Positions 1 to 52,163 of a stretch of DNA of 52,163 bases are shown here, in pieces; the first letter of the stretch is position 1; each line of letters begins with the position of its first letter. Both the position numbers and the translations under genes were made by a program. The DNA is taken from positions 1-52,163 of the forward strand of contig CAYNOV010000001.1 in assembly GCA_964398905.1 (NCBI GenBank). The letters are read 5' to 3'. The stretch is from an uncultured Thermoplasmata archaeon. Its GTDB lineage: Archaea; Thermoplasmatota; Thermoplasmata; Halarchaeoplasmatales; Halarchaeoplasmataceae. The notes beneath the pieces were generated by a model. That model saw only the letters and a list, made by a program, of their open reading frames with translations. It had not been told where the DNA came from and did not search any database.

Positions 1-1303
1 CTATATTGCCCAAACTGCTGGCAGACGCGGAGATTCCTGAAACAAGATCAAAACCTAGCCATACCATGATAAAGGCTCCAAAAATAAATATCAATATGTA
101 GGCGCAAAAGAACATCGCTACCGTTCCAAGTATTCTCTCATCTATGACTGTATCTCCCATTCTGACAACTTCTACTCTTCTCGGATTTATCCACTCTTTG
201 AATTTTCTCTTGATCATCTTATAGAGTAGCAATATCCTCACGACTTTGATACCACCGCTCGTGGAACCGTTCGATCCTCCGATAAACATCAATAACAAAA
301 GAAGAAATCTTGTAATTTCTGGCCATGCGTCGAAGTTCTGTGTAGTATACCCTGTAGAGGTCAAGATCGAAACTGTCTGAAAGAATGCATCCCGTATCGA
401 TATGTTTTGACTGACTCCAAAGAGTATCACCATGACTGAACCAGTTACTATTATCAAAATGTAAGCCTTGAATTCGGAATCTGTAAATAATTTTTTGAGC
501 CTTCCCCTGAAAGCCTGGTAATGAAGAGCAAAATTTGTACCGGCGATTATCATGAAGAAAATTATTATCCATTGGACTGTTGAGGAGAAATACGCGACGC
601 TTTCAGTGTGTGGGGAATAACCACCTGTGGGCATCGTGGTCAATGAATGGTATACCGCATCGTACGGACTGACTCTGGCTCCGAGGAGCAGTAAGAACAA
701 CATAAAAGTGAAAAGACAATAAATATACCACAGCCACTTCGCGGTTTCTTTTATCTTAGGTTTTAATCTGGTTATCGTGGGGCCGGGTGATTCCGCCTCT
801 AAAAGTCTCTGTCCTCCGGTACTCAATTTGGATAAAATAGCGACAGACAACACTATGACCCCCATACCACCTATCCACTGCATCAATGCACGCCAAAGTA
901 AAATACTTCTTGGATATGCTTCGAGAGGAAAAGAAAGAACTGTAGAACCTGTGGTGGTTATACCCGCCATCGACTCGAAGAAGGCATCGACAGGTGACGA
1001 AAGAGTAAAAGTTAGGATAAAAGGTAAAGATGAAATCAAAGCGAGAATCAACCAGGTAAAGCTCACTATAACTATAGATTCGTTATAATAAAAATCTTCC
1101 GCTCTTGTAAAATTTTCCAAGGGATAACCGATGGAGATAGTTAAGAAACCGAGGAATATAAAAGCTAAAGCGTTGTAAGGTAGAATACCAAAAAATAAAG
1201 GTGCTTCCTGATAATAGAAAGCCGAGATGGCTGGGATAAAAAATGCTATACCATATAGCTTTAGTATCGATCCCAAATTGCCAAGAACTACTTTCCATCT
1301 CAT
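1..1303 (-). CDS. trkH: TrkH/KtrB-family K+ uptake transporter membrane subunit (C-terminus lies beyond the window edge)
   Basis: Absent from the ORF track because there is no stop in the window. My translation of the minus strand from the ATG at 1303..1301 gives MRWKVVLGNLGSILKLYGIAFFIPAISAFYYQEAPLFFGILPYNALAFIFLGF. I checked all 434 codons down to nt 2 and found no stop. In the same frame at nt 289 it reads MFIGGSNGSTSGGIKVVRILLLYK, the TrkH GGxxGSTxGGIKxxR signature. An in-frame TAA lies upstream at 1336..1334. Confidence 0.85.
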   Translation of the reverse strand, partial: MRWKVVLGNLGSILKLYGIAFFIPAISAFYYQEAPLFFGILPYNALAFIFLGFLTISIGYPLENFTRAEDFYYNESIVIVSFTWLILALISSLPFILTFTLSSPVDAFFESMAGITTTGSTVLSFPLEAYPRSILLWRALMQWIGGMGVIVLSVAILSKLSTGGQRLLEAESPGPTITRLKPKIKETAKWLWYIYCLFTFMLFLLLLGARVSPYDAVYHSLTTMPTGGYSPHTESVAYFSSTVQWIIIFFMIIAGTNFALHYQAFRGRLKKLFTDSEFKAYILIIVTGSVMVILFGVSQNISIRDAFFQTVSILTSTGYTTQNFDAWPEITRFLLLLLMFIGGSNGSTSGGIKVVRILLLYKMIKRKFKEWINPRRVEVVRMGDTVIDERILGTVAMFFCAYILIFIFGAFIMVWLGFDLVSGISASASSLGNI

Positions 1304-1855
1304 TTTGACGTCAAGCCTCTTCGTTTGTTTTAATTAGCTGACCTTACCTCCTACTTTCTTTGGTCATAATCAGGTAAATCCTCGGACCGTTATTCACTGT
1401 GGAAAATTTTTTGAATAAGATTCCTTTTTCAAGAAGAAAGATTCAATCCCCCTTTGACAACACAGTGATCAGGTTACGACTTGAAGTAGTCAGACCGGGC
1501 CGCAATTCTTCTATTTTGGCGAATCAACCTTCTAAACGTATATAATACTTATTATTTTTCTAGATAAACTAGAGATATACCACTTAGATGGCCTAGCATG
1601 TTAGGAAGAGTTATTATGTCCACTAGAAATACCTCCGAGCAAAATAAATTAGTAGGAAACCATGAGAGATAAGATCAATTAAGAAAATAATTTTATTAGA
1701 ATTTGCGCACAAATTCGATCAAATCTCAGAGTTTTCTATGAAAAATTCCTCAGTAAAATTGTTAACTTAATACGTTCCGTGAAGAGTTATATTGCGTTAT
1801 AAAACGAGAGGACTACCGAAACTTATTGACCTTGACTCAAATGAAGAGTTGGATC

Positions 1856-2671
1856 TTAATCCGAATAAAAATTCATCAAATTTTTTCTAGTATCGTCAAG
1901 AGCGGGTCTTCCTCTTCTAGCTCCAGTTATCGCTCCTAGATCTATCTCGGTAGTCATGATCTCCTCTTCAAAGTACATACCCTTCTTCAAGATCGTACCC
2001 TTTGGAGAGATCGTCGAGGCGCCACCCCAGAAATACATACTTTCCTCCCTAGCCACTAGATTATTGTAGAATATATAGCTCGTTGTCTCGATAGCTCTAG
2101 CGGGAAGAACCCTTTCAAAATACTTTCTTGTGGTCGAAGGTGAAGCAGATATGACAACTATCATCTCAGCTCCTTTTTGAGCCATCGCCTTTGTAAGTTC
2201 TGGGAAGAAAACATCATAACAGATGAGCATACCGACTTTTCCTATCGGTGTTTCAAATACAGGTATCTCATCATCTGCGTGGAAATACCTCTTGTCTTGG
2301 AAGGGCCCAAAATTGGGTAAATACGTTTTCCTATATACATTGAGCTCTCCCTCGGGAGTAGCTAAAAGAGCTGTATTTCTCAATCTCCCTTCATTTTTAA
2401 CTTTCTCAGGCATACCAACTATTATGTTCATTTCATTCTCAACCGCAAGTCGGGAGATCTCACGGGAAGAAGGTCCCGGTATCTCTTCAGCTTCATACCA
2501 AACGCTGTCTCCTAAGGAATAGCCGGTCAAGAACATCTCTGGGAAGATCAGTAAGTCAGTATCTACGGATCCGGCGGTCTGCCTTATCACTTCTAGATTG
2601 TGATCTTTATCTCCTAGTCTGTGTTCCTTCTGGGCAAGAGTAGCTTTCATATCTTTAGGTAAGTTCTGCAT
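1856..2671 (-). CDS. Carbon-nitrogen hydrolase (nitrilase superfamily amidohydrolase)
   Basis: 271 aa. Glu-Lys-Cys triad contexts: FPEMFLTGY, YRKTYLPNFG, GMLICYDVFFPE. Confidence 0.8.
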   Translation of the reverse strand: MQNLPKDMKATLAQKEHRLGDKDHNLEVIRQTAGSVDTDLLIFPEMFLTGYSLGDSVWYEAEEIPGPSSREISRLAVENEMNIIVGMPEKVKNEGRLRNTALLATPEGELNVYRKTYLPNFGPFQDKRYFHADDEIPVFETPIGKVGMLICYDVFFPELTKAMAQKGAEMIVVISASPSTTRKYFERVLPARAIETTSYIFYNNLVAREESMYFWGGASTISPKGTILKKGMYFEEEIMTTEIDLGAITGARRGRPALDDTRKNLMNFYSD

Positions 2672-2736
2672 GTTATTTAAGGGTTTTACCGGAGAGTCCC
2701 AAGAACGATAAAAACTAATACATACGGTCGATATAG

Positions 2737-3099
2737 ATGTTCAGTGATAATTTGCCCGAAAGTTCTAGGACCGTTGACTCCCTTCTGAAAGGGGGCGAAG
2801 AATTATTAGATACTGAAAATCTTATGGTAGAAGCTGTAGAGGAACTCATTAAGGATGAGATCAAGGAACGTATCAGAAGTAAATTGAACGAGAATGAAGA
2901 ACTTAAAGCGGAATTCGAAGAGTACGTGAAGGTGTTGATGGAAGCCAAGATGAAAGAAGCCTACGCCTACGCGATGTTGGCCAAGACGAGCGCTGATCTT
3001 GGTTTTGAACTCGTCCCTCCAGAGATGAAGGACAAGATGAACGAAAAACTAAGAGAGTTCATCGAAAAGAAGATGGAAGAGATGATGAAAGAGGGCTGA
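2737..3099 (+). CDS. Hypothetical small acidic helical/coiled-coil protein
   Basis: 120-aa ORF. Its E/K-rich composition matches the rest of the proteome, while the antisense frame is low-complexity S-rich. I recognise no family. Confidence 0.45.
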   Translation: MFSDNLPESSRTVDSLLKGGEELLDTENLMVEAVEELIKDEIKERIRSKLNENEELKAEFEEYVKVLMEAKMKEAYAYAMLAKTSADLGFELVPPEMKDKMNEKLREFIEKKMEEMMKEG

Positions 3100-3183
3100 T
3101 ATCAAAATCCTCAAATATATTCCTCTACACAGATCGGATCAAAGGCAAATATAAAATACTACCGTTTTAGAATTATCAAGAAG

Positions 3184-4398
3184 ATGAGATTCTACGTCGA
3201 AGCCTACGGATGTACCATGAATCAAGGAGAAACGGAGATGATAGCGGAGTCTCTAGAAGATGAAGGACATGAACAAGTAGACTCTCTAGAGAAAGCGGAT
3301 AAAGTCCTGATAGGGACCTGCGTGGTGATCAAAAAAACGGAAGAAAGGATGAAGAGAAGGGTCGAGGAATTACAGCAGGAATGCTCTCAAGTCCTGGTTT
3401 CGGGCTGTCTTTCCTCTACCCGGAGGGAAGAAGTTGAAAGAAGATGTCCAGAACTAAATTTTATAACCCCGTCTGAAGTGGAGATGTCAAAAAAACCCTT
3501 GAAGTCTGAACATGATTCTGTTATAGGTACGATCCCTATATCTTCAGGCTGTTTGGGTGATTGTTCCTATTGTATAACTAAATTGGCTAGAGGTAGGATA
3601 AAAAGCAGATCGATCGAGGAAATAAGATCTAGGTTCGAAAACCTGTTATGTCGATCAACCAAAGAGATAAGACTAACGAGTCAAGATTCTGCCCTTTACG
3701 GAAAAGATATATCAACAGACCTTATCGAACTTTTAGACGAATTATTAAAGATCGAACGAGACTTTAAAATACGGATCGGAATGATGAACGTCGATACTCT
3801 ACAGCCGATACAGTCCGAGTTGATGGATATCATGGAAGACGAAAGGATCTATAAATTCCTACATCTTCCACTACAATCCGGTTCTAACAAGATATTGGAT
3901 AGGATGAATAGAAATTACAATGTAGAAAAGTGGAAAAAAACTGCGAAAGAATTCAGGAATAGATTTCCAGACCTTTCACTTTCTACCGATGTAATCGTTG
4001 GCTTTCCAGGAGAAACTGATGATGACTTCGAAAAGACTAAGGAAGCTGTAAAAGAGATCAAACCGGACGTCATCAACGTGACTAGGTTCAGTCCTCGTGA
4101 AGGTACTGAAGCCGCCCAGATGGAGGATCGAGTTCATTCTAGGAAGAAAAAGGAAAGGTCCAAAGAGATGACCGATCTTCGCTTCAAAATAAGTAGAGAG
4201 ATAAACGAAAAGTATGTTGATAGAAGAACCGACATATATATTCTAGAAGAGGGGAAGGAAAACTCTCTAAAAGGAAGGATGGACAACTACAAAGTAGTTG
4301 TCCTTAAAAACGTAAATAGCGAACTCATAGGAGAACGGAAAACAGTAAGGATAAAAAGAGCCGAAGACGTTTATCTTTTAGGAGAGATAGTGTCTTAA
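3184..4398 (+). CDS. Radical-SAM methylthiotransferase, MiaB/MtaB (CDKAL1-like archaeal type) with C-terminal TRAM-like domain
   Basis: N-terminal MTTase motif FYVEAYGCTMNQGETE. Radical-SAM CxxxCxxC motif in SSGCLGDCSYCITKLARG. C-terminal IGERKTVRIKRAEDVYLLGEIV. Confidence 0.85.
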   Translation: MRFYVEAYGCTMNQGETEMIAESLEDEGHEQVDSLEKADKVLIGTCVVIKKTEERMKRRVEELQQECSQVLVSGCLSSTRREEVERRCPELNFITPSEVEMSKKPLKSEHDSVIGTIPISSGCLGDCSYCITKLARGRIKSRSIEEIRSRFENLLCRSTKEIRLTSQDSALYGKDISTDLIELLDELLKIERDFKIRIGMMNVDTLQPIQSELMDIMEDERIYKFLHLPLQSGSNKILDRMNRNYNVEKWKKTAKEFRNRFPDLSLSTDVIVGFPGETDDDFEKTKEAVKEIKPDVINVTRFSPREGTEAAQMEDRVHSRKKKERSKEMTDLRFKISREINEKYVDRRTDIYILEEGKENSLKGRMDNYKVVVLKNVNSELIGERKTVRIKRAEDVYLLGEIVS

Positions 4399-4404
4399 AA
4401 GCTT

Positions 4405-5298
4405 CTATTCTAGATATGTACTTTCCTTGAACTTTATCAGGTTGAAAAGAGTCTCGTTGATCGGAGTCGATAATCCGAGTTCTCTTCCTTTGTTAATTAT
4501 CTCCCCATTGATCTGATCTATCTCCGTTCTACTTTCGTTTTTTATGTCCTGAAGCATACTGGAGAAGTTATCTGAAGTGTTTTTAGCTACTTCTTTCGCT
4601 CTAGAAACTAGGATTTCTTTTGAGGTCTCTACCTGTTCTTCTGCGATACTGCCGCTCTCTAAGATGATATTTTCAAGTAATTCGTTTAGATGATCATCTT
4701 CAATTAGAAGTCCATTTTTCACCTCTAGAACAGACGTCAATGGATTTATGCCGGAGTTTACGACTGCCTTCTCCCATATATGATCCATGATATGATCGCT
4801 AGTCTTTGTCTCTACACCCGCCTCATTGAATGTCTGACTAACTCTCTCTACATACTCGTTGATACCTTCAGGATACTTTCCGATGATAGTATCTCCCTTA
4901 CCAGCATGTTTGACTTTACCGGGCTCTAAAAAGGTGACGCCGTTAGTCGTTATGCCACCTATAGTCAAGCCATCTTTCACATATCCTGAGATCACTCTTT
5001 CGTTGTTGAGTCCATTTTGAAGAGATAAAACCATTGGATCGGAGATGTATTTTGATAAAGTAGATACGGCTTCTTCAGTATCGAAAGCCTTTGTGCAGAT
5101 TATTATCAGATCATCATCGGAAATATCGGAAGGAGAACAGGTATAATTGACTGATGTTTTTACTTCAGTTTTCCCGATGATCTCGACATTTTCTATTTCT
5201 AAAGGTCTTCTACCTAAAAGATCAACTTCATTTCTTTTACCGAGGATACCAGCGAGAAAAGTACCGATCGCTCCCGGACCTACTATAGCTATCTTCAA
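4405..5298 (-). CDS. panE: 2-dehydropantoate 2-reductase (ketopantoate reductase family)
   Basis: Rossmann N-terminus MKIAIVGPGAIGTFLAG. C-terminal SSMLQDIKNESRTEIDQINGEII is typical of the ApbA/PanE family. Confidence 0.75.
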   Translation of the reverse strand: MKIAIVGPGAIGTFLAGILGKRNEVDLLGRRPLEIENVEIIGKTEVKTSVNYTCSPSDISDDDLIIICTKAFDTEEAVSTLSKYISDPMVLSLQNGLNNERVISGYVKDGLTIGGITTNGVTFLEPGKVKHAGKGDTIIGKYPEGINEYVERVSQTFNEAGVETKTSDHIMDHIWEKAVVNSGINPLTSVLEVKNGLLIEDDHLNELLENIILESGSIAEEQVETSKEILVSRAKEVAKNTSDNFSSMLQDIKNESRTEIDQINGEIINKGRELGLSTPINETLFNLIKFKESTYLE

Positions 5299-5321
5299 TT
5301 TTTATCCCTCTATAAGATACC

Positions 5322-8300
5322 TCAATTTCTAGCATCTATTATTACATCAACGACACCATTGATCTGGTCCAATTGATTATCTTCAAGTATATTTGGATTG
5401 ATAGGTATGACTAAGATCGAATCGTTTATAGCTACTTGATCTTTGATAGATTGTACCAGGTGAAGGACCGTTCTAAAATCATTATTGGTGATCAAATATT
5501 CTACTCCATTGAACAGGATCACGCCTCTATCTCTTGCTAAAAAGTTCTCCAATGCAAGACTCAATTTTTCCAGGCTCTTAGGTCTGATAACATCGTCTCT
5601 ATCTACATTGGAAAGCCATATCATATCCACGTCCTCTAGGTCGTACTCTTCTTTTATCTTATCAGGATAATCTCTAGTCACACAAAGTCCTTTTTCACCA
5701 GTTTCTAATATCTGTTTGAATATTTCAAAAGATCTCTCTGAATCTTCCTCTTCTATAAGATGAGTAGAGCATTTAGAGACACCTTCCGGTAGACGAGTTT
5801 TTCTCTTTTCTGTTTCTTCGATCTTTTTTTCTGAACTTTGATCTTTTACCACGTCCATGTGTTTATCCCTATAATGTCGTTCGACCCAACCCACTGTCTG
5901 ATAGGTCTTTTCACAATCCTCATGGGGACACAAATATTCTCCATCTTCTTCTTCGATATCGATGTCTAATCCTTCTTTTTCTCCAGATATATCGGTCTCT
6001 GGTTTTTCAATTTCTTCAGCTTTTTCTTCAGATCCTTCTTCCGCTTCTTCATCTTCCTTCAACTTTTCCTCAACCTGATCCTCCTCTTTTTTCTCTTCAA
6101 ATGAATTCACGACTTTTTCAGCACATCCTTCACCAAGACCTTCTATCTCTAAGAGTTCTTCTCTGGTCGCTTCAAAGAGGGAATCAACGAATGTGTACCC
6201 AGCCTGGTAAACCTCTAAACCTTTTTCTTCATCTAATCCACAAATATCGGTGAGATATCCGATGACTTCGGTCTTGTAGAGAGGATCGATACCGATCTCG
6301 ACCTCTTCTCCGTTAACGTCCCATCCCAAAATATATTGGCTTTTTTCAACCCCTCCAGATTTTAGCCTGAACTTTCTAGCACCTACTTCATCTCTGATTT
6401 CTTTCATTGTAGGCTCTAGAGCATCTAAAACATTATCAGTCCCGGAAATGTAAACATCTATTTCATCCTCATCTGCGATGTCCAAGTCCATTCGCATACT
6501 TTTGATCCTTAGTTCGATCTCTCTTGCAGTTTCCTCATCCCATATCTCATCCGAAACTCTTAGATCAACGAAGATCTCTTGATCATCGAGGTCTATCTTC
6601 TCAAAACCATCAGGCATCTCTCTGATAAAGTTCACCATAGACGGATCGATCTCTACGATCTGACCTTCGAGTCCCATCTCGAAGCCGCCTTTTTCCATCC
6701 CCTCTTTTATGTTCTCTGGTGACTTCTTCTCCAACATGGTCGCTATTTTACTTACCCAGTGTTGGTAAGATTTTCTTATAACGTCCCTCTTAGGTTCAGC
6801 TCTCAATATAGCTTCATCCCATCCTTCATCTGGATATAAAATTTCTATCTCTTTGACTTTTGCCTTCAATCTTATTATCCTTTCGAATTTTTCGGCTAAT
6901 TCAACAGCATCTTGACTTTTGCCTTTATAAACTATCCTTTGAAGGGGCCATATCTCTGGAAGGTCGGATCGCTTTTTGGTAAGGATTATCGAATCTATGA
7001 CTTTGCTTACTTCCGCCATCTCTTCTTCTAGAACTTCGTTATGCCGCTCCTCTTTATTTTCGGGCCAATCCTCCAAGAAAATACTGTCTTTATTACGATA
7101 GAATTCTCTATAGATATTTTCGGCAAGCATAGGGAAAACGGGAGCTATCAATTTAGAAAGGTCATCTAACAATTCGTAAAAAATGCACAACAGATCGAGT
7201 TCTTGATCCATCCTAGCTTCATCCAACCTGTCTCTTACTGAGATCATATATGTCTGAGCAAAATCATCGAGGACAAAATTTTGGAGTGAATCGATCATCT
7301 CTTCAAATCTGTAATTTGAATATGCTTTGGTGAGTTCTTCTTTGGTACTCTCCAATCTTGAAAGGATCCATTCATCTTCATAGTCGATTTCATCACTAAA
7401 GGAGTTCTCTTCTAAATCTTCTAAATCTAATTCAGATCCAGCTATAGACCTTCTTAAGAACACTTGTATGTTTTTCAGAACTTTTACCAATGGATGTGGA
7501 TATTCGATATCTTCTCCTTTTACATATCTCTTAGTCCATAAGGGTTTTTCCGAAAAAAGGTTACCTCTGAGAGAATCATAACCGTGTCTTTTTACTAGAC
7601 TGCTTACATCTTTGTGATCTATGCTACTGACTACGGTTCCAAGAGGAAGTACTTTTTCCGAGCTGTTCTCACCAAAAAGTGATAAAGATAGGACAACACT
7701 TTCATCTAACTGAGATCCGACCCTAGAATCATCCTCCACAAGGACCTTAGCTGGCCACCAAGATTGATGACCTTTTTCCTCACAAGGATATCCTATCTGA
7801 GCCCAAGGAGAGCAAGCCCGGATGAAAGAAGGATCGATGGTCTTTTCTGTCCAAGTCATAATTTTACCACAATCCGGACATCCTAATTGTATGTCTGGTG
7901 TTTCAAGTATTGTTAAAGGAAAATCTATATCTTCGGTGGATAGCTCTTCGAGATCAGAATGTTGTGAAGGTGTGAATATCGTTCCACAATCACATTTCCA
8001 CATGGGAAATGGATGTCCCCAGATATTGTCTCTTGTCAAAGGCCACTCTCCAAAAAACACATCTTTATTTGAAGGTTTTATGTTTTCGAGTTCGTTGTCA
8101 TAGTCAATACTTGACGAATCAAAAAACCATTCTCTTTTTGGATAAGTTATCAATCTGTTTTTACATGTAGAGCATCTCTCAACATCTTTTTTTGTTTCTG
8201 ATCGAGAGAGAAGCAAGCCTTTAGATTCAAGATCATCCAATATAACAGATTCGCTCTCAGCTGCTGAGATACCAGAATATTTGTTCATCCTAGGACCATC

Positions 8301-9371
8301 ATCAAAATGCCCATTCATCATGAGAGGATCGTATCGTGATAGATCTTCTTTCTCGGCGATCTTCCAGTGAAGTTTATCATAATAAGGTGTAAGAGGAACG
8401 ATGCCAGTTCCATCTAATCTGATATCGTTGGAAAGTATAACCTTTCCTAGTTTTCCATATTCCTCGGTTTTTATAGGTATCTTATCCCCCAACGGATATC
8501 TGTAGGTAAGCCCTTCAAGGGCTTCCCCTGTAACAACCTTTTGGACCTCGTAATCTTGAACCTGAGCGATCTCGAGCATATCTTCAATCGTTGATTTAAG
8601 AACTACAAGCTGTTCTGGATCTTCTTCCGAACCGATCTTCACGATGGCATATTCTTCATCGGGATGAACAACGATGTTTAAACTAGCAGGATACTTCCAC
8701 ATATCTTCTAGATAAGTCAAAAAATATCTATTTTTGCCACTAGCTAAAGGTATCTTAACTAACGCTTCTTCTTTTACTTCTGATGTAGATGTTACCTCGA
8801 TATCAGATAGAGAAGTTTTACATTCAGGACAAAATTTTAAAGGCTTTCTACGTTGGATCAAAAGATCCTTTTCATATAAGTTATCTATAGTCCACCATAT
8901 CGGGTCTAAGAAGTCTTTAGAGCGTGTTTGATATTCAAATTCATCGATCATCCAGACCCCTAATTTTTTTAATTCGTCTCGAGTAGATTCGATGTATCGT
9001 TCTGATCTATCATCGATTTCACTGAGCAGCTCTTTCTTATCCTCATCGTCTATCGTTTTAAGACATTCGATATCATCCATGTCTTTAATAGAAAGTTTTT
9101 CAACTTTGTTGTTCATCGATTCAAAACCCACACCATTTCTAACGTTATATCCACTGATACTGTAGAAGCGGGCGAGAGTATCATAAACCATGTTGATGAA
9201 TATCTCGTTCCACTCTAGGTGATCTTTAGTATTAACTGGCGCCCTTGGCAAATATACGTTCCTGCCTCCCTTTCTAAATTCACTGACCTCATCATCTATA
9301 TCTCCGGATCTCCAAAATTTGATGGTATCTTCTTCTGACTTCTGAAGTTTCAAGCGATCATCAAGGTCCAT
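5322..9371 (-). CDS. Class-Ia aminoacyl-tRNA-synthetase-like protein (IleRS/ValRS-type scaffold, degenerate catalytic motifs) fused to HhH, acidic linker, C2H2 zinc finger and C-terminal DUF835
   Basis: 1349 aa. Synthetase landmarks are retained: CPECKTSLSDIEV, ERCSTCKNRLITYPKREWFFD, WPLTRDNIWGHPFPMWKCDCG, HGYDSLRGNLF, EWILSRLESTKEE. The HIGH position reads DHLEW (nt 9210..9224) and the KMSKS position reads KDVSS (nt 7599..7613). HhH is LLEIEGLGEGCAEKVVNSF (about 6099..6200). The zinc finger is YLCPHEDCEKTYQTVGWVERHYRDKH (about 5853..5942). DUF835 is GLCVTRDYPDKIKE...VILFNGVEYLITNNDF (about 5325..5774). Confidence 0.7.
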   Translation of the reverse strand: MDLDDRLKLQKSEEDTIKFWRSGDIDDEVSEFRKGGRNVYLPRAPVNTKDHLEWNEIFINMVYDTLARFYSISGYNVRNGVGFESMNNKVEKLSIKDMDDIECLKTIDDEDKKELLSEIDDRSERYIESTRDELKKLGVWMIDEFEYQTRSKDFLDPIWWTIDNLYEKDLLIQRRKPLKFCPECKTSLSDIEVTSTSEVKEEALVKIPLASGKNRYFLTYLEDMWKYPASLNIVVHPDEEYAIVKIGSEEDPEQLVVLKSTIEDMLEIAQVQDYEVQKVVTGEALEGLTYRYPLGDKIPIKTEEYGKLGKVILSNDIRLDGTGIVPLTPYYDKLHWKIAEKEDLSRYDPLMMNGHFDDGPRMNKYSGISAAESESVILDDLESKGLLLSRSETKKDVERCSTCKNRLITYPKREWFFDSSSIDYDNELENIKPSNKDVFFGEWPLTRDNIWGHPFPMWKCDCGTIFTPSQHSDLEELSTEDIDFPLTILETPDIQLGCPDCGKIMTWTEKTIDPSFIRACSPWAQIGYPCEEKGHQSWWPAKVLVEDDSRVGSQLDESVVLSLSLFGENSSEKVLPLGTVVSSIDHKDVSSLVKRHGYDSLRGNLFSEKPLWTKRYVKGEDIEYPHPLVKVLKNIQVFLRRSIAGSELDLEDLEENSFSDEIDYEDEWILSRLESTKEELTKAYSNYRFEEMIDSLQNFVLDDFAQTYMISVRDRLDEARMDQELDLLCIFYELLDDLSKLIAPVFPMLAENIYREFYRNKDSIFLEDWPENKEERHNEVLEEEMAEVSKVIDSIILTKKRSDLPEIWPLQRIVYKGKSQDAVELAEKFERIIRLKAKVKEIEILYPDEGWDEAILRAEPKRDVIRKSYQHWVSKIATMLEKKSPENIKEGMEKGGFEMGLEGQIVEIDPSMVNFIREMPDGFEKIDLDDQEIFVDLRVSDEIWDEETAREIELRIKSMRMDLDIADEDEIDVYISGTDNVLDALEPTMKEIRDEVGARKFRLKSGGVEKSQYILGWDVNGEEVEIGIDPLYKTEVIGYLTDICGLDEEKGLEVYQAGYTFVDSLFEATREELLEIEGLGEGCAEKVVNSFEEKKEEDQVEEKLKEDEEAEEGSEEKAEEIEKPETDISGEKEGLDIDIEEEDGEYLCPHEDCEKTYQTVGWVERHYRDKHMDVVKDQSSEKKIEETEKRKTRLPEGVSKCSTHLIEEEDSERSFEIFKQILETGEKGLCVTRDYPDKIKEEYDLEDVDMIWLSNVDRDDVIRPKSLEKLSLALENFLARDRGVILFNGVEYLITNNDFRTVLHLVQSIKDQVAINDSILVIPINPNILEDNQLDQINGVVDVIIDARN

Positions 9372-9468
9372 GATATCCTAGTTACATATCAGTTTCTTCT
9401 ATATTAAATTAATTTTTATTTCGGACTGTACTCTAAAGTATATCGATTTTTTTGACCGAAGGATAGGT

Positions 9469-10827
9469 CTAATCCCCGCTGGAATGAACACTCTCTCCAA
9501 AAACGTTCTCTGCAGCTTCTTTTATCGCTTCAGAATACGTAGGATGTGGATGTATCAATCCTCCAAGTTCCTCAGCTGTCATATCCATTTCCATTGCTGC
9601 AACTGCTTCCATGATTATATCGGTAGCTCCTGGACAAGCAAGGTGAACTCCGATCATTTTTCCATCATCACGTGCTATTACCTTGGCTAACCCCATCCTT
9701 TCTCCTGTGGAGGAACCTCTACCTGTAGCAGATATAGGATACTTACCAACTTTTATATCATATCTCTCTCTAGCCTCACTTTCGGTCAAACCAATACTTG
9801 CCATCTCAGGATGAGTATATATGCCCGCAGGCACCATCTCTGGTTCAAAACCTTCGGTTTCTTCACCCAACATATCTTTCACTGCGATCTCAGCTTGTTT
9901 GAAGGCAGAATGAGCCAGCATGGATTTACCATTCACATCTCCGATAGCATATATATCTTTGAAACTAGTCCTCATCTTTTCATCTACCTCGATATGTCCG
10001 TCCTCTTCAGCAAGCTCTATCTCGCTGTTAGGTGGAGTAGGTTTCCTTCCAACTGCACATATCACTTTTTCCACCTCGAAAGTTCTCTCGGTTTCTCCCT
10101 CTATCTCTACTTTGAGGGCATCGTTCTTTTCTATATCAGTCACTTTAGAACCGGTGTAAAATTTCACTCTTTTCCTCTTCATCATCTGTTCAGCTACATC
10201 GCTCAGATCCTTATCCATATTAGGTAAAAGTCTATCCAATAATTCTACGATTGTGACTTCTACATCCAAAGCGGAGAAAACGTAAGCCATCTCCAAACCG
10301 ATATATCCGCCTCCGATGATCAAAAGAGAATCAGGAGTATCTTCAAGGGCTAATGCTTCTTTACTTGAAAGTACTCCATCGATCTCTTTGAAACCTGGTA
10401 AGAATATAGGCTCAGAACCGGTAGCCACTATCAAATGATCAGACTCTATAACTTCTCCATCGACTTTCACCTTCCCTTCACCTAGAACCTCGGCTTCACC
10501 TTCGACAACCTTGATATCGTTTTCTTCGAACAGCGATTCTATCGCTTTTCTAGAGACCTTTACAGCTCTCTCTTTCTTACTCATAACTTTTTGGAAATCT
10601 ACCCCGTCAAATTGGACTTGTATTCCCTCTCTTCTTGCACCTTTGATACTATCTATCTTTTCAGCAGTCGATAAAAGAGCCTTCGATGGTATACATCCGT
10701 GATTGGTACATACTCCTCCGATGGTACTTTTTTCGATAACAGTCACATCAAATCCTTTTTTAGATGCTAAAACCGCGGCAACATAACCTCCAGGGCCGCT
10801 TCCTATAACAGTCAATTCTTTCGACAT
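9469..10827 (-). CDS. lpdA: Dihydrolipoyl dehydrogenase (E3; FAD-dependent pyridine nucleotide-disulfide oxidoreductase)
   Basis: FAD-binding VIGSGPGGYVAA. Redox-active disulfide GGVCTNHGCIPSKALL. NAD-binding LLIIGGGYIGLEMA. C-terminal dimerisation motif HPHPTYSEA. Confidence 0.85.
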   Translation of the reverse strand: MSKELTVIGSGPGGYVAAVLASKKGFDVTVIEKSTIGGVCTNHGCIPSKALLSTAEKIDSIKGARREGIQVQFDGVDFQKVMSKKERAVKVSRKAIESLFEENDIKVVEGEAEVLGEGKVKVDGEVIESDHLIVATGSEPIFLPGFKEIDGVLSSKEALALEDTPDSLLIIGGGYIGLEMAYVFSALDVEVTIVELLDRLLPNMDKDLSDVAEQMMKRKRVKFYTGSKVTDIEKNDALKVEIEGETERTFEVEKVICAVGRKPTPPNSEIELAEEDGHIEVDEKMRTSFKDIYAIGDVNGKSMLAHSAFKQAEIAVKDMLGEETEGFEPEMVPAGIYTHPEMASIGLTESEARERYDIKVGKYPISATGRGSSTGERMGLAKVIARDDGKMIGVHLACPGATDIIMEAVAAMEMDMTAEELGGLIHPHPTYSEAIKEAAENVFGESVHSSGD

Positions 10828-10973
10828 GATATCGCTCGCTTTATGCCTTTCGAGATATTTATAGAGTTTGGTAGTTGTATTTCTTCGGTATACAGTCAGC
10901 TATAATCCATAAATATTAATAATAGTTCGTTAATTACGTGAACGATGAGAATTATAAATGAGGCGATGGAACC

Positions 10974-12065
10974 ATGGAATCATTAGTGGATGAAGCTCTT
11001 TCTAGCGAAGAAGAAGTTAAAAATGAAGGATATCAAGATACAGAAACTGATGAGGAATTAAAGGAGGTACTCGAGTCTCTAAAAACGAATATCCATATCG
11101 TGGGTCTTGGGGGTGCCGGATGTAACACCATAAATAGGATCTCGGAAGAAGGCATCCACGGGGCAGAATTGATCGCAGGCAATACTGATGCTCAAGATCT
11201 ACTCACTGTCAGAGCCAATAGAAAAGTCCTTATGGGGAGAAATCTCACCAAAGGACTCGGGGCTGGAGCAAAACCCCAGATCGGCGAGAAGGCAGCCAAA
11301 GAGTCGATAGAAAAATATAAAGAGATATTGAAAGATTCAGACATCGTCTTTTTAACCTGTGGACTCGGAGGTGGAACAGGAACAGGATCTGTTTCACCGG
11401 TAGCAAGGGTCGCGAAGGATGAAGGAGCATTGACAATAGCTATACTCACAAAGCCTTTTGAGGCTGAAGGTAAATCAAGGATGAAGAACGCTCAATGGGG
11501 TATCAAAAGGATACGCAACGTCGCTGACACCGTTATAGTCATCCCAAATGATAAACTATTGGAATTAGTTCCTAGATTACCGATCAATAAAGCTTTCAAA
11601 GTAGCTGATGAAGTACTCATGAGAGCGATCAAGGGGATGACTGAAATAATCACTAAACCCGGATTGGTCAATCTAGATTACAACGACCTCAGAACTATAA
11701 TGGAAAGTGCCGGTCAGGCGATGATAGGCATGGGCGAATCATCGGCCGGCGGCGACAAAAGAGCCGAAGAGGCCATCGATGAAGCTATCAACTCACCACT
11801 TTTGGATGTGAACATGTCGGGTGCTTCAGGTGTACTCATAAACGTTACCGGACCTGAGGACATGAGCGTCCATGAAGCTGAGATGGTGGCGGAAAGTGTT
11901 GAGAGAAAGGCAGGAAAAGGCGCCAATATCATATGGGGTGCTAGTGTTGACCCGACTCTAGAAGACACGATAAAAGTGATGATAGTCGCTACAGGCGTTG
12001 AATCTAAACAGATACTCGGTGCTGAGAAAACTACGGGAAAAGAAGGTATCGAAGAAGTAGCGTAA
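10974..12065 (+). CDS. ftsZ: Cell division GTPase FtsZ
   Basis: [14 protein letters not shown]; tubulin signature [14 protein letters not shown]; [10 protein letters not shown]. Confidence 0.95.
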
Positions 12066-12076
12066 AAATCCAATTA

Positions 12077-12949
12077 TTATCTTATTTCTTTTTTTTTCTC
12101 TCTTTCGCCTATCAACTCATATATCAGCCTAGCTGCTAAGTTAGACGTGATCCCTCCATGATCATATTTGGGATTTACCTCTACGATATCCATTCCAACC
12201 AATGAAGGTGCGAGTATCGACAAAAGTTCTTTTAAGGTCCTTGGAAAAAGTCCAAATGGTTCGGGATTGCCTACCCCTGGCGCGAATGCCGGATCTACCA
12301 CATCCATGTCAACAGAAAGGTATGTAGGTCCTTGAATGTTGTCGAAAATGATTTTTGAGATATCTCCTTTCTCTTGAATCTCTTCCTCAGTACGTTTAGA
12401 AGTCAAAAAATGAGGTTTTTCGATATTTCTAGTACTGCTCGCCATAGATCTAATTCCCAAAACAAGAACGTTCTCTAAACCTACACTTTCCGTAATCCTT
12501 CTTGTAACAGATGCATGACTATGTTCTAGCCCTTCATAAGAATCTCTAAAATCTAGATGTGCATCCATGATGACTACGTTAAGATCGGGATGCTTATTTT
12601 TGAGACTCGAAACTATCGGAGCGGAGATAGAATGTTCTCCTCCCAGAAATATCGGAAATTTTTCTTCTTTAACGATATCTGAACCAAGTTTTTCGATATC
12701 CTCACTTAATTGTTCAAAATCATCCAGATTAGAAATATTTCCGATATCGCAGAGATCGATATCATCCAAAAGGACTCCTTGCTCCATGAGATAGGGCTCA
12801 AAACAGTAAGATGCATCTCTTATCTCATCAGGTCCTTTCCAAGAACCTGTCCTGAAAGATGAAGTCTTATCGAACGGGATCCCTGCTATGATGTAAGCAG
12901 ATCTTTCAAACTCTGAGTTAAAACCAGCAAATGGCCTGCCTTCATTCAT
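12077..12949 (-). CDS. speB: Agmatinase (arginase/ureohydrolase family)
   Basis: Mn-binding motifs GGEHSIS, VIMDAHLDFRD, SVDMDVVDPAFAPGVGNPEPFG. Its start overlaps the stop of the upstream aIF5A gene by 4 nt. Confidence 0.85.
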   Translation of the reverse strand: MNEGRPFAGFNSEFERSAYIIAGIPFDKTSSFRTGSWKGPDEIRDASYCFEPYLMEQGVLLDDIDLCDIGNISNLDDFEQLSEDIEKLGSDIVKEEKFPIFLGGEHSISAPIVSSLKNKHPDLNVVIMDAHLDFRDSYEGLEHSHASVTRRITESVGLENVLVLGIRSMASSTRNIEKPHFLTSKRTEEEIQEKGDISKIIFDNIQGPTYLSVDMDVVDPAFAPGVGNPEPFGLFPRTLKELLSILAPSLVGMDIVEVNPKYDHGGITSNLAARLIYELIGEREKKKEIR

Positions 12950-13341
12950 GTCTGGATTATTTTTTTACGTCCCATAGCTTCTAGATATCTTATGTTCTGT
13001 CCCTGTTCGATCTCTTCATATGTGGCTTCATCAACATTTATCTGGAAAGTGTCATATGACTCCAGATCCATTATGTTGACCTCTCCACTAGATTTGTTGA
13101 CTACCTGACCTTTTCGCCTGTCGATTATAGGCACTCTGACTTTCGTTGTAACCGGGTTCAACATGCTGTGTTTTTTATTATCAAAGATGCCTTTTGCTTC
13201 TATTCTAGCTTTAGCTTCTCCGTGTTTCCCTGGCTTTGAGGTGTCTATACTTTTGATCTCGCAGGGTTCATCATCGATTATTATATACTGATTTTCCTTT
13301 AGATTCCTTATCTCGGCCTGTTCCCAATCCATGGGTATCAA
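12946..13341 (-). CDS. eif5a: Translation initiation factor 5A (aIF5A)
   Basis: 131 aa. Hypusination loop TSKPGKHGEAKARIEA. Confidence 0.9.
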   Translation of the reverse strand: MIPMDWEQAEIRNLKENQYIIIDDEPCEIKSIDTSKPGKHGEAKARIEAKGIFDNKKHSMLNPVTTKVRVPIIDRRKGQVVNKSSGEVNIMDLESYDTFQINVDEATYEEIEQGQNIRYLEAMGRKKIIQT

Positions 13342-13386
13342 GCTGGATTTAAGAGCTTATACATTAAAAATGTTTAGGTTTGAGGT

Positions 13387-15210
13387 TCAGATCTTGTCCG
13401 CTTTTTCTGCGAGTTCTTCCATCTGATCGACTTTTTCTTCTAGAACGCTGATACCTCTCTCCCAAAAGTCAGGATCTGTTATGTCGATACCTATCTTTTT
13501 CAGTAGATCTTTTGGATCTTCAGAGCCTCCTGCTTCGAGAAGTTCTATGTATTGAGGTACGAACTCGTCACCTTTCTCTTGATATAGGTCATAAAGGGCA
13601 AGAACGAGCAATTCTCCGAAAGCATAGGCGTAACAGTAGAAGGGATAATGGACAAAGTGAAGTACATAACTCCACCACCAACCGTACTCGTCTCGCAACT
13701 CGACAGAATCGCCGAATTCTTTTCTGTTCGCTTCTAACCACAGTTCGTTTATATCCTCAGTTTTCAGTTCTCCTTTCTCTTTATGTGCCTTATGAAGTTC
13801 CTGCTCAAATCTGGTCATTATAACTTGTCTGAAAACGGTAGCGAAGTCTCTCTGAAGTTTGTTACCGATCAAAGCTAGCTTGGTCTCTTCGTCATCAACT
13901 TCGTTCATCAATTTGTCGAACAGCAACATCTCGCCGAACACGCTAGCCATCTCAGCAGTCGTCAATGGAGTACTTTGTTGTAAAGCGCCCTGTTCTCTAG
14001 CTAAATATTGGTGTACACCATGACCCAATTCATGGGCTAGAGTGATCATATCACTAGTTTTATCTGAGAAATTTAACATAATATACGGATGGACTGAAGG
14101 AACAGTACTAGCGCTGAAAGCGCCTCCTCTTTTGCCTTCTTTTATCTCCGCATCGATCCAATCATACTCGAAAAATTTCTCAGCTATATCCTTCATCTTA
14201 GGTGAGAACCTTTCATATGCATCTAAGACTTCCTCTCGGCTCTCTTCAAAGTCAGTTTCAGGCACTCCTCCAGGAAGGGGATCATATCTATCATAATCGT
14301 ATAGATTGTCATAATCCCCTATCTCTTTCTTGAGCTCGTAAAAACGCTCTACGATATGAGTATTCTCTTCTACCGTCTCCATCAGAGCATCTACGGTCTC
14401 CCTATCGACTCTATTGTCAAGATTTCGAGGCTTCATCGGGTCTGGATAATCACGGAAATTACATATCGTAGTGTGGTTCTGTACGATATTGTTGAATATA
14501 AAATTCAAAAGTTTGTTCTCTTCCTGTAAAGCTTCAGTTACAGCGTCAGAGGCGGCTTTCCTTTTTTCTCTATCCTCTTCATAAAGTACAGAAAGTGCTT
14601 GATCCAATACCATCTCGTAACTTTCTCCATCCACTTCGAAGTCAACCGTTATATCACCGATTGTTTGATCGAATAATCTCTTAAATGCCTCTTTTCCTGT
14701 GTTCTGCAGAGATTCTATTATTTGTTCCTCGTACTCAGAAAGCATATAAGGAGTATATCTTCTCCAATTGTTCAGGAAACTTTTGTAATGTTCTAATTCA
14801 TCACTTTCCATGTACCTTTCGGCTTCTTCGTCTGAGAGCGACTGCCATTCGAGTTCAAAGAAGATCAGCTTGTTGTTCACTTCGCTTTTCTTCTGTTCAG
14901 ATCTTTGTAGTAGTGCACCTCTATCCGGATCTTGGGTATCCATAGCATGGTACAGTGAAGCGAACGAAGATATCTTGTTTATATTCTCATATATCTCTTC
15001 GTACTCTTCCATCGCCTCTCTGAGTTCTTTTGGTTCGAGCTCGGCATTTTCTATTTTACACTTGTATCTTTCTCTAAAATTTTCCGCCATCTCTATCGTG
15101 TTTTCTATATCATCATTTAGTTCAGGATCATCAGGTCCTTCATATAGATCTGATAAGTCCCACTCTACACCATCTGCGCTGGTCGATTGGGCCGGAGACA
15201 TCTTATTCAC
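13387..15210 (-). CDS. pepF: Oligoendopeptidase F (M3B zinc metallopeptidase)
   Basis: 607 aa. HExxH in TLAHELGHGVHQYL. Overall M3B-like length and layout. Confidence 0.85.
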   Translation of the reverse strand: MNKMSPAQSTSADGVEWDLSDLYEGPDDPELNDDIENTIEMAENFRERYKCKIENAELEPKELREAMEEYEEIYENINKISSFASLYHAMDTQDPDRGALLQRSEQKKSEVNNKLIFFELEWQSLSDEEAERYMESDELEHYKSFLNNWRRYTPYMLSEYEEQIIESLQNTGKEAFKRLFDQTIGDITVDFEVDGESYEMVLDQALSVLYEEDREKRKAASDAVTEALQEENKLLNFIFNNIVQNHTTICNFRDYPDPMKPRNLDNRVDRETVDALMETVEENTHIVERFYELKKEIGDYDNLYDYDRYDPLPGGVPETDFEESREEVLDAYERFSPKMKDIAEKFFEYDWIDAEIKEGKRGGAFSASTVPSVHPYIMLNFSDKTSDMITLAHELGHGVHQYLAREQGALQQSTPLTTAEMASVFGEMLLFDKLMNEVDDEETKLALIGNKLQRDFATVFRQVIMTRFEQELHKAHKEKGELKTEDINELWLEANRKEFGDSVELRDEYGWWWSYVLHFVHYPFYCYAYAFGELLVLALYDLYQEKGDEFVPQYIELLEAGGSEDPKDLLKKIGIDITDPDFWERGISVLEEKVDQMEELAEKADKI

Positions 15211-15374
15211 GAAATGCTATATACACTTGATAGAAATAAAGTTTATCGTGAAAGAATGAAATAGAAGGTCAAGGTTTATAATAAAAAAGAGATATGTATA
15301 TTTAGAAGATCTGAAAATGGATGTACTGTATAGTTGGATGTTTAAATTTGATAATCTTTATAGGTGGTTGAAGT

Positions 15375-16973
15375 ATGATAGAAGATGAATTCAATTACGG
15401 GGATGCATACTTACTTAAGACTGAAGATCAAAGATATCCTATCGAAATTTTCAAAAACTTGATACAGTCAGAACCTGGAATGTATATCACCAGTGAAGAA
15501 CCAAGCGACTTGAGTTATAGACACGATCTTCACGGTATCAGCTTTGTCTGGCTTTCAGATCAGGATCATCGATCGGCTATAGGTCCGGATGAGATCAATT
15601 TACTGGGTCTGGCCATAAAAAGGTTCATCTCTCAGAAAGAAGGTGTAGTGTTGTTTGACGGGTTGGATTATCTCTTAAAACATAATCCAGCTCACACGGT
15701 GGTAAAATTCATCAATTCTATTGAGAGGCAGATCGACAAACATTCTTCTTTGCTCTTATTGGTTCTTGACAGATCCAGGTTACAAAAGAAAGATATAGAC
15801 ATCCTTACAGAAAATTTAAGTTTTAAGATAAAACATTTAGGACCTAAAGCTCAAAGAAGGAAAGGCAAGATAGACACGGAAGATAGGAGTTTGGTCCTTG
15901 AGGTCAGGGAGATGATGGATTTCCTAGAAGAGCAAGAAAAAAATCTGATGGAAGATAAAAGCCACAAAAACCTTATGGATACGTTAAAAGATGAAGGCTC
16001 AAATATAAAAAGTGTTAAAAACGCCATAGAAGAACTTAGAGAAGAAAATAGAGCTTTAAAAAACGAGTTAAAAAAGATGAAAATCCAGGATAGAGAGAAA
16101 ATAGATGAAAAGAGTTCTATGGAAAGTAAAATAGTAGAAGATGTCAGGACAACTATAGATGACGAAAAGAAAGGTATCCAAGAGCAAGTTGAGAAGATAG
16201 GGAAGAGTAAAAAGAAGAAAACCAATGAGAAATATGAAAAAGAAAGTGCAAGTGATTTTATGGGCACCCTTCTAGATTTGAAGGAAGAAGTCAACTCGCT
16301 GAGAAAAGAAGTCAAAGAGATAAAGAGTAGTGATCCTCAGGTCGATGATATCACTGAGAAAGAAGTAAAAAAAGATGATCTTGAAGAAAAAGTCTTAGAA
16401 GAAGGTAAGTTCAAGGAAGATCTTGCTATTTCAGATGAAAGAGGATTGATCCAAGAAGAAGGCCGGTTAAAAATAAAGGCCGATTCTGTAGTCGATGACG
16501 ATATACTTTCTGAAAACGACATCGAGATCGGGCGCAGGGCTAATATAAAAGGGTCGATCGAATCTCAAAATGATGTAAAACTTGAAGAAAACGCCATAGT
16601 CGAAGGAAATATAGTTTCCAAAACTGGTGAGGTCAGGATAGGAGAAAACTGTGAAATAAAGGGTGAAATAATAGGAAATCGTATTGTTATCTCTTCAGGT
16701 AGTGAGGTCAAAGAAATAAAGGCAGAAAAAGAGGTGATACTCGAAAAAAATACCAGTGCATTAGAAGTATATTGTCAAGGTGATATAAAGATCTCAAAGG
16801 ACGTCTATATCGACAGAGACATATATTACGGAGGAAAACTTATCGTTGAGGGTTCAGACACCTCTATAAAAGAAAAAGCAAAACGTATAGAAGGGATAAA
16901 AAGGTCTGAAAAAGACCGCGATAAACAAGAAAGCATCGTTGAAGAAAGATGGGCCTCCGAAAAAAATAATTGA
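15375..16973 (+). CDS. DUF835-domain / coiled-coil / bactofilin-like beta-helix protein
   Basis: An AGGTGG Shine-Dalgarno lies before the ATG. The N-terminus parallels the DUF835 tail of ORF 5322..9371: GMYITSEEPSDL...FVWLSDQD...VVLFDGLDYLLKHNPAHTVVKFINSIE. The middle is a K/E heptad-rich segment. The C-terminus (about 16497..16859) has repetitive short beta-strand units: IEIGRRANIKGSIESQNDVKLEENAIVEGNIVSKTGEVRIGENCEIKGEIIGNRIVISSGSEV. Confidence 0.6.
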   Translation: MIEDEFNYGDAYLLKTEDQRYPIEIFKNLIQSEPGMYITSEEPSDLSYRHDLHGISFVWLSDQDHRSAIGPDEINLLGLAIKRFISQKEGVVLFDGLDYLLKHNPAHTVVKFINSIERQIDKHSSLLLLVLDRSRLQKKDIDILTENLSFKIKHLGPKAQRRKGKIDTEDRSLVLEVREMMDFLEEQEKNLMEDKSHKNLMDTLKDEGSNIKSVKNAIEELREENRALKNELKKMKIQDREKIDEKSSMESKIVEDVRTTIDDEKKGIQEQVEKIGKSKKKKTNEKYEKESASDFMGTLLDLKEEVNSLRKEVKEIKSSDPQVDDITEKEVKKDDLEEKVLEEGKFKEDLAISDERGLIQEEGRLKIKADSVVDDDILSENDIEIGRRANIKGSIESQNDVKLEENAIVEGNIVSKTGEVRIGENCEIKGEIIGNRIVISSGSEVKEIKAEKEVILEKNTSALEVYCQGDIKISKDVYIDRDIYYGGKLIVEGSDTSIKEKAKRIEGIKRSEKDRDKQESIVEERWASEKNN

Positions 16974-16985
16974 CCTAACTACAAT

Positions 16986-17837
16986 TCATTTTTCCTCTAA
17001 CCTTTCGATAAATGAAAGCGTATTTTCTATGCGTTCATCAGTAAAACCGATCAAAGGCCGGACGACCATCATATCTACGTCGATGGGAGAATAATCCTCC
17101 AAAGTTTCACCCAAGACCAAAGCTTTTATGTGTTCTGGGAAATCTATGGATGAAATATCTTCAGCATATTCTAACTCTTTCAAACTTACATCCCATCTTC
17201 TCAAACGCTCTACCGACTCTCGATTTTTAGAGATTACGTAAAGTCGTGCTCCTCTACGCATCATCAGCCAAGCTGAAAGAAAATCTAGCTCATCTTCAAC
17301 GACTGCGGCGACTTTTCCCTGAGAACCAACAGGTAAACCCCCGGGAGCCTCTTGGATATCTGTAAATACATACGTATCTGAATGTCTTATCTCTATGTGA
17401 AACTCTTCTTCAGGTCGGTCTAGATCTACCGTTAACTCAGGATTCGCCTCAAGGACCGCTTCTCCTACTTTAGCTTCCACTTCTTGACTTCCAAATTCAT
17501 GTTCGCCCACTCTTCTTGCCCTCACAGCGAAGGTCCCGGAGATGTTTTCTGCAAATTTTCTCGCTCTTTTTATCATCTCATCTAAATCGGTGGTAAATGA
17601 CTCTGCCTCGCTGTAGGAAACGAGACCGAACGTCCTAGAAAAGAGGTAAGAGTTTTTTGGGTCGGTATGTGCGAATATCCTTCCCATTCCTTTTTTCTCA
17701 GTTATCAACTCTTCTCCTTCGTTCAAAAAGGTCCTTTCCATGTTTTGAATGAGAATATCTTCGAAGTGTTTTCTTATGTTGGAACTTTTAGTTCCGATCT
17801 CGCCGTATCTTAAAAGAAAAAGACTCAAGTCTGACAT
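16986..17837 (-). CDS. ThiI-like THUMP-domain protein with degenerate/truncated PP-loop domain
   Basis: ThiI-type N-terminus LFLLRYGEIGTKSSNIRKHFEDIL. Where ThiI has G-K-v-l-v-L-SGGxDS, this ORF has GKVAAVVEDELDFLSAWLMMRRG. The tail VVRPLIGFTDERI resembles ThiI RPLIGxDKxEI. Only 283 aa. Confidence 0.6.
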   Translation of the reverse strand: MSDLSLFLLRYGEIGTKSSNIRKHFEDILIQNMERTFLNEGEELITEKKGMGRIFAHTDPKNSYLFSRTFGLVSYSEAESFTTDLDEMIKRARKFAENISGTFAVRARRVGEHEFGSQEVEAKVGEAVLEANPELTVDLDRPEEEFHIEIRHSDTYVFTDIQEAPGGLPVGSQGKVAAVVEDELDFLSAWLMMRRGARLYVISKNRESVERLRRWDVSLKELEYAEDISSIDFPEHIKALVLGETLEDYSPIDVDMMVVRPLIGFTDERIENTLSFIERLEEK

Positions 17838-17841
17838 AAAA

Positions 17842-18375
17842 CTATCTTTCCCACCGACCTCTATGGGTCAATTCATCGGCGTTCATCTTGTCAGGTTCTT
17901 CTGGAACGTTAGACGGATATCCTATCGGTATCATCGCCACAGGTCTAACACCTTCTGGTATATCCAATTGATCAACTACTTTTTCTTCATCGAAAGCGCC
18001 TATCCAAACAGCACCATAACCTTTATCCACTACGGCTAAAAGCATGTTTTCTACAGCGGCGGTCGCATCTTGAACCGAATAGAGTTCTCTACCTCTATCT
18101 CCGTATCTCTCGGCTGATCTTTCTTTGTTTGCACAAACAACAACGATCCATGATGCCTCCGCTATGAAAGACTGTCCATAGGCATTTTCGACCAATCTAT
18201 CCTTCTCTTCTTCGTCTTTTATGATAATGAAATCCCTAGCTTGTCGATTCCCTGCAGATGGTGCCATATGGCCTATCTCGATTATCTCCTCTATTTCATC
18301 TTCAGGGATCTCTTTATTTTCGAAAGATCTCACACTTCTCCTGCTCTCAACGACTTTCATGAAATCCATGATCAT
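17842..18375 (-). CDS. Nitroreductase-family flavoprotein
   Basis: VVESRRSVRSF and HMAPSAGNRQA motifs. I prefer the ATG at 18375 because it forms an ATGA overlap with the flavodoxin stop. The track start at 18417 would overlap the upstream gene by 46 nt. Confidence 0.8.
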   Translation of the reverse strand: MIMDFMKVVESRRSVRSFENKEIPEDEIEEIIEIGHMAPSAGNRQARDFIIIKDEEEKDRLVENAYGQSFIAEASWIVVVCANKERSAERYGDRGRELYSVQDATAAVENMLLAVVDKGYGAVWIGAFDEEKVVDQLDIPEGVRPVAMIPIGYPSNVPEEPDKMNADELTHRGRWER

Positions 18376-18863
18376 CCCTCCGTTCCTGCGATCTTTTCGG
18401 TGAACTCGGCCATCCATCTACCGTAATACTTACACTGTTTCAATTCATCTTCATCCGGTTCACCAACTACTACTGGCCCGTAATGGTCTCCTTTCGGCAT
18501 ACCTTTTACGATCATACCGTGGATCAGAAGTGCTTCTACAAGTGAAATTATTGTAGTTTCGTTTCCTCCAGCAGTATTAGCGCTTGAGGAAAATGCCCCG
18601 CCTATCATGCCATCAAGGTCCCCGTGATGTTTAATACTCTCGTCGAGGAACTTTTTCATTTCACCAGATGGCAATCCATAATATGTTGGGGAACCAAGAA
18701 TCAAGGAATCGTATTCAGGTAGCGCATCTATCTCTACTTCTTTAACCTTTTTCAGCTCAATGTCTATATCACTGCCGCTTTCTTTTGCTCCTTCACATAT
18801 TTCTTCCGCCATCTTTTCAGTAGTTCCAGTCTCTGAATAATAACATATAAGCATCTTTGTCAT
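18372..18863 (-). CDS. Flavodoxin-like protein (WrbA/multimeric flavodoxin type)
   Basis: MLICYYSETGTTEKMAEEI FMN-binding N-terminus. LILGSPTYYGLPSGEMKKFLD. Confidence 0.8.
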   Translation of the reverse strand: MTKMLICYYSETGTTEKMAEEICEGAKESGSDIDIELKKVKEVEIDALPEYDSLILGSPTYYGLPSGEMKKFLDESIKHHGDLDGMIGGAFSSSANTAGGNETTIISLVEALLIHGMIVKGMPKGDHYGPVVVGEPDEDELKQCKYYGRWMAEFTEKIAGTEG

Positions 18864-19038
18864 GGTATCATATCAGGATGATTTTTTTTCATTTAATAAG
18901 TTTCGGTGAAACGATGACAAAGGAGAACATTAAAAAACTCAAGATTAAATTACTTTATTTGTTAAAAAATCACAAAAGTTATGTAATATGAGCTAATTCA
19001 ATAATTTGAAATAAAACAATTAATCCAAAGGTGGAATT

Positions 19039-20838
19039 TTGTTGGATGAGGACCAAACCATAGAAGCATTAAAATCTATGAAAAAGAGTGACTTCCAGAA
19101 TATCTGCTCGGAACTACTTGAAAATATGGGATTCGAAATTTCATCATTAGAGAACAGAGATGGGTCCTTGCTGATCGAAGGCGAGATCGAAAGAGGTGGG
19201 AGATCTCGAGAATATCTGATAAAATGTTGCAGAGATGAGGATGATCTAAAAGAAGAAGTGACTCAACTCCACGATATTTTAAGCGGAGATAAACACGGTC
19301 TGTATTTGACGACTAGTCTGAGAGATAAACCTATAGAAAAAACGGATCGCATAGAATTTGTTGGAGGTACACCCTTTTATAAATTATTAAAAAAGCTAAA
19401 TATGATATCAGCGATCGAAGATATCAAGAGTTCCAAAACTGACAAAGCGGACGTGATAGATGATGAAACAAATTTACAGGATGAAACTTCAAAGATCAAA
19501 AGTCTAGGGGAAAAAGGAAAAAAAGCCTATAAAGAGCAGGAATATCTCAAAGCTGTATCTTTTTTCGAAGAAGTCGTCGATATCGATCCTGAGGAAGAAG
19601 CCGCATGGAACAATAAGGCTCTTTGCCATCTAAAAATAGGCGATCACGAAAAGGCTATGGATTCTATAAAAAAGGCGATCTCAATCGATCCTGATTTTGA
19701 AGAGGCTTATCTTAACAAAGCCTTGATACACGAAAAAACAGGAGAGATAGAGGAGGCAAAAAGGTCAGCTGAAAAATTGATAGATTTAGATCCTAAAAAT
19801 CCAGAATATCACTACATCAAAGCTGCTTATCAGAAGAAGCTCGGTGAACTCGAAGAGGCTAAAATCTCTGTCCAAGAGGTTTTGGAGATAGATCCCGATT
19901 TCGAAAAAGCCAAAAAGATGCACGAAGAACTGGTCGAAGAAACAAAGGTGAGCGATTTTGGTGAAGCGAAAAAAGAACTTGAGAAAAGGATAGAAAGTCT
20001 TGAAGAAAAGAATCAGGAACTAGAAGAGAAAATAAAAGAGAAAGGATCTAAAATCGAGGAGTTGGAGAAACAGATCGATAGAGAAAAGGAGATAGCTGAA
20101 GCCAAGATAAAAGAGAAGGCAGACGAGATAAAGAAACTACAAAATCAAATACAAAAAGAAAAAGAATTGAAAAATGAAAAAGTCCAAGAGAAAGAAGAGA
20201 AAATAAAAGAACTGAAAAGCGAAATGGAAAATATCGAAAGTGTGACTAGTGATGATCTAGAAGAAAAAGAATCCAGGATAGAAGAATTAGAAGATCAACT
20301 TCAAGAAGAAAAAGAAATGAAAAATCAAGAGATTGAAAAAAAAGAGAAAAGGATAGAAGAATTGGAAAATCAACTTCAAGATAAGGGAGATGCAACTTCA
20401 GAGAAGATAAAAGAAAAAGAAGAAAAGATCGAAGAATTAGATGAGAAAGTAGAAGAGCTGGAATCTGAGATCTCAAATTTAGAAAAGAAGAAAAAGCAGA
20501 GCGAAAATAAATTCAAGATGGAAAAAAATAGGCTCCGAAACACAATAAAATTAAAACAAGAACGGATAAGTCATCTTCAAGAAGAAAATGAAGAGTTGAA
20601 AGAAAAACTCCAGAGATCTGAAAACGAAGAACCTTCTACTCAGAAAAAGAAAAAAGAAGCCGTTGAAGAATTTCAAAAACTGAAGAATGTCGGACCCGAA
20701 CTGGCAAACAGGATCTATGAATGTGGTTTTGAAGATATAGAAGAACTTAAACAAGCTTCTAAAAAAGAACTAAGTGAGATAAAAGGGATGGGAACTGCAT
20801 TGTCTGAAAAGATATATGAAAATCTACATGAGGATTAA
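19039..20838 (+). CDS. Multidomain protein: Mrr-like (PD-(D/E)xK-type) N-terminus, about 4 TPRs, long coiled coil, C-terminal (HhH)2
   Basis: TTG start 6 nt after an AAGGTGG Shine-Dalgarno. N-terminus: FQNICSELLENMGFEI...DGSLLIEGEIE...YLIKCC. TPRs: AWNNKALCHLKIGDHEKAMDSIKKAISIDPDFEEAYLNKALIHEKTGEIEEA. Then about 245 aa of E/K heptads with repeated IEELE.QLQ. C-terminus: FQKLKNVGPELANRIYECGF...LSEIKGMGTALSEKIYENL. Confidence 0.55.
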   Translation: MLDEDQTIEALKSMKKSDFQNICSELLENMGFEISSLENRDGSLLIEGEIERGGRSREYLIKCCRDEDDLKEEVTQLHDILSGDKHGLYLTTSLRDKPIEKTDRIEFVGGTPFYKLLKKLNMISAIEDIKSSKTDKADVIDDETNLQDETSKIKSLGEKGKKAYKEQEYLKAVSFFEEVVDIDPEEEAAWNNKALCHLKIGDHEKAMDSIKKAISIDPDFEEAYLNKALIHEKTGEIEEAKRSAEKLIDLDPKNPEYHYIKAAYQKKLGELEEAKISVQEVLEIDPDFEKAKKMHEELVEETKVSDFGEAKKELEKRIESLEEKNQELEEKIKEKGSKIEELEKQIDREKEIAEAKIKEKADEIKKLQNQIQKEKELKNEKVQEKEEKIKELKSEMENIESVTSDDLEEKESRIEELEDQLQEEKEMKNQEIEKKEKRIEELENQLQDKGDATSEKIKEKEEKIEELDEKVEELESEISNLEKKKKQSENKFKMEKNRLRNTIKLKQERISHLQEENEELKEKLQRSENEEPSTQKKKKEAVEEFQKLKNVGPELANRIYECGFEDIEELKQASKKELSEIKGMGTALSEKIYENLHED

Positions 20839-20857
20839 AAAATTAAAAAAAAATCTG

Positions 20858-21229
20858 TTATTTTCCTATCACATTTTCTACTTCTTCTAAAACACCTTCC
20901 TTGTCAAAAGGTTTGATGATATAACCTTCTGCGCCCTTTTTCATAGCCTCAGTGACCTTTTCATTCTGTCCAACTGATGTGACCATTATCACTTTTTGAT
21001 CTGGGTTTTTTTCCTTTATTTTAGAGAGAGCTTCCAAACCATCCATCTCCGGCATTATGACATCCATAGTGACTAGATCTGGCTTTTGATCTTCGACCAT
21101 CTCAACTCCTTCTTTACCGTTTTTTGCCTCTCCTACAACTTCATACTGATCTGAAAGCATATCTCTTAACATCTTTCGCATGAATTGAGTATCATCGACA
21201 ACCAATACACTTTTAGGCATGGCAGACAC
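20858..21229 (-). CDS. cheY: Chemotaxis response regulator CheY
   Basis: 123-aa single receiver domain: VLVVDDTQFMRKML, phospho-acceptor context DLVTMDVIMPEMDG, YIIKPF. Confidence 0.9.
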   Translation of the reverse strand: MSAMPKSVLVVDDTQFMRKMLRDMLSDQYEVVGEAKNGKEGVEMVEDQKPDLVTMDVIMPEMDGLEALSKIKEKNPDQKVIMVTSVGQNEKVTEAMKKGAEGYIIKPFDKEGVLEEVENVIGK

Positions 21230-21327
21230 ACATTCTATAGGACATATTTATTATTTCTTATGTTTTTTGATTAAGAGATCCATCGATTCACTCAAAAAGT
21301 CTATCCCTTTTTTCAATACGTGGGAAA

Positions 21328-21339
21328 CTAATATATAAA
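21328..21339 (+). promoter_or_regulatory. Candidate archaeal TATA box for the cheC-cheD-mcp-cheW-cheW-cheR transcription unit
   Basis: TAATATATAAAC lies about 26-37 nt upstream of the cheC ATG (21365). Such strings are common in AT-rich DNA, so support is weak. Confidence 0.25.
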
Positions 21340-21364
21340 CGGAACAAATTGATTACTCTATATT

Positions 21365-21988
21365 ATGGAAAACAAGCACGACAAACAAACAAAAATAGAA
21401 TTAAATGAGGATAATCTCTTTCTGTTGAGGGAGATCCTAGAAACAGCAGCTAGAAAAGCAGCAGAATCCATCTCTAAGATGTTGGGGACTCCAGTAGAGA
21501 CCGAAATATTGAACATCTATACTAATCCCTTAGAACTTGTTGAGAAAGAATTCGATCAAGAAAATTTGGGGATCATACTTTACTCTGAGCTTAAGGAAGG
21601 TGAAGGAGGGATAACCCTCTTCGTGATGGACGAAGATAGCGCTATAACTCTAGCTCAAAACCTTCTCGGTAAGAAAGACCAGGCTGAAGGCGAACTCGGT
21701 GAACAGGAGAGGAGCGCTCTTAGAGAAGTAGGAAATATACTACTCGGCAATTTTCTAGCAGAAGTAGGAGACTATTTCGATATCCCTATTCTACATACTC
21801 CTCCAGAATTAAAACATGATATGATAGGTGTTTACCTGGAGAATCTATTGACTTATTCCGAAAGTCTAGAGAACAGCGCCATAATTTCGGAAGTCAAGTT
21901 GAAGGCCAAAGGAGTCGGCGTAAAGGGGAGATACATACTCCTGCCCAGTGATGAACTCACAGAAGATTTTATCGATAATCTATTTTGA
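21365..21988 (+). CDS. cheC: CheC-family CheY-P phosphatase
   Basis: The second-half motif fits S-x3-E-x2-N-x22-P exactly: SALREVGNILLGNFLAEVGDYFDIPILHTPP. The first-half site is degenerate: LLREILETAARKAAESISKML. Confidence 0.8.
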   Translation: MENKHDKQTKIELNEDNLFLLREILETAARKAAESISKMLGTPVETEILNIYTNPLELVEKEFDQENLGIILYSELKEGEGGITLFVMDEDSAITLAQNLLGKKDQAEGELGEQERSALREVGNILLGNFLAEVGDYFDIPILHTPPELKHDMIGVYLENLLTYSESLENSAIISEVKLKAKGVGVKGRYILLPSDELTEDFIDNLF

Positions 21989-22058
21989 AGATGAAAAAAG
22001 ATCTGTATCTAAAAGATGGAGAAGGACCCATGATTATCACGATCAAGAGGTAATCCGC

Positions 22059-22514
22059 ATGACTGAAGAGATAGAACTCAGGATCGGAGAAATGGAAATA
22101 ACGAACTCTAAAGGAATCTTGACTGCTAGAGCTCTAGGCTCTTGCGTAGCTGTGGCCATCTATGATAGACAGAATGAAGTGGGCGGTATGGCACATGTTC
22201 TTCTAGGAAATGGTAAAAGAAAAAAAGAAGGAAGATCTTGTATGTATGCGGATGAGGCAGTTGAAAATTTGATCAAGGGTATAATCAGTAAAGGAGGACG
22301 TAGAAGGAATTTGAAAGCTAAGATTGCAGGGGGAGCAAGTATGTTCTCAAGTACTTCTGCGGGTAAGATCGGCAAAAAAAATGTGAAAACTGTCAGAAGA
22401 GAATTAGAGGATAGAAATATCCCTATCGAAGGAGAAGATATCGGGGGAACTCACGCTAGAAATGTCAGATTCAAGGTCGGTTCGATGTCTATGAAAGTGG
22501 AAGTCAAGATTTGA
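22059..22514 (+). CDS. cheD: Chemoreceptor glutamine deamidase CheD
   Basis: ALGSCVAVAIYD (catalytic Cys), GGMAHVLL, AKIAGGASMF, GGTHARNVRF. I chose the ATG at 22059, which is preceded by AAGAGG. The track start at 21948 would overlap cheC by 41 nt. Confidence 0.85.
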   Translation: MTEEIELRIGEMEITNSKGILTARALGSCVAVAIYDRQNEVGGMAHVLLGNGKRKKEGRSCMYADEAVENLIKGIISKGGRRRNLKAKIAGGASMFSSTSAGKIGKKNVKTVRRELEDRNIPIEGEDIGGTHARNVRFKVGSMSMKVEVKI

Positions 22515-22602
22515 ATTTTTCGCCTTTAAAATATTCAGAATGAAAAATTTTCAAAATGTTTAAATAATTCAAATATCTACTAAATATAAGGTTGTTTTAA
22601 TC

Positions 22603-24750
22603 ATGCAATTAAGATTACCCACATTATTAGGGACCATCATAGTGATGTTCGTTTTTATAGGGATCTGGTATATTTTCTTCAGAAAGAGCTTGGTTTTCAA
22701 ATTCGTTTTTCTTTTATTCGCTATCTCTGGAATGTATTATTACATAGGAAACGTCGTAGCGCCTATGGATCAGACCAGTAGACTGCTTATAATGATTCCG
22801 CTGAATGCATTTGTCGCTATTTCCCTGACTTATTACATCAAGAGATACATTGTTGGACCATTAAATGAGTTAAAAGAGAATTCAAAAAAAGTTGCAAAGG
22901 GCGATTTCAGTCAAGAGATAAATGTAGTTTCTAGTAGAGATGAAGTAGGTGAACTTTCCTCTGCCTTTGCTAAGATGAAAGATGACTTCTCTAACAGTAT
23001 TTTAAGGATACAAAAAACATTGAAGTCGCTTTCAAAAGGCAATCTCAACGAAAGAATAGATGTAGAGGATCTAGAGGGCGATTACAAAACGATGGCCATA
23101 ACCATCAATGAGAGTATAGAAGGTGTAGATAGGTCACTGAAGGAGATCAAAAGAGTGATGAATGATTTAGAAAAAGGTGATCTGCAAACCAGGATATCCG
23201 AAGAAGGGCTTGAAGGCGAGTACAAAAAGATGGGAAGATCTGTCAATCAAAGTATCGATGCTGTGGAAAATTCTATGGAAAAGATCAACGAAACGATGAA
23301 AGAAGTAGCTGAAGGAAAACTAGTTACTCGGATAAAAACAGAGGAGCTCGAGGGTGATTACAGAGAGATGGCTGAATCGGTTAACGAGAACATCGGAAAA
23401 GTGAAAGGGGTCATGAAAAATATAAAAGGTGTGATGAATTCCCTCGCATCTGGTGAACTGGACATAGAACTAGATTCTAGTGAAATGCAGGGAGATTATA
23501 AAGTGATGGCCTTATCTGTAAATCAGAGTATAAATACCATGAGCGATTCTTTAGATCAAATAAATAAAGTGATGAGAAACCTTGCTGAGGGAAAATTAGA
23601 TGTTGGGATCGAAACCGAAGAACTTTCTGGAGATTTTGAAGAGATGAGCGTATCGGTCAATGAAGCATTGACTATAATAAAAAATTCTATACAGCAGATC
23701 AAGGAAGTTATGGAGGCACTAGCGAACGGTGATCTGAATAAACAGATAGATGTGGAAGATTTAAACGGAGAGTATCTAGTGATCGGAGAGGCGGTGAATC
23801 AAAGCATCAAAAACACAAGGGAAAATATAAGCAGGTTGAAAGATGTTACCCGAGAGCTTGACGGATCATCAGAAACGTTAGCAGCTTCTGCTGAGGAGTT
23901 GAGAACTACGGCAGAAAACGTGGCTGAGTCCGTTCAAAACATATCTCAAGGCACATCTGAACAATTCAGGATGGCAGAAGATCTAGCAAGTACTGTCGAA
24001 GACTCCGCAGCTAATATGGAAGAAACATCAGCTTCTGCCGAGGATATAGCCGCTTCCGCGGAGGAAGTAGCCGCTCAAACAGACGAAGGTCAGAAGTTCG
24101 CTGAAGAGGCGTCTAATCAGGTCACGGAACTCAAAGAAATATTAGATAGAACCGCAGAAAAAGTTCAGCATCTAGATGAACAATCCAATCAGATAGGAGA
24201 AGTCATAGATACGATTTCAAATATAGCCGAACAAACTAACCTTCTTGCGCTCAATGCCTCTATCGAAGCAGCTAGAGCAGGAAAGCACGGTGAGGGCTTT
24301 GCTGTAGTTGCGGATTCAGTGAGGGAGCTAGCTGAAGAGACCCAAGTTGAGACGGAAAATATCAAGGAGATCATAGAAAGTACGCAGGAGAATGCGAAGG
24401 AAGTGGTCGAAAGTGTGAAGGCTGTTAGTGAAAAGGCCGAAAATGTAGATGGTGTCACCAAAGAGAATTTGAATGCTCTCGATCAGATAAGGGAGGCGAC
24501 AGATTCAGTTTCTAAATCCATACAGGAGATCTCTAGAGCTGTTGACGAGGTATCTGGAAAACTACAAGATTCAGCCACTAAAGTGAAATCAGTCACTGAG
24601 ATAGCCGATGAGACATCTGATCAAGCAGAATCTGTAGCCGCTGCAGCTGAAGAACAAAATGCTTCCGTTGAAGAACTGTCCACGAACGCTCAACAGCTTT
24701 CTACTTTAGCCGACAACTTATCAAGGTTGATAGATAAGTATGATCTCTGA
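22603..24750 (+). CDS. Methyl-accepting chemotaxis protein (transducer) with N-terminal TM bundle, HAMP plus six tandem HAMP-like units, and MCP signalling domain
   Basis: Three hydrophobic segments in aa 8-79 and no sizeable extracellular domain. HAMP: [21 protein letters not shown]...[13 protein letters not shown]. Highly conserved MCP tip: [38 protein letters not shown]. Confidence 0.9.
23020..23847 (+). repeat. Six in-frame tandem 138-nt (46-aa) HAMP-like repeat units inside the MCP gene
   Basis: Units start at aa 140, 186, 232, 278, 324 and 370, a strict 46-aa period. Consensus: M..L..G.L..RI..EELEGDY..MA.SVN.SI......L..I..V. Confidence 0.8.
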
Positions 24751-24844
24751 TCATCTTAAGCCAAAAGGTAAAAGTTTATTAAACCACTGATCGTTTCAGA
24801 GAAATGATGTCACTCGATGTTGAAAGTAGCTTTGAGGTGCTAAT

Positions 24845-25348
24845 ATGGGTATAAAGGAAGATATAGATTCTGATGAATCGATACAGATGGTTGTTTTCAG
24901 GGTAGGTGATGATTATCTTTCCTGCCCTATATCACAAGTTAGAGAGATAATACAACTCGAAGAAGTCACATCCGTACCTTCTACCCCTGATAAGATAAGA
25001 GGCATCATAAACAGGAGAGGAGAGATCATAACCGTCGTCGATCTTCCGAAGATATTAGGTCTTGATATCGAACTAGATGAAGAAGATTCTCAACTCATGA
25101 TCTTGTTTGACGAGCATATCGGTGTGATGGCTTCAGAAGTCACAGAGATACCCACTATTTCAACTGATGAGATAGAACCACCTTCAAAGGCACTAGAGAC
25201 ACCTGTCAATAAAAAATATCTCGAAGGTATAGTAAAACACGAAACTGAACTCATACTGTTGACGGATCTGATATCTATGGTGAAGAATCTCTCAGGCGAA
25301 GGTCTAAAGATGGCTGAAGAATTCAGGGATAAAGAACCTAAAGAATAA
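24845..25348 (+). CDS. cheW: Chemotaxis coupling protein CheW
   Basis: GAGGTG Shine-Dalgarno. MVVFRVGDDYLSCPISQVREII, IRGIINRRGEIITVVDLPKILG. Confidence 0.9.
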   Translation: MGIKEDIDSDESIQMVVFRVGDDYLSCPISQVREIIQLEEVTSVPSTPDKIRGIINRRGEIITVVDLPKILGLDIELDEEDSQLMILFDEHIGVMASEVTEIPTISTDEIEPPSKALETPVNKKYLEGIVKHETELILLTDLISMVKNLSGEGLKMAEEFRDKEPKE

Positions 25349-25406
25349 ATCGACTTTGATCACTCGACGATCAGTTTAATTTTATGCTCTCGTGAGGTGT
25401 TAGATA

Positions 25407-25934
25407 GTGGTTAACGATCTGCATGATAAAGATGATGGACCTAAAAAAGACAGAAATGAAGAGAATAAGAAGCCTCAAAACAAAAAAATGTTCACTGTTT
25501 TTGAGTTGGATAATGAAGAATATGCTATAGAGATAGATATGATGAATGAGATCATCAAAGATGTCAATATATCTAATGTACCTGGATCCTCAAAAAATGT
25601 ATTAGGAGCAACGAACTTGAGAGGCGAGATAATCCCTGTTATCGATCTAAAAAAGATATTAGGTTTAGAGAAAACGGGTGAGGAGGTCCAAAACACGATC
25701 ATCATACATATAGATGAAAAAAAATGGGCCGCGCCCGTAGACAAAATAAAAGATATAGTCTCTCCAAATACGGATCAACTTGTCGACCCCTCTAAAATAA
25801 CCAACCTAGACGGTAGAAGGCTTAGATGGATCATAAGACTTGAAAAAGGTCGTAGTGTTCGAGTGATAAATGCACAAAAGCTCCTGGAAGAGGAGGTCAA
25901 AGACGTAGATATAGAGAGCGAACAGAAAGAATAG
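25407..25934 (+). CDS. cheW: Second CheW-domain protein (K/E-rich N-terminal extension)
   Basis: GTG start 8 nt after GAGGTG. FTVFELDNEEYAIEIDMMNEII, VLGATNLRGEIIPVIDLKKILG. Confidence 0.8.
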   Translation: MVNDLHDKDDGPKKDRNEENKKPQNKKMFTVFELDNEEYAIEIDMMNEIIKDVNISNVPGSSKNVLGATNLRGEIIPVIDLKKILGLEKTGEEVQNTIIIHIDEKKWAAPVDKIKDIVSPNTDQLVDPSKITNLDGRRLRWIIRLEKGRSVRVINAQKLLEEEVKDVDIESEQKE

Positions 25935-25942
25935 GTGGATAT

Positions 25943-26767
25943 ATGGAAGGACTAGAAAACGATACTGATTCCCAGGGGTTTAAGAGGTTAAGAAAAGAGG
26001 TCTCAAGGAGAATAGGGGTAGATTATACGAATTACTCTAAATCACATCTGAGGAGAAGATTTCATGCAAGGATGAGAGTCGTAGAGAAAAGCAAATTCAA
26101 AGACTATCTAAATTACCTGAAACATAATGAAGACGAGATAGCTGAATTGAGAGATCTCCTCACGGTTAACGTTACTAAATTCAAGAGAGACAAAGATGTA
26201 TGGAAACTTATAGAGGATGAAGTCATACCACAGATGATCAAAAAAAAGGAGGAAGACATCTTAAAAAATATCAAAGTATGGTCTGCTGGATGTGCAACCG
26301 GGGAAGAACCTTATTCTCTAGCTATAAGTTACCTAAATAATAACCCTTCTGAGGATCTAAAATTTAAGGTGACGGCCACCGATCTCGACGGCGAAGCACT
26401 GGACTTCGCCAAAAAAGGCACCTACCCAGAAAAATCCGTGAAAAATTTATCTAAAAACGAAAAAAGAAAGTATTTTGACCTAAAAAATGAAAATTGGGTA
26501 TTAGACGATAAGGTCAAAGATCTCGTTGATTTCAAAGAGCTAGATATCTTTGAAACCTCCTTTACAAAAAAATTCGACTTGATCCTATGCAGAAATCTTA
26601 TGATCTATTTTAGCAACGAATCAAAAACTGAGCTGATGATGAGATTAGCAGAAAGTTTGAATAGAGGAGGTTTTTTGATATTGGGCATGGCTGAAAATTT
26701 AAGAGCACCGGCTAGGGATCATTTAGAAACTTACGATCTTAGAAAAAGGATATTTTTCAAGAAGTAG
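25943..26767 (+). CDS. cheR: Chemotaxis protein methyltransferase CheR
   Basis: SAM-binding VWSAGCATGEEPYSLAI and DLILCRNLMIYF. Confidence 0.9.
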   Translation: MEGLENDTDSQGFKRLRKEVSRRIGVDYTNYSKSHLRRRFHARMRVVEKSKFKDYLNYLKHNEDEIAELRDLLTVNVTKFKRDKDVWKLIEDEVIPQMIKKKEEDILKNIKVWSAGCATGEEPYSLAISYLNNNPSEDLKFKVTATDLDGEALDFAKKGTYPEKSVKNLSKNEKRKYFDLKNENWVLDDKVKDLVDFKELDIFETSFTKKFDLILCRNLMIYFSNESKTELMMRLAESLNRGGFLILGMAENLRAPARDHLETYDLRKRIFFKK

Positions 26768-28700
26768 ATCTTATCCAGTGTAGGGTATCTAGTATGATGG
26801 CGATTGTTCCGTCCCCCAGTATCGTTGCGCCCATGAAACCTCCAAGGTCTTGAAGATTTTCGGGGAGTGGTTTTATGACTATCTCTTTTTCGGTGATCAC
26901 CTCATCTATGACGAATCCAGCGGTTTTATCCTCGTTCGAGACTATGACTATTTTGAGTTTTTCATTTTCCTCCTTGATAGAGCCTATAGATTCGTCTTCG
27001 AACTGATGTTTCAAATAGATAAGAGGTAGATATTCTTCTCTCAATCTGATGAAATCATTTCCCTCGATCTTTTCGACTTCTTCAGGAGGTATCTGTGCGG
27101 TCTCAACGATATCTTCCAATGGGATAGCATAACTACCATCTCCAACTTCGATCAAGAATGCCTGAATTATAGCTGCGGAAGGAGGTAAAGTGAGTTTTAT
27201 AGTAGTACCTTCATCTTTCTCCGAACTGATGCTGACCTCTCCACCTAAGGAATCCATGGTCTTTTTGACAACCTCCATCCCTACACCTCTACCCGATATC
27301 TCGGTGACTTCGTCCTTTGTAGAAAAATGGGGATTGAAGATCAACATATATATTCCTTCATCGTCCATATCTTTTGCTTCTTTTTCATCTATAAGACCAT
27401 TTTCTAGCGCTTTTTCTTTTATCTTTGTTTTATCCAGACCTCTTCCATCATCAGACACCTTTATTACCACGTTCTCTTCCTGCTGTTTCGCCGCGACTTT
27501 CAGCCTACCGACGGGAGGTTTTCCTTTCTTCTTCCTCTCTTCTACAGGTTCGATACCATGATCTATGGCGTTCCTAAGCAAATGTACCATCGGGTCTGTG
27601 ATCCTATCTAGGATCGTTCTATCCAATTCTATGTCTTCTCCTTCCATCTCAAATTCTATCCTTTTATCATTCTGTTTTGCCAGATCCCTGACCATCCTTG
27701 GAAACCTTCGGAAAACGCTCTCGACCTCTGTCATCTTTAGCCCTAAAACGGATTCTCTCAACTCGTTCGTTATCCTGTCTATCCTATTGGTAACATTAGA
27801 TAGTCTATCAGAGTCTAATGAACGGGAAAGGTCTTCAAGTGAGCCTTTAGAGATGACGAGTTCACTTATCAGATTCATTACGTGTTCGATCTCCTGTAGA
27901 TCGACTTTCAATTTGTTAGAAGTCTCTATCTTTTTCTTTTTCGTCTTGACCTGTTTTTCTATATCATCTTTCTCTTCTTTTTCTTCATCTAAAAAATCGA
28001 TCCCTTTAACCCTATGTATCTTGATATCCGATCCTGCCGTTTTGTCAAGATCTTCCTCATCTAGGATCTTATCAGTTATGATGTAAAAGTTATACTGATC
28101 CGGATCGGCCTCTTCCGGATCCGGCCAAAAAAGTTCATATTCAAAATCGATCCTTTCTCTGATCTGTACGCCTCTAGCAGAAGGCATCTCTTCATCTTTA
28201 GAGATCTCCACTATACCTAAAGTCAATTCTCTTTCAGGTTCTTGTTCAAATAACTCTCTTACCTTTAAAGGGAGTTCTTGAAAGTTTTGAATACCATCAT
28301 ATTTATCATCGATGACCTCGTCTGACATATGATCAGTATCTCCACCTTCTAATATGGAGTCAAGATCATCTATCAGATCCTTTACATCCAACTCTTGTCC
28401 TTCAGCCAACAACTCAATCGTATCGACACATTGGAATAAGATATCAAAATGTCCCTCATTGATCTTTTCTTCTTCCTTCTTCAATTTATCGAAAAGCTCT
28501 TCCATCCTGTGGCTTATCTTCTGTATCCCCTCGTAACCCATCGTTCCGGCCATACCTTTAAGAGTATGACTCGCTCTGTATATCTCTGCGATGTGTTCAA
28601 GATCATCTGGAGAACTTTCTAAATCTAAAAGATGATCGTTCATCTTGGCGATCTGTTCCTTCGTCTCCTCCTCAAACATCTCTTGGAAGTCTTCACTCAT
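26757..28700 (-). CDS. cheA: Chemotaxis histidine kinase CheA
   Basis: HPt: RASHTLKGMAGTMGY. N box: HLLRNAIDHGIE. G1: VSDDGRGLD. G2: ISGRGVGMEVVKK. C-terminal CheW-like domain. Confidence 0.95.
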   Translation of the reverse strand: MSEDFQEMFEEETKEQIAKMNDHLLDLESSPDDLEHIAEIYRASHTLKGMAGTMGYEGIQKISHRMEELFDKLKKEEEKINEGHFDILFQCVDTIELLAEGQELDVKDLIDDLDSILEGGDTDHMSDEVIDDKYDGIQNFQELPLKVRELFEQEPERELTLGIVEISKDEEMPSARGVQIRERIDFEYELFWPDPEEADPDQYNFYIITDKILDEEDLDKTAGSDIKIHRVKGIDFLDEEKEEKDDIEKQVKTKKKKIETSNKLKVDLQEIEHVMNLISELVISKGSLEDLSRSLDSDRLSNVTNRIDRITNELRESVLGLKMTEVESVFRRFPRMVRDLAKQNDKRIEFEMEGEDIELDRTILDRITDPMVHLLRNAIDHGIEPVEERKKKGKPPVGRLKVAAKQQEENVVIKVSDDGRGLDKTKIKEKALENGLIDEKEAKDMDDEGIYMLIFNPHFSTKDEVTEISGRGVGMEVVKKTMDSLGGEVSISSEKDEGTTIKLTLPPSAAIIQAFLIEVGDGSYAIPLEDIVETAQIPPEEVEKIEGNDFIRLREEYLPLIYLKHQFEDESIGSIKEENEKLKIVIVSNEDKTAGFVIDEVITEKEIVIKPLPENLQDLGGFMGATILGDGTIAIILDTLHWIRSTS

Positions 28701-29766
28701 TTTTTTCCTCCATGAACATATCTAAAACTTTTTTTCCTATATCAGATGGAGAACCTTCAAAATCAGATCCCGCCTTTTCCTTCGCGCTTTTAGGCATCCC
28801 ATAAACGACTGAAGTCTTTTCATCTTGTAAAGCTATCAGACCGTCTTTGTCTCTGATGTGATCCGCTCCTTCAGCACCGTCTTCACCCATACCAGTGAAA
28901 ACTACCCCGAAAACTCGCTCACCGTACTTTTCAGATGCGGATCTAAAAAGATGATCAGCAGCAGGCTTAACTCCGTGTTTTTTGGGTCCACTTTTTAATC
29001 TGATAATTTTTTTCCCACCATCTGAATCGATAAAACCGTGAAGACCAGAAGGGATTATGTAAACCTGATTATTTTTGATGATCTCGCGATCTTTCGCTTC
29101 TTTGATAGGGATATCTAATTTTGAATCAAGTGTAGAGGCAAGATGACCTGTAAAATCTTTAGGCATGTGTTGAACCACTATGATAGGGACATGAAAATTA
29201 GGAGGTAAGCAAGATAAGAACTCATCTAATGCTCTTGTACCCCCTGTTGAAGAAGCGACCGCAATAATCCAATCTTCAGTAACAGACGGTGAATATTTTT
29301 TTCCCTTTGAGATCTGCTTTTCTTCGAAAAATAAACTAGGATCAGTTTTAGCCGCATTAACCAATTTATCTACTATCGCATCACTCTTCTTTCTTATATC
29401 CATAGATAAGGAACCCGATGTCTTAGAGATGAAATCTACGGCACCAGCTTCAAGCGCTTTTACTGACATCTTTCCCGCTTCATCCCCCAGCCCAGATATT
29501 ACGACCATAGGTGTTGGATCTTCAGACATTATATTTTCTACTGCTGTCAGACCATCCATACCTTCCATCTGTATATCGATCAATATAACATCTGGGTCCA
29601 TCTTTTTATTTAATTCTATAGCTTCCCTACCGTCTTTGCCGGTTCCGATGACCTCTACTCGGCCGTCGCTCTCTAATATATCTTTTAAAACGGTAACCAT
29701 GAAATTAGAATCGTCAACAACCACAGCTTTGATCTTTCTCGTGTTTGAAGACATCCACAAAGCCAT
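28693..29766 (-). CDS. cheB: Chemotaxis methylesterase/deamidase CheB (receiver + esterase)
   Basis: Receiver: KAVVVDDSNFM, DVILIDIQMEGMDG. Esterase: VASSTGGTRAL, VVQHMP, FTGMGEDGAEG. The stop overlaps the cheA start by 8 nt. Confidence 0.9.
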   Translation of the reverse strand: MALWMSSNTRKIKAVVVDDSNFMVTVLKDILESDGRVEVIGTGKDGREAIELNKKMDPDVILIDIQMEGMDGLTAVENIMSEDPTPMVVISGLGDEAGKMSVKALEAGAVDFISKTSGSLSMDIRKKSDAIVDKLVNAAKTDPSLFFEEKQISKGKKYSPSVTEDWIIAVASSTGGTRALDEFLSCLPPNFHVPIIVVQHMPKDFTGHLASTLDSKLDIPIKEAKDREIIKNNQVYIIPSGLHGFIDSDGGKKIIRLKSGPKKHGVKPAADHLFRSASEKYGERVFGVVFTGMGEDGAEGADHIRDKDGLIALQDEKTSVVYGMPKSAKEKAGSDFEGSPSDIGKKVLDMFMEEKNE

Positions 29767-29890
29767 GAAAGGATGAATATTTATAGTTTCTCAAAAGTTT
29801 AGAGAACTTCTTTGTCAGACGGATTATGATAGCTAATAACAAAAAATACACAGTCCAGAGGTTTTAAAATGGTGATCGAAAACTTTTTAA

Positions 29891-30097
29891 ATGAGATATA
29901 AGCTATCTATGTCCGACGAAATGTCAGACGATGGTGGTATGATGGATGAAAGAAGCGTAGACGAACTCATCAAAAAGATGCACGAAAAGAAAGGAGAGAC
30001 CATAGATTATCTGCAAAAAACATTCTCTGAAGAAGAACTCGCTAAATTAAATAAGCAGATATCTGGCGAACTCCACGTGAAAAATCAACGATTGTGA
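29891..30097 (+). CDS. Hypothetical small acidic protein
   Basis: 68-aa ORF with an alternative ATG at 29909. Composition matches the proteome and a hairpin follows. No recognisable family and no convincing Shine-Dalgarno. Confidence 0.3.
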   Translation: MRYKLSMSDEMSDDGGMMDERSVDELIKKMHEKKGETIDYLQKTFSEEELAKLNKQISGELHVKNQRL

Positions 30098-30123
30098 AAA
30101 TGATCAAGATCATACGATAATAG

Positions 30124-30166
30124 GTGTTGTTAAATCGAAAACAACACACTCTCTTCTATTATTTTT
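30124..30166 (+). terminator. Possible terminator: 8-bp perfect hairpin followed by a T-rich tract
   Basis: GTGTTGTT (30124..30131), loop AAATCGAA, AACAACAC (30140..30147), then CTCTCTTCTATTATTTTT. Confidence 0.25.
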
Positions 30167-30245
30167 AACTACATCAAGTTAACTTAGCAAGAATATCTGA
30201 TCGAGATAGCGATCTGAAGGTCTAGAATTCGTCAGACGAAGGGTT

Positions 30246-30881
30246 TCAGGCTTCTTTATTGATATGGGTTTCAGGCAATTTTAAGAACAAGATGTAGAGG
30301 ATGGTCAAGATTGACAGGATGAGACCGATAGAAACACCCAGTAATAGCGTGTTATCCATCTCTATCCAAAAATCAAATCGAGCTGTCCAGGATACAAAGA
30401 AAGCTATAGTAGCCAATATAAATGCAAGAGCAAACCTCTCCATAGCTTTCCTTCTCCACTGCCCGTTATATTCTCTCATCATATCTTTTGTTTCGCCTTC
30501 CCATATCTTTCTTATTTGGTCTTTTTTCATCATCTCTTGGAGGTAAACTATCGAAGCGTAGAGGAATATCAGCATCCCTACAAATAAAAACACACTAGAT
30601 GAATGAAATCCAATATCCAAATTGGTGAAATAAAATGCGGCCCCCGAAGATATAACGCCTGAACTGACTATGATCCTACTTTTGAAAAAAAATCCAAATG
30701 TTGCGATGCCACCACCTATTATAGAGAGGTGCCATATGATATGTGGATAAGACGCAGCGGCGGTTATCGCTATAATCAGTATTATGGTCAAGAGCGCTTT
30801 GAACGTCGATATGTTTCTATGGGCCTCTACCATGAGCAGATCCGATATGGTTTTCGATCTTTTATCGAGTTCATCATTCAA
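30246..30881 (-). CDS. Polytopic membrane protein of unknown function (last gene of the DUF4129/DUF58 operon)
   Basis: 211 aa with about 5-6 hydrophobic helices. Its start overlaps the DUF58 stop by 4 nt. Confidence 0.6.
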   Translation of the reverse strand: MNDELDKRSKTISDLLMVEAHRNISTFKALLTIILIIAITAAASYPHIIWHLSIIGGGIATFGFFFKSRIIVSSGVISSGAAFYFTNLDIGFHSSSVFLFVGMLIFLYASIVYLQEMMKKDQIRKIWEGETKDMMREYNGQWRRKAMERFALAFILATIAFFVSWTARFDFWIEMDNTLLLGVSIGLILSILTILYILFLKLPETHINKEA

Positions 30882-32158
30882 GTCCTCCTCATCTGATATC
30901 GTCTCACCCCCTCAATAGCTACTTCGAGTGGTTGATGGGTATCCCAATCTATAACAGGACCGTAATCTCTCAAAAATGCCATCCTGTTCTTCCTCTCGAT
31001 CTTTCTGAGTTTTTCAGCGAACTCATCTCCTTTTTTGATGTATTTCTTCTGAAGTTCGACAGGACAAGGTGATATGACGCCGATCTCATATTTCTCTCTG
31101 GCCAAACCAACGATCGCCTCACTTACTTTGTCGCTTGTAAGGGGTGATATGAACAGGAGTAGACATCTATCAGGGAATATATTATCTATGATGAATCGAG
31201 CATGCTCTAATCTCCAATGGCTTCCACCTTCTAAATTCATTAGATTGTCCATGATCTCGTAAAGTTGTTCCTGACCGGATTTAGGATAAGCCCATCTCAC
31301 GAAGTCCCCTATGACTAAAAGTCCGACTCTATTCCTGTCAGATATTATATCTGATGCGAGACTAGTAGCTGCTCTTACAGAATGTTTCAACATGTTATCT
31401 TCGAAAACACCTACATTAGACTCGTAAAAGGCGTCGACGACAATTATCACGTCACCACTCTTCTCGGCTTCGAAAGAATTCGTCTTAGGGTCAAGATATC
31501 TCGCTGTAGCTTTCCAATTGATGTCCCTCATCTCATCTCCTTGTAGATATTCTCTGATAGAGAAAAATTCTGAGCCCACTCCCATCTGAGCTGATTTTAT
31601 GTTACCTAACCATCCTCGGGTATATTTTGGCCTTAGCTTCGTTCTACTGAGATCTTCGATAGGTGGTAGAGCGATCACATTCATATAGTTCTCAAAATTC
31701 CAGTTTTTATAGAACAGACCTATCGGGTCCATATAACGGACTTTCACAGGACCTATACTGTAGTTTTCGGTCTTTAAAAATTTCACTCTATATTCTATCT
31801 CCTTTTCCTCTCCTCCTTGTATGTATATGGAATTATGATTAGAGCCTTCTATGATTTTAACGTTGGTGGGAAGCTCATCCTTAACCTCTAAGAAAACTTC
31901 AGAATCACCATGATTTTTGATGGTCAAGCATACTTTGAATACTTCTCCTTCATAAGTATGGACTTCTTTTTGTTCTCTTTCTATAGTTATGTTCTCATCA
32001 CCTGGTGGAAGATCAAGATAGCCAACGATCATGATAGATAATGATGTTAAGGCAGGAATGAAAAAAAGGTAGTTCATGACCATCATGCCGAGTGTCATGG
32101 TGATGAAGAACAGTACGAAAAGATAACCGAAATTTCTGCTTTTCATCTTCTGTCTCAC
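30878..32158 (-). CDS. DUF58-domain protein (vWA-like fold) with N-terminal TM hairpin and beta-sandwich region
   Basis: DUF58 signature FSIREYLQGDEMRDINWKATARY (about nt 31501..31560). N-terminal TMs: FGYLFVLFFITMTLGMMVMNYLFFIPALTSLSIMIVGYL. Confidence 0.8.
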   Translation of the reverse strand: MRQKMKSRNFGYLFVLFFITMTLGMMVMNYLFFIPALTSLSIMIVGYLDLPPGDENITIEREQKEVHTYEGEVFKVCLTIKNHGDSEVFLEVKDELPTNVKIIEGSNHNSIYIQGGEEKEIEYRVKFLKTENYSIGPVKVRYMDPIGLFYKNWNFENYMNVIALPPIEDLSRTKLRPKYTRGWLGNIKSAQMGVGSEFFSIREYLQGDEMRDINWKATARYLDPKTNSFEAEKSGDVIIVVDAFYESNVGVFEDNMLKHSVRAATSLASDIISDRNRVGLLVIGDFVRWAYPKSGQEQLYEIMDNLMNLEGGSHWRLEHARFIIDNIFPDRCLLLFISPLTSDKVSEAIVGLAREKYEIGVISPCPVELQKKYIKKGDEFAEKLRKIERKNRMAFLRDYGPVIDWDTHQPLEVAIEGVRRYQMRRT

Positions 32159-32769
32159 CTCTCCTCATCAACGTAGTGTATCTTTTCTAGCTCTGAAATA
32201 GCGGAGCTGATCTTTTCTTCAAACCCTAATTCCTCGAGCTCAGACCTAGATGTTTCTTCATCGGAAAACAAGTCGCTTTCATCCACACCATCGGGTTTTT
32301 TCATATCATTGAGATCCCTAGCATTTTTGATATAATCCATCAATTTTTCATTATCTATCTTCTCACTAAAACTATCTGGATCTTCGTCCAATATCTTGAT
32401 CTCTTTCTCAGAAAGATTGTATTCATTCTTTAGTGTGTGAAAAACCTGATCTTTTATCCTGCCCTCAAGGATAGCCTGCTTTACTTTCTGTCCTTTTCTT
32501 GCTCCTTTCATCTTTTTGATATCATCGTTTAGAGGAAGCCTGGAGAACTCTTCCTTTTTTTCAGCGCTTTTCCAAAGAGAAGGGGACTCTGTCTTGTCTA
32601 TCACTTTTTCTGTCAAAAGCCAAAGAGGGATTATTATGAAAACTATGACCATACCAGGTCTGAAACCTCTTGCAAACAAGGTCAAAAGGATTATCGTCGT
32701 TATAGCCGCAACTTTCATGAAAAGAACGTAACTGGTTCCTTTCCTCGCAGTTGCGGATCCTTCAGGCAT
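32155..32769 (-). CDS. Membrane-anchored acidic protein of unknown function
   Basis: 204 aa. Two N-terminal TM helices followed by a K/E/D-rich soluble tail. It overlaps both neighbours (8 nt and 4 nt). Confidence 0.6.
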   Translation of the reverse strand: MPEGSATARKGTSYVLFMKVAAITTIILLTLFARGFRPGMVIVFIIIPLWLLTEKVIDKTESPSLWKSAEKKEEFSRLPLNDDIKKMKGARKGQKVKQAILEGRIKDQVFHTLKNEYNLSEKEIKILDEDPDSFSEKIDNEKLMDYIKNARDLNDMKKPDGVDESDLFSDEETSRSELEELGFEEKISSAISELEKIHYVDEER

Positions 32770-33643
32770 GTTCTACTACCTCCAATTCATCTTTGATCTG
32801 CTCAAAATTCTTTATCGCTCTCTTACGTTCTTCCTCTTTCAATGGATGATCGCTGTACTTCGCCTCTTCGAACAATCTGGTCATCTCATCTATTGTACTT
32901 GCAGTCAATGAAAGTTTAGCGACAGCCATCTTCTCTAGTTCTCTCGGAGTAAAAGATATTTCCTGATCTAAACCCTCTCTTTCAAGGATTATCAACATCT
33001 TTTGATAATTGCGTATAATGACATCTCTTACATCTTCTCCTTCATGGAGTTCAGTTATGGCTTTGTCAGCGGTCGAAGATATGTCTTCTTCAGCAGTGAA
33101 ACTATCTTCAGAAAATTTTCTGTATCTCAAGAAGAAAAAGAAAACGATGAGGATCGATGAAAGAAATATCAAGATGCCTATACTAGACCCAAAAGAAGGA
33201 TCAACATGTTGGGATCCCTCTCCAAAAATGAATTCTGTGATTGAAGGAAATTCAAAGTCAGGTAGGATACCTCCAAATCGTGATAATAGATGAAGGGATT
33301 TCGGTATGATATGGTCTGGAAAGTATATGACAGATATGACCGCTAAAAAAGCACCACCTCTGATACTCTTTCTTTTCCATCCCTCATCTGAGAATAAAAC
33401 CCATCCTCCAACCCCTAATATGATCATCGAAAAAAAGGCATATCCGAGATATCCCTCTAAAAAATAGGGTATTTCTACTGGAGAACCACCCGCACTTCCT
33501 TCTGCTCTCCCCGGTTCACCTTCGATAAATTCATCCTGCATACCAAAATAGGCTCCACCTAGATTTCCTATAGCCCAAGCTAAGATCATCAGGATGATAA
33601 CACTTACCAGGAATATCTCCTTTCTATCGAACCGGGAGTCCAT
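32762..33643 (-). CDS. DUF4129-like membrane protein (first gene of the operon)
   Basis: Several TM helices, then a C-terminal helical domain: VIIRNYQKMLIILEREGLDQEISFTPRELEKMAV...MTRLFEEAKYSDHPLKEEE. This resembles the DUF4129 pattern (TPxE ... arYs.h). Confidence 0.65.
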   Translation of the reverse strand: MDSRFDRKEIFLVSVIILMILAWAIGNLGGAYFGMQDEFIEGEPGRAEGSAGGSPVEIPYFLEGYLGYAFFSMIILGVGGWVLFSDEGWKRKSIRGGAFLAVISVIYFPDHIIPKSLHLLSRFGGILPDFEFPSITEFIFGEGSQHVDPSFGSSIGILIFLSSILIVFFFFLRYRKFSEDSFTAEEDISSTADKAITELHEGEDVRDVIIRNYQKMLIILEREGLDQEISFTPRELEKMAVAKLSLTASTIDEMTRLFEEAKYSDHPLKEEERKRAIKNFEQIKDELEVVEHA

Positions 33644-33743
33644 GATTTATAGCTCTTCAAATTCAGTCACTAATTTAAATATTGTGCTAAGGTGAATTCA
33701 ATCAATACCTAAACTTTTTATCCTCATATGATATTTCATTATT

Positions 33744-34037
33744 ATGGGAGAAAAAGAACTTGTCAGCGGAGAAAGGAATGAAAGAAAAGTTAAAGTTTTC
33801 ACGATCAGCACCTGTGGATGGTGTAAAAAAGTCAAAAACTTTCTGGAAGAAAACGATGTAGAGTATGAATACATCGATATAGACCAAGTCGAAGGGGAAG
33901 AAAAGAAAAAAGTCAGAGAGGAACTAAAAAAATACAACTCAAAGATGAGCTGTCCTACTTTGGTCATAGATGAGGGTGAAGAGATAATCATCGGCTTCAA
34001 GAAAGACGAGATAAGGGAGGCCCTGTGTGATGACTGA
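33744..34037 (+). CDS. Glutaredoxin-like small thiol-disulfide oxidoreductase
   Basis: VKVFTISTCGWCKKVKNFLEENDVEYEYIDID (CxxC), then CPTLVIDEGEEIIIGF. Confidence 0.8.
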   Translation: MGEKELVSGERNERKVKVFTISTCGWCKKVKNFLEENDVEYEYIDIDQVEGEEKKKVREELKKYNSKMSCPTLVIDEGEEIIIGFKKDEIREALCDD

Positions 34038-34560
34038 TAAGGAAGAGATGCTAGAATACGTTAAAAATGATGCCGAAAAGAATGGATACTACGTTTGCCC
34101 CGATGAGGAGTTATTGGATGACCTGCTAGAAGGATTGATTGAAAATGCCGAAAGATACGGATATCCTTCTTGTCCGTGCAGAGAGGCCAGTGGGATCAAG
34201 AGCTACGATTCGGATATCATCTGTCCCTGCGAATACAGAGATATTGATGTGGAAGAATTCGGTATGTGCTACTGCGGCCTTTTCGTTTCTAAAGAAGTCT
34301 TTGATGATCCATCGAAGATGGGACCGATCCCTGAGAGACGTTCATCTGAAGCTATCGAAGCTGCGATGGAAGCAAAAGAAAAAGGTATAAGTGAAGAAAA
34401 AAAGGCCTCTAGTTCAGGTTTGATGGGCGCTGAAGAAGACATCAAGGTCTGGAGATGTACAGTATGTGGTTATTTAGCTGCAAGAGAAGACCCTCCTCCA
34501 GTATGTCCTATATGTAAAGCGAAAGCTGAAAGATTTGAGGAATTCGAAGATTTTGGTTGA
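34027..34560 (+). CDS. Ferredoxin:thioredoxin-reductase catalytic-subunit-like protein fused to a C-terminal rubredoxin domain (FDR type)
   Basis: FTRC cysteine pattern: YPSCPCREASG...DIICPCEYRDIDVEEFGMCYCGLFVS. Rubredoxin knuckles: WRCTVCGY...PPPVCPICKA. It overlaps the glutaredoxin gene by 11 nt. Confidence 0.8.
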   Translation: MMTDKEEMLEYVKNDAEKNGYYVCPDEELLDDLLEGLIENAERYGYPSCPCREASGIKSYDSDIICPCEYRDIDVEEFGMCYCGLFVSKEVFDDPSKMGPIPERRSSEAIEAAMEAKEKGISEEKKASSSGLMGAEEDIKVWRCTVCGYLAAREDPPPVCPICKAKAERFEEFEDFG

Positions 34561-34570
34561 TATTTGTTCA

Positions 34571-35083
34571 TTATCTGGTCTCGAATTGAAGACCGCCTTT
34601 GTCGGTCAGGGTTATCATCTTATCACCGCGCAGATTTATGGTGACCAGTTTTAGTTGCCTAACGTTCTCGCTGTAGATATCGATGATCTCTTCTCTATCC
34701 ACTTCTGCTCGATTGGTCGGTAACAGATCATTATCGATCCTGATCAAACATCTTCTAAGAAGATCTTTAGCTTCTTCCTCTGTTATCTCTACACCCTGGT
34801 CAGAGACCTCACCATCGCTTTCTATAGCTTTCTTGAGCAGCCTTCCGTTTTCTTTGCCGATACAGAGTTTTCCGCTCAACAAGGGCTTGTTCGAGTCCTC
34901 TTCGATATCATCTAGAAAATCTTCGATCATCTGCTCAGTTTCTTCTTCAGATATATCTGCTCCGCTATTTCGGAACTCGAAACAGTCATCTCTTTCCCAA
35001 TACTTGAACCGCCAACAAGTGCCTTCCAATTCACTCTTAAGTATCTGCTCGATCTCTTCTTTTTCCATGTTCTCGTGCCTCAT
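34571..35083 (-). CDS. Hypothetical acidic protein
   Basis: 170 aa. The competing plus-strand ORF 34683..35201 is S/L-rich low complexity, a mirror of the E-rich codons, so I chose the minus strand. I recognise no family. Confidence 0.5.
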   Translation of the reverse strand: MRHENMEKEEIEQILKSELEGTCWRFKYWERDDCFEFRNSGADISEEETEQMIEDFLDDIEEDSNKPLLSGKLCIGKENGRLLKKAIESDGEVSDQGVEITEEEAKDLLRRCLIRIDNDLLPTNRAEVDREEIIDIYSENVRQLKLVTINLRGDKMITLTDKGGLQFETR

Positions 35084-35182
35084 CTTAGCAGAAGATGCCG
35101 CTACGGATTATGACGAAGTCGCGACTTCTACGACGAAGATAAACGGACAAGTGTTATTAAACTATTCCATATTGAACGAGAT

Positions 35183-35812
35183 ATGTGTGAGAGCAAAGTA
35201 GGTGATCAAGATAAAGAGAAAAAATTGAAAAGAGCTTTCTTTCGCAGAAGTGCGGATGATGTAGCTAAGGATCTACTAGGAAAAAATCTTGTCAGGAAGA
35301 GCCTTTCAGGCAAGACTGTTGGTAAAATAGTCGAAACCGAGGCATATCTGGGAAAAGAAGACCCAGCTTCTCACACATATAAAGGGAAAAGGACAGAAAG
35401 GAATGAAATATTGTTCGGTCCGCCTGGACACGCCTATGTTTATCTGATCTACGGCATGTACCATTGTTTCAATATCATAACCGGAAAAGAGGGAAAATCA
35501 GAAGGTGTGTTTATCAGGGCATTAGAGCCTGTTCAGGGTACAAAATTGATGAAAGAAAGAAGAGGTAAGGTGCATAAAAGAGAACTCACCAACGGTCCAG
35601 GTAAATTGTGTATGGCTATGGACATCGACAAGGGTCTCGATGGAGAAGACATCACCGGAGACAAGTTGTACGTTACTAGAAAAGTAAATCAAAAATCTTT
35701 CAAGATCATCGAAGCTAAAAGAGTGAATATCGACTATGCAGGCGAAGCGAAGGAATGGAAACTCCGTTTTCTGATAGAAAACAATCCCTTCGTCAGTGAG
35801 CCTCCAGGATGA
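35183..35812 (+). CDS. mpg: DNA-3-methyladenine glycosylase (AAG/Mpg family)
   Basis: FFRRSADDVAKDLLGKNLV, GKIVETEAYLGKEDPASHTYKGKRTERNEILFGPPGHAYVYLIYGMYHCFNI. Confidence 0.85.
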   Translation: MCESKVGDQDKEKKLKRAFFRRSADDVAKDLLGKNLVRKSLSGKTVGKIVETEAYLGKEDPASHTYKGKRTERNEILFGPPGHAYVYLIYGMYHCFNIITGKEGKSEGVFIRALEPVQGTKLMKERRGKVHKRELTNGPGKLCMAMDIDKGLDGEDITGDKLYVTRKVNQKSFKIIEAKRVNIDYAGEAKEWKLRFLIENNPFVSEPPG

Positions 35813-35814
35813 TC

Positions 35815-37857
35815 CTATTTTTCTGGCAGTTCCTTTTTCTCAAGCATCTCTATAAAATCGTCCTCGTCTAGTATAGTGGTTCCTTCTTCTCTTGCCTGAT
35901 CTAATTTCGAGCCGGGATCTTCTCCAACGACCAGATAATCCGTTACACCACTGACCGAAGAGGTGACCCTTCCTCCATGTTCCTGTATCTTTTCTTTAGC
36001 TTCATCTCTAGTGAATTTATCTAAGGCTCCTGTCAGAACAAATTTTCTATCTTCTAAGAACTTATCAACTTCTTTTCTCTCGACTTCCATCGTGATCCCG
36101 TTCTTCCTCAATCTCTCTATCATCCTTTGATTCTGTTCGTCCTCAAAGAAAGAGACGATACTCTCAGCTATTTTTGGTCCGATCTCGTCTATCTCTTGAA
36201 GCTCTTCTTGATCTGCTTCCATGATCTCTTGCATCGAGTCGTAATGTTCTGTGAGAACATTGGCAACGTGATCACCAACGTATTTGATGCCTAGTCCGTA
36301 TATGACCCTATCTAAACTCCGCTCTTTGCTTTCTTTTATCTCTTTCAAAAGATTCCTTGCCGACTTTTGAGCCATCCGTTCGATACTGGTCAGTTGTATC
36401 TTACCGATCTCATACAGATCTGGTATGGTTTTTACGACGTTCTTCTCGACCAGTTTATTGAGTACCTTCGGACCCAAACCCTCTATGTCCATCGCGTTTC
36501 TAATACCCCAATGTTCCAGTCTCTGCTTTATCTGAGCGGGGCATTGAGCATTTACACATCTTCTAGCTACTTCGTCTCCGATCCTTTTCGCTTTACTACC
36601 ACATACTGGACATTCTTCCGGAAGTTCAAAGACACCTTCACTCTTCTTCTCAGTGACCTTGACTATCTGGGGTATTATCTCTCCCGCTTTTTCTACTAGG
36701 ACTTTATCTCCTACATTGACGTTTTTCCTTTCGAGTTCATCCTCATTGTGCAGTGATGCTCTTTCAACGACCGTTCCTGAAAGTTGAACGGGTTCGAGTA
36801 TCGCGATAGGAGTGAGTTTACCGGTCCTTCCGACCTGAACTTCTATATCTTTTATCGTGCTGGTTTTCCTCATTGCAGGATATTTGTATGCTATAGCCCA
36901 CCTGGGATGTTTAGAGGTCGCTCCGAGGGTATCATGATGATCTAGTTTATTGACCTTTACGACCATGCCATCTATCTCGTAATTCAAGTCCTCTTTCTTT
37001 TCCTTCCACTGATCGATATATTCTATAACTTCATCGATCCCTTTCTTTTTAGCGATGTTTCTGTTGACTTTTAGACCGGCCTTTTCTATCTCCTTCAAAC
37101 ACTCCCAGTGAGTTTCGAATTCTCCCTCTTCGTTATAGCTGAGCGTGTAAACAAATATATCTAAAGGCCTCTTCGCTACGACTTTAGGATCTTTATTCCT
37201 GACTGTACCTGCCGCTGCGTTCCTGGGATTGGCAAACGGATCTTTTCCCTCGTCCAATCTTCTTTCATTCATCTGTTCGAATTCGTCTCTCGGCATGTAG
37301 ACTTCGCCGCGGAATTCAGCTGTCTCTAGTAAAGTATCATCGGTGAGTTTTAGAGGTATCGTATGGATCGTTTTGAGATTAGGAGTGATATCTTCACCTC
37401 TAGTACCATCTCCTCTGGTAGAGCCTCTCTCGAAAGTCTTGTTTTCGTAATAAAGAGCTACACCTAAACCGTCGATCTTCGGTTCGATTATGTACTCGAT
37501 ATCTTCATTTTCTTTACCTAAACCCTCTCTCACTCTTCTGTCAAAATCTTTAAGTTCACCATGATTGTAGGTATTATCTAGACTCAACATCGGTGATAAA
37601 TGGTCAACGGTCTCGAACTCATCTATCTCTGAGGTCATCACCCTTTGCGTAGGAGAATCTTCAGTGATGAGATCAGGAAATCTTTGTTCTATAGCTTCGA
37701 GCTCTTTGACCAGCATATCGTATTCATGGTCGCTTATCTCTGGATCGTTCTCGATATAGTATTTTCTGTCGTGGTATCTTATCTCTTTCCTGAGGGTTTC
37801 TGCTCTATTTTCAGCCTCTTCCTTGTTTTCTGGTATGGTAAAGTCTTCATCACTCAT
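35815..37857 (-). CDS. ligA: NAD+-dependent DNA ligase
   Basis: Adenylation motif EPKIDGLGVAL. Zn finger CPVCGSKAKRIGDEVARRCVNAQCPAQ. HhH region. C-terminal BRCT: FVLTGALDKFTRDEAKEKIQEHGGRVTSSVSGVTDYLVVGEDPGSK. Confidence 0.95.
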   Translation of the reverse strand: MSDEDFTIPENKEEAENRAETLRKEIRYHDRKYYIENDPEISDHEYDMLVKELEAIEQRFPDLITEDSPTQRVMTSEIDEFETVDHLSPMLSLDNTYNHGELKDFDRRVREGLGKENEDIEYIIEPKIDGLGVALYYENKTFERGSTRGDGTRGEDITPNLKTIHTIPLKLTDDTLLETAEFRGEVYMPRDEFEQMNERRLDEGKDPFANPRNAAAGTVRNKDPKVVAKRPLDIFVYTLSYNEEGEFETHWECLKEIEKAGLKVNRNIAKKKGIDEVIEYIDQWKEKKEDLNYEIDGMVVKVNKLDHHDTLGATSKHPRWAIAYKYPAMRKTSTIKDIEVQVGRTGKLTPIAILEPVQLSGTVVERASLHNEDELERKNVNVGDKVLVEKAGEIIPQIVKVTEKKSEGVFELPEECPVCGSKAKRIGDEVARRCVNAQCPAQIKQRLEHWGIRNAMDIEGLGPKVLNKLVEKNVVKTIPDLYEIGKIQLTSIERMAQKSARNLLKEIKESKERSLDRVIYGLGIKYVGDHVANVLTEHYDSMQEIMEADQEELQEIDEIGPKIAESIVSFFEDEQNQRMIERLRKNGITMEVERKEVDKFLEDRKFVLTGALDKFTRDEAKEKIQEHGGRVTSSVSGVTDYLVVGEDPGSKLDQAREEGTTILDEDDFIEMLEKKELPEK

Positions 37858-37860
37858 GAT

Positions 37861-39561
37861 TTACCCTCCTAATACATCCAATAACTGGTCATAAGAACAT
37901 GTGTTCACGATATCATCTTTTTTCAGCCAGGCACGACGCGCGATCGCAACACCATATTTCATGAAATCTAGATGTGTCAGACCGTGAGCATCGGTCCCAA
38001 GTGAAATCGTCACACCTCTTTCCATCGCCTCTCGGGCATTCAGCGAGTCGAGATCGAGTCTCTGTGGAGAAGCATTTATCTCAAGTATCACATCATTTTC
38101 TAAGGCAGCATCGATCAATTCGTTTATATCGACTTCGTAGCCCTCTCTCTCTCCTATCTTCCTTCCGGTCGGATGGGCAAATATATCTATAAGACCGGTT
38201 TCGAACGCCTTAACTATCCTTTCTGTTTGCTCTTTTTCTTCCATATTGAAGTTTGAATGTATCGCACCTAGAACGATATCAAGGTCTTTAAGAGTTGCTT
38301 CATCCATATCGAGTGAACCATCTTTTTTGATATCAACTTCTATTCCTGATAAAATATTTATATTCAGATCATGTTGAGCTTCCTGGATCTCGATTTCCCT
38401 CTGATATATCTCCTCACTGGTCAGACCATCGGCAACGCTCAATCCCTGAGAATGATCTGTTAAAGCTAGATACTCATAACCGATCCTCTGTGCGTCTTTT
38501 GCCATCTCAAAAACTGTATTTTGTCCATCACTCCAATCTGTATGTGACTGAAGATCACCTTTGATATCTTCAAATTTTACAAGTTCTGGTAGTTCACCTT
38601 TTTGGGCGGCTTCGATCTCACCTCTGTTTTCTCTCATCTCAGGAGGGATCCAATCCATACCTAATCTTTCATAGATCTCCTTTTCCGTTTCACCTGCTAT
38701 TTTTTCATCAGTCTCCTTATCAAAAAGGCCGTATTCGTTCAATTTGTAACCCTTATCTATAGCTATCTGTCTCAGTGGAACGTTGTGTTCTTTAGCACCT
38801 GTAAAGTACTGTAACGCAGAACCGAAACTTTCCTCATCAACGACTCTGAGATCGGCCTGTATACCTCCGACCAATCTGACACTAGTTTTTGTTTCACCCT
38901 TTACTAGGACTTCTTCCACTTCTTCATGATCAACGAATTTGTTCATCAACTTTTCAGAGTCGCCAGTAGCTAATATATCGATATCTCCGATAGTTTCTTT
39001 CCACCTTCTCAAGCTCCCGGCCTTTTCGATCCTCACAGCTTCATCTTCAAGGTATTCTATGATGTCCTCTGAAACAGGTATGACTTCATTAAGAAGATGT
39101 CGTCCAGAGATCTCTTCAAGCATCTCTATTCCATCGATTATCTTCTCTTCAGTTTTCTGTCCGAAACCCTTTATATCTCTTATTTTTTGTTCCTCAGCTT
39201 TCCTTTTCAAAGAGTCAAGATCATTAACACCCAGCTCATCATGAAGTTTTTTAGCACTTTTTGGACCGATGCCAGGTACTTTCATGACCTCAACTAGACC
39301 TTCTGGTAATTCCTCATGGAGTTCATCAAGATATTCCAAAGAACCGGTTTCGATTATCTCCTTTATCTTCTTCTCCATCGCATCACCGACACCCTCTATA
39401 TCTTTGATAGAGTCTTCCTCATAATAATCCGAAATATCTTTCTTCATCGATTCTATCTTTCTCGCGGCCTTTCGGTAAGCACGAGGTTTGAAATCGACCC
39501 CTTTCAACTCTAGAAGATCAGCGATCTCGTTGAACATCTGAGAAATCTTTTTATTGATCAT
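37861..39561 (-). CDS. polX: Family X DNA polymerase with C-terminal PHP domain
   Basis: N-terminal HhH: FKPRAYRKAA, PGIGPKSAKKL. Catalytic GSLRRWKETIGDIDILATGD. PHP motifs: SHTDWSDG, LALTDHS, AHP, LGTDAH. It lies 3 nt upstream of ligA on the same strand. Confidence 0.9.
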   Translation of the reverse strand: MINKKISQMFNEIADLLELKGVDFKPRAYRKAARKIESMKKDISDYYEEDSIKDIEGVGDAMEKKIKEIIETGSLEYLDELHEELPEGLVEVMKVPGIGPKSAKKLHDELGVNDLDSLKRKAEEQKIRDIKGFGQKTEEKIIDGIEMLEEISGRHLLNEVIPVSEDIIEYLEDEAVRIEKAGSLRRWKETIGDIDILATGDSEKLMNKFVDHEEVEEVLVKGETKTSVRLVGGIQADLRVVDEESFGSALQYFTGAKEHNVPLRQIAIDKGYKLNEYGLFDKETDEKIAGETEKEIYERLGMDWIPPEMRENRGEIEAAQKGELPELVKFEDIKGDLQSHTDWSDGQNTVFEMAKDAQRIGYEYLALTDHSQGLSVADGLTSEEIYQREIEIQEAQHDLNINILSGIEVDIKKDGSLDMDEATLKDLDIVLGAIHSNFNMEEKEQTERIVKAFETGLIDIFAHPTGRKIGEREGYEVDINELIDAALENDVILEINASPQRLDLDSLNAREAMERGVTISLGTDAHGLTHLDFMKYGVAIARRAWLKKDDIVNTCSYDQLLDVLGG

Positions 39562-39658
39562 AATGAGGGAATGTTAGGCAAGGATTATAATATTTTTTGA
39601 GAGTACACTGAGATAAATCGTGATAAGGTTGAAATAATAAGAAGAAAAATCAATTATC

Positions 39659-42600
39659 ATGCCCCAAAAAATACTAAAGATCATTTCTATAATTTTATTC
39701 TTTATCTTGATCGTTTCAGTTTTTTCCGTTATCACAGTTCATGGTATACAAAACCCAGATGGAGTTCTAGATGAGATAATATTGGTCAGAGATACCGAAA
39801 TCAAAGATGATATGCCTGATTTAGAAATGATCGATGAATACGGACAGTATTCTCTGATAAGAACTAATGAAAGAGGGATAAGTGAACTAAAAAATAAAGG
39901 AATAGATGTAAATGAATTGCCTTCTAGAACTGAGATATCAGTAAAAGGACACACCTTTGATATCTTCGAGGAAGAACCAGATCTAGAACCTGAACTGACG
40001 ATAGAAGATTATGGATCGGGTGAAGAAGGTCTCTATATCGTGCATATGCTGGGACCGATAAATCCCGGATGGATCGAAACTATCGAAGAAAAAGGTGTTG
40101 AGATAATAAATTACGTTCCCAATTATGCTTATGAAGTTAAGATGACACCAGAGAAGGCAGGAGATATAGAAGATCTATCTTTTGTAGATTGGGTCGGAAT
40201 TTATCAGCCGGGCTTCAAGTTATCTGAAGATATAGAATTAGGGCATGTTGAAATAAGACTGACGGAGAGAGTAGAAAAAGAATTTTTAATGAAGATGAGC
40301 TCAAAGATCGATCCTGTAGATTTCCATGAAATATCGTTTTGGGGGGATAGGATATTCACTGAGGTAAGAGACGAGAAGGATTTGATAAAAATAGCTAGGA
40401 TGCCCGAAGTCTATTACATCTCGAACCGAGCTGAAAACAAGCTATTGGATGAAGTCGCAACTCAGATCATCGGTGGAGGTTCATGGATATGGGATCCTGA
40501 TGATGATCCTTATAACCCTTGGCGAGGGTCTGAAGATGAATTCGATTTCGGAGCTCACCTAAATCATCTCGGTTATACCGGGGAAGGTATTACGGTTGCG
40601 GTTGCAGATACAGGGATAAATCCTGATCATCTAGATTTTCAAGACAGAGTGATAGGAGGATATCATTGGGAAGGAGATACTTGGGAAGATGATCACGGAC
40701 ACGGTTCTCACGTCACTGGATCCATTGCCGGAAATACATATAATGGGACAGGCACCACTCTAGACCAATTTGGTAGTATAGAAGAATTAGGATCTTACTA
40801 CGCAGCTCAAGGGCCTGCATACGAGTCAGAACTCTTCGCACAAAAGATATTCGATTCTAGCGGAAATTGGATCGGCCCTGGTGATTATTTTGATATCCTT
40901 CAAAAAGCTAGTGAAAACTCCGAAGCATATATTCATTCTAATTCTTGGGGAGATGACGATAACCCTGGAGAATATCTTAAAAGTTCTCAAGATTACGACG
41001 AAGGAGTCCGTGATTCTGATAGGGATAGTGAAGAGAACCGTCCTATGGTGATCGTGGTAGCTGCAGGTAATGAAGGTGACGACTACAATACTATCGGTGC
41101 CCCAGCGACTGCAAAAAATGTGATCGCCGTAGGATCGACTGAGAATTTTATGCCCGATCATGGACGAAATAATCCCGATATGGTCTCCAGTTTCAGTTCT
41201 CGAGGTTGGACAGACGATAATAGAGTAAAACCTGATCTCGTAGCTCCTGGTGAAGCCGTATATTCAACGGGTCATGATTCCGACACCCATTATTATGCTA
41301 GTCAGGGTACCTCTATGTCAGCTCCAGCCGTTTCAGGCGCAGCCTCTATCGTCGTAGAATGGTATGAAGATGAATTTGGTGAGAAACCCAGCCCGGCTAT
41401 GGTGAGAGCTTTACTGATCAATACTGCCTACGACCTTGATGATGAAAATGGCAATACCGGTCCGATTCCAAACAGGGATGAAGGATGGGGTATGGTCAAT
41501 CTTCCTGCGTTGATGGACACACCGTTCAATTTCGAATTACACGACCAAGATTCACTCCTAACAACTGGAGAACAGGACGAATATGAGATCGTATATGATG
41601 ATGAGAACGAACCTTTGAAGATCACTCTTACATGGACCGATAAGGAAGCGCAGGAAGGAGATCTTTGGACTTTAAAAAATAATCTCGACTTAGAGTTAGA
41701 GACGCCGAGCGGAGAATTGATACAAGGCAATGCTTTCGATCTATCGGGCGATGGTGAAAGCGATGACGGTTTCACTTATCCAAGCGCTGAAGTCCTAGGT
41801 GACTTCGATACGAGTGGAGACGGTTGGGACGACGTTAACAACGTTCAAAACATCTACATCCCTCACGATGACCTTGAACAGGGGGCCTATACGGTACGAG
41901 TTATCGGACGCGATATAACCTCTGACTCCAATAATGATGGATTATTTAACCAAGATTATTCACTCGTCACTCAAAATTCTTTGAGACCCGAACCTCAACC
42001 TCCTTCAAATCCAGAACCTGAAGATTCTGCCATCGGTGTTCAAACGGACGTGGAATTGAGTGTCCAAGTCGAACATGGGCTTGAAGAGCCGATGGATGTC
42101 GATTTCTTCGATGCTTCCGACGACGAGTTGATAGGTACCGATGAAGATGTCGAAAGTGGAGACCGAGCATATACATCATGGGAAAACTTGGCTTACGAGA
42201 CCGACTATGGCTGGTATGCCATCGCCTACGATGACGAAGATAACGCCAGTTCAGATACATGGACATTTACCACGGTACCTGAATCCTACTTCCATGTCAA
42301 AATAATAGAGCCTGAAGATGAAGAAGAATTTGTAGAAAATGATGAGATCAACGTCGATTATAAGATCCAAAACATCGGAGATGAAGAGGATATACAAGAT
42401 ATAGATTTCGCTGTTTATGATGAGTCCGATGAAGAGATCCATTCAGAGACTAAAGAAGATATCCAACTCGGAAGCGACGAAATCCATGATGAAACGTTCG
42501 GATGGATCCCCGAAGAAACTGGAGAATACGATCTAGAGGTCACGACTGAAGATGACAGCGATTCGGTGAGTGTGAATGTCATCGCAGATTCCTTTTTTGA

Positions 42601-43885
42601 ACTTAGGATACTGAATGTGGATAGAGAAGTCGTGGAAGGAGACGATGTTCTTATCGAGTATAGAGTAGAGAACACAGGCGGTATCATCGACACTCAAACA
42701 ATAAACTTCACTGTCGATGGAGAACTTATAGATGAAAAGGAGATGACTGTCTCCGAACAAGATTTTGAGGACGGTGAATTCATATGGCAGACGGAGGAAA
42801 GCGATGCCGGAAGATATGAAATAGGAGTTTCTAGTGATGACGACGAAGATGATGCACGTGTGAGAGTTTATGAAGCCGATGTTTTTGCTATCGATGTAGA
42901 GTTAAGAGATAGAGATCTTTACACAGGTGAAGAAATCGTCGTAAACTACTCTGTCATGAATACTAAAGATTACAGCGATACCCAAGATATAAGATTTACA
43001 GTTAATGATGAGTTGAAAGAGAAGGTTCATTATGATATTGAAGAAGATCTATCATTAGGGTCTAGAGAATCTTATGAAGGTGAATTCACTTGGATTACGG
43101 AAAATACAGGAAATTACGAGATAAAAATTTCAAGTGAAGACGATAACCAGACAAATAGGATACGGATCTGGAAGCCAGATTCTTTTTCTATTATCGTTCA
43201 ACTTCGCGGAAGACATGAAGATGATATCGTACTCGAAGGCTACGAAGTAAAGGTGGAATACACGGTCAGAAATACAAAGGATGAAACCGATACTCAAGAT
43301 ATAATATTTTATGTCGATGATGAATTGATCGAAGCAGACGAAGAAGTTACTCTCGAAGAGGGGGAGGAACAAAGGGATGAATTCTACTGGACAGTAGAAA
43401 GCCCCTTTGGAGAGAGAGTATTGTCTGTCTCATCCGATGATGATTCTGCCCAAGTGATCCTAGAAGTTTTCGAAGGACCATATTTTGAAGTGGAGATAGA
43501 TAGACCTGAAGAAGGACAATCATTTCATCCTGATGAGGAGATCATCGTTGAGTTCACTATCACGAACACTGGTGACCTTGAAGCAGAACAATATATCAGC
43601 ATTTCTTTAGATGGTGAAACTATTGAAGAGATAACTTTGAAGTTAGGACCGGGGGATACTGAAGACCTTAGAGTTGAATTCTTTGCTGAAGAAAATAGAG
43701 ATCAACATCGGATAAGTGTGGTCAGTCAAGATGATCATGAAACAGTCAACATCAACGTAGAAACTGAAGAAGACGAAGATCTAGAGATACCAGGCTTTAC
43801 ATATTTTCATCTGCTTCTCAGTATTTTTGTAGCGCTCTTTATCCATATAACGATAAAGAAAAAGGTAGGAAACGATGATCATTGA
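39659..43885 (+). CDS. Secreted/cell-surface subtilisin-like (S8) serine protease with propeptide-like N-domains, five CARDB-like repeats and a PGF-CTERM-like anchor
   Basis: Signal peptide: MPQKILKIISIILFFILIVSVFSVITVHG. Triad contexts: VAVADTGI (about 40600), HGHGSHVTG (about 40700), GTSMSAPAVSGAAS (about 41310). C-terminal EIPGFTYFHLLLSIFVALFIHITIKKK (PGF at 43790..43798). Confidence 0.85.
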   Translation: MPQKILKIISIILFFILIVSVFSVITVHGIQNPDGVLDEIILVRDTEIKDDMPDLEMIDEYGQYSLIRTNERGISELKNKGIDVNELPSRTEISVKGHTFDIFEEEPDLEPELTIEDYGSGEEGLYIVHMLGPINPGWIETIEEKGVEIINYVPNYAYEVKMTPEKAGDIEDLSFVDWVGIYQPGFKLSEDIELGHVEIRLTERVEKEFLMKMSSKIDPVDFHEISFWGDRIFTEVRDEKDLIKIARMPEVYYISNRAENKLLDEVATQIIGGGSWIWDPDDDPYNPWRGSEDEFDFGAHLNHLGYTGEGITVAVADTGINPDHLDFQDRVIGGYHWEGDTWEDDHGHGSHVTGSIAGNTYNGTGTTLDQFGSIEELGSYYAAQGPAYESELFAQKIFDSSGNWIGPGDYFDILQKASENSEAYIHSNSWGDDDNPGEYLKSSQDYDEGVRDSDRDSEENRPMVIVVAAGNEGDDYNTIGAPATAKNVIAVGSTENFMPDHGRNNPDMVSSFSSRGWTDDNRVKPDLVAPGEAVYSTGHDSDTHYYASQGTSMSAPAVSGAASIVVEWYEDEFGEKPSPAMVRALLINTAYDLDDENGNTGPIPNRDEGWGMVNLPALMDTPFNFELHDQDSLLTTGEQDEYEIVYDDENEPLKITLTWTDKEAQEGDLWTLKNNLDLELETPSGELIQGNAFDLSGDGESDDGFTYPSAEVLGDFDTSGDGWDDVNNVQNIYIPHDDLEQGAYTVRVIGRDITSDSNNDGLFNQDYSLVTQNSLRPEPQPPSNPEPEDSAIGVQTDVELSVQVEHGLEEPMDVDFFDASDDELIGTDEDVESGDRAYTSWENLAYETDYGWYAIAYDDEDNASSDTWTFTTVPESYFHVKIIEPEDEEEFVENDEINVDYKIQNIGDEEDIQDIDFAVYDESDEEIHSETKEDIQLGSDEIHDETFGWIPEETGEYDLEVTTEDDSDSVSVNVIADSFFELRILNVDREVVEGDDVLIEYRVENTGGIIDTQTINFTVDGELIDEKEMTVSEQDFEDGEFIWQTEESDAGRYEIGVSSDDDEDDARVRVYEADVFAIDVELRDRDLYTGEEIVVNYSVMNTKDYSDTQDIRFTVNDELKEKVHYDIEEDLSLGSRESYEGEFTWITENTGNYEIKISSEDDNQTNRIRIWKPDSFSIIVQLRGRHEDDIVLEGYEVKVEYTVRNTKDETDTQDIIFYVDDELIEADEEVTLEEGEEQRDEFYWTVESPFGERVLSVSSDDDSAQVILEVFEGPYFEVEIDRPEEGQSFHPDEEIIVEFTITNTGDLEAEQYISISLDGETIEEITLKLGPGDTEDLRVEFFAEENRDQHRISVVSQDDHETVNINVETEEDEDLEIPGFTYFHLLLSIFVALFIHITIKKKVGNDDH
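42287..43759 (+). repeat. Five tandem ~95-100-aa CARDB-like beta-sandwich repeats inside the protease gene
   Basis: Each unit runs from [YF]F.[VL].I to the pattern V.Y.V.NTG...TQ.I.F.VD.E......L.....E..F.W......G.Y.I.V.S.DD. Example: VLIEYRVENTGGIIDTQTINFTVDGELI...GRYEIGVSSDDDED. Confidence 0.7.
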
Positions 43886-43894
43886 TCGAGATAT

Positions 43895-45103
43895 TCAACC
43901 CAACCAGTCAGCTTCGATCTTCTCCAGTTGATCGATGACTCGGTCTCTTATCTCTTCGGGCTCGGGATAATCTACTATGATCTCACCTTCCTCCATGACT
44001 TTCTCCAGCATAGGCTCCATCATCTCTCCACATCTACATCTTGAATCTATCTCCTCATCCCAAGGCTTGTTTTGGTAAGACAAACATTCTGGACATCGAT
44101 AAACTTGTTTCTTACCGCTGAATTTACCTCTTTTAGCGACCATCTCGCCCTCTTTTTCCACTATATCCATTGCATAGTTCACGGTCCTAGCATTCGAGAT
44201 AGAAGTGCCAACACCGAAAGAATCCACCCCAGCTTTCTTCAGCTTCGGTATGTAGTATTCATCCATACCGCCCGAACAAATTATCTTTGTTTCTACGCCT
44301 CTTCTTTCGAGTTCCCATCGGACCTCTTGAGCTATCTTACCTAGGTCTCCTCTTCTAGAGGAAGGGGTATCTAACCTAACGCCGAATAGGTCTTCACCCA
44401 TCGTTTCAGAGGCGATAATAGATTCTTCAACCTCGTCATAATACGTATCTACTAATGCTATCCGAGATATTTCCTCAGGTAAAGCCTCGTCGAATGCTTT
44501 GAATGCCTTTCCGGGTTCGTCAAAAATTATTGTCAATGCATGAGGCATAGTTCCCTGAGGTTCAACACCGACTTCTTCAGCTCCAGCGATGCAGGAGATA
44601 CCGTCGCATCCGCCGATGTAAGCGGCTCTATCTATAACAGGAGCGATCCCAGGATGCATACGCCTTATACCAAAAGACATTATAGTGCTATCACCAGCGA
44701 CTTTTTTAGTTCTAGCAGCTTTTGTAGACACACCAGAAGGATGACAGATGAATCCTAGGATAGGAGTTTCGTAAATACAAAATTCTTTATAAGGGCCTTC
44801 TATGAAAAAGATAGGGGTCAGAACTCCGTTTTCTCCTTCAGGTCTAAATATAGTTCCTTCGGGCATTGAATAGATATCGATATCCTTTCCCTCTAGTAGA
44901 GTCAAGACTTCATCTAAACCAGAAAAAACGGCCCATCTCCAATCTTTGGGTAAAGATGATGCGGTAAATTCAGCAACGACGTTTTCATCACCAACGCCTT
45001 CACTATCAAAAATATCCATGGTATTTTCAAAATATATATCAGTGGTCTTTCCCTCTCTGATATCTTTTTCCGTAGCTAGATGAAAATCTTTCTTTACATT
45101 CAT
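43895..45103 (-). CDS. Nicotinate phosphoribosyltransferase (archaeal type, with C-terminal zinc-ribbon)
   Basis: TDIYFENTMDIF, FGIRRMHP, GTMPHAL, VRLDTPSSRRGD, plus YRCPECLSYQ...CRCGE. Confidence 0.8.
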   Translation of the reverse strand: MNVKKDFHLATEKDIREGKTTDIYFENTMDIFDSEGVGDENVVAEFTASSLPKDWRWAVFSGLDEVLTLLEGKDIDIYSMPEGTIFRPEGENGVLTPIFFIEGPYKEFCIYETPILGFICHPSGVSTKAARTKKVAGDSTIMSFGIRRMHPGIAPVIDRAAYIGGCDGISCIAGAEEVGVEPQGTMPHALTIIFDEPGKAFKAFDEALPEEISRIALVDTYYDEVEESIIASETMGEDLFGVRLDTPSSRRGDLGKIAQEVRWELERRGVETKIICSGGMDEYYIPKLKKAGVDSFGVGTSISNARTVNYAMDIVEKEGEMVAKRGKFSGKKQVYRCPECLSYQNKPWDEEIDSRCRCGEMMEPMLEKVMEEGEIIVDYPEPEEIRDRVIDQLEKIEADWLG

Positions 45104-45170
45104 ATATCCTTTTAAAAAAGGTATATTTATTAGTGTTTCGGTCGATCGCTCTCAATAAGGAAAACTAAAA

Positions 45171-45764
45171 TCATTCCGGCAGTTCTAGATGATCATTCAC
45201 GATCTCCTTTATCTTACTCCCTTCTTCTTCGTGCTCGATCTTTATCAGAGAAAGCAAGAACTTGATCTGTAAAAGTGAAAAATAATCTAACTCATCGTCA
45301 TCATCCATAATGGAAAGAACTTCATTATTTATCTCCTGATCAAGGTGTTGAAGCGATCTACATAGCTGCGTAAAAGTCTTTCTTTCCTCATCTATCTTAT
45401 ACCCTAAATCTTTTAAAAAATCTAGACATTCTTCGACTTTTTCATCGTCCCACCTGATACCGATAACCGAGGATATGTCGGAATTGAGGGGTTCAGGTGT
45501 CATCAAAAACACTTCAGCCGTCCTTCCGTAAATCCTTTCAGGTATATGATGTTCTCTTCTCTCGCCTTTCACCTCCACAAATCCGGCCTCTTCCAATTTT
45601 TTTATATGCCTATAGATGGTCGATTGGTCCTTCTCCAAGGCCTCTGATATCTGAGAGATCGCCATATTTTTAACTCTTAAAAGGTCTAATATCTGTCTTC
45701 TTGTTTTTTCAAGACCGACCTTCAAGGTCTCTGAATCTTCGAAAAATCTCACTTTAGGACTCAT
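45171..45764 (-). CDS. ArsR-family winged-helix transcriptional regulator with uncharacterised C-terminal domain
   Basis: TRRQILDLLRVKNMAISQISEALEKDQSTIYRHIKKLEEAGFVEV. Confidence 0.7.
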   Translation of the reverse strand: MSPKVRFFEDSETLKVGLEKTRRQILDLLRVKNMAISQISEALEKDQSTIYRHIKKLEEAGFVEVKGERREHHIPERIYGRTAEVFLMTPEPLNSDISSVIGIRWDDEKVEECLDFLKDLGYKIDEERKTFTQLCRSLQHLDQEINNEVLSIMDDDDELDYFSLLQIKFLLSLIKIEHEEEGSKIKEIVNDHLELPE

Positions 45765-45854
45765 ATTCCGAGAACCATCGTATTTTTTTTATTAATATTA
45801 ACAAAGATAGGTGATATATAACTTGGGGGTATCTATCTATTAAGCAGGACATCT

Positions 45855-46091
45855 TCACCCTACTTCTATTTCATCATCATCTTCAGTTATCTCCTTTATC
45901 TTTCCTTCAGCCTCTTCTAGCTTCTCTTCACAGTATTCGATCAATTCCGTCCCTTGTTGATAAAGGTCGATAGCTCTCTCTAAAGGGACTTTATTCCGTT
46001 CTAGTTTTTTATTTATCTTTTCCAGCCTTTCAAGGGCTTGTTCGAACCCCAACTCTTCAATATCTTCTATTTCCTCAAATTCTTCTGACAT
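45855..46091 (-). CDS. xseB: Exodeoxyribonuclease VII small subunit
   Basis: 78 aa. FEQALERLEKINKKLERNKVPLERAIDLYQQGTELIEYCEEKL. Its start overlaps the xseA 3' end by 25 nt. Confidence 0.8.
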   Translation of the reverse strand: MSEEFEEIEDIEELGFEQALERLEKINKKLERNKVPLERAIDLYQQGTELIEYCEEKLEEAEGKIKEITEDDDEIEVG

Positions 46092-47320
46092 CTTTCAACC
46101 TCCTTTACTTTCGATTTTATCTCTCCATCAACGAGATTTATAGATAACAGATCTTCTTTCTCGACTTCTTCAACGCTAGAAACCACTCGTTTCTCTTCAT
46201 CCATAACGATAGAATACCCTCTCTTCATAGTTTGTATTGGACTCAGCGCGTTCAATCTATCCTTTTTACTTTTTAGATTTTCCTCATACCTCTCCAGATA
46301 TCTCTCCAATGTGACTTCTAGTCTATCTGTATTTTCATCGAGCTTCTGAAATCTATCTTCAAGCATCCTATAAGGATCCTGAAAAACTGGACTTTTACCT
46401 AGACTGTCAAGCTTTTCCTTATAGTTTCTGATGATGTTCTCTAAAGCTGTTTCAACACGCCTGTTCTGTTCTCTTATCTTTTGCTTCACTTCAGATTTTA
46501 TAGGAACGACCAGTTCTGCAGCTCCTGTTGGTGTTGGCGCTCTCTTATCTGCGACAAAATCTGATATCAAAAAATCAGTTTCGTGTCCTACAGCGGAAAC
46601 TATAGGGGTCTTTGCCTCAAAGATGGTCCTAGCTACGATCTCCTCGTTAAAACTCCACAAGTCTTCTATGGACCCTCCTCCTCTACCTATGATTATCACA
46701 TCTACGTCATCTCTATCCAACTTCTTGATAGATTCAGAGATCTCTTCCGCGGCCTCTTCACCCTGTACCTTCGCTGGAGCTATCAAAACCTCGATGTTTT
46801 CAAATCTATCTTTCAATACTCTCAGCATGTCTTCAAGTGCGGCTCCTTCTCCAGAAGTCACTATGCCTATCCTCTTGGGCAGATAGGGTAGGTCCTTCTT
46901 GTGGATTTCGTCGAACAGACCTTCTTCAGACAACTTTTCTTTCAGTTTTTCATAGGCCAAGTAGAGTTCTCCGATACCGCCCACCTTCATCTCTTTGACC
47001 ACTATCTGATATCTACCTCGATTAACGTAAAGTGTGATATCTCCTTTACAGAGTACTTCCATCCCTTCCTCGGGTTCAAAATCAAGATCCTTATTGCTAG
47101 ATCTGAACATCACGCTGTTTATCTCGCTGTTATCGTCCTTCAAGACGAAATACATGTGTCTACCTTTATGATGTTTGAAGTTTGATATCTCTCCTTTCAC
47201 CCAAACATCCTGTATCTCGTCTTCTCGTTCCAGCAAAGACTTTACGAAATGGTTCAGTCCAGATACAGAATATATCTTTTGATCTAGTCCTTTTTCGATC
47301 TTATCGAGTTCCTTTTCCAT
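46067..47320 (-). CDS. xseA: Exodeoxyribonuclease VII large subunit
   Basis: N-terminal OB fold: YSVSGLNHFVKSLLE...VWVKGEISNFKHHKGRHMYFVLKDDNSEINSVMF. Catalytic core: IIIGRGGGSIEDLWSFNEE, VSAVGHETD. Confidence 0.9.
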   Translation of the reverse strand: MEKELDKIEKGLDQKIYSVSGLNHFVKSLLEREDEIQDVWVKGEISNFKHHKGRHMYFVLKDDNSEINSVMFRSSNKDLDFEPEEGMEVLCKGDITLYVNRGRYQIVVKEMKVGGIGELYLAYEKLKEKLSEEGLFDEIHKKDLPYLPKRIGIVTSGEGAALEDMLRVLKDRFENIEVLIAPAKVQGEEAAEEISESIKKLDRDDVDVIIIGRGGGSIEDLWSFNEEIVARTIFEAKTPIVSAVGHETDFLISDFVADKRAPTPTGAAELVVPIKSEVKQKIREQNRRVETALENIIRNYKEKLDSLGKSPVFQDPYRMLEDRFQKLDENTDRLEVTLERYLERYEENLKSKKDRLNALSPIQTMKRGYSIVMDEEKRVVSSVEEVEKEDLLSINLVDGEIKSKVKEVERCQKNLRK

Positions 47321-47414
47321 CCGATCAGCTATAAAGTAGTAAATATTTAAAATTGTGGAAGAGGGATGGTCGAAAGTGGGAAAATACTAATATCTTTAAG
47401 ATAACTCCGTATTT

Positions 47415-47930
47415 ATGTCGATAGCACTCTCTGGAACTCCAGGTGTTGGAAAAACTACAGTATCAAAGATCCTAAAAAAAAGAGGATACGACATCCTAGA
47501 TCTGAACAGATTCCTTAAAGAAAAAGACCTCCTTGGAAAGAAAGATATCCATAGGGACACTTTTGAAGTGGATCTCGAACGGATGAAAAAGGTATTTGAA
47601 AAGGAAAACTTAAAGGTAGATATAATAGAGGGACACCTATCCCATCATCTATCCGTTTCCACCGCAGTAGTTTTGAGGTGTGCCCCACCAGTACTTAAGG
47701 AAAGGATGAAAAGTAAGGGATGGAAAAAAGAGAAGATAGAAGAGAACGTCGAAGCTGAGATGATAGATGCTATACTTATTCAAGCCATGGAAACCAGTGA
47801 AGAAGTTTTTGAGATAGATACTACCGAACTCGAGCCTTCTCAGGTGGCATCCTCTGTAGAGGATATAATCGGAGGAAAAACAGAAGGATACGAACCCGGA
47901 ACCGTCGATTGGAGCGATGAACTGCTCTAG
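47415..47930 (+). CDS. Fap7/AK6-type adenylate kinase-like NTPase (ribosome maturation)
   Basis: 171 aa. P-loop IALSGTPGVGKTTVSKIL. Size and layout match archaeal Fap7. Confidence 0.7.
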   Translation: MSIALSGTPGVGKTTVSKILKKRGYDILDLNRFLKEKDLLGKKDIHRDTFEVDLERMKKVFEKENLKVDIIEGHLSHHLSVSTAVVLRCAPPVLKERMKSKGWKKEKIEENVEAEMIDAILIQAMETSEEVFEIDTTELEPSQVASSVEDIIGGKTEGYEPGTVDWSDELL

Positions 47931-47970
47931 AAGGGATAGATTTTATTACTCGGATATATTAAAGGATACG

Positions 47971-48603
47971 ATGGTATTGAACAGATACAGGAAACAAGCG
48001 GATTCGGTTTTACGCCCTATCGCGGAAAGATCCAAGCATGTCGATCCAAATTTGATTTCCTGGCTCTCTCTGCTCTCGGCATTTATCGCCGGCATATCAT
48101 TTTACTTTTCTAACGAAGCTTTTTTCGTCCTATCTGGAGGTATATTCGTCATCTTGAATTCTCTTTTCGATGCTCTCGACGGTAAAATAGCCAAGATCAC
48201 GGGTAAAGCTTCGAAAAGAGGAGATTTTCTTGACCATACTATCGATCGTTATTCAGATATATTCATCTTGGTTGGAATAACTTTAGGACCTCTATCCAGG
48301 ACTTGGTTGGGCCTCTTCGCAATATTGGGGGTTCTTATGACCAGTTATATGGGAACACAAGCGGATGCAGTCGGCGTATCTAGAGATTATGGTGGTATAG
48401 CGGGAAGAGCTGAAAGACTCGTACTCCTCATAATTTTCTCCTTCCTTTACTTCGCTCTATTCGAAACCGGCTGGACATCTCTTCAAATAACGGGAATAGA
48501 ACTTACTCTCTTCGAGATCTTGATGATCTGGTTCGCCATCGCGGGCAACCTGACCGCGATATCTAGAGGTATCAACACGTGGTCAAAACTCAAGGATAGA
48601 TGA
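47971..48603 (+). CDS. CDP-alcohol phosphatidyltransferase (archaeal polar-lipid headgroup synthase)
   Basis: Signature DALDGKIAKITGKASKRGDFLDHTIDRYSD (D-x2-DG-x2-AR-like ... G-x3-D-x3-D). Multi-TM. I prefer the ATG at 47971 over the track start at 47917, which overlaps the upstream gene. Confidence 0.8.
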   Translation: MVLNRYRKQADSVLRPIAERSKHVDPNLISWLSLLSAFIAGISFYFSNEAFFVLSGGIFVILNSLFDALDGKIAKITGKASKRGDFLDHTIDRYSDIFILVGITLGPLSRTWLGLFAILGVLMTSYMGTQADAVGVSRDYGGIAGRAERLVLLIIFSFLYFALFETGWTSLQITGIELTLFEILMIWFAIAGNLTAISRGINTWSKLKDR

Positions 48604-49668
48604 TCAATCCTGTTCTTCTTCCTGTTCCTTATCAGAATCCTTCTTTTTTATTCTGTAGTAACTCAAAGGGTGATTCATCCATTCCTGTTCACAGAGAGAA
48701 TCCGGATCGAAACAGATGCCGTTTGTTTTCATAGTACCGCATCCAGGAGGAGTGTATTCAGTGCCTGATATCTCTCCTATTATGTGCTGTATTTGATAGG
48801 AAGCTAGATCGATATCAAAGTCCGGAGCCTCTTTGAATATCTCCACGATCTCCTCTTCCGACAGACCGACCTTCTTCAGATAAGCGGTCAGTGCGAATCT
48901 ACCCTCGTGAGAAAGATTCTCTCCGCTTTTTTGACCGGCTAACAATTTCTTTATGCAAGGAGGGAACAACTCCGTTTCGACTTCCCCCATATCCACTTCT
49001 TCGATATCGGTCTTTATGCTTTCCAAACTCTCTTCTATCTCTTCAAGTTCACTTGCAAAATTTTCGAGTATGAGATCAGAGGTAGGTGCTGGTAGACCAT
49101 CAGATATTATCTCTGAGACCTTTTCTTTGATAGTCCGTATGAACTTATCTTTCTCTAGATATACTAGTCCCTCTCTCAGATCTTGATTCACCAGCTTCCA
49201 TCCAGGTGATTTCAACCTTTCCGTGCTTTCTAAGTAGTCGGAGAAATGAAGAGTGAAGTGCGAACCATCCTTATCAGCGTCAAAACCCAGTCGGGAAGCT
49301 ATTTTCAAGATCTTATCGTCGTCTTCCCTCGAGATATCATCGGTGATCTTTTCGGATTCTGCCAAAACGTACCTTTTCACTAGATAATTATCTCCCACCG
49401 ATGAGACCAACATCCTAGCTATCGGGTAAGAAAAGAGTTCTTCTTCCTGTTCTACCTCATCTTCGATGTCTCTTCCAAGAACGCGGCCCTTTTCTAATGC
49501 TTGCAGAACCCTCTTTTTCCCCCTTCGTCTAGCTTCGCCCCAGATACGATCATTCAATAGTTCTTCGAAGGAAGGTCCTTCTTCTTTGATGTAGTCTTTA
49601 GACTCCTCTAGAAAGGGATATCTAGCCTTATCCCTAAGAGACCAATCAGTATCAGGAGGCGGTACCAT
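48604..49668 (-). CDS. priL: DNA primase large (regulatory) subunit PriL
   Basis: FPPCIKKLLAGQKSGENLSHEGRFALTAYLKKVGLSEEEIVEIF. C-terminal Fe-S cysteines: PPGCGTMKTNGICFDPDSLCE. Confidence 0.85.
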   Translation of the reverse strand: MVPPPDTDWSLRDKARYPFLEESKDYIKEEGPSFEELLNDRIWGEARRRGKKRVLQALEKGRVLGRDIEDEVEQEEELFSYPIARMLVSSVGDNYLVKRYVLAESEKITDDISREDDDKILKIASRLGFDADKDGSHFTLHFSDYLESTERLKSPGWKLVNQDLREGLVYLEKDKFIRTIKEKVSEIISDGLPAPTSDLILENFASELEEIEESLESIKTDIEEVDMGEVETELFPPCIKKLLAGQKSGENLSHEGRFALTAYLKKVGLSEEEIVEIFKEAPDFDIDLASYQIQHIIGEISGTEYTPPGCGTMKTNGICFDPDSLCEQEWMNHPLSYYRIKKKDSDKEQEEEQD

Positions 49669-49762
49669 GATCTCATTAGTCTAGTAACGAGTACTTAATC
49701 ATTTTCTTTTAGGCGATAAACTTTTTATCAAGTCATTTAGTTTGTGTATCACGTGATCAAGG

Positions 49763-51010
49763 ATGAGTAAAATCGAATCAATACATGCAAGAGAGATCTT
49801 AGACTCGAGAGGAAATCCTACGGTAGAGGCTGTAGTCAAGACTAAAAAAGGTTATGGAAGAGCAGCCGTTCCTTCTGGAGCTTCTACTGGATCTAATGAG
49901 GCTTTAGAGCTAAGAGATGAAGAAGAGAGATACCGGGGTAAAGGAGTAAAAAGGGCGGTTGAAAATATAAAAGATAAGATCTCGCCCTCTCTTGTCGGAG
50001 AGGATATTACAAAACAGGCTAGGATCGATAAGAAAATGATCGATATGGACGGGAGTGAAGACAAAAGTGATCTGGGTGCAAATGCCATCTTGGCTGTTTC
50101 ACTCGCTGTTGCTAGAGCAGCAGCCGATGACCTCGATATACCTCTTTTCAGATATCTTGGTCGTTCTAACGATGTAGTTTTACCTGTTCCGTTCATGAAC
50201 GTTCTGAACGGAGGAGAACACGCAGGTAACGAATTGGACATACAAGAATATATGATAGTTCCTATTGGAGCTAAAAGCTTCAAAGAAGGGCTTAGGATAG
50301 GGACTGAAACTTATCATGTTCTAGGTGATATCATCGAAGAAAGATATGGTGCGGGAGCCACTAACCTCGGAGACGAAGGTGGTTATGCACCTCCATTAAA
50401 AGATCCTATCGAACCCTTTGAGCTGATGATGGAAGCGATCGAAAAAAGTGGTTATTCCGACGAAATCAAATTGGCGATCGATTCCGCAGCGACCGAATTC
50501 AAAACTCATGAAGGTTACGAATCAGGTGGAGAGTTACTGAGCAGCGAAGAGATGATCGAGTTTTATGATAGGATAATAGAAGATTATCCTTTGATCTCTA
50601 TCGAGGACCCACTCGGTGAAGAAGATTGGAATGGTTTCGTAGAGATCACCGATCGTTGGGGTGATGAGTTGCAGATAGTCGGTGACGACATTTTCGTAAG
50701 TAATCCTGATATCATAAAGAAAGGCATTGATGAAGGTGCGTGTAACGCTGTCCTTTTGAAAGTAAATCAGATAGGATCACTCACAGAAGCGATGGACGCC
50801 GCCTCTCTCGCGATAAACAACGGATATAACGTCATGGTATCTCACCGTTCTGGAGAAACGATAGATGATTTCATCGCAGATCTTTCCGTCGCTCTGTCTT
50901 CAGGACAGATAAAAACGGGTGCTCCTTCTAGAGGGGAGAGAACCGCAAAGTACAACAGATTGTTGAGGATCGAAGAAAAACTTGAAAGTGTGTCTAGATA
51001 CGGACTTTAA
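49763..51010 (+). CDS. eno: Enolase (phosphopyruvate hydratase)
   Basis: IESIHAREILDSRGNPTVEA, LLKVNQIGSLTEA, VSHRSGETID. Confidence 0.95.
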   Translation: MSKIESIHAREILDSRGNPTVEAVVKTKKGYGRAAVPSGASTGSNEALELRDEEERYRGKGVKRAVENIKDKISPSLVGEDITKQARIDKKMIDMDGSEDKSDLGANAILAVSLAVARAAADDLDIPLFRYLGRSNDVVLPVPFMNVLNGGEHAGNELDIQEYMIVPIGAKSFKEGLRIGTETYHVLGDIIEERYGAGATNLGDEGGYAPPLKDPIEPFELMMEAIEKSGYSDEIKLAIDSAATEFKTHEGYESGGELLSSEEMIEFYDRIIEDYPLISIEDPLGEEDWNGFVEITDRWGDELQIVGDDIFVSNPDIIKKGIDEGACNAVLLKVNQIGSLTEAMDAASLAINNGYNVMVSHRSGETIDDFIADLSVALSSGQIKTGAPSRGERTAKYNRLLRIEEKLESVSRYGL

Positions 51011-51030
51011 AATCAATGATCTTATTATTT

Positions 51031-51837
51031 TCAATCTCCAACCATCAAAAAAGGAGAGTCTATCTCAGCGATAAGTTCTTTTTCAAGGTTGCTCAAAGCT
51101 AAGCCTCTGAAGATATGCCTCAATTTATATCGCCAACCTCTTCGGCCTCTACTTCCTACCACAAAATCAAAATCTTGGGACCTTTCGATGATCTCTCTAT
51201 CGGTAGCTCCTTTATTGAGCTCTAAAGAATAATCGACTCCTAGCTTGTCTGCCCTACTTTTGATGCGGCGAGAAGCGGCCCCAGGATCCGCATCTCCTAT
51301 ATGATATGTGGTCATAGAAGCGCCAAAGTACTCTGCCAATTCTAACGCTAAAATAGAAGCCTCGACGGAATAACTGCTGAAAGTACTAGGATTGAAAATC
51401 CGTTTAGGTATCTCCGGCTCACATTGACAAGAGAATATCATAGAGGGTATAGAAGTGATCTCCAAGGAATGCGTAGCTGTCTCACCGATATGTACTCTTT
51501 GTGCCCCAGTTTTAGAGTGAGTCGCCATCACCAATAGATCGATATCATTTTTTTCTATATAGTTCAATATCTCTTTAGAAGGTTTTCCCGCCGGACTGTT
51601 TTTTTGTATTCCTTCGATACCGATCTCGTTCAGTATTTCTTCACCGTTCTCTAAAGCCTCCTGTGACATCTTTGCCATTTTATTCTGCATGAGAGTTGTC
51701 TGAGGGATACTACTATCTGTAGTATTTATCACATTGATCAGATGGTAATTTGCCTCAGGGAACAAATTTGCTGTATACTGTATAGAACTCTTCATCAAAG
51801 GAGAGTTATCTGTGGCTATCAATATATTTTCGAACAT
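51031..51837 (-). CDS. Universal stress protein, tandem UspA domains
   Basis: MFENILIATDNS, DLLVMATHSKTG, and in the second domain DFVVGSRGRRGWR. Confidence 0.8.
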   Translation of the reverse strand: MFENILIATDNSPLMKSSIQYTANLFPEANYHLINVINTTDSSIPQTTLMQNKMAKMSQEALENGEEILNEIGIEGIQKNSPAGKPSKEILNYIEKNDIDLLVMATHSKTGAQRVHIGETATHSLEITSIPSMIFSCQCEPEIPKRIFNPSTFSSYSVEASILALELAEYFGASMTTYHIGDADPGAASRRIKSRADKLGVDYSLELNKGATDREIIERSQDFDFVVGSRGRRGWRYKLRHIFRGLALSNLEKELIAEIDSPFLMVGD

Positions 51838-51997
51838 ATTCCTATCTATTCAATCTCCATAAAGGTATAAAACCTTTCCCATGATCTATTTTTGAGGACG
51901 ATCAAACAATCAACCCTAAAATATAAAAAGGAGTTTACGAAAGTCGTAAGCCTTATATACTACCATTTGAATAATTAGACTAAGATAAGGTGGAAAA

Positions 51998-52163
51998 ATG
52001 GCAGAAAAAGGTCTAACGAAAGAGCAAGAAGAATTGGTCGATATGTTGATCAAAGCAGGGCTCCAGAAAAACATAGCACGTACTCTGGTTTTCGTGGCAA
52101 GCAGGGAAGAAACAAAAAGTAGAGAGATCGAAGACGCCACTGATCTTAGACAACCAGAAGTAT
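51998..52163 (+). CDS. Putative winged-helix transcriptional regulator (5' part only; continues beyond the window)
   Basis: Not in the track. The ATG at 51998 follows an AAGGTGG Shine-Dalgarno. My translation is MAEKGLTKEQEELVDMLIKAGLQKNIARTLVFVASREETKSREIEDATDLRQPEV, which is HTH-like. The antisense track ORF 51916..52140 is low-complexity. Confidence 0.45.
   Translation, partial: MAEKGLTKEQEELVDMLIKAGLQKNIARTLVFVASREETKSREIEDATDLRQPEV

Follow-up and report, generated by a model that had tools for sequence, protein, structure and literature searches.

All class I aminoacyl-tRNA synthetases require the HIGH and KMSKS motifs for adenylate formation. HisZ and the second LeuRS of Sulfolobus are synthetase homologues that do not aminoacylate and are kept for another role beside a functional enzyme. 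In eukaryotes, the HisRS-like domain of GCN2 is a catalytically dead synthetase that is retained as a tRNA-binding sensor and is fused to a signalling module. Among the non-catalytic or specialised synthetase paralogues of prokaryotes, we know of none that is derived from IleRS and of none that carries helix-hairpin-helix (HhH) and KaiC-like modules. DUF835 is listed as the 'iKaiC' output domain of REC-DUF835 regulators in Methanomicrobia and Thermoplasmata, where it is regarded as a divergent and perhaps inactivated ATPase domain belonging to the KaiC superfamily (Galperin, Makarova and Koonin 2018, PMC5847659).

The window analysed here, a stretch of 52,163 nucleotides from an uncultured Thermoplasmata archaeon, encodes a protein that combines these elements (Table 1). 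Over residues 1-1030 it aligns collinearly with archaeal/eukaryote-type IleRS. The top NCBIfam model is ileS (TIGR00392, E 8e-80), with 269 bits against a cut-off of 621, and the top match among solved structures is the IleRS2 8c9d (E 8e-61, residues 9-985 aligned). Of the class Ia scaffold of IleRS or ValRS type that the sequence-only reading had proposed, the collinearity with IleRS therefore stands and the ValRS alternative falls. Pfam places tRNA-synt_1 at residues 17-583 (E 4e-25) and Anticodon_1 at residues 666-811 (E 2e-28). The landmarks CPECKTSLS, RCSTCKNRLITYPKREWFF, EWPLTRDNIWGHPFPMW, HGYDSLR and DEWILSRL, named as retained in that reading, are indeed in register with canonical IleRS, both in a residue-level HMMER alignment to 8c9d and in a MAFFT alignment of the eroded family with 25 canonical IleRS. 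At genome-derived loci from 13 species the gene order is LpdA-like, IleRS-like fusion gene, PanE-like and MiaB-like, and the orthologues at the syntenic loci have 1293-1340 residues. The window protein is highly acidic (net charge fraction 0.10); this acidity is usual for its proteome and is uninformative on RNA binding.

Table 1. Features of the fusion gene, with positions in the window and residues of the encoded protein.
Feature	Position	Strand	Basis
Whole gene: IleRS-like / HhH / acidic linker / DUF835 protein	5322..9371	(-)	ORF, 1349 aa
Degenerate Rossmann catalytic fold (aa 1-660), including the CP1 and CP2 insertions	7392..9371	(-)	Pfam tRNA-synt_1
HIGH position, now E53-W-N-E56	9204..9215	(-)	HMMER to 8c9d and MAFFT motif table
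CP1 editing-domain remnant (aa 201-400)	8172..8771	(-)	Both editing motifs lost
Two Cys4 zinc sites (C181/C184 with C400/C403; C460/C462 with C498/C501)	7869..8831	(-)	Alignment
Deleted KMSKS loop site (H586-K587 / D588-V589)	7605..7616	(-)	HMMER and MAFFT alignments
Anticodon-binding helical domain (aa 666-811), near-canonical	6939..7376	(-)	Pfam Anticodon_1
IleRS C-terminal domain (DUF5915, aa 856-1028), eroded least within the body	6288..6806	(-)	Pfam E 1.7e-11
Helix-hairpin-helix module (aa 1039-1097)	6081..6257	(-)	Sub-threshold Pfam HHH_2, HHH_5, HHH
Low-complexity acidic linker (aa 1101-1195) of variable length and sequence	5787..6071	(-)	Composition
C2H2-like zinc-finger insertion, specific to the window species	5859..5936	(-)	Classical-pattern match
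DUF835, predicted inactivated KaiC/RecA-like domain	5367..5747	(-)	Pfam, AF2 and Foldseek

All six signature motifs are lost in the MAFFT alignment in each of the 13 sequences of the close comparison set, which comprises the window protein and 12 relatives (10 orthologues from related genomes and two database proteins). At the HIGH position the family consensus is KD-x3-W-[DN]-[DE], without histidine. In the window protein both alignments place GFESMNNK at GWDTHGLP, SRVGSQL at DQTRGWF, and YLEDMWK and GTGIVPLTPYYDKLH at the CP1 editing motifs WTTTPWT and GTGxVHxAPxxGxxD. Most members keep GTG alone of the second editing motif, and its His and Asp are gone. The earlier claims of loss for HIGH, GWDxHGLP, WTTTPWT and DQTRGWF are thus each borne out. 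KMSKS is also gone, but it is not replaced by 'KDVSS' as had been suggested: the loop is deleted, with a gap of ~9 residues opposite KMSKSKGNA after K587 in 13/13 sequences. Profile alignment finds neither HIGH nor KMSKS intact in register. The tRNA-synt_1 score is 89 bits, compared to 419 for the canonical P0149 and 406 for the intact fused P0138. Family-specific conserved motifs such as KD-x3-W-D-E and G-x-D-P-x-N have taken the place of the catalytic ones, which suggests new constraint rather than simple decay. These alignments show that the aminoacylation and editing sites are both dismantled in a subclade that includes soda-lake halophilic Thermoplasmata.

The protein could still be an enzyme, either a divergent active IleRS, possibly the only one of its genome, or a free-standing tRNA(Ile) trans-editing factor. 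Neither the window nor ~470 kb of related loci, all around the same locus, contains another IleRS homologue, and some pseudoenzymes stay active through relocated residues (PMC10211241). Such activity is very improbable given the loss of both HIGH and KMSKS with deletion of the KMSKS loop, an editing site without its Thr-rich peptide, His and Asp, an ileS score short of the cut-off and Rossmann halves that diverge fastest. The canonical IleRS expected in these genomes was not found among the three candidates followed up: the acidic P0157 belongs to Nanohaloarchaeota, the acidic P0426 to another lineage, on a contig whose composition matches the window poorly, and the MAG of P0010 (CAYLXZ01) is not among the family-carrying MAGs.

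Within the synthetase body, the putative tRNA-recognition modules have been kept best. The Anticodon_1 match spans the whole model with 99.7 bits, compared to 125 in P0149; about 80% of the canonical Pfam score is kept here and about 21% for tRNA-synt_1. The identity ratio to canonical IleRS rises from 0.43 in the Rossmann halves, which are the most diverged regions of the body, to 0.65 in the anticodon domain and 0.80 in the C-terminal domain. That the tRNA-recognition modules were kept, as the sequence-only reading held, agrees with the far lower erosion of the two latter domains. From this conservation we infer the integrity of a putative tRNA-binding surface. Within the family, identity is about 43% for the synthetase body and 53% for DUF5915. 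The eight zinc-site cysteines are identical in 13/13 sequences, and across 21 wider family members they are invariant except for one position conserved in at least 90%. Values of dN/dS lie at about 0.05-0.08, with about 0.08 overall and 0.078 in the dead catalytic half. Selection on the eroded family is purifying, and it still acts on the zinc sites that hold the fold, on the anticodon-binding domain, on the IleRS C-terminal domain, on the HhH module and, most of all, on DUF835.

A full-length eroded ORF is present in 10/13 genome-derived loci, and metagenomic contigs add a further 13 complete ORFs and one that is truncated by the contig end. At two MAG loci, L008 and L009, the gene is split into two ORFs, as a functionless decaying remnant would be. 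These loci come from co-assembled bins, and the splits may be assembly errors. The full-length ORFs elsewhere, the low dN/dS, the invariant zinc cysteines and a DUF835 domain that is 76% identical across the family leave this explanation barely credible, and by the conservation data we consider it effectively refuted. The loss of signatures in 13/13 sequences, together with intact ORFs, dN/dS and cysteines, upholds the proposal of an IleRS-derived pseudoenzyme and speaks against an artefact.

No other part of the protein is as conserved as DUF835, which has a within-family identity of 76%, compared to about 43% in the body, and a dN/dS of 0.028. Its assignment from sequence holds, as the Pfam match at residues 1209-1335 reaches E 1e-29 and 103 bits, where the cut-off is 33. 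The AF2 model of the domain has a pLDDT of 93.7. Its top Foldseek matches are FlaH/ArlH 4yds, KaiC C1 4tlb, PH0284 2dr3 and RecA, and the sole PDB profile match is FlaH 4wia. A four-residue loop, EDSE, lies at the expected position of Walker A. The model thus predicts a KaiC/ArlH/RecA fold without P-loop. The same soda-lake metagenomes also encode Zn-ribbon/coiled-coil proteins with this DUF835 subtype. Another, more divergent DUF835 protein is encoded 6 kb away within the window, and no KaiC-type ATPase was found in these 52 kb.

The strong conservation of DUF835 and the recurrence of its subtype on unrelated N-terminal modules would also fit a protein-binding rather than tRNA-binding scaffold or regulatory subunit, with the dead IleRS body serving as interaction surface only. 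Such a protein could dock genuine IleRS, other synthetases or EF1A, or provide a tether to a DUF835/KaiC-type assembly. The family-specific motifs at the former catalytic positions point in the same direction, and multi-synthetase complexes are known in archaea. For a pure scaffold one would not expect precisely the anticodon-binding and C-terminal domains to stay closest to canonical IleRS, and we consider this reading rather unlikely.

The HhH module claimed for the window protein scores 21-22 bits there, below the Pfam cut-off of 27, but the homologous segment of relatives is clearly above it (up to E 2.6e-38). In the first AF2 model this region forms five helices with pLDDT 64-76. The acidic linker has a within-family identity of 21% and a D+E content of 28-54%. 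Zinc-ribbon or RING-like inserts are present in the C-terminal extension of some other members of the family. The proposed C2H2 finger, YLCPHEDCEKTYQTVGWVERHYRDKH, satisfies the classical pattern completely, and 200 six-frame shuffles gave 0 matches. It gave no match in the Pfam search of the window protein and is missing from 12/12 close relatives (10 orthologues, two database proteins), so that it does not belong to the conserved design.

HhH modules are typical non-specific DNA binders, and the weak NCBIfam matches in this region are HhH segments of LigA and RadA. With the zinc finger and the RecA-like fold of DUF835, this could indicate a chromatin or repair protein that acts on DNA and carries the IleRS body as a leftover. 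The repair genes LigA, PolX, MPG and XseA are encoded in the window, but they lie 26-38 kb from the fusion gene and are not syntenic with it. The zinc finger is not conserved, and a dN/dS of 0.08 is not expected of a 1030-residue leftover. Moreover, the intact relatives are bona fide IleRS with the same HhH and DUF835 tail, which argues that the tail evolved in a translation context. A DNA-acting role is therefore improbable.

The architecture had been taken as undescribed in any protein. Our literature search found no paper on an IleRS-(HhH)n-DUF835 fusion, but such fusions are widespread in Thermoplasmatota, and in most of them the catalytic motifs are fully intact. All motifs are kept, and the ileS equivalog cut-off is passed, at no fewer than 34 metagenomic loci and in several named MAG proteins. 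The ileS scores form a series from intact fused (933-970) over partly eroded (695-732) to eroded (269-331) proteins. Complete fusion ORFs of JGI metagenomes divide into 34 intact, 3 partly eroded and 15 eroded, and every eroded one is acidic and stems from soda-lake sediment metagenomes. In a neighbour-joining tree, the fused proteins and P0149 form one clade (86/100) in which the eroded forms are nested (98/100); long-branch attraction could account in part for the grouping of the eroded forms in such a distance tree. No neighbour genes common to intact and eroded loci were found. Given how common the fusion is with intact motifs, we conclude that it is older than the loss of chemistry, the dead form being a derived state in a single subclade. 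As an intact enzyme is found in the same fusion of relatives, the clade holds a natural series that leads from a working enzyme to a probable adaptor for tRNA.

Our preferred explanation, which we put forward tentatively, is a non-catalytic descendant of the Thermoplasmatota-specific IleRS-(HhH)n-DUF835 fusion that acts as a tRNA-binding adaptor and signals through the inactive KaiC-like domain. The eroded protein would have lost tRNA charging and proofreading. tRNA(Ile) or a tRNA-like RNA may dock on the retained anticodon-recognition modules, assisted by the HhH module, and the binding state may be relayed through DUF835. In REC-DUF835 proteins this domain serves as output module and is thought to contact KaiC-family ATPase assemblies protein-to-protein. 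A role as sensor of tRNA or uncharged tRNA, in which a dead synthetase reads tRNA status much as the HisRS-like domain of GCN2 and is wired to a signalling module, is a reasonable proposal from the sequence. A functional IleRS would then necessarily be encoded elsewhere in the same genome.

With archaeal/eukaryote-type IleRS (IleRS2 type; 8c9d, 1ile, 9w01; TIGR00392) the protein shares collinearity over about 1030 residues, the Rossmann fold and its CP1 and CP2 insertions, the pair of Cys4 zinc sites, the helical domain for anticodon binding and DUF5915. It differs in the absence of HIGH, KMSKS, the motifs of the amino-acid/ATP pocket and both editing motifs, in its score (269 bits, compared to the 621-bit equivalog cut-off) and in a 320-residue tail that canonical IleRS lacks. 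The ArlH/FlaH and KaiC structures 4yds, 4wia, 4tlb and 2dr3 are the best structural matches of the DUF835 model (query-normalised TM-score 0.6-0.72), but they bind ATP at a Walker A loop, whose place in DUF835 is taken by an acidic loop of four residues, and the sequences are only 10-17% identical. REC-DUF835 response regulators likewise place DUF835 C-terminally behind an input module, which is a phospho-receiver there and a dead synthetase here. GCN2 shares the joining of a dead synthetase domain, in our case with putative tRNA binding, to a signalling module; it differs in its class II HisRS, its kinase output and its domain of life. As in HisZ and the second LeuRS of Sulfolobus, aminoacylation would be lost and the homologue is kept, presumably beside a functional IleRS. 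Also close are the intact Thermoplasmatota fusions (Ca. Sysuiplasma acidicola MBX8637091.1, which is P0152, and P0138, P0146 and P0150), auto-annotated as 'isoleucine--tRNA ligase'. They share domain order, DUF835 subtype (45-55% identical) and IleRS-tree clade with the window protein. In contrast to it, they keep all catalytic and editing motifs and reach 933-970 bits for ileS, and the window protein represents the fully eroded end.

The window protein is derived from an isoleucyl-tRNA synthetase (IleRS). Its top NCBIfam model is ileS TIGR00392 (E 7.7e-80, residues 5-825), with the ValRS models scoring lower, and the closest solved structure is IleRS2 of Priestia megaterium (8c9d, E 8e-61, residues 9-985). 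Full-length IleRS homology and the IleRS domain order are evident from both matches. The sequence-only reading had proposed an IleRS/ValRS-like scaffold, of which the IleRS half stands and the ValRS half does not. That reading had also asked for a profile search for the synthetase and anticodon domains, and Pfam matched both; the landmarks that it listed as retained lie in register in a residue-by-residue alignment to 8c9d and in a MAFFT alignment with 25 canonical IleRS. The anticodon-binding domain and the zinc cysteines of IleRS are kept. The two Cys4 zinc sites have the same eight cysteines throughout the halophile family, which comprises the window protein and its close relatives from soda-lake Thermoplasmata. 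With 269.2 bits, the window protein lies under the curated TIGR00392 equivalog cut-off of 621.4.

Coordinates of the features discussed, in nucleotides of the window or, where marked aa, in residues of the protein concerned
Feature	Position	Strand	Remarks
Target gene	5322..9371	(-)	encodes 1349 aa
tRNA-synt_1 (target)	aa 17-583		Pfam
Anticodon_1 (target)	aa 666-811		Pfam, 99.7 bits, whole model length covered
DUF5915 (target)	aa 856-1028		Pfam
HhH (target)	aa 1039-1097		three Pfam models, all sub-threshold
DUF835 (target)	aa 1209-1335		Pfam, 103.3 bits vs cut-off 33.1, model positions 3-130 of 136
C2H2-like finger (target)	5859-5936	(-)	one full match to the classical consensus
Intergenic region upstream of target	9372-9468	(-)	97 nt
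MiaB-like methylthiotransferase	3184-4398	(+)	radical-SAM; UPF0004 + Radical_SAM + TRAM
Second DUF835 protein	15375-16973	(+)	532 aa; DUF835 at aa 20-146, E 1.6e-17
TPR-repeat protein	19039-20838	(+)	C-terminal HHH_5, E 2.5e-10
Chemotaxis cluster	21948-29766		CheD, MCP with multiple HAMP domains, two CheW, CheR, CheA, CheB
Methylpurine glycosylase	35183-35812		
LigA and PolX-PHP polymerase	35815-39561	(-)	adjoining; LigA bacterial-type, NAD-dependent, with BRCT
S8 subtilase	39659-43885	(+)	1408 aa, with CARDB domain
Exonuclease VII large subunit	46067-47320		

The same two alignments define the positions of the catalytic and editing motifs. In the window protein, HxGH is replaced by EWNE, GWDTHGLP by GFESMNNK and DQTRGWF by SRVGSQL. 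In the CP1 editing domain, WTTTPWT becomes YLEDMWK and GTGxVHxAPxxGxxD becomes GTGIVPLTPYYDKLH, which leaves the editing site without its Thr-rich peptide, His and Asp. The erosion of every catalytic signature, as read from the sequence alone, thus holds for all aligned motifs; only the replacement of KMSKS by KDVSS has to be corrected, because the loop is deleted and not substituted. Intact HIGH or KMSKS in register, sought by alignment, is found in 0 of 13 sequences (the window protein, 10 orthologues from the loci of related genomes and two database proteins). All 13 lack the six motifs and share the EWNE-type replacement of HIGH together with the KMSKS loop deletion. Class I synthetases need HIGH and KMSKS for adenylate formation, and we infer that the protein neither charges nor edits tRNA. 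A residual enzyme is a highly improbable explanation.

An exhaustive HMMER search with residues 1-1035 against 1.84 billion cluster representatives returned about 25 long proteins (1170-2330 aa) at 350-560 bits; unfused canonical IleRS reached at most 297 bits in this search, except for P0149 at 374. DUF835 is present in 19 of 21 long proteins tested and HHH_5 in 18 of 21. According to family HMMs, DUF835 is C-terminal in all DUF835-bearing proteins tested, and one to three HhH modules precede it in most. Named members include the 'isoleucine--tRNA ligase' of Ca. Sysuiplasma acidicola and that of several Thermoplasmatota MAGs; two eroded members carry the name 'class I tRNA ligase family protein'. 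In the motif table, the fused proteins P0138, P0140, P0143, P0146 and P0152 are fully intact, with the archaeal-type motifs H[ILV]GT, GFDMHGLP, WTTTPWT, G-x-VH-x-APGHGPED, DQTRGWF and [PRQ]M[SH]KS. Partly eroded are the Thermoplasmatota MAG proteins P0136, P0137, P0144, P0145, P0148, P0150 and P0151, and fully eroded are P0129-P0135, P0139, P0141 and the halophile family. The TIGR00392 score follows this order, falling from the intact proteins (P0146 970 bits, P0138 954, P0152 933) through the partly eroded (P0150 732, P0136 695) to the eroded ones (P0133 331, window protein 269).

In a bootstrapped neighbour-joining tree of 992 columns, all fused proteins fall into one clade with the unfused 1065-aa IleRS P0149 (86/100). 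Nested in it is a clade of the fully eroded proteins (98/100), and the halophile family is likewise monophyletic (95/100). The tree is indicative only, because it was obtained by a distance method with long branches. A scan with two DUF835 peptide patterns recovered 364 relatives from JGI metagenomes. Among the best 80 of these 364 loci, 34 complete ORFs are motif-intact, all non-acidic and none from soda-lake sediment samples, 3 are partly eroded, and 15 are eroded, all of them acidic and all from the soda-lake sediment metagenomes SL_8KL, SL_5KL and Ga0207421. In one metagenomic fragment, L022, the DUF835 segment matches the window without a difference. Given the widespread intact fusions and the nested eroded clade, we conclude that the fusion is old and common and that the dead form is a derived state of one subclade. 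The window protein descends from an IleRS-HhH-DUF835 fusion and has lost all class I and editing signatures. The earlier suggestion of an architecture without described precedent must be given up for the protein as such, since the fusion is widespread in Thermoplasmatota and databases already contain these proteins under automatic names. Synthetase-derived pseudoenzymes are an already known kind. The literature searched mentions neither an IleRS-derived pseudoenzyme that carries HhH plus an inactivated KaiC-like domain nor the widespread intact IleRS-HhH-DUF835 fusion.

The names on record for the partly eroded proteins are 'isoleucine--tRNA ligase' or 'isoleucyl-tRNA synthetase', and P0136 and P0150, the two that were scored, pass the ileS cut-off (695-732 bits). 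As these proteins lack KMSKS and/or editing-site residues, over-annotation is likely, which makes the partly eroded state an annotation problem. A set of shorter proteins (L096 128-2284, P0153, P0169, P0172, P0214, P0244) runs from the anticodon-binding domain through the C-terminal domain and HhH to DUF835. Either they are fragments, due to contig ends or frameshifts, or they are genuine forms without the entire catalytic domain.

Both Pfam scores and identity ratios indicate that erosion has mainly affected the chemistry and has spared the modules on the anticodon side. From canonical P0149 through intact fused P0138, partly eroded P0136 and eroded P0133 to the window protein, tRNA-synt_1 falls from 419 to 406, 331, 117 and 89 bits; the corresponding Anticodon_1 scores are 125, 136, 111, 96 and 100. 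An erosion ratio was defined as the identity of the window protein to canonical IleRS divided by that of an intact fused protein to the same set. It is lowest in the two Rossmann halves (0.43 each) and rises through CP2 (0.54), CP1 (0.63) and the anticodon domain (0.65) to 0.80 in the C-terminal domain. The anticodon-side domains are thus preferentially retained. Within the halophile family, identity is 76% in DUF835, about 43% in the synthetase body and 21% in the acidic linker.

The inactive copy is under purifying selection, with dN/dS of 0.05-0.08, and this extends to the dead catalytic half. In L002/L007, the closest pair of loci that is informative (80% amino acid identity), the Nei-Gojobori method gives 0.08 over the whole gene, 0.078 over the dead catalytic half and 0.028 over DUF835; these values are rough because dS is high (about 1.4), but pN/pS is also just 0.16. 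Next to this constraint, the reading of the gene as a dead relic is scarcely credible. Two co-assembled MAGs have the orthologue as two separate ORFs (L008 904-4759 and L009 23-3908), owing either to an assembly-error frameshift or to real pseudogenisation in those populations.

The C-terminal DUF835 named in the sequence-only reading is confirmed by Pfam. An AF2 model of this domain from a 15-sequence alignment has a strand-helix alternating fold (pLDDT 93.7, pTM 0.90); with 5 aligned sequences, residues 1031-1349 had been modelled poorly (pLDDT 48). Foldseek against the PDB gave 229 matches at E <= 0.001, led by FlaH/ArlH (4yds, 4wia), the KaiC C1 domain (4tlb), PH0284 (2dr3) and RecA, with query-normalised TM-scores of 0.6-0.72. 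At the level of sequence profiles, FlaH 4wia is the sole PDB match (E 0.33), and a weak ArlH match is found in NCBIfam. The position of Walker A, between strand 1 (13-18) and helix 1 (23-33) of the model, is taken by four acidic or polar residues, E-D-S-E, and GxxxxGK[ST] was sought across the domain and is absent from all 15 aligned sequences. The model thus predicts a KaiC-like fold without a P-loop, and judged from its residues the domain would be inactive as an NTPase. This agrees with the listing of DUF835 as 'iKaiC' (inactivated KaiC-like), an output domain of REC-DUF835 response regulators in Methanomicrobia and Thermoplasmata (Galperin, Makarova, Koonin 2018, PMC5847659).

For the other tail modules, the outcome is mixed. 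The HhH motif stays under the Pfam cut-off in the window protein (PF14520 / PF12826, 21.4 and 22.2 bits, cut-off 27), but the homologous segment passes in relatives, with HHH_5 matches up to E 2.6e-38 and matches of a family HMM of the segment at E 1e-21 to 1e-31. The C2H2 finger that had been called classical fully satisfies the consensus (F/Y)-x-C-x2-5-C-x3-(F/Y)-x5-hydrophobic-x2-H-x3-5-H, for which shuffles give 0 matches expected by chance; yet the segment alone has no Pfam match at E <= 0.01 and is absent from 12 of 12 close relatives examined. The insertion is limited to the window species and its 99%-identical sister MAG. A DNA-directed function appears improbable. The small modules after the synthetase body vary by member, being C2H2-like in the window protein and a double zinc ribbon, RING-like or TPR elsewhere. 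A role as a protein scaffold is unlikely, if somewhat less so than an action on DNA.

DUF835 also occurs in other settings. Two soda-lake sediment metagenome contigs (L039 546-2861, L078 430-2679) encode 750-770-aa proteins in which two zinc ribbons (CxxC...CxxC), a low-complexity acidic stretch and a long helical part precede a C-terminal DUF835. Their DUF835 is of the target's subtype (53% identical), which points to a reusable module in the soda-lake community. A second DUF835 protein lies 6 kb from the target. Its N-terminal DUF835 is more divergent and is followed by a K/E-rich region and a weak C-terminal bactofilin match; it is syntenic in the loci L006 and L013, and partial ORFs occur at the edges of several soda-lake loci.

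In a word-index search of 5.8 billion proteins, the target architecture occurred in only five clusters (42-99% identity), followed by ordinary IleRS at 25%. When one genome per GTDB species was scanned, 13 species-level MAGs proved to carry the gene; one bears the label Aenigmatarchaeota, the others Thermoplasmata, Thermoplasmatota or 'Candidatus Natronoplasma'. Gene-bearing assemblies include the window's own, GCA_019594565.1 (JAFDTE01), CAYWJQ01, CAZPCW01, JBMCEH01, JBMCXO01, PWHU01, JBKHIX01 and JBKHFH01. In the Aenigmatarchaeota-labelled MAG (L011, JBKHKA010000006.1), the gene order is that of the Thermoplasmata loci, the adjacent genes encode proteins with 50-81% identity to their window counterparts, and tetranucleotide usage correlates with that of the window at 0.91; it seems that either the MAG is mislabelled or the contig is misbinned. 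The gene order LpdA-like / target / PanE-like / MiaB-like is constant wherever the contig is long enough and is confined to the halophile clade. Intact fused genes have FEN1, an aconitase-X-like protein and ribulose-phosphate epimerase as neighbours. No conserved partner gene common to halophile and intact loci was found by neighbourhood comparison, which is blurred by spurious antisense ORFs in the high-GC intact loci. The MiaB-like gene, of a tRNA-modification enzyme family, lies two genes downstream of the target and is convergent to it. This position is kept in all halophile loci, is not found beside intact fused genes and probably reflects synteny by descent. Upstream of the target, some 25-45 nt ahead of the ATG, the AT-rich stretch aaataaaaattaatttaatata could from its composition serve as a TATA-type promoter of the archaeal kind; if so, the target may have a transcript to itself.

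No organism can do without an IleRS. Searching the window and all related loci by tblastn with canonical IleRS queries, we found only the pseudo-copy. The most acidic canonical IleRS matches were taken as candidate seeds for the lineage's own enzyme. P0157 belongs to Nanohaloarchaeota, P0010 sits in the DPANN-like MAG CAYLXZ01, P0388 and P0407 ('Aenigmatarchaeota') are in MAGs JBKHHH01 and JBKHEG01, which are not family-bearing, and P0043 is a bacterial IleRS2. The contig of P0426 fits the window poorly in tetranucleotide profile (r 0.78 vs 0.87-0.99 for true relatives). All acidic canonical IleRS traceable so far come from other lineages. Since no intact fused IleRS from soda-lake metagenomes is found among the best 80 of 364 DUF835 loci, the functional enzyme of the lineage is probably unfused, and we speculate that it may be of different origin.

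The remainder of the window contains no KaiC ATPase, no tRNA gene or Rfam match in the tRNA and Rfam scans, and no match to the PADLOC defence-system models. The TPR-repeat protein is a second window protein with an appended HhH. LigA, PolX-PHP, methylpurine glycosylase and exonuclease VII form a repair cluster in an archaeon, and a chemotaxis cluster is also present. The S8 subtilase, probably secreted, has an extreme excess of acidic residues (net D+E-K-R fraction 0.185, window median 0.067).

The reading that we prefer, with a confidence somewhat short of even and by analogy to GCN2, is that of a tRNA binder without charging or editing activity. The protein would still bind tRNA(Ile) or a similar RNA, and DUF835 would relay or anchor this binding through protein contacts, either with KaiC-family assemblies or with other DUF835 proteins. 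A working IleRS would be encoded elsewhere in the same genome. A wider proposal, that Thermoplasmatota tie translation status to a KaiC-type signalling hub via IleRS, with the inactive KaiC-like output domain borne by the working enzyme in most lineages and the soda-lake form turned into a pure tRNA(Ile)-status sensor, is doubtful at this stage. The graded series from intact through partly eroded to dead proteins in one clade is a clean evolutionary case of the path from enzyme to pseudoenzyme, and it reveals what a class I synthetase can lose when it no longer has to catalyse. The fusion also supplies the uncharacterised DUF835/'iKaiC' with a defined partner module, which should help to identify what DUF835 binds.

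A synthetase without its chemistry that keeps the anticodon-reading parts and is joined to a signalling output domain is a candidate archaeal tRNA-status sensor. To our knowledge, archaea have neither RelA/SpoT-type nor GCN2-type systems, no uncharged-tRNA sensing pathway is established in them, and how they sense uncharged tRNA or a lack of amino acids is still to be worked out. If true, the sensor reading would bear on how archaea monitor tRNA charging, and the soda-lake protein would be the archaeal counterpart of the HisRS-like domain of GCN2.

Follow-up and report, generated by a model that had tools for sequence, protein, structure and literature searches.

What would a cell do with a protein that ties a KaiC-class pseudo-ATPase, through a long helical stalk, to a predicted polymer-forming domain? 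This question is raised by a gene in the window, the whole stretch of 52,163 nucleotides analysed here. The ORF list places it at 15375..16973 on the plus strand (532 aa, ATG start), exactly the span given in the preliminary description.

Gene and domain architecture

The gene and the segments of its product are as follows.

15211..15374, plus strand: upstream spacer, AT-rich, 164 bp, divergent with the M3 peptidase gene (sequence read)
15375..16973, plus strand: whole gene, short form of the family, DUF835 - helical stalk - linker - beta-solenoid - tail (ORF; conserved in 16 members)
15375..15839, plus strand: DUF835 or inactivated KaiC-like (iKaiC) alpha/beta domain without P-loop, aa 1-155 (Pfam, AF2, Foldseek)
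15867..16328, plus strand: stalk of four amphipathic helices, coiled-coil type, K/E-rich, aa 165-318 (AF2, periodicity)
16035..16070, plus strand: best-conserved stalk block, aa 221-232, LREENRALKNEL (family alignment)
16329..16445, plus strand: acidic, disordered, length-variable linker, aa 319-357 (AF2, composition, alignment)
16446..16889, plus strand: three-sided beta-solenoid, probably of bactofilin type, ~7.5 windings, aa 358-505 (Pfam, AF2, hhalign)
16890..16970, plus strand: disordered, charged tail, aa 506-532 (pLDDT ~40-45 in both AF2 models)
16929..16958, plus strand: terminal motif ESIVEERWAS, aa 519-528, a candidate docking peptide (family alignment)

The gene is a monocistronic unit of its own. 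By inspection, its 164-bp spacer contains putative TATA-like boxes and a GGTGG Shine-Dalgarno-like motif 7-11 nt 5' of the ATG; an Rfam scan of the 52-kb window revealed no RNA features. In the family alignment, which comprises 16 members of both the short and the long form described below, the architecture is preserved over the full length even among relatives sharing only 22-48% identity, which excludes a chance ORF or a mis-fusion. The three-part build of the protein is therefore real. Our literature search found no paper describing a DUF835-bactofilin fusion, in line with the preliminary description, which had called such a fusion undescribed.

The architecture is rare. Word-indexed protein searches gave very few matches; the informative search was an exhaustive one of 1.84e9 representatives, which yielded the full architecture in 10 clusters. 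The hosts are uncultured, probably halophilic Thermoplasmatota. In the tree, short and long forms make up one clade (100% bootstrap against the HhH-type sister proteins), within which the short forms split into two well-supported subclades. Upon rooting, the branch order of short and long forms received a bootstrap of only 46-55%, which favours neither form as the ancestral one.

The N-terminal pseudo-KaiC domain

Pfam identified DUF835 (PF05763) at aa 20-146 with 64 bits against a cutoff of 33.1, confirming the domain assigned to the N-terminus in the preliminary description. The AF2 model of the domain has a pLDDT of 92-96. Foldseek superimposed it onto KaiC CI/CII, ArlH/FlaH (4yds) and RecA with a probability of 1.00 over ~150 columns at an rmsd of 3-4.6 Å (TMt of 0.45 for 4yds). 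As modelled, the domain has the KaiC/ArlH/RecA fold. Its likeness to ArlH is, in the models, one of fold only: among PDB sequences, the N-terminal profile matched FlaH at no better than E=0.33, and we rejected DUF835 as a recognisable ArlH paralogue, hhalign to the ArlH of a long-form operon giving a probability of only 0.3%. For a binding of the two, this value counts neither way.

A Walker A motif, [AG]x4GK[ST], was found at the beta1-alpha1 junction in none of the 16 family members. The loop at this junction consists of three residues, and a Walker-B-like Asp is not conserved among the 16. As read from these sequences, the P-loop is lost and the nucleotide site inactivated. This loss leads us to propose a docking or oligomerisation module instead of an ATPase role. 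DUF835 has been classed as an inactivated KaiC-like output domain and named iKaiC (PMC5847659). It often serves as the output domain at the C-terminus of archaeal response regulators, and many large proteins contain it too. The REC-DUF835 response regulators (PMC5847659) share with our protein the Pfam family, the KaiC-like fold and the inactivated nucleotide site; here, by contrast, DUF835 forms the N-terminus, and its partner is a structural polymer domain rather than REC/PAS sensor modules.

Stalk, linker and terminal peptide

The preliminary description had postulated a K/E-rich coiled-coil linker of ~220 aa. The charged, amphipathic helical character of this region holds, but its length does not: the AF2 helices are segmented (173-206, 208-246, 250-279 and 291-317) and give way to the disordered acidic linker, so that ~145 aa of segmented helix are followed by ~40 aa of linker. 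The hydrophobic period of the stalk is 3.4-3.6, and charged residues account for 49% of it (D+E 26%, K+R 23%). L221 and E224 are invariant in the family alignment, and the block at aa 221-232 to which they belong is near-invariant among short forms; a similar sequence, EENxxLxxEL, is found N-terminal to the beta-helix in the HhH-type sister proteins. The linker (pLDDT 35-38, D+E 38%) shows large indels between homologs.

At the other end of the protein, the terminal motif has the consensus E-[IV]-V-x-E-[RKQ]-W-[AV]-S. V522 and W526 are kept in at least 90% of the 16 members, in short and long forms alike, and the Trp motif is absent from the HhH-type sisters. A fold-back of this tail onto DUF835 was considered and found unsupported (pLDDT ~42 in the full-length AF2 monomer).

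The C-terminal beta-solenoid

AF2 predicts the C-terminal domain as a solenoid with three strands per 17-19-residue winding at a pLDDT of 93-98 (typically ~97). The winding lengths are 18, 18, 19, 17, 18, 17 and 18 residues, and disordered segments (319-357 and 506-532) flank the domain on both sides. The repeat sequence on which the preliminary description had based a bactofilin-like beta-helix is present at aa ~391-447. The Pfam Bactofilin model (PF04519) matched the protein at E=6.6e-7, a narrow pass with 29.9 bits against a cutoff of 27.9. The same HMM matched 15 of 15 family C-terminal domains at E<0.01 (best 6.8e-11), and in full-protein scans about two-thirds of the relatives reached the cutoff, with scores of 20-49.5 bits. 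Searched against 5.8e9 sequences, the C-terminal profile retrieved PF04519 proteins only, among them the canonical bactofilin P0165 (E=3.6e-6). An hhalign comparison of the profile with P0165 gave 96.3% over 108 contiguous columns, the whole domain of that protein; because a GlmU left-handed beta-helix (LbH) control scored nearly as well (95.2%, E=2.7e-8), we do not use the hhalign probability itself as evidence.

This control belongs to an alternative fold, a left-handed hexapeptide helix, which would make the domain a non-catalytic trimerisation or interaction domain like those of eIF2B-epsilon or dynactin p25/p27, forming no filament. Apart from the hhalign score, GlmU left-handed helices are the best PDB sequence matches of the protein (E=2e-4 with the single sequence, 4e-7 with the profile), and no bactofilin (6RIA, 2N3D) appeared at a useful E-value when PDB was searched with the protein, the family profile or the best-scoring relative, P0022; the profile search listed none at E<=1. 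LbH_EIF2B matches 8 of the 15 family domains, and an h-x-h-x-x-x pattern of period 6 spans about three windings. These LbH_EIF2B matches nevertheless stay below cutoff (best 28.5 against 54), as does Hexapep_GlmU (best 18 against 23.3), and no LbH or Hexapep model reached its cutoff in the protein or its relatives. Moreover, the alignment to GlmU holds for ~3 windings only and then requires a 29-residue gap, because the 17-19-residue windings break the strict hexad register. Foldseek of the isolated solenoid model against PDB and BFVD returned no significant match, so the TM-scores are usable only relative to one another, as an indirect reading of handedness: ~34 LbH structures gave a TMq of 0.13-0.21 (rmsd 11-14 Å) against this pLDDT-97 model despite having equal residues per turn, right-handed helices gave a TMq of 0.22-0.37, and bactofilin 6rib reached a TMt of 0.44. 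The exclusive retrieval of PF04519 proteins and the lack of a transferase or nucleotidyltransferase partner domain in the protein also speak against the hexapeptide helix, which we consider quite improbable. In sum, the GlmU and eIF2B-epsilon helices share 18-residue triangular turns and a local hexad pattern with the solenoid, but not a sustained register, a Pfam cutoff, a catalytic partner domain or a superposition. The contiguity of the alignment, the winding lengths, the Pfam tallies and the Foldseek comparison make a bactofilin domain the likely assignment, on the preponderance of the evidence since GlmU surfaces in PDB and hhalign searches too. The beta-helix of the preliminary description is thus borne out by the model and its bactofilin assignment narrowly by Pfam, while a hexapeptide match does show up beside them.

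Canonical bactofilins (PF04519/DUF583), such as Caulobacter crescentus BacA and Thermus thermophilus TtBac (6RIA), are likewise three-sided beta-solenoids with ~17-19-residue windings, h-x-G-x-h corners and flanking disordered tails. They comprise ~6 windings compared with about 7.5 here, and the structural match to 6RIA/6RIB is weak (TMt 0.34-0.44). Whereas many members, though not all, have an N-terminal membrane-targeting tail, no such short hydrophobic or basic segment precedes the solenoid here because DUF835 and the stalk occupy that side; the bactofilin domain is instead the C-terminal one of several domains in a 532-aa protein.

Long-form relatives in archaellum operons

All six long-clade relatives (P0018-P0023) are encoded in archaellum operons, between the archaellins and ArlF/G/H/I/J, and each fills the ArlC/D/E slot of its operon alone. 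FlaC_arch (PF05377) scored 39-45 bits in the three complete long-form gene calls. This FlaC/ArlC domain is present in every long form with an intact N-terminus; in P0019, the FlaC part lies upstream, across an assembly gap. The long forms thus share with the ArlC/ArlD/ArlE switch/stator complex both the FlaC_arch domain and the slot between archaellins and arlF, whereas iKaiC and bactofilin domains are both absent from the known ArlC/D/E proteins. Docking of ArlC/D/E on the KaiC-like ArlH is established, and a contact with the polar cap is possible. Because the six deeper relatives reside in archaellum operons, we regard the family as a candidate motility anchor or scaffold rather than an FtsZ partner.

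The gene in the window encodes a FlaC-less short form and is flanked by the M3 peptidase and ThiI genes, outside an arl operon. The long-form arl operons end beside a ThiI/THUMP gene, the same gene that flanks our locus. Pfam matched no FlaC_arch or ArlD/E domain in the protein, and a tblastn search of the window for the FlaC part of P0022 was negative. Neither archaellin nor arlF-J genes occur within the 52 kb or in any short-form locus, and neither CheF nor a second bactofilin was found in the window. With FlaC, arl genes and CheF missing, the motility link of the short form consists of homology and synteny.

The position at ThiI, together with the missing archaellins, arlF-J and FlaC domain, could mean that the gene is a functionless remnant of a lost archaellum operon. 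Its reading frame, however, is intact, and every domain, along with 21 invariant residues, is preserved in at least 10 short-form sequences that are 35-48% identical. The terminal motif has also been kept, as has a complete che cluster nearby, and we judge decay to be highly improbable.

Genomic neighbourhood

Three further features of the window bear on function.

5337..5768, minus strand: paralogous DUF835 at the C-terminus of a pseudo-IleRS-like protein (Pfam, 103 bits)
10974..12065, plus strand: ftsZ, context, a separate transcription unit from the target gene (three minus-strand genes in between)
20858..29766, unstranded: chemotaxis cluster with CheY, CheC-like, CheD, MCP, two CheW, CheR, CheA and CheB (context)

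The preliminary description had pointed to ftsZ. Its position is as reported, 3.3 kb upstream, and the order of ftsZ and the target gene is kept across the short-form clade. HalA and HalB, the archaeal bactofilins, affect shape and division-plane placement. The protein might therefore belong to a general, halofilin-like cell-shape or division cytoskeleton together with FtsZ, in which DUF835 would be a regulatory appendage and motility would play no part. A functional link to ftsZ is not supported, however: the target gene is monocistronic, and three housekeeping genes on the opposite strand (agmatinase, aIF5A and M3 peptidase) separate the two. Since aIF5A, agmatinase and the peptidase belong to the conserved block too, the closeness looks like lineage synteny, not an operon. 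In other lineages, the long forms belong to arl operons, and the loci read there contain no ftsZ; the protein itself has no membrane-targeting sequence. A partnership with FtsZ therefore appears unlikely.

The complete che cluster lies 3.9 kb downstream of the target gene and is conserved downstream of short forms; the same arrangement is seen in L012, whose protein is 41% identical.

The remaining feature, at 5337..5768, is part of a synthetase-like protein of 1349 aa (5322-9371, minus strand). It has neither a HIGH nor a KMSKS motif, which makes the earlier label "pseudo-synthetase" a fair one. Its DUF835 tail scored 144 bits with the family N-terminal HMM and aligned with our N-terminus at 30% identity over 133 aa (BLASTP, E=2e-25), in agreement with the paralogy claimed before. 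The pseudo-IleRS-HhH-DUF835 gene is a conserved neighbour, 6 kb away, and the tail is a possible hetero-oligomerisation partner of the target protein. RecA/KaiC folds usually oligomerise, and DUF835 is a common output domain of archaeal response regulators. Together with the conserved paralogue, these points allow for a scaffold of an archaeal KaiC-type signalling network with no tie to motility, in which the filament would concentrate DUF835/KaiC-like proteins such as pseudo-IleRS-HhH-DUF835. Such a network leaves the archaellum-operon location and the ArlC domain of the deeper relatives unexplained, there is no operon link between the two genes, and we rate it as distinctly unlikely. It is compatible with a motility scaffold, the two not being mutually exclusive.

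A candidate scaffold for the motility apparatus

We propose that the protein is a polymerising cytoplasmic scaffold that presents a pseudo-KaiC docking domain, probably for the motility or chemotaxis apparatus, and give this reading as a whole about an even chance. The bactofilin-type solenoid (aa 358-505), with both end faces free, would most likely assemble by end-on stacking into a filament or sheet, independently of nucleotide. The acidic linker and the ~145-residue stalk would hold DUF835 out from the polymer; this domain may dock on, or oligomerise with, a KaiC/RecA-type partner, and the acidic, Trp-containing C-terminal peptide could provide a second docking site. The long form, which has the FlaC/ArlC domain in addition, would fasten the ArlH-ArlI motor to a polymeric platform in the cytoplasm. 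The short form, which keeps its chromosomal place beside ThiI and the che cluster, may be a platform or anchor subunit for polar motility or chemosensory machinery.

Recent reviews list the cytoplasmic bracing of euryarchaeal-type motors and the make-up of the polar cap as open questions. A protein uniting an ArlC domain and an ArlH-like fold with a spacer and a predicted polymerisation domain in a single chain is a testable candidate brace. As a speculative extension, to which we attach a low likelihood, the family could be a building block of a polar-cap-like cytoplasmic platform anchoring archaellum motors and perhaps chemosensory arrays. In this picture, the sheet or filament would consist of polymerised bactofilin domains. 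The stalk and linker, together ~20-35 nm long, would bridge the distance to the motor, where ArlH/ArlI would be held by the pseudo-KaiC domain and, in long forms, by the ArlC domain as well; the short form would be a stand-alone platform subunit. If true, this would provide the first molecular candidate for a structure of unknown composition since the 1980s-90s.

Analogous bactofilin scaffolds of organelles are found in Bacillus subtilis (BacE/BacF, flagellar motility) and Myxococcus xanthus (BacNOP). These bacterial systems use free-standing bactofilins plus adaptor proteins, in contrast to the single fused polypeptide described here. ArlX, the scaffold ring of crenarchaeal motors, offers an analogy as a cytoplasmic scaffold by which a motility machine, or a complex containing an ATPase, is positioned or stabilised, with no homology to our protein.

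The study of archaeal bactofilins has just begun, as the preliminary description had stated, with two Haloferax proteins characterised so far. The halofilins HalA and HalB of Haloferax volcanii, which act in shape transitions, are also divergent bactofilin domains in a non-canonical architecture, detectable by profile only (PMC11459167). HalA, however, consists of two bactofilins joined head to head, and HalB is a membrane protein whose bactofilin domain is extracellular (PMC11459167), and both differ from our family in having neither DUF835 nor a coiled-coil stalk nor an archaellum-operon context. The family thus adds a third, quite different archaeal bactofilin architecture, in which a predicted polymer-forming domain is tied to a KaiC-class pseudo-ATPase, and connects such a domain with the archaellum operon. 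For DUF835, a widespread archaeal domain, it provides a defined structural context in which to search for partners.

Gene structure and conserved neighbourhood

The open reading frame at 15375-16973 (+) encodes a protein of 532 residues in which the three parts named in the preliminary description, a DUF835 domain, a helical linker and a beta-helix, are all present. The window is archaeal (genes for aIF5A, FtsZ, agmatinase, PriL and an archaeal-style che cluster) with a G+C content of ~39%, and its proteome is strongly acidic (pI 4-5.5, 21% D+E), so that the source organism is probably a salt-in halophile. Relatives with shared synteny carry Thermoplasmata or Thermoplasmatota MAG labels. The gene is monocistronic. 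Between it and the divergent M3 peptidase gene lies an AT-rich spacer of 164 bp, which contains TATA-like boxes and a GGTGG motif; the stop codon of our gene is 12 bp from that of the convergent ThiI/THUMP gene. Gene order is identical in every locus encoding the short form, that is, family members without an N-terminal FlaC domain:

Before the gene: pseudo-IleRS-DUF835, Pyr_redox, FtsZ, agmatinase, aIF5A, M3 peptidase
After the gene: ThiI, nitroreductase, flavodoxin, a 526-599-aa protein, CheY, CheC-like, CheD, MCP, further genes

The proximity of ftsZ noted previously is real, but ftsZ is one piece of a long conserved gene-order block rather than of an operon with our gene, and a functional link is not supported. 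A halofilin-like shape or division scaffold tied to FtsZ, to which this proximity would point, is in our estimate fairly unlikely. The known archaeal bactofilins, HalA and HalB, have architectures and roles unlike those of the present protein.

The N-terminal domain is a member of DUF835/iKaiC

The N-terminus matches Pfam DUF835 with 64 bits (cutoff 33.1). The suspected paralogy with the DUF835 tail of a neighbouring protein was borne out by 30% identity over 133 residues (E=2e-25) and a family HMM score of 144 bits. This neighbour is:

5322-9371 (-), IleRS-type class-I synthetase-like protein, 1349 aa, with tRNA-synt_1, Anticodon_1, DUF5915, a C-terminal HhH and the DUF835 tail

It is probably a pseudo-synthetase, because both the HIGH and the KMSKS motifs are missing. 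A search of 1.84e9 representatives yielded at least 10 clusters of proteins, 1289-1436 aa long and with DUF835 at the C-terminus, that look like its orthologs. The pseudo-synthetase is also conserved as a neighbour in two loci of relatives (L012 and L013).

Residues 1-155 adopt a Rossmann-type beta-alpha-beta fold in the full-length AF2 model (pLDDT 92-96). Foldseek matched this domain to KaiC CI/CII, FlaH/ArlH (4yds, TMt 0.45) and RecA, each with a probability of 1.00 over ~150 columns at an rmsd of 3-4.6 A. The beta1-alpha1 connection, which carries GxxGxGK[ST] in KaiC and ArlH, is a 3-residue loop here; no family member has a Walker A motif at this position, and the Walker-B-like Asp varies among them. 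The lack of a P-loop fits the literature, where DUF835 is classed as 'iKaiC', an inactivated KaiC-like output domain found in archaeal response regulators (PMC5847659). Comparison of the DUF835 profile with ArlH of related operons gave no detectable similarity (hhalign 0.3%), and the likeness to ArlH is therefore one of fold. A KaiC-network scaffold that collects DUF835 proteins, for example the pseudo-synthetase next door, is partly compatible with the reading we prefer, a platform or anchor in motility or chemotaxis; as an explanation of its own we consider it unlikely.

The central region is a segmented helix followed by a flexible linker

The AF2 model contains four central helices (residues 173-206, 208-246, 250-279 and 291-317), which are 49% charged, nearly devoid of Gly and Pro, and show a hydrophobic periodicity of 3.4-3.6 residues. 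The best conserved block of the region is LREENRALKNEL (residues 221-232). Residues 319-357, which differ in length between homologs, are acidic and disordered (pLDDT ~36). Accordingly, the proposed 220-aa coiled coil amounts to ~145 residues of amphipathic helix in segments, followed by a flexible linker of ~40 residues. The rise of a helix is 0.148 nm per residue. Arranged as one rod the helices would span about 21 nm, and the linker could lengthen this by as much as ~14 nm; we infer these distances, since the oligomeric state cannot be read from a monomer model.

The C-terminal solenoid is probably of the bactofilin type

The C-terminal domain is predicted with high confidence (pLDDT ~97; AF2, 15-sequence alignment) as a beta-solenoid with three short strands per winding and ~7.5 windings, followed by a disordered tail. 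Winding lengths are 18, 18, 19, 17, 18, 17 and 18 residues. The domain narrowly passes the Pfam Bactofilin model (29.9 vs 27.9 bits), which is matched by 15/15 family C-terminal domains; scores reach 49.5 bits in P0022, a long-form relative (model positions 2-97 of 98).

The preliminary description had held that a hexapeptide-transferase match would speak against a bactofilin. Such matches do turn up: PDB sequence searches returned GlmU-type left-handed helices with the single sequence (E=2e-4), the family profile (E=4e-7) and P0022 (E=2e-3), while bactofilin 6ria appeared at E=0.26 with the single sequence and was not listed with the family profile or P0022. We therefore ran a matched pair of hhalign profile comparisons against the textbook bactofilin P0165 (86 bits to PF04519; retrieved with the C-terminal profile from 5.8e9 sequences, E=3.6e-6) and the left-handed hexapeptide beta-helix (LbH) domain of E. 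coli GlmU. The scores, 96.3% (E=1.8e-9) for P0165 and 95.2% (E=2.7e-8) for GlmU, whose connecting residues agree with the segments from the PDB searches, do not separate the two. Other observations do. The alignment to P0165 is contiguous over 108 columns and spans the entire bactofilin domain, whereas that to GlmU extends through about three windings before a jump of 29 residues becomes necessary, since windings of unequal length disrupt the hexad register. None of the LbH or Hexapep models in Pfam came near its cutoff, and the three database matches of the C-terminal profile were all PF04519 proteins. No Foldseek match to the solenoid was significant; at this level, ~34 LbH structures gave TMq 0.13-0.21 (rmsd 11-14 A) and right-handed helices (tapirin, SufBD, PL3 lyases, bactofilin 6rib/6ria) 0.22-0.37, with a TMt of 0.44 for 6rib. 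The poor LbH superposition counts against this fold, since an LbH with the same number of residues per turn is expected to superpose well. The protein has no transferase partner domain, and its solenoid, like that of bactofilins, lies between disordered tails. Most tests, though not all, place the protein in the bactofilin superfamily as a divergent member. Taken together, these lines of evidence make a bactofilin-type solenoid quite probable, and a left-handed helix that does not polymerise, despite the GlmU matches, decidedly improbable.

The family is rare and shares a terminal motif

When 1.84e9 representative proteins were searched exhaustively with a profile, 2781 matched, nearly all of them DUF835-only; the full architecture was found in just 10 clusters, with two further cases in GTDB genomes. 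Sixteen members align end to end, with 22-48% identity to our protein and 21 invariant residues. Family counts are affected by database artefacts: P0019 is a long form broken by a run of N in the assembly (locus L016, ~7400-7560), P0055 appears to be chimeric, a methyltransferase-like N-terminus being joined to a long-form C-terminus, and P0021 and P0023 are cut short by contig ends. P0020 is the only member named by its source ('DUF835 domain-containing protein').

After an acidic linker the chain ends in the motif E-[IV]-V-x-E-[RKQ]-W-[AV]-S, whose Val and Trp are kept in >=90% of the 16 members and in both subfamilies. The motif looks like a candidate tethered docking peptide; in the monomer AF2 model it is not docked (pLDDT ~42).

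A sister family has the beta-solenoid and an EENxxLxxEL helix in common with these proteins, but lacks DUF835 and the Trp tail. Its members (P0061, P0095, P0103, P0111, P0121 and P0164, the last at L009 8001-8564 among ThrRS and ribosomal protein genes) consist of a coiled coil, the bactofilin-like solenoid, a helical region and a C-terminal helix-hairpin-helix, and may be DNA- or protein-tethering filament proteins. In a neighbour-joining tree built from the solenoid domain, short and long forms group together against these sisters (100% bootstrap); the tree does not tell which form is ancestral, and divergence within it is greater among long than short forms (1.44 vs 0.93).

Deeper relatives are encoded in archaellum operons

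The family includes archaellum-operon proteins: 6/6 deeper relatives (P0018-P0023), the long form, lie in such operons. An additional N-terminal FlaC_arch (ArlC) domain is present in P0018, P0020 and P0022 (39-45 bits) and, across the assembly gap, upstream of P0019. The operons are laid out as follows:

archaellin(s), long-form protein, ~400-aa ArlF-like, 145-aa ArlG-like, ArlH (Walker A intact), ArlI, ArlJ, second T2SSE ATPase

The long-form gene is the only one in the slot held by arlC/D/E in euryarchaeal operons. ArlC/D/E dock on ArlH, receive CheY-P via CheF and possibly touch the polar cap, which lies as a sheet of unknown composition 35-44 nm beneath the motor (PMC8978795, PMC7534055, PMC10117864). 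Our protein is not itself an ArlC/D/E protein, as it has no FlaC domain and lies outside an arl operon; it is its closest full-length relatives that fill this slot. Thermoplasmatales proper (Oxyplasma) have arlC and arlD genes of the ordinary kind and lack a polar cap, and the arrangement in the present family is therefore a lineage-specific solution. Four of the operons (L006 10304-17610, L016 9325-16636, L018 and L019) are also unusual in the large size of the ArlF-like protein, in the second T2SSE-type ATPase after ArlJ and in the absence of separate arlC/D/E genes.

The ThiI/THUMP gene adjoining our gene also adjoins the operon end in L006, L007 and L016. Among the assembly accessions seen, none held both forms, and tblastn with the operon proteins as queries found no archaellin or ArlF/G/H/I/J in the window or any short-form locus. 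A functionless operon remnant would fit this absence, but is contradicted by conservation and is highly improbable. The window does contain a near-complete chemotaxis cluster:

20858-29766, CheY (-), CheC-like, CheD, MCP with HAMP repeats, two CheW, CheR, CheA (-), CheB (-)

No CheF (DUF439) was found in the 52-kb window. A che cluster with neither CheF nor an archaellum gene in 52 kb is odd, chemotactic archaea being reported always to have CheF.

Proposed mechanism

Within the limits of prediction, the protein joins a P-loop-less KaiC-fold domain through a helical spacer and flexible linker to a free-ended beta-solenoid and a conserved terminal peptide. It would work like a bactofilin scaffold with a built-in adaptor. 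The solenoids would stack into a nucleotide-independent polymer, from which stalk and linker would hold the pseudo-KaiC domain at a distance; this domain, turning over no ATP, would bind a KaiC/RecA-type partner. For the long forms the obvious partner would be the ArlH-ArlI motor. The short form may be related in function, serving as a platform or anchor subunit of the motility or chemotaxis apparatus, as suggested by homology, by the ThiI position and terminal motif common to both forms and by the conserved che genes nearby; this is the weakest step of the explanation. We hold the platform or anchor explanation as a whole with middling confidence. In the open-access literature searched, DUF835 is mentioned in a single paper, and bactofilins and archaella are linked by incidental co-occurrence only.

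Other genes in the window

Further features of the window are:

19039-20838 (+), 599-aa protein, its N-terminus weakly Mrr_cat-like, with TPR repeats and a C-terminal HhH_5
30246-33643 (-), gene set with DUF58, DUF4129 and two ORFs of ~200 aa that defy annotation, immediately following cheB
35815-39561 (-), bacterial-type NAD-dependent DNA ligase (LigA with BRCT), adjoining a PolX/PHP polymerase
39659-43885 (+), S8 subtilase with CARDB domains, 1408 aa, extremely acidic (pI 4.05)

The pseudo-synthetase and the bactofilin-HhH sister family also contain the HhH_5 of the 599-aa protein; in L012 the slot of the 599-aa protein between flavodoxin and CheY is taken by a 526-aa protein with no Pfam match. 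The DUF58/DUF4129 set resembles a MoxR/vWA-associated module, LigA and PolX/PHP are likely a repair gene pair in an archaeon, and the subtilase is probably a protease that is secreted or sits at the surface. As listed, the ORFs for nitroreductase and flavodoxin (17842-18417 and 18372-18863, both -) overlap by 46 bp, and the true start of the nitroreductase is probably a later codon.

Follow-up and report, generated by a model that had tools for sequence, protein, structure and literature searches.

A four-gene DUF4129–DUF58 membrane operon of halophilic Thermoplasmata as the membrane part of a MoxR module whose ATPase gene is unlinked

The window, by which is meant the whole stretch of 52,163 nucleotides that was analysed, carries on its minus strand four genes, A (DUF4129, 293 amino acids), B (204 aa), C (DUF58, 426 aa) and D (211 aa), which were recovered as the initial annotation had described them. 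The features of the locus are:

28693–29766, cheB, flank on the gene D side
30246–30881, minus strand, gene D, ORF for a polytopic membrane protein of 211 aa
30878–32158, minus strand, gene C, ORF for a DUF58 protein of 426 aa when read from GTG
31133–31558, minus strand, DUF58 domain of C (Pfam PF01882, residues 201–342)
32155–32769, minus strand, gene B, ORF for a protein of 204 aa with a transmembrane (TM) hairpin and a charged tail
32762–33643, minus strand, gene A, ORF for a DUF4129 membrane protein of 293 aa
32810–33007, minus strand, DUF4129 domain of A (Pfam, residues 213–278)
33644–33743, no strand, divergent intergenic region between gene A and the glutaredoxin gene, 100 nt, from reading of the sequence
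33744–34037, glutaredoxin gene, flank on the gene A side

Genes A and B overlap by 8 nt (ATGCCTGA), with an ATG start that has GGAGGT upstream of it, and genes C and D by 4 nt through a TTG start, the same one that was chosen in public gene calls. These two overlaps of the initial annotation stand, but the third, of 4 nt between B and C, hinges on the GTG start of C. The public gene calls begin C at an ATG 12 nt downstream of the GTG, giving a protein of 422 aa, and this residue (Met5 of the longer form) is kept in at least 90% of the aligned homologues. The ATG at 32146 is more likely to be the true start than the GTG, in which case B and C do not overlap and are separated by an 8-nt gap. Under either start the genes A–D are tightly packed, and their description as a compact four-gene membrane operon is supported. 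A TATA-like, A/T-rich element (TTTAAAT) at about 33672–33678, approximately 30 nt upstream of the ATG of gene A, is a possible archaeal promoter of this gene, which would then have a very short leader.

Both flanking genes named earlier, cheB and glutaredoxin, were located by ORF and Pfam reading of the window, and a small conserved convergent gene (68-aa ORF) lies between D and cheB. When the large ORFs over the full 52 kb were scanned with Pfam, no AAA_3/MoxR, vWA or transglutaminase domains came to light, so that the ATPase is indeed missing from the operon and its flanks. The window also encodes a TPR protein (19039–20838), which is 9 kb away from the cluster and unrelated to it.

The two domain assignments of the initial annotation both exceed the Pfam gathering cut-offs. 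Protein A matches DUF4129 (PF13559) with 39.2 bits against a cut-off of 24.8, and C matches DUF58 (PF01882) with 54.9 bits against 23.4; precomputed annotation concurs for A, as does precomputed public annotation for C. Protein A possesses three to four TM helices predicted from hydropathy (about residues 10–28, 66–84, possibly 93–112, and 154–172) and contains no transglutaminase core detectable by Pfam. An alignment of 15 homologues, which includes copies taken from MoxR-containing operons, shows a variable N-terminal half and a highly conserved C-terminal DUF4129 half, with T191, Y213, E221, G224, T232, P233, F258, E259, Y263, S264 and H266 invariant. From hydropathy and charge counts the DUF4129 domain is predicted to be cytoplasmic.

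Protein C consists of an N-terminal TM hairpin, a beta-rich (Ig-like) region at about residues 57–140 and the DUF58 domain, which includes the motif REYLQGDEMRDINWKATAR (residues 202–220). The conserved motifs common to its MoxR-adjacent homologues are retained, with no sign of decay. The DxSxS MIDAS motif is absent from the DUF58 proteins compared here. The match of C to BatD was sub-threshold (15.4 bits, cut-off 24.1), and none of the proteins A–D has a VWA or TPR match in Pfam or NCBIfam.

Scans of B and D against Pfam and NCBIfam gave no family matches at all, which places the 204-aa and 211-aa ORFs outside curated families. Protein B has an N-terminal TM hairpin (about residues 15–58), a charged helical tail, an acidic linker and a C-terminal helix; its AF2 model is all-helical and of low confidence (pLDDT 58), and the structure predictions were of too low quality to be relied on. 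Its 30 close homologues, every one in halophilic Thermoplasmata, share 42 invariant positions, and a set of 1.84 billion proteins yields only 48 representative clusters of the family. DUF4350 (PF14258) was considered for B and rejected: there is no Pfam match, and hhalign against proteins from L014, L043, L052 and other loci that themselves match PF14258 gave 0.3% over the full length of B and 0.5% over its C-terminal tail. DUF7269 (cut-off 29.1 bits) gave only sub-threshold matches, in 3 of 47 members of the B family (best E 0.014) and at 15.3 bits for the B-position protein of L037. Protein D contains about six TM helices, and its central loop (residues 115–145) is rich in K/R. It evolves fast (17–40% identity in the alignment) and keeps G56, G63, G75, I123, G129 and P203 invariant; it has no match in the PDB and none in Pfam at E≤1, SpoIIM included.

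The gene neighbourhood proved to be conserved. The order A-B-C-D was found in 13 of 13 related loci from MAGs of hypersaline Thermoplasmata, as far as the contigs extend, which is far beyond chance; C is 66–83% identical over these loci, and D is present in every one that reaches that far, L010 and L012 included. In the window and in all 13, B directly abuts C and MoxR never lies between them. These loci span at least four flanking contexts. The cluster adjoins cheB and cheA in the window, L001, L002, L007, L012 and L013, and has other neighbours (LarA, MFS, ABC permease, succinyl-CoA ligase-like) in L003, L005, L006, L009 and L010.

Sister lineages, represented by L028, L053 (soda-lake sediment) and L103 (GCA_048620975.1), possess a same-strand operon A-(A')-B-MoxR-C-D in which HMM searches detected orthologues of all four window genes in the same order. 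The matches were 1e-30 to 1e-47 for A, 1e-132 to 1e-139 for C and 1e-10 to 1e-13 for D, the last to the gene after DUF58; those for B were 1e-15 to 8e-19, and over L028, L053, L102 and L103 the B matches ranged from 1e-15 to 5e-18. These operons and, more distantly, those of L030–L061 correspond to the window in families, order, strand, packing, sizes and predicted TM patterns. They differ in that the window has no MoxR between B and C, which abut (8-nt gap or 4-nt overlap), and in the tandem duplicate of A carried by L028 and L053. About 20 more distant archaeal-type metagenome contigs repeat the arrangement of DUF4129, small TM protein, MoxR, DUF58 and small polytopic protein. Hhalign comparison of B with the B-position proteins of more distant MoxR operons gave values of 82–98% (98.1%, 97.3%, 92% and 82.7%), and in other archaea B-family genes have the DUF4129 gene on one side and MoxR on the other; only in the nearest MoxR-containing operons can D be recognised. 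The initial annotation had two lineage-unrecognisable membrane proteins filling the cluster. This view is not supported, B and D being regular members of the A-B-MoxR-C-D operons of L028, L053 and L103, and B being homologous to proteins at the same position in several distant ones. No earlier description of these archaeal operons was found in the literature. Since broken-up variants exist, L102 having A-B-MoxR without C-D and L104 a lone MoxR at the old locus, the parts of the operon are separable, and not every one need be an obligate partner.

A MoxR gene beside the DUF58 gene, judged by AAA_3, is absent from the window and from 12 of the 13 related loci. In the remaining one, L006, MoxR lies 1.5 kb from A-B-C-D, divergent and on the opposite strand, with one MFS gene between them, and this arrangement is an intermediate state of the unlinking. 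Elsewhere in the clade of the window MoxR is a lone gene at another place in the genome, 90–94% conserved, and in none of more than 20 loci does a DUF58 or vWA gene lie beside it. The exact B protein of the window occurs together with A and C on contig 10 of GCA_019594395.1 (JAFDTQ010000010.1), and MoxR (P0045) on contig 3 of the same assembly (JAFDTQ010000003.1). The same pairing was seen in JAGXLF01 (cluster in L013, MoxR in L096), JBKHFH01 (L007 and L098), JAGXLI01 (C in L011, MoxR in L095) and CAYXPD01 (L004 and L120). Cluster and orthologous MoxR thus occur on different contigs of one MAG in all five cases in which the MoxR contig was looked up, a pairing that rests on MAG bins and not on closed genomes, so that misassigned contigs are conceivable, though five bins agree. 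In trees the lone MoxRs group as a single clade within the operon-embedded MoxRs, and the MoxR-less C proteins form one clade that is sister to the MoxR-adjacent C proteins of the L028, L053 and L103 type. Because the sister operons hold MoxR and five MAGs pair the cluster with a lone MoxR, the ATPase was relocated, not lost, in the lineage of the window; the earlier statement that there is no MoxR partner is not supported for the system as a whole. On the stem of the soda-lake clade to which the window belongs MoxR left the slot between B and C and was kept as a lone gene, a compact A-B-C-D remaining. The window is, then, the membrane part of a MoxR-DUF58-DUF4129 module with its ATPase gene unlinked, and the operon most likely still acts together with MoxR in trans.

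Simple positive-inside and hydropathy counts, which are the sole basis for topology here, place the soluble domains of A–D in the cytoplasm. The complex had been described as membrane-embedded; all four proteins are anchored, but most of their mass is cytoplasmic by these counts. Proteins A–D would be held in the membrane by N-terminal or polytopic helices, with the conserved soluble parts facing the cytoplasm, namely the DUF4129 domain in A, the helical tail in B, the basic loop in D and, in C, the Ig-like and DUF58 (vWA-like) regions. Jointly these parts may form a platform on the inner face of the membrane, on which a cytoplasmic MoxR hexamer, made from the unlinked gene, could dock via the DUF58 protein, much as MoxR ATPases dock with their vWA partners in RavA-ViaA and NorQ-NorD. 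ATP-driven remodelling would then mature, insert or assemble a membrane or envelope client.

On sequence and by analogy, we consider it probable that A–D are the membrane-anchored, non-ATPase part of such a module, with the unlinked MoxR docking in trans. It is conceivable, though rather unlikely, that A-B-C-D works alone, for example in a structural or scaffolding capacity, while the lone MoxR serves other clients. The two sets of genes are unlinked throughout the clade, A-B-C-D has moved as one block, with no MoxR, among at least four genomic contexts, and other lineages (L102, L104) retain partial sets of parts. Independence from the ATPase is, however, made less likely by an orthologous MoxR in every one of the five cluster-holding MAGs where it was looked up, by a lone MoxR that has no other DUF58 or vWA neighbour, by the intact motifs that C has in common with MoxR-adjacent homologues, and by the mere 1.5 kb that separates MoxR from the cluster in L006. 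A broader proposal, that the DUF58-DUF4129 complex and MoxR are separable, either because A-B-C-D is independent of the ATPase or because one free MoxR serves several platforms in trans, such as the two copies of A-B-C-D in genome CAYWJQ01, likewise seems to us doubtful, if by no means far-fetched.

The remaining alternatives are much weaker. Proximity to cheB-cheA and a full set of che genes in the window, L001, L002, L007, L012 and L013 might indicate an accessory module of the chemotaxis or motility apparatus; with unrelated neighbours in L003, L005, L006, L009 and L010, MoxR-containing operons (L028, L053, L103) that are not beside che genes, and a convergent small gene between cluster and cheB in the window, this is very improbable. 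We attach as little weight to a conflict or defence system of the MoxR-vWA type or to mobile element cargo, even though a conflict role has been proposed for ternary MoxR-vWA systems (cited in PMC12067865) and several genomic contexts harbour the cluster, one genome having two copies (L006 and L012). Neither A, B, C, D nor the MoxR of the clade matched PADLOC-DB 2.0 at E≤0.01, and A–D contain no effector-like, nuclease or protease domain in Pfam or NCBIfam. The G+C content of the cluster is uniform with its surroundings, the flanks are housekeeping genes, and no integrase or transposase adjoins the cluster in the loci examined, the sole transposon-type gene being a TnpB in L012, which lies about 1.7 kb upstream and occupies another intergenic slot; nor is presence variable among close strains. 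That some of the ORFs, chiefly D with its TTG start, lack of a family and low identity to homologues (17–40%), are annotation artefacts and not genes can be dismissed almost entirely. D stands at the same position wherever the contig reaches, keeps its length, TM pattern and invariant Gly/Pro positions, and was detected by HMM after DUF58 in L028, L053 and L103, while B has its 30 close homologues with 42 invariant positions.

Several bacterial systems resemble the module in part. In Actinobacteria the Rv3689–Rv3695 / MAB_0386c–0392c genes specify a membrane protein, DUF4350, MoxR2, DUF58, a SpoIIM-like protein and an RDD protein, so that the core order of membrane protein, second membrane protein, MoxR, DUF58 and polytopic membrane protein(s) is alike. 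The gene upstream of DUF4350 presumably carries DUF4129. The position of B is occupied there by a DUF4350 protein that is about 430 aa long and has a large extracytoplasmic domain, as against the 204-aa hairpin-plus-tail protein of the window; MoxR lies inside the operon, unlike in the window, and D has no SpoIIM match. This mycobacterial DUF4350-MoxR-DUF58-membrane protein cluster (Rv3689–Rv3695) is co-regulated in M. chelonae (PMC8191103). The Pseudomonas MoxR-DUF58-TgpA genes have in common with the window DUF58 and a polytopic membrane protein ending in DUF4129; bacterial-type loci of this layout are L088 and L091. TgpA consists of DUF3488, a transglutaminase core and DUF4129. In comparison with Pseudomonas TgpA and with the PFNA cluster, A of the window has no transglutaminase core, the DUF4129 gene comes first and not last, and the ATPase is outside the operon. 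The bifidobacterial PFNA cluster comprises kinase, FN3, MoxR, DUF58 and transglutaminase genes (PMC12067865, PMC8430577).

The Bat or MRP-type MoxR operons of Bacteroidetes, Francisella and spirochaetes contain MoxR, DUF58, BatA/BatB vWA, TPR and BatD proteins, and L014 (Flavobacteriales) has DUF4350-like, MoxR and DUF58 genes; the window differs from the Bat operons in having no classical vWA, TPR or BatD proteins. DUF58 is the hallmark partner and neighbour of the MRP subfamily of MoxR, and the Bat-operon proteins are membrane-associated (PMC11834572, PMC5700661, PMC12067865). Proteins with vWA domains are adaptors of MoxR (PMC12067865, PMC11834572); in RavA-ViaA and NorQ-NorD a vWA-fold adaptor recruits the AAA+ hexamer to a membrane-associated client (PMC12067865; Kahle et al. 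2023 in PMC11834572). These two systems belong to other MoxR subfamilies, with known clients and true vWA adaptors that possess a MIDAS, whereas the DUF58 proteins here have no DxSxS, and the vWA-adaptor analogy is therefore inexact.

The locus is not a new kind of system: it represents one that is known, if poorly understood, in a rearranged form. Of the prokaryotic gene clusters without a known mechanism, MoxR/DUF58 modules belong to the most widespread, and according to a 2025 review nothing has so far clarified the role of DUF58 and its relation to MoxR (PMC12067865). From the locus an archaeal form with five genes can be defined, DUF4129 - B - MoxR - DUF58 - D, of which two components lie outside curated families. 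The halophilic Thermoplasmata have broken this operon in several ways: there is A-B-C-D with MoxR as a lone gene, A-B-MoxR by itself, and MoxR standing alone at the old locus. With these natural genetic combinations one can ask how the parts depend on one another. Should the modules prove separable, the archaea would offer a natural dissection of which MoxR/DUF58 functions need the ATPase.

The four-gene cluster A-B-C-D on the minus strand of the window belongs, in rearranged form and with its ATPase gene unlinked, to the MoxR/DUF58/DUF4129 class; it does not represent a system of a new kind. Its four consecutive ORFs are present as described in the initial annotation:

32762..33643, minus strand, A, ORF of 293 aa (DUF4129 protein)
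32155..32769, minus strand, B, ORF of 204 aa
30878..32158, minus strand, C, ORF of 426 aa (DUF58 protein)
30246..30881, minus strand, D, ORF of 211 aa (polytopic protein)

The junction sequences bear out the 8-nt overlap of A and B (ATGCCTGA), which has a GGAGGT motif upstream, and the 4-nt overlap of C and D, with TTG as start. The 4-nt overlap claimed for B and C exists only if C begins at a GTG, whereas public gene calls on the identical sequence use an ATG 12 nt further on, giving a C of 422 aa and a B/C gap of 8 nt. Since at least 90% of the homologs in the alignment keep the methionine at this ATG, B and C probably do not overlap; the genes are tightly packed whichever start of C holds. 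Both domain assignments pass the Pfam cut-offs, A scoring 39.2 bits for DUF4129 (cut-off 24.8) and C 54.9 bits for DUF58 (cut-off 23.4). B and D gave no match in Pfam or NCBIfam, and D none in Pfam at E≤1, SpoIIM included.

A Pfam scan of the large ORFs of the 52-kb window revealed no AAA_3/MoxR, vWA or transglutaminase domain. The cluster is flanked on one side by cheB-cheA and a full che set, and on the other by glutaredoxin, a ferredoxin-thioredoxin-reductase (FTR)/rubredoxin fusion, MPG, LigA and PolX. In its ORFs, Pfam matches, flanks and missing ATPase domain the sequence had thus been described correctly.

Several neighbouring features were recorded. The chemotaxis set (20858..29766: cheY, cheC/X, cheD, a multi-HAMP MCP, two cheW, cheR, cheA, cheB) is complete, in a Thermoplasmata genome. 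The DNA-repair trio (35183..39561) consists of a methylpurine glycosylase, a bacterial-type NAD-dependent LigA (adenylation domain, 332 bits) and a PolX with a PHP domain, and is syntenic in the related loci L007, L012 and L013; a TnpB/Cas12f-like gene (OrfB_IS605 and TNB domains; L012:5493-6767) lies between the MPG and FTR genes of L012 and is absent there in the window. Between D and cheB, convergent with D, is a 68-aa acidic ORF (29891..30097, plus strand) without a Pfam match; with 75–94% identity in L001, L002 and L007 it is conserved better than D, and is probably a real small protein gene. The convergent gap between this ORF and D contains a hairpin with an 8-bp stem (GTGTTGTT...AACAACAC, 30124..30147), and its region downstream of D folds no better than shuffled sequence (z = -0.57). 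Scans for sigma-70 promoters and intrinsic terminators, models which suit archaea poorly, gave nothing above background, and Rfam and tRNA scans of the window gave no match. A 1349-aa class-I aminoacyl-tRNA synthetase (5322..9371, minus strand; tRNA-synt_1, Anticodon_1, DUF5915) ends in a helix-hairpin-helix region and a DUF835 domain, and the fusion of DUF835 to a synthetase looks unusual. A second DUF835, 6 kb from the synthetase (15375..16973, plus strand), is joined in one protein with a coiled coil and a bactofilin domain.

Scanning a genome collection with C yielded 13 related loci, all from hypersaline or soda-lake Thermoplasmata MAGs, the source names of which include Candidatus Natronoplasma. 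The order A-B-C-D is kept at every one of them, as far as the contig extends, and this conservation excludes an annotation artefact in which some of the four ORFs would not be genes. Identity to the window proteins is 66–83% for C, 42–64% for A, 35–66% for B and only about 30–43% for D, which is present in L010 (HMM E-value=1e-60) and L012 (E-value=2e-56). The cluster occurs in at least four flanking contexts, including the window-like che/FTR context (L001, L002, L007, L012 and L013), a LarA/MFS context (L009 and L010) and other neighbours (L003, L005 and L006), and thus moves as a unit. Genome CAYWJQ01 has two copies: that of L006 is located 1.5 kb from MoxR and its C is 79% identical to the window C, while that of L012 is at the che locus and its C, 66% identical, is basal in the C tree. 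L010 (JBKHKA010000007.1) is labelled Candidatus Aenigmatarchaeota and closely matches the Thermoplasmata locus L009 in gene order and sequences; its bin or taxonomic label is probably wrong.

The 249-kb contig of L006 has a MoxR gene (AAA_3, 210 bits) on the strand opposite to A, 1.5 kb upstream of it and separated from it by one MFS gene. This MoxR was used as the query against metagenome contigs, and the matches were annotated with HMMs built from the window clade. Two soda-lake contigs (L028, L053) carry A-A'-B-MoxR-C-D on a single strand, and a MAG contig (L103) carries A-B-MoxR-C-D. The window-family HMMs match these three loci with E-values of 1e-30 to 1e-47 (A), 1e-15 to 8e-19 (B), 1e-132 to 1e-139 (C) and 1e-10 to 1e-13 (D). 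The A-A' tandem, a DUF4129 duplication, heads the operons at L028:3106-4958 and L053:7635-9345. The same layout recurs in some 20 more distant contigs: first a DUF4129 protein (about 300 aa), then a protein of 158–216 aa that has a helical tail and either one or two TM helices, then MoxR, a DUF58 protein (about 423 aa) and a polytopic protein of 164–208 aa. In bacterial-type loci the B position is taken by a DUF4350 protein and the D position by a TM+DUF4129 or TgpA-like protein; the mycobacterial cluster Rv3689-Rv3695, which is co-regulated (PMC8191103), comprises DUF4350, MoxR, DUF58, SpoIIM-like and RDD proteins. A preprint that predicts interactions between DUFs names none of DUF58, MoxR, DUF4129 and DUF4350.

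An exhaustive search of 1.84 billion representatives found only 48 clusters matching B, and 47 sequences from it were made into a profile. Against B-position groups of the distant MoxR operons hhalign gave 98.1% (E-value=1.4e-13), 97.3%, 92% and 82.7%, and against the L057-type and L042-type groups 0.4% and 1.4%. Since all four families are found in MoxR-containing operons and the B profile matches there, B and D belong to the usual gene content of an operon in which MoxR is normally present; the suggestion that two lineage-unrecognisable proteins fill in for the ATPase does not stand. Among candidate identities, a "headless DUF4350" (TM helix and cytoplasmic tail only) was rejected for B at the sequence level, the same profile scoring 0.3% (full-length) and 0.5% (C-terminal tails) against DUF4350, and DUF7269, with scattered sub-threshold matches only, was not established. 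Kinship of D with the polytopic proteins after DUF58 in the distant operons was likewise rejected on sequence (hhalign all ≤0.5%); beyond L028, L053 and L103, D shares position, size and TM pattern alone with D-position proteins. D diverges so fast that a word-index search with it alone returned only itself. Profiles of all four proteins gave nothing significant against PDB sequences, and AF2 models of B (22 homologs; pLDDT 58, pTM 0.31) and C (single sequence; pLDDT 37) were too poor for use.

A MoxR partner is absent from the locus, yet not from the organism. The exact B of the window occurs, beside A and C, on JAFDTQ010000010.1 of MAG GCA_019594395.1, and a MoxR encoded outside the cluster (P0045) is on JAFDTQ010000003.1 of the same MAG, from the same ENA assembly and with two sequencing runs in common. 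Cluster and lone MoxR are also present on separate contigs in four more MAGs (JAGXLF01, JBKHFH01, JAGXLI01 and CAYXPD01). The MoxRs of the window clade are 90–94% identical among themselves and 79–81% identical to operon-embedded copies. They lie next to a GyrI-like gene and to genes for aldehyde or homoserine dehydrogenase, and at more than 20 loci none has a DUF58 or vWA neighbour. Neighbour-joining trees of MoxR and C are congruent: the lone MoxRs group in a single clade that branches from within the embedded ones, and the MoxR-less C proteins group in a single clade, sister to the C proteins adjacent to MoxR, the pattern that a single unlinking event on the clade stem would give. Common ancestry with the MoxR operons, the unlinking and the presence of cluster and MoxR within the same genomes are shown. 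Other breaks were found. In L102 (CAYMXS010000007.1) an acetyltransferase comes after A-B-MoxR, and neither C nor D lies within 6 kb; L104 (PWKY01000088.1) has a lone MoxR where L103 has the full operon, followed as in L103 by a 98-aa gene (Rpp14/Pop5-like in L103), radical SAM, hexapeptide-repeat and PIN genes.

Hydropathy and positive-inside counts predict that A has three to four TM helices and that its C-terminal DUF4129 domain, the half that the alignment shows to be conserved, is cytoplasmic. B would start with a hairpin and continue in a cytoplasmic tail of 145 residues; C would also start with a hairpin, after which some 375 residues, a beta-rich region and then DUF58, would be cytoplasmic. 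D is predicted to have about six TM helices and a basic cytoplasmic loop. Nearly all of the soluble mass would therefore lie on the cytoplasmic side, which is also where a MoxR hexamer is expected. The motifs that C shares with MoxR-adjacent homologs are uneroded, which argues against decay after the split from MoxR. Loss of the MIDAS is uninformative as a sign of decay, as none of the DUF58 proteins compared has DxSxS, not even those next to MoxR.

In the MoxR systems that have been studied (RavA-ViaA, NorQ-NorD) a vWA-fold partner brings the ATPase to its client, and a DUF58 neighbour is the hallmark of the MRP subfamily (PMC12067865, PMC11834572). Together with the topology inferred above from the counts, this leads us to propose an interaction with MoxR and a chaperone-type action: A–D would make up a platform at the membrane's inner face, on which the MoxR encoded in trans would dock through C and remodel or mature a membrane client. 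The parts are clearly separable in evolution, as an ATPase-independent A-B-C-D complex would have it, a reading we consider rather improbable. A connection with chemotaxis is unlikely, since che genes flank the cluster in just one of its several contexts and are not found beside the ancestral operons, and a defence function, for which PADLOC gave no match, has no support. The locus serves to define a five-gene form of the module in archaea, two families of which are uncurated, and the broken-up operons offer a natural dissection of the MoxR/DUF58/DUF4129 module.
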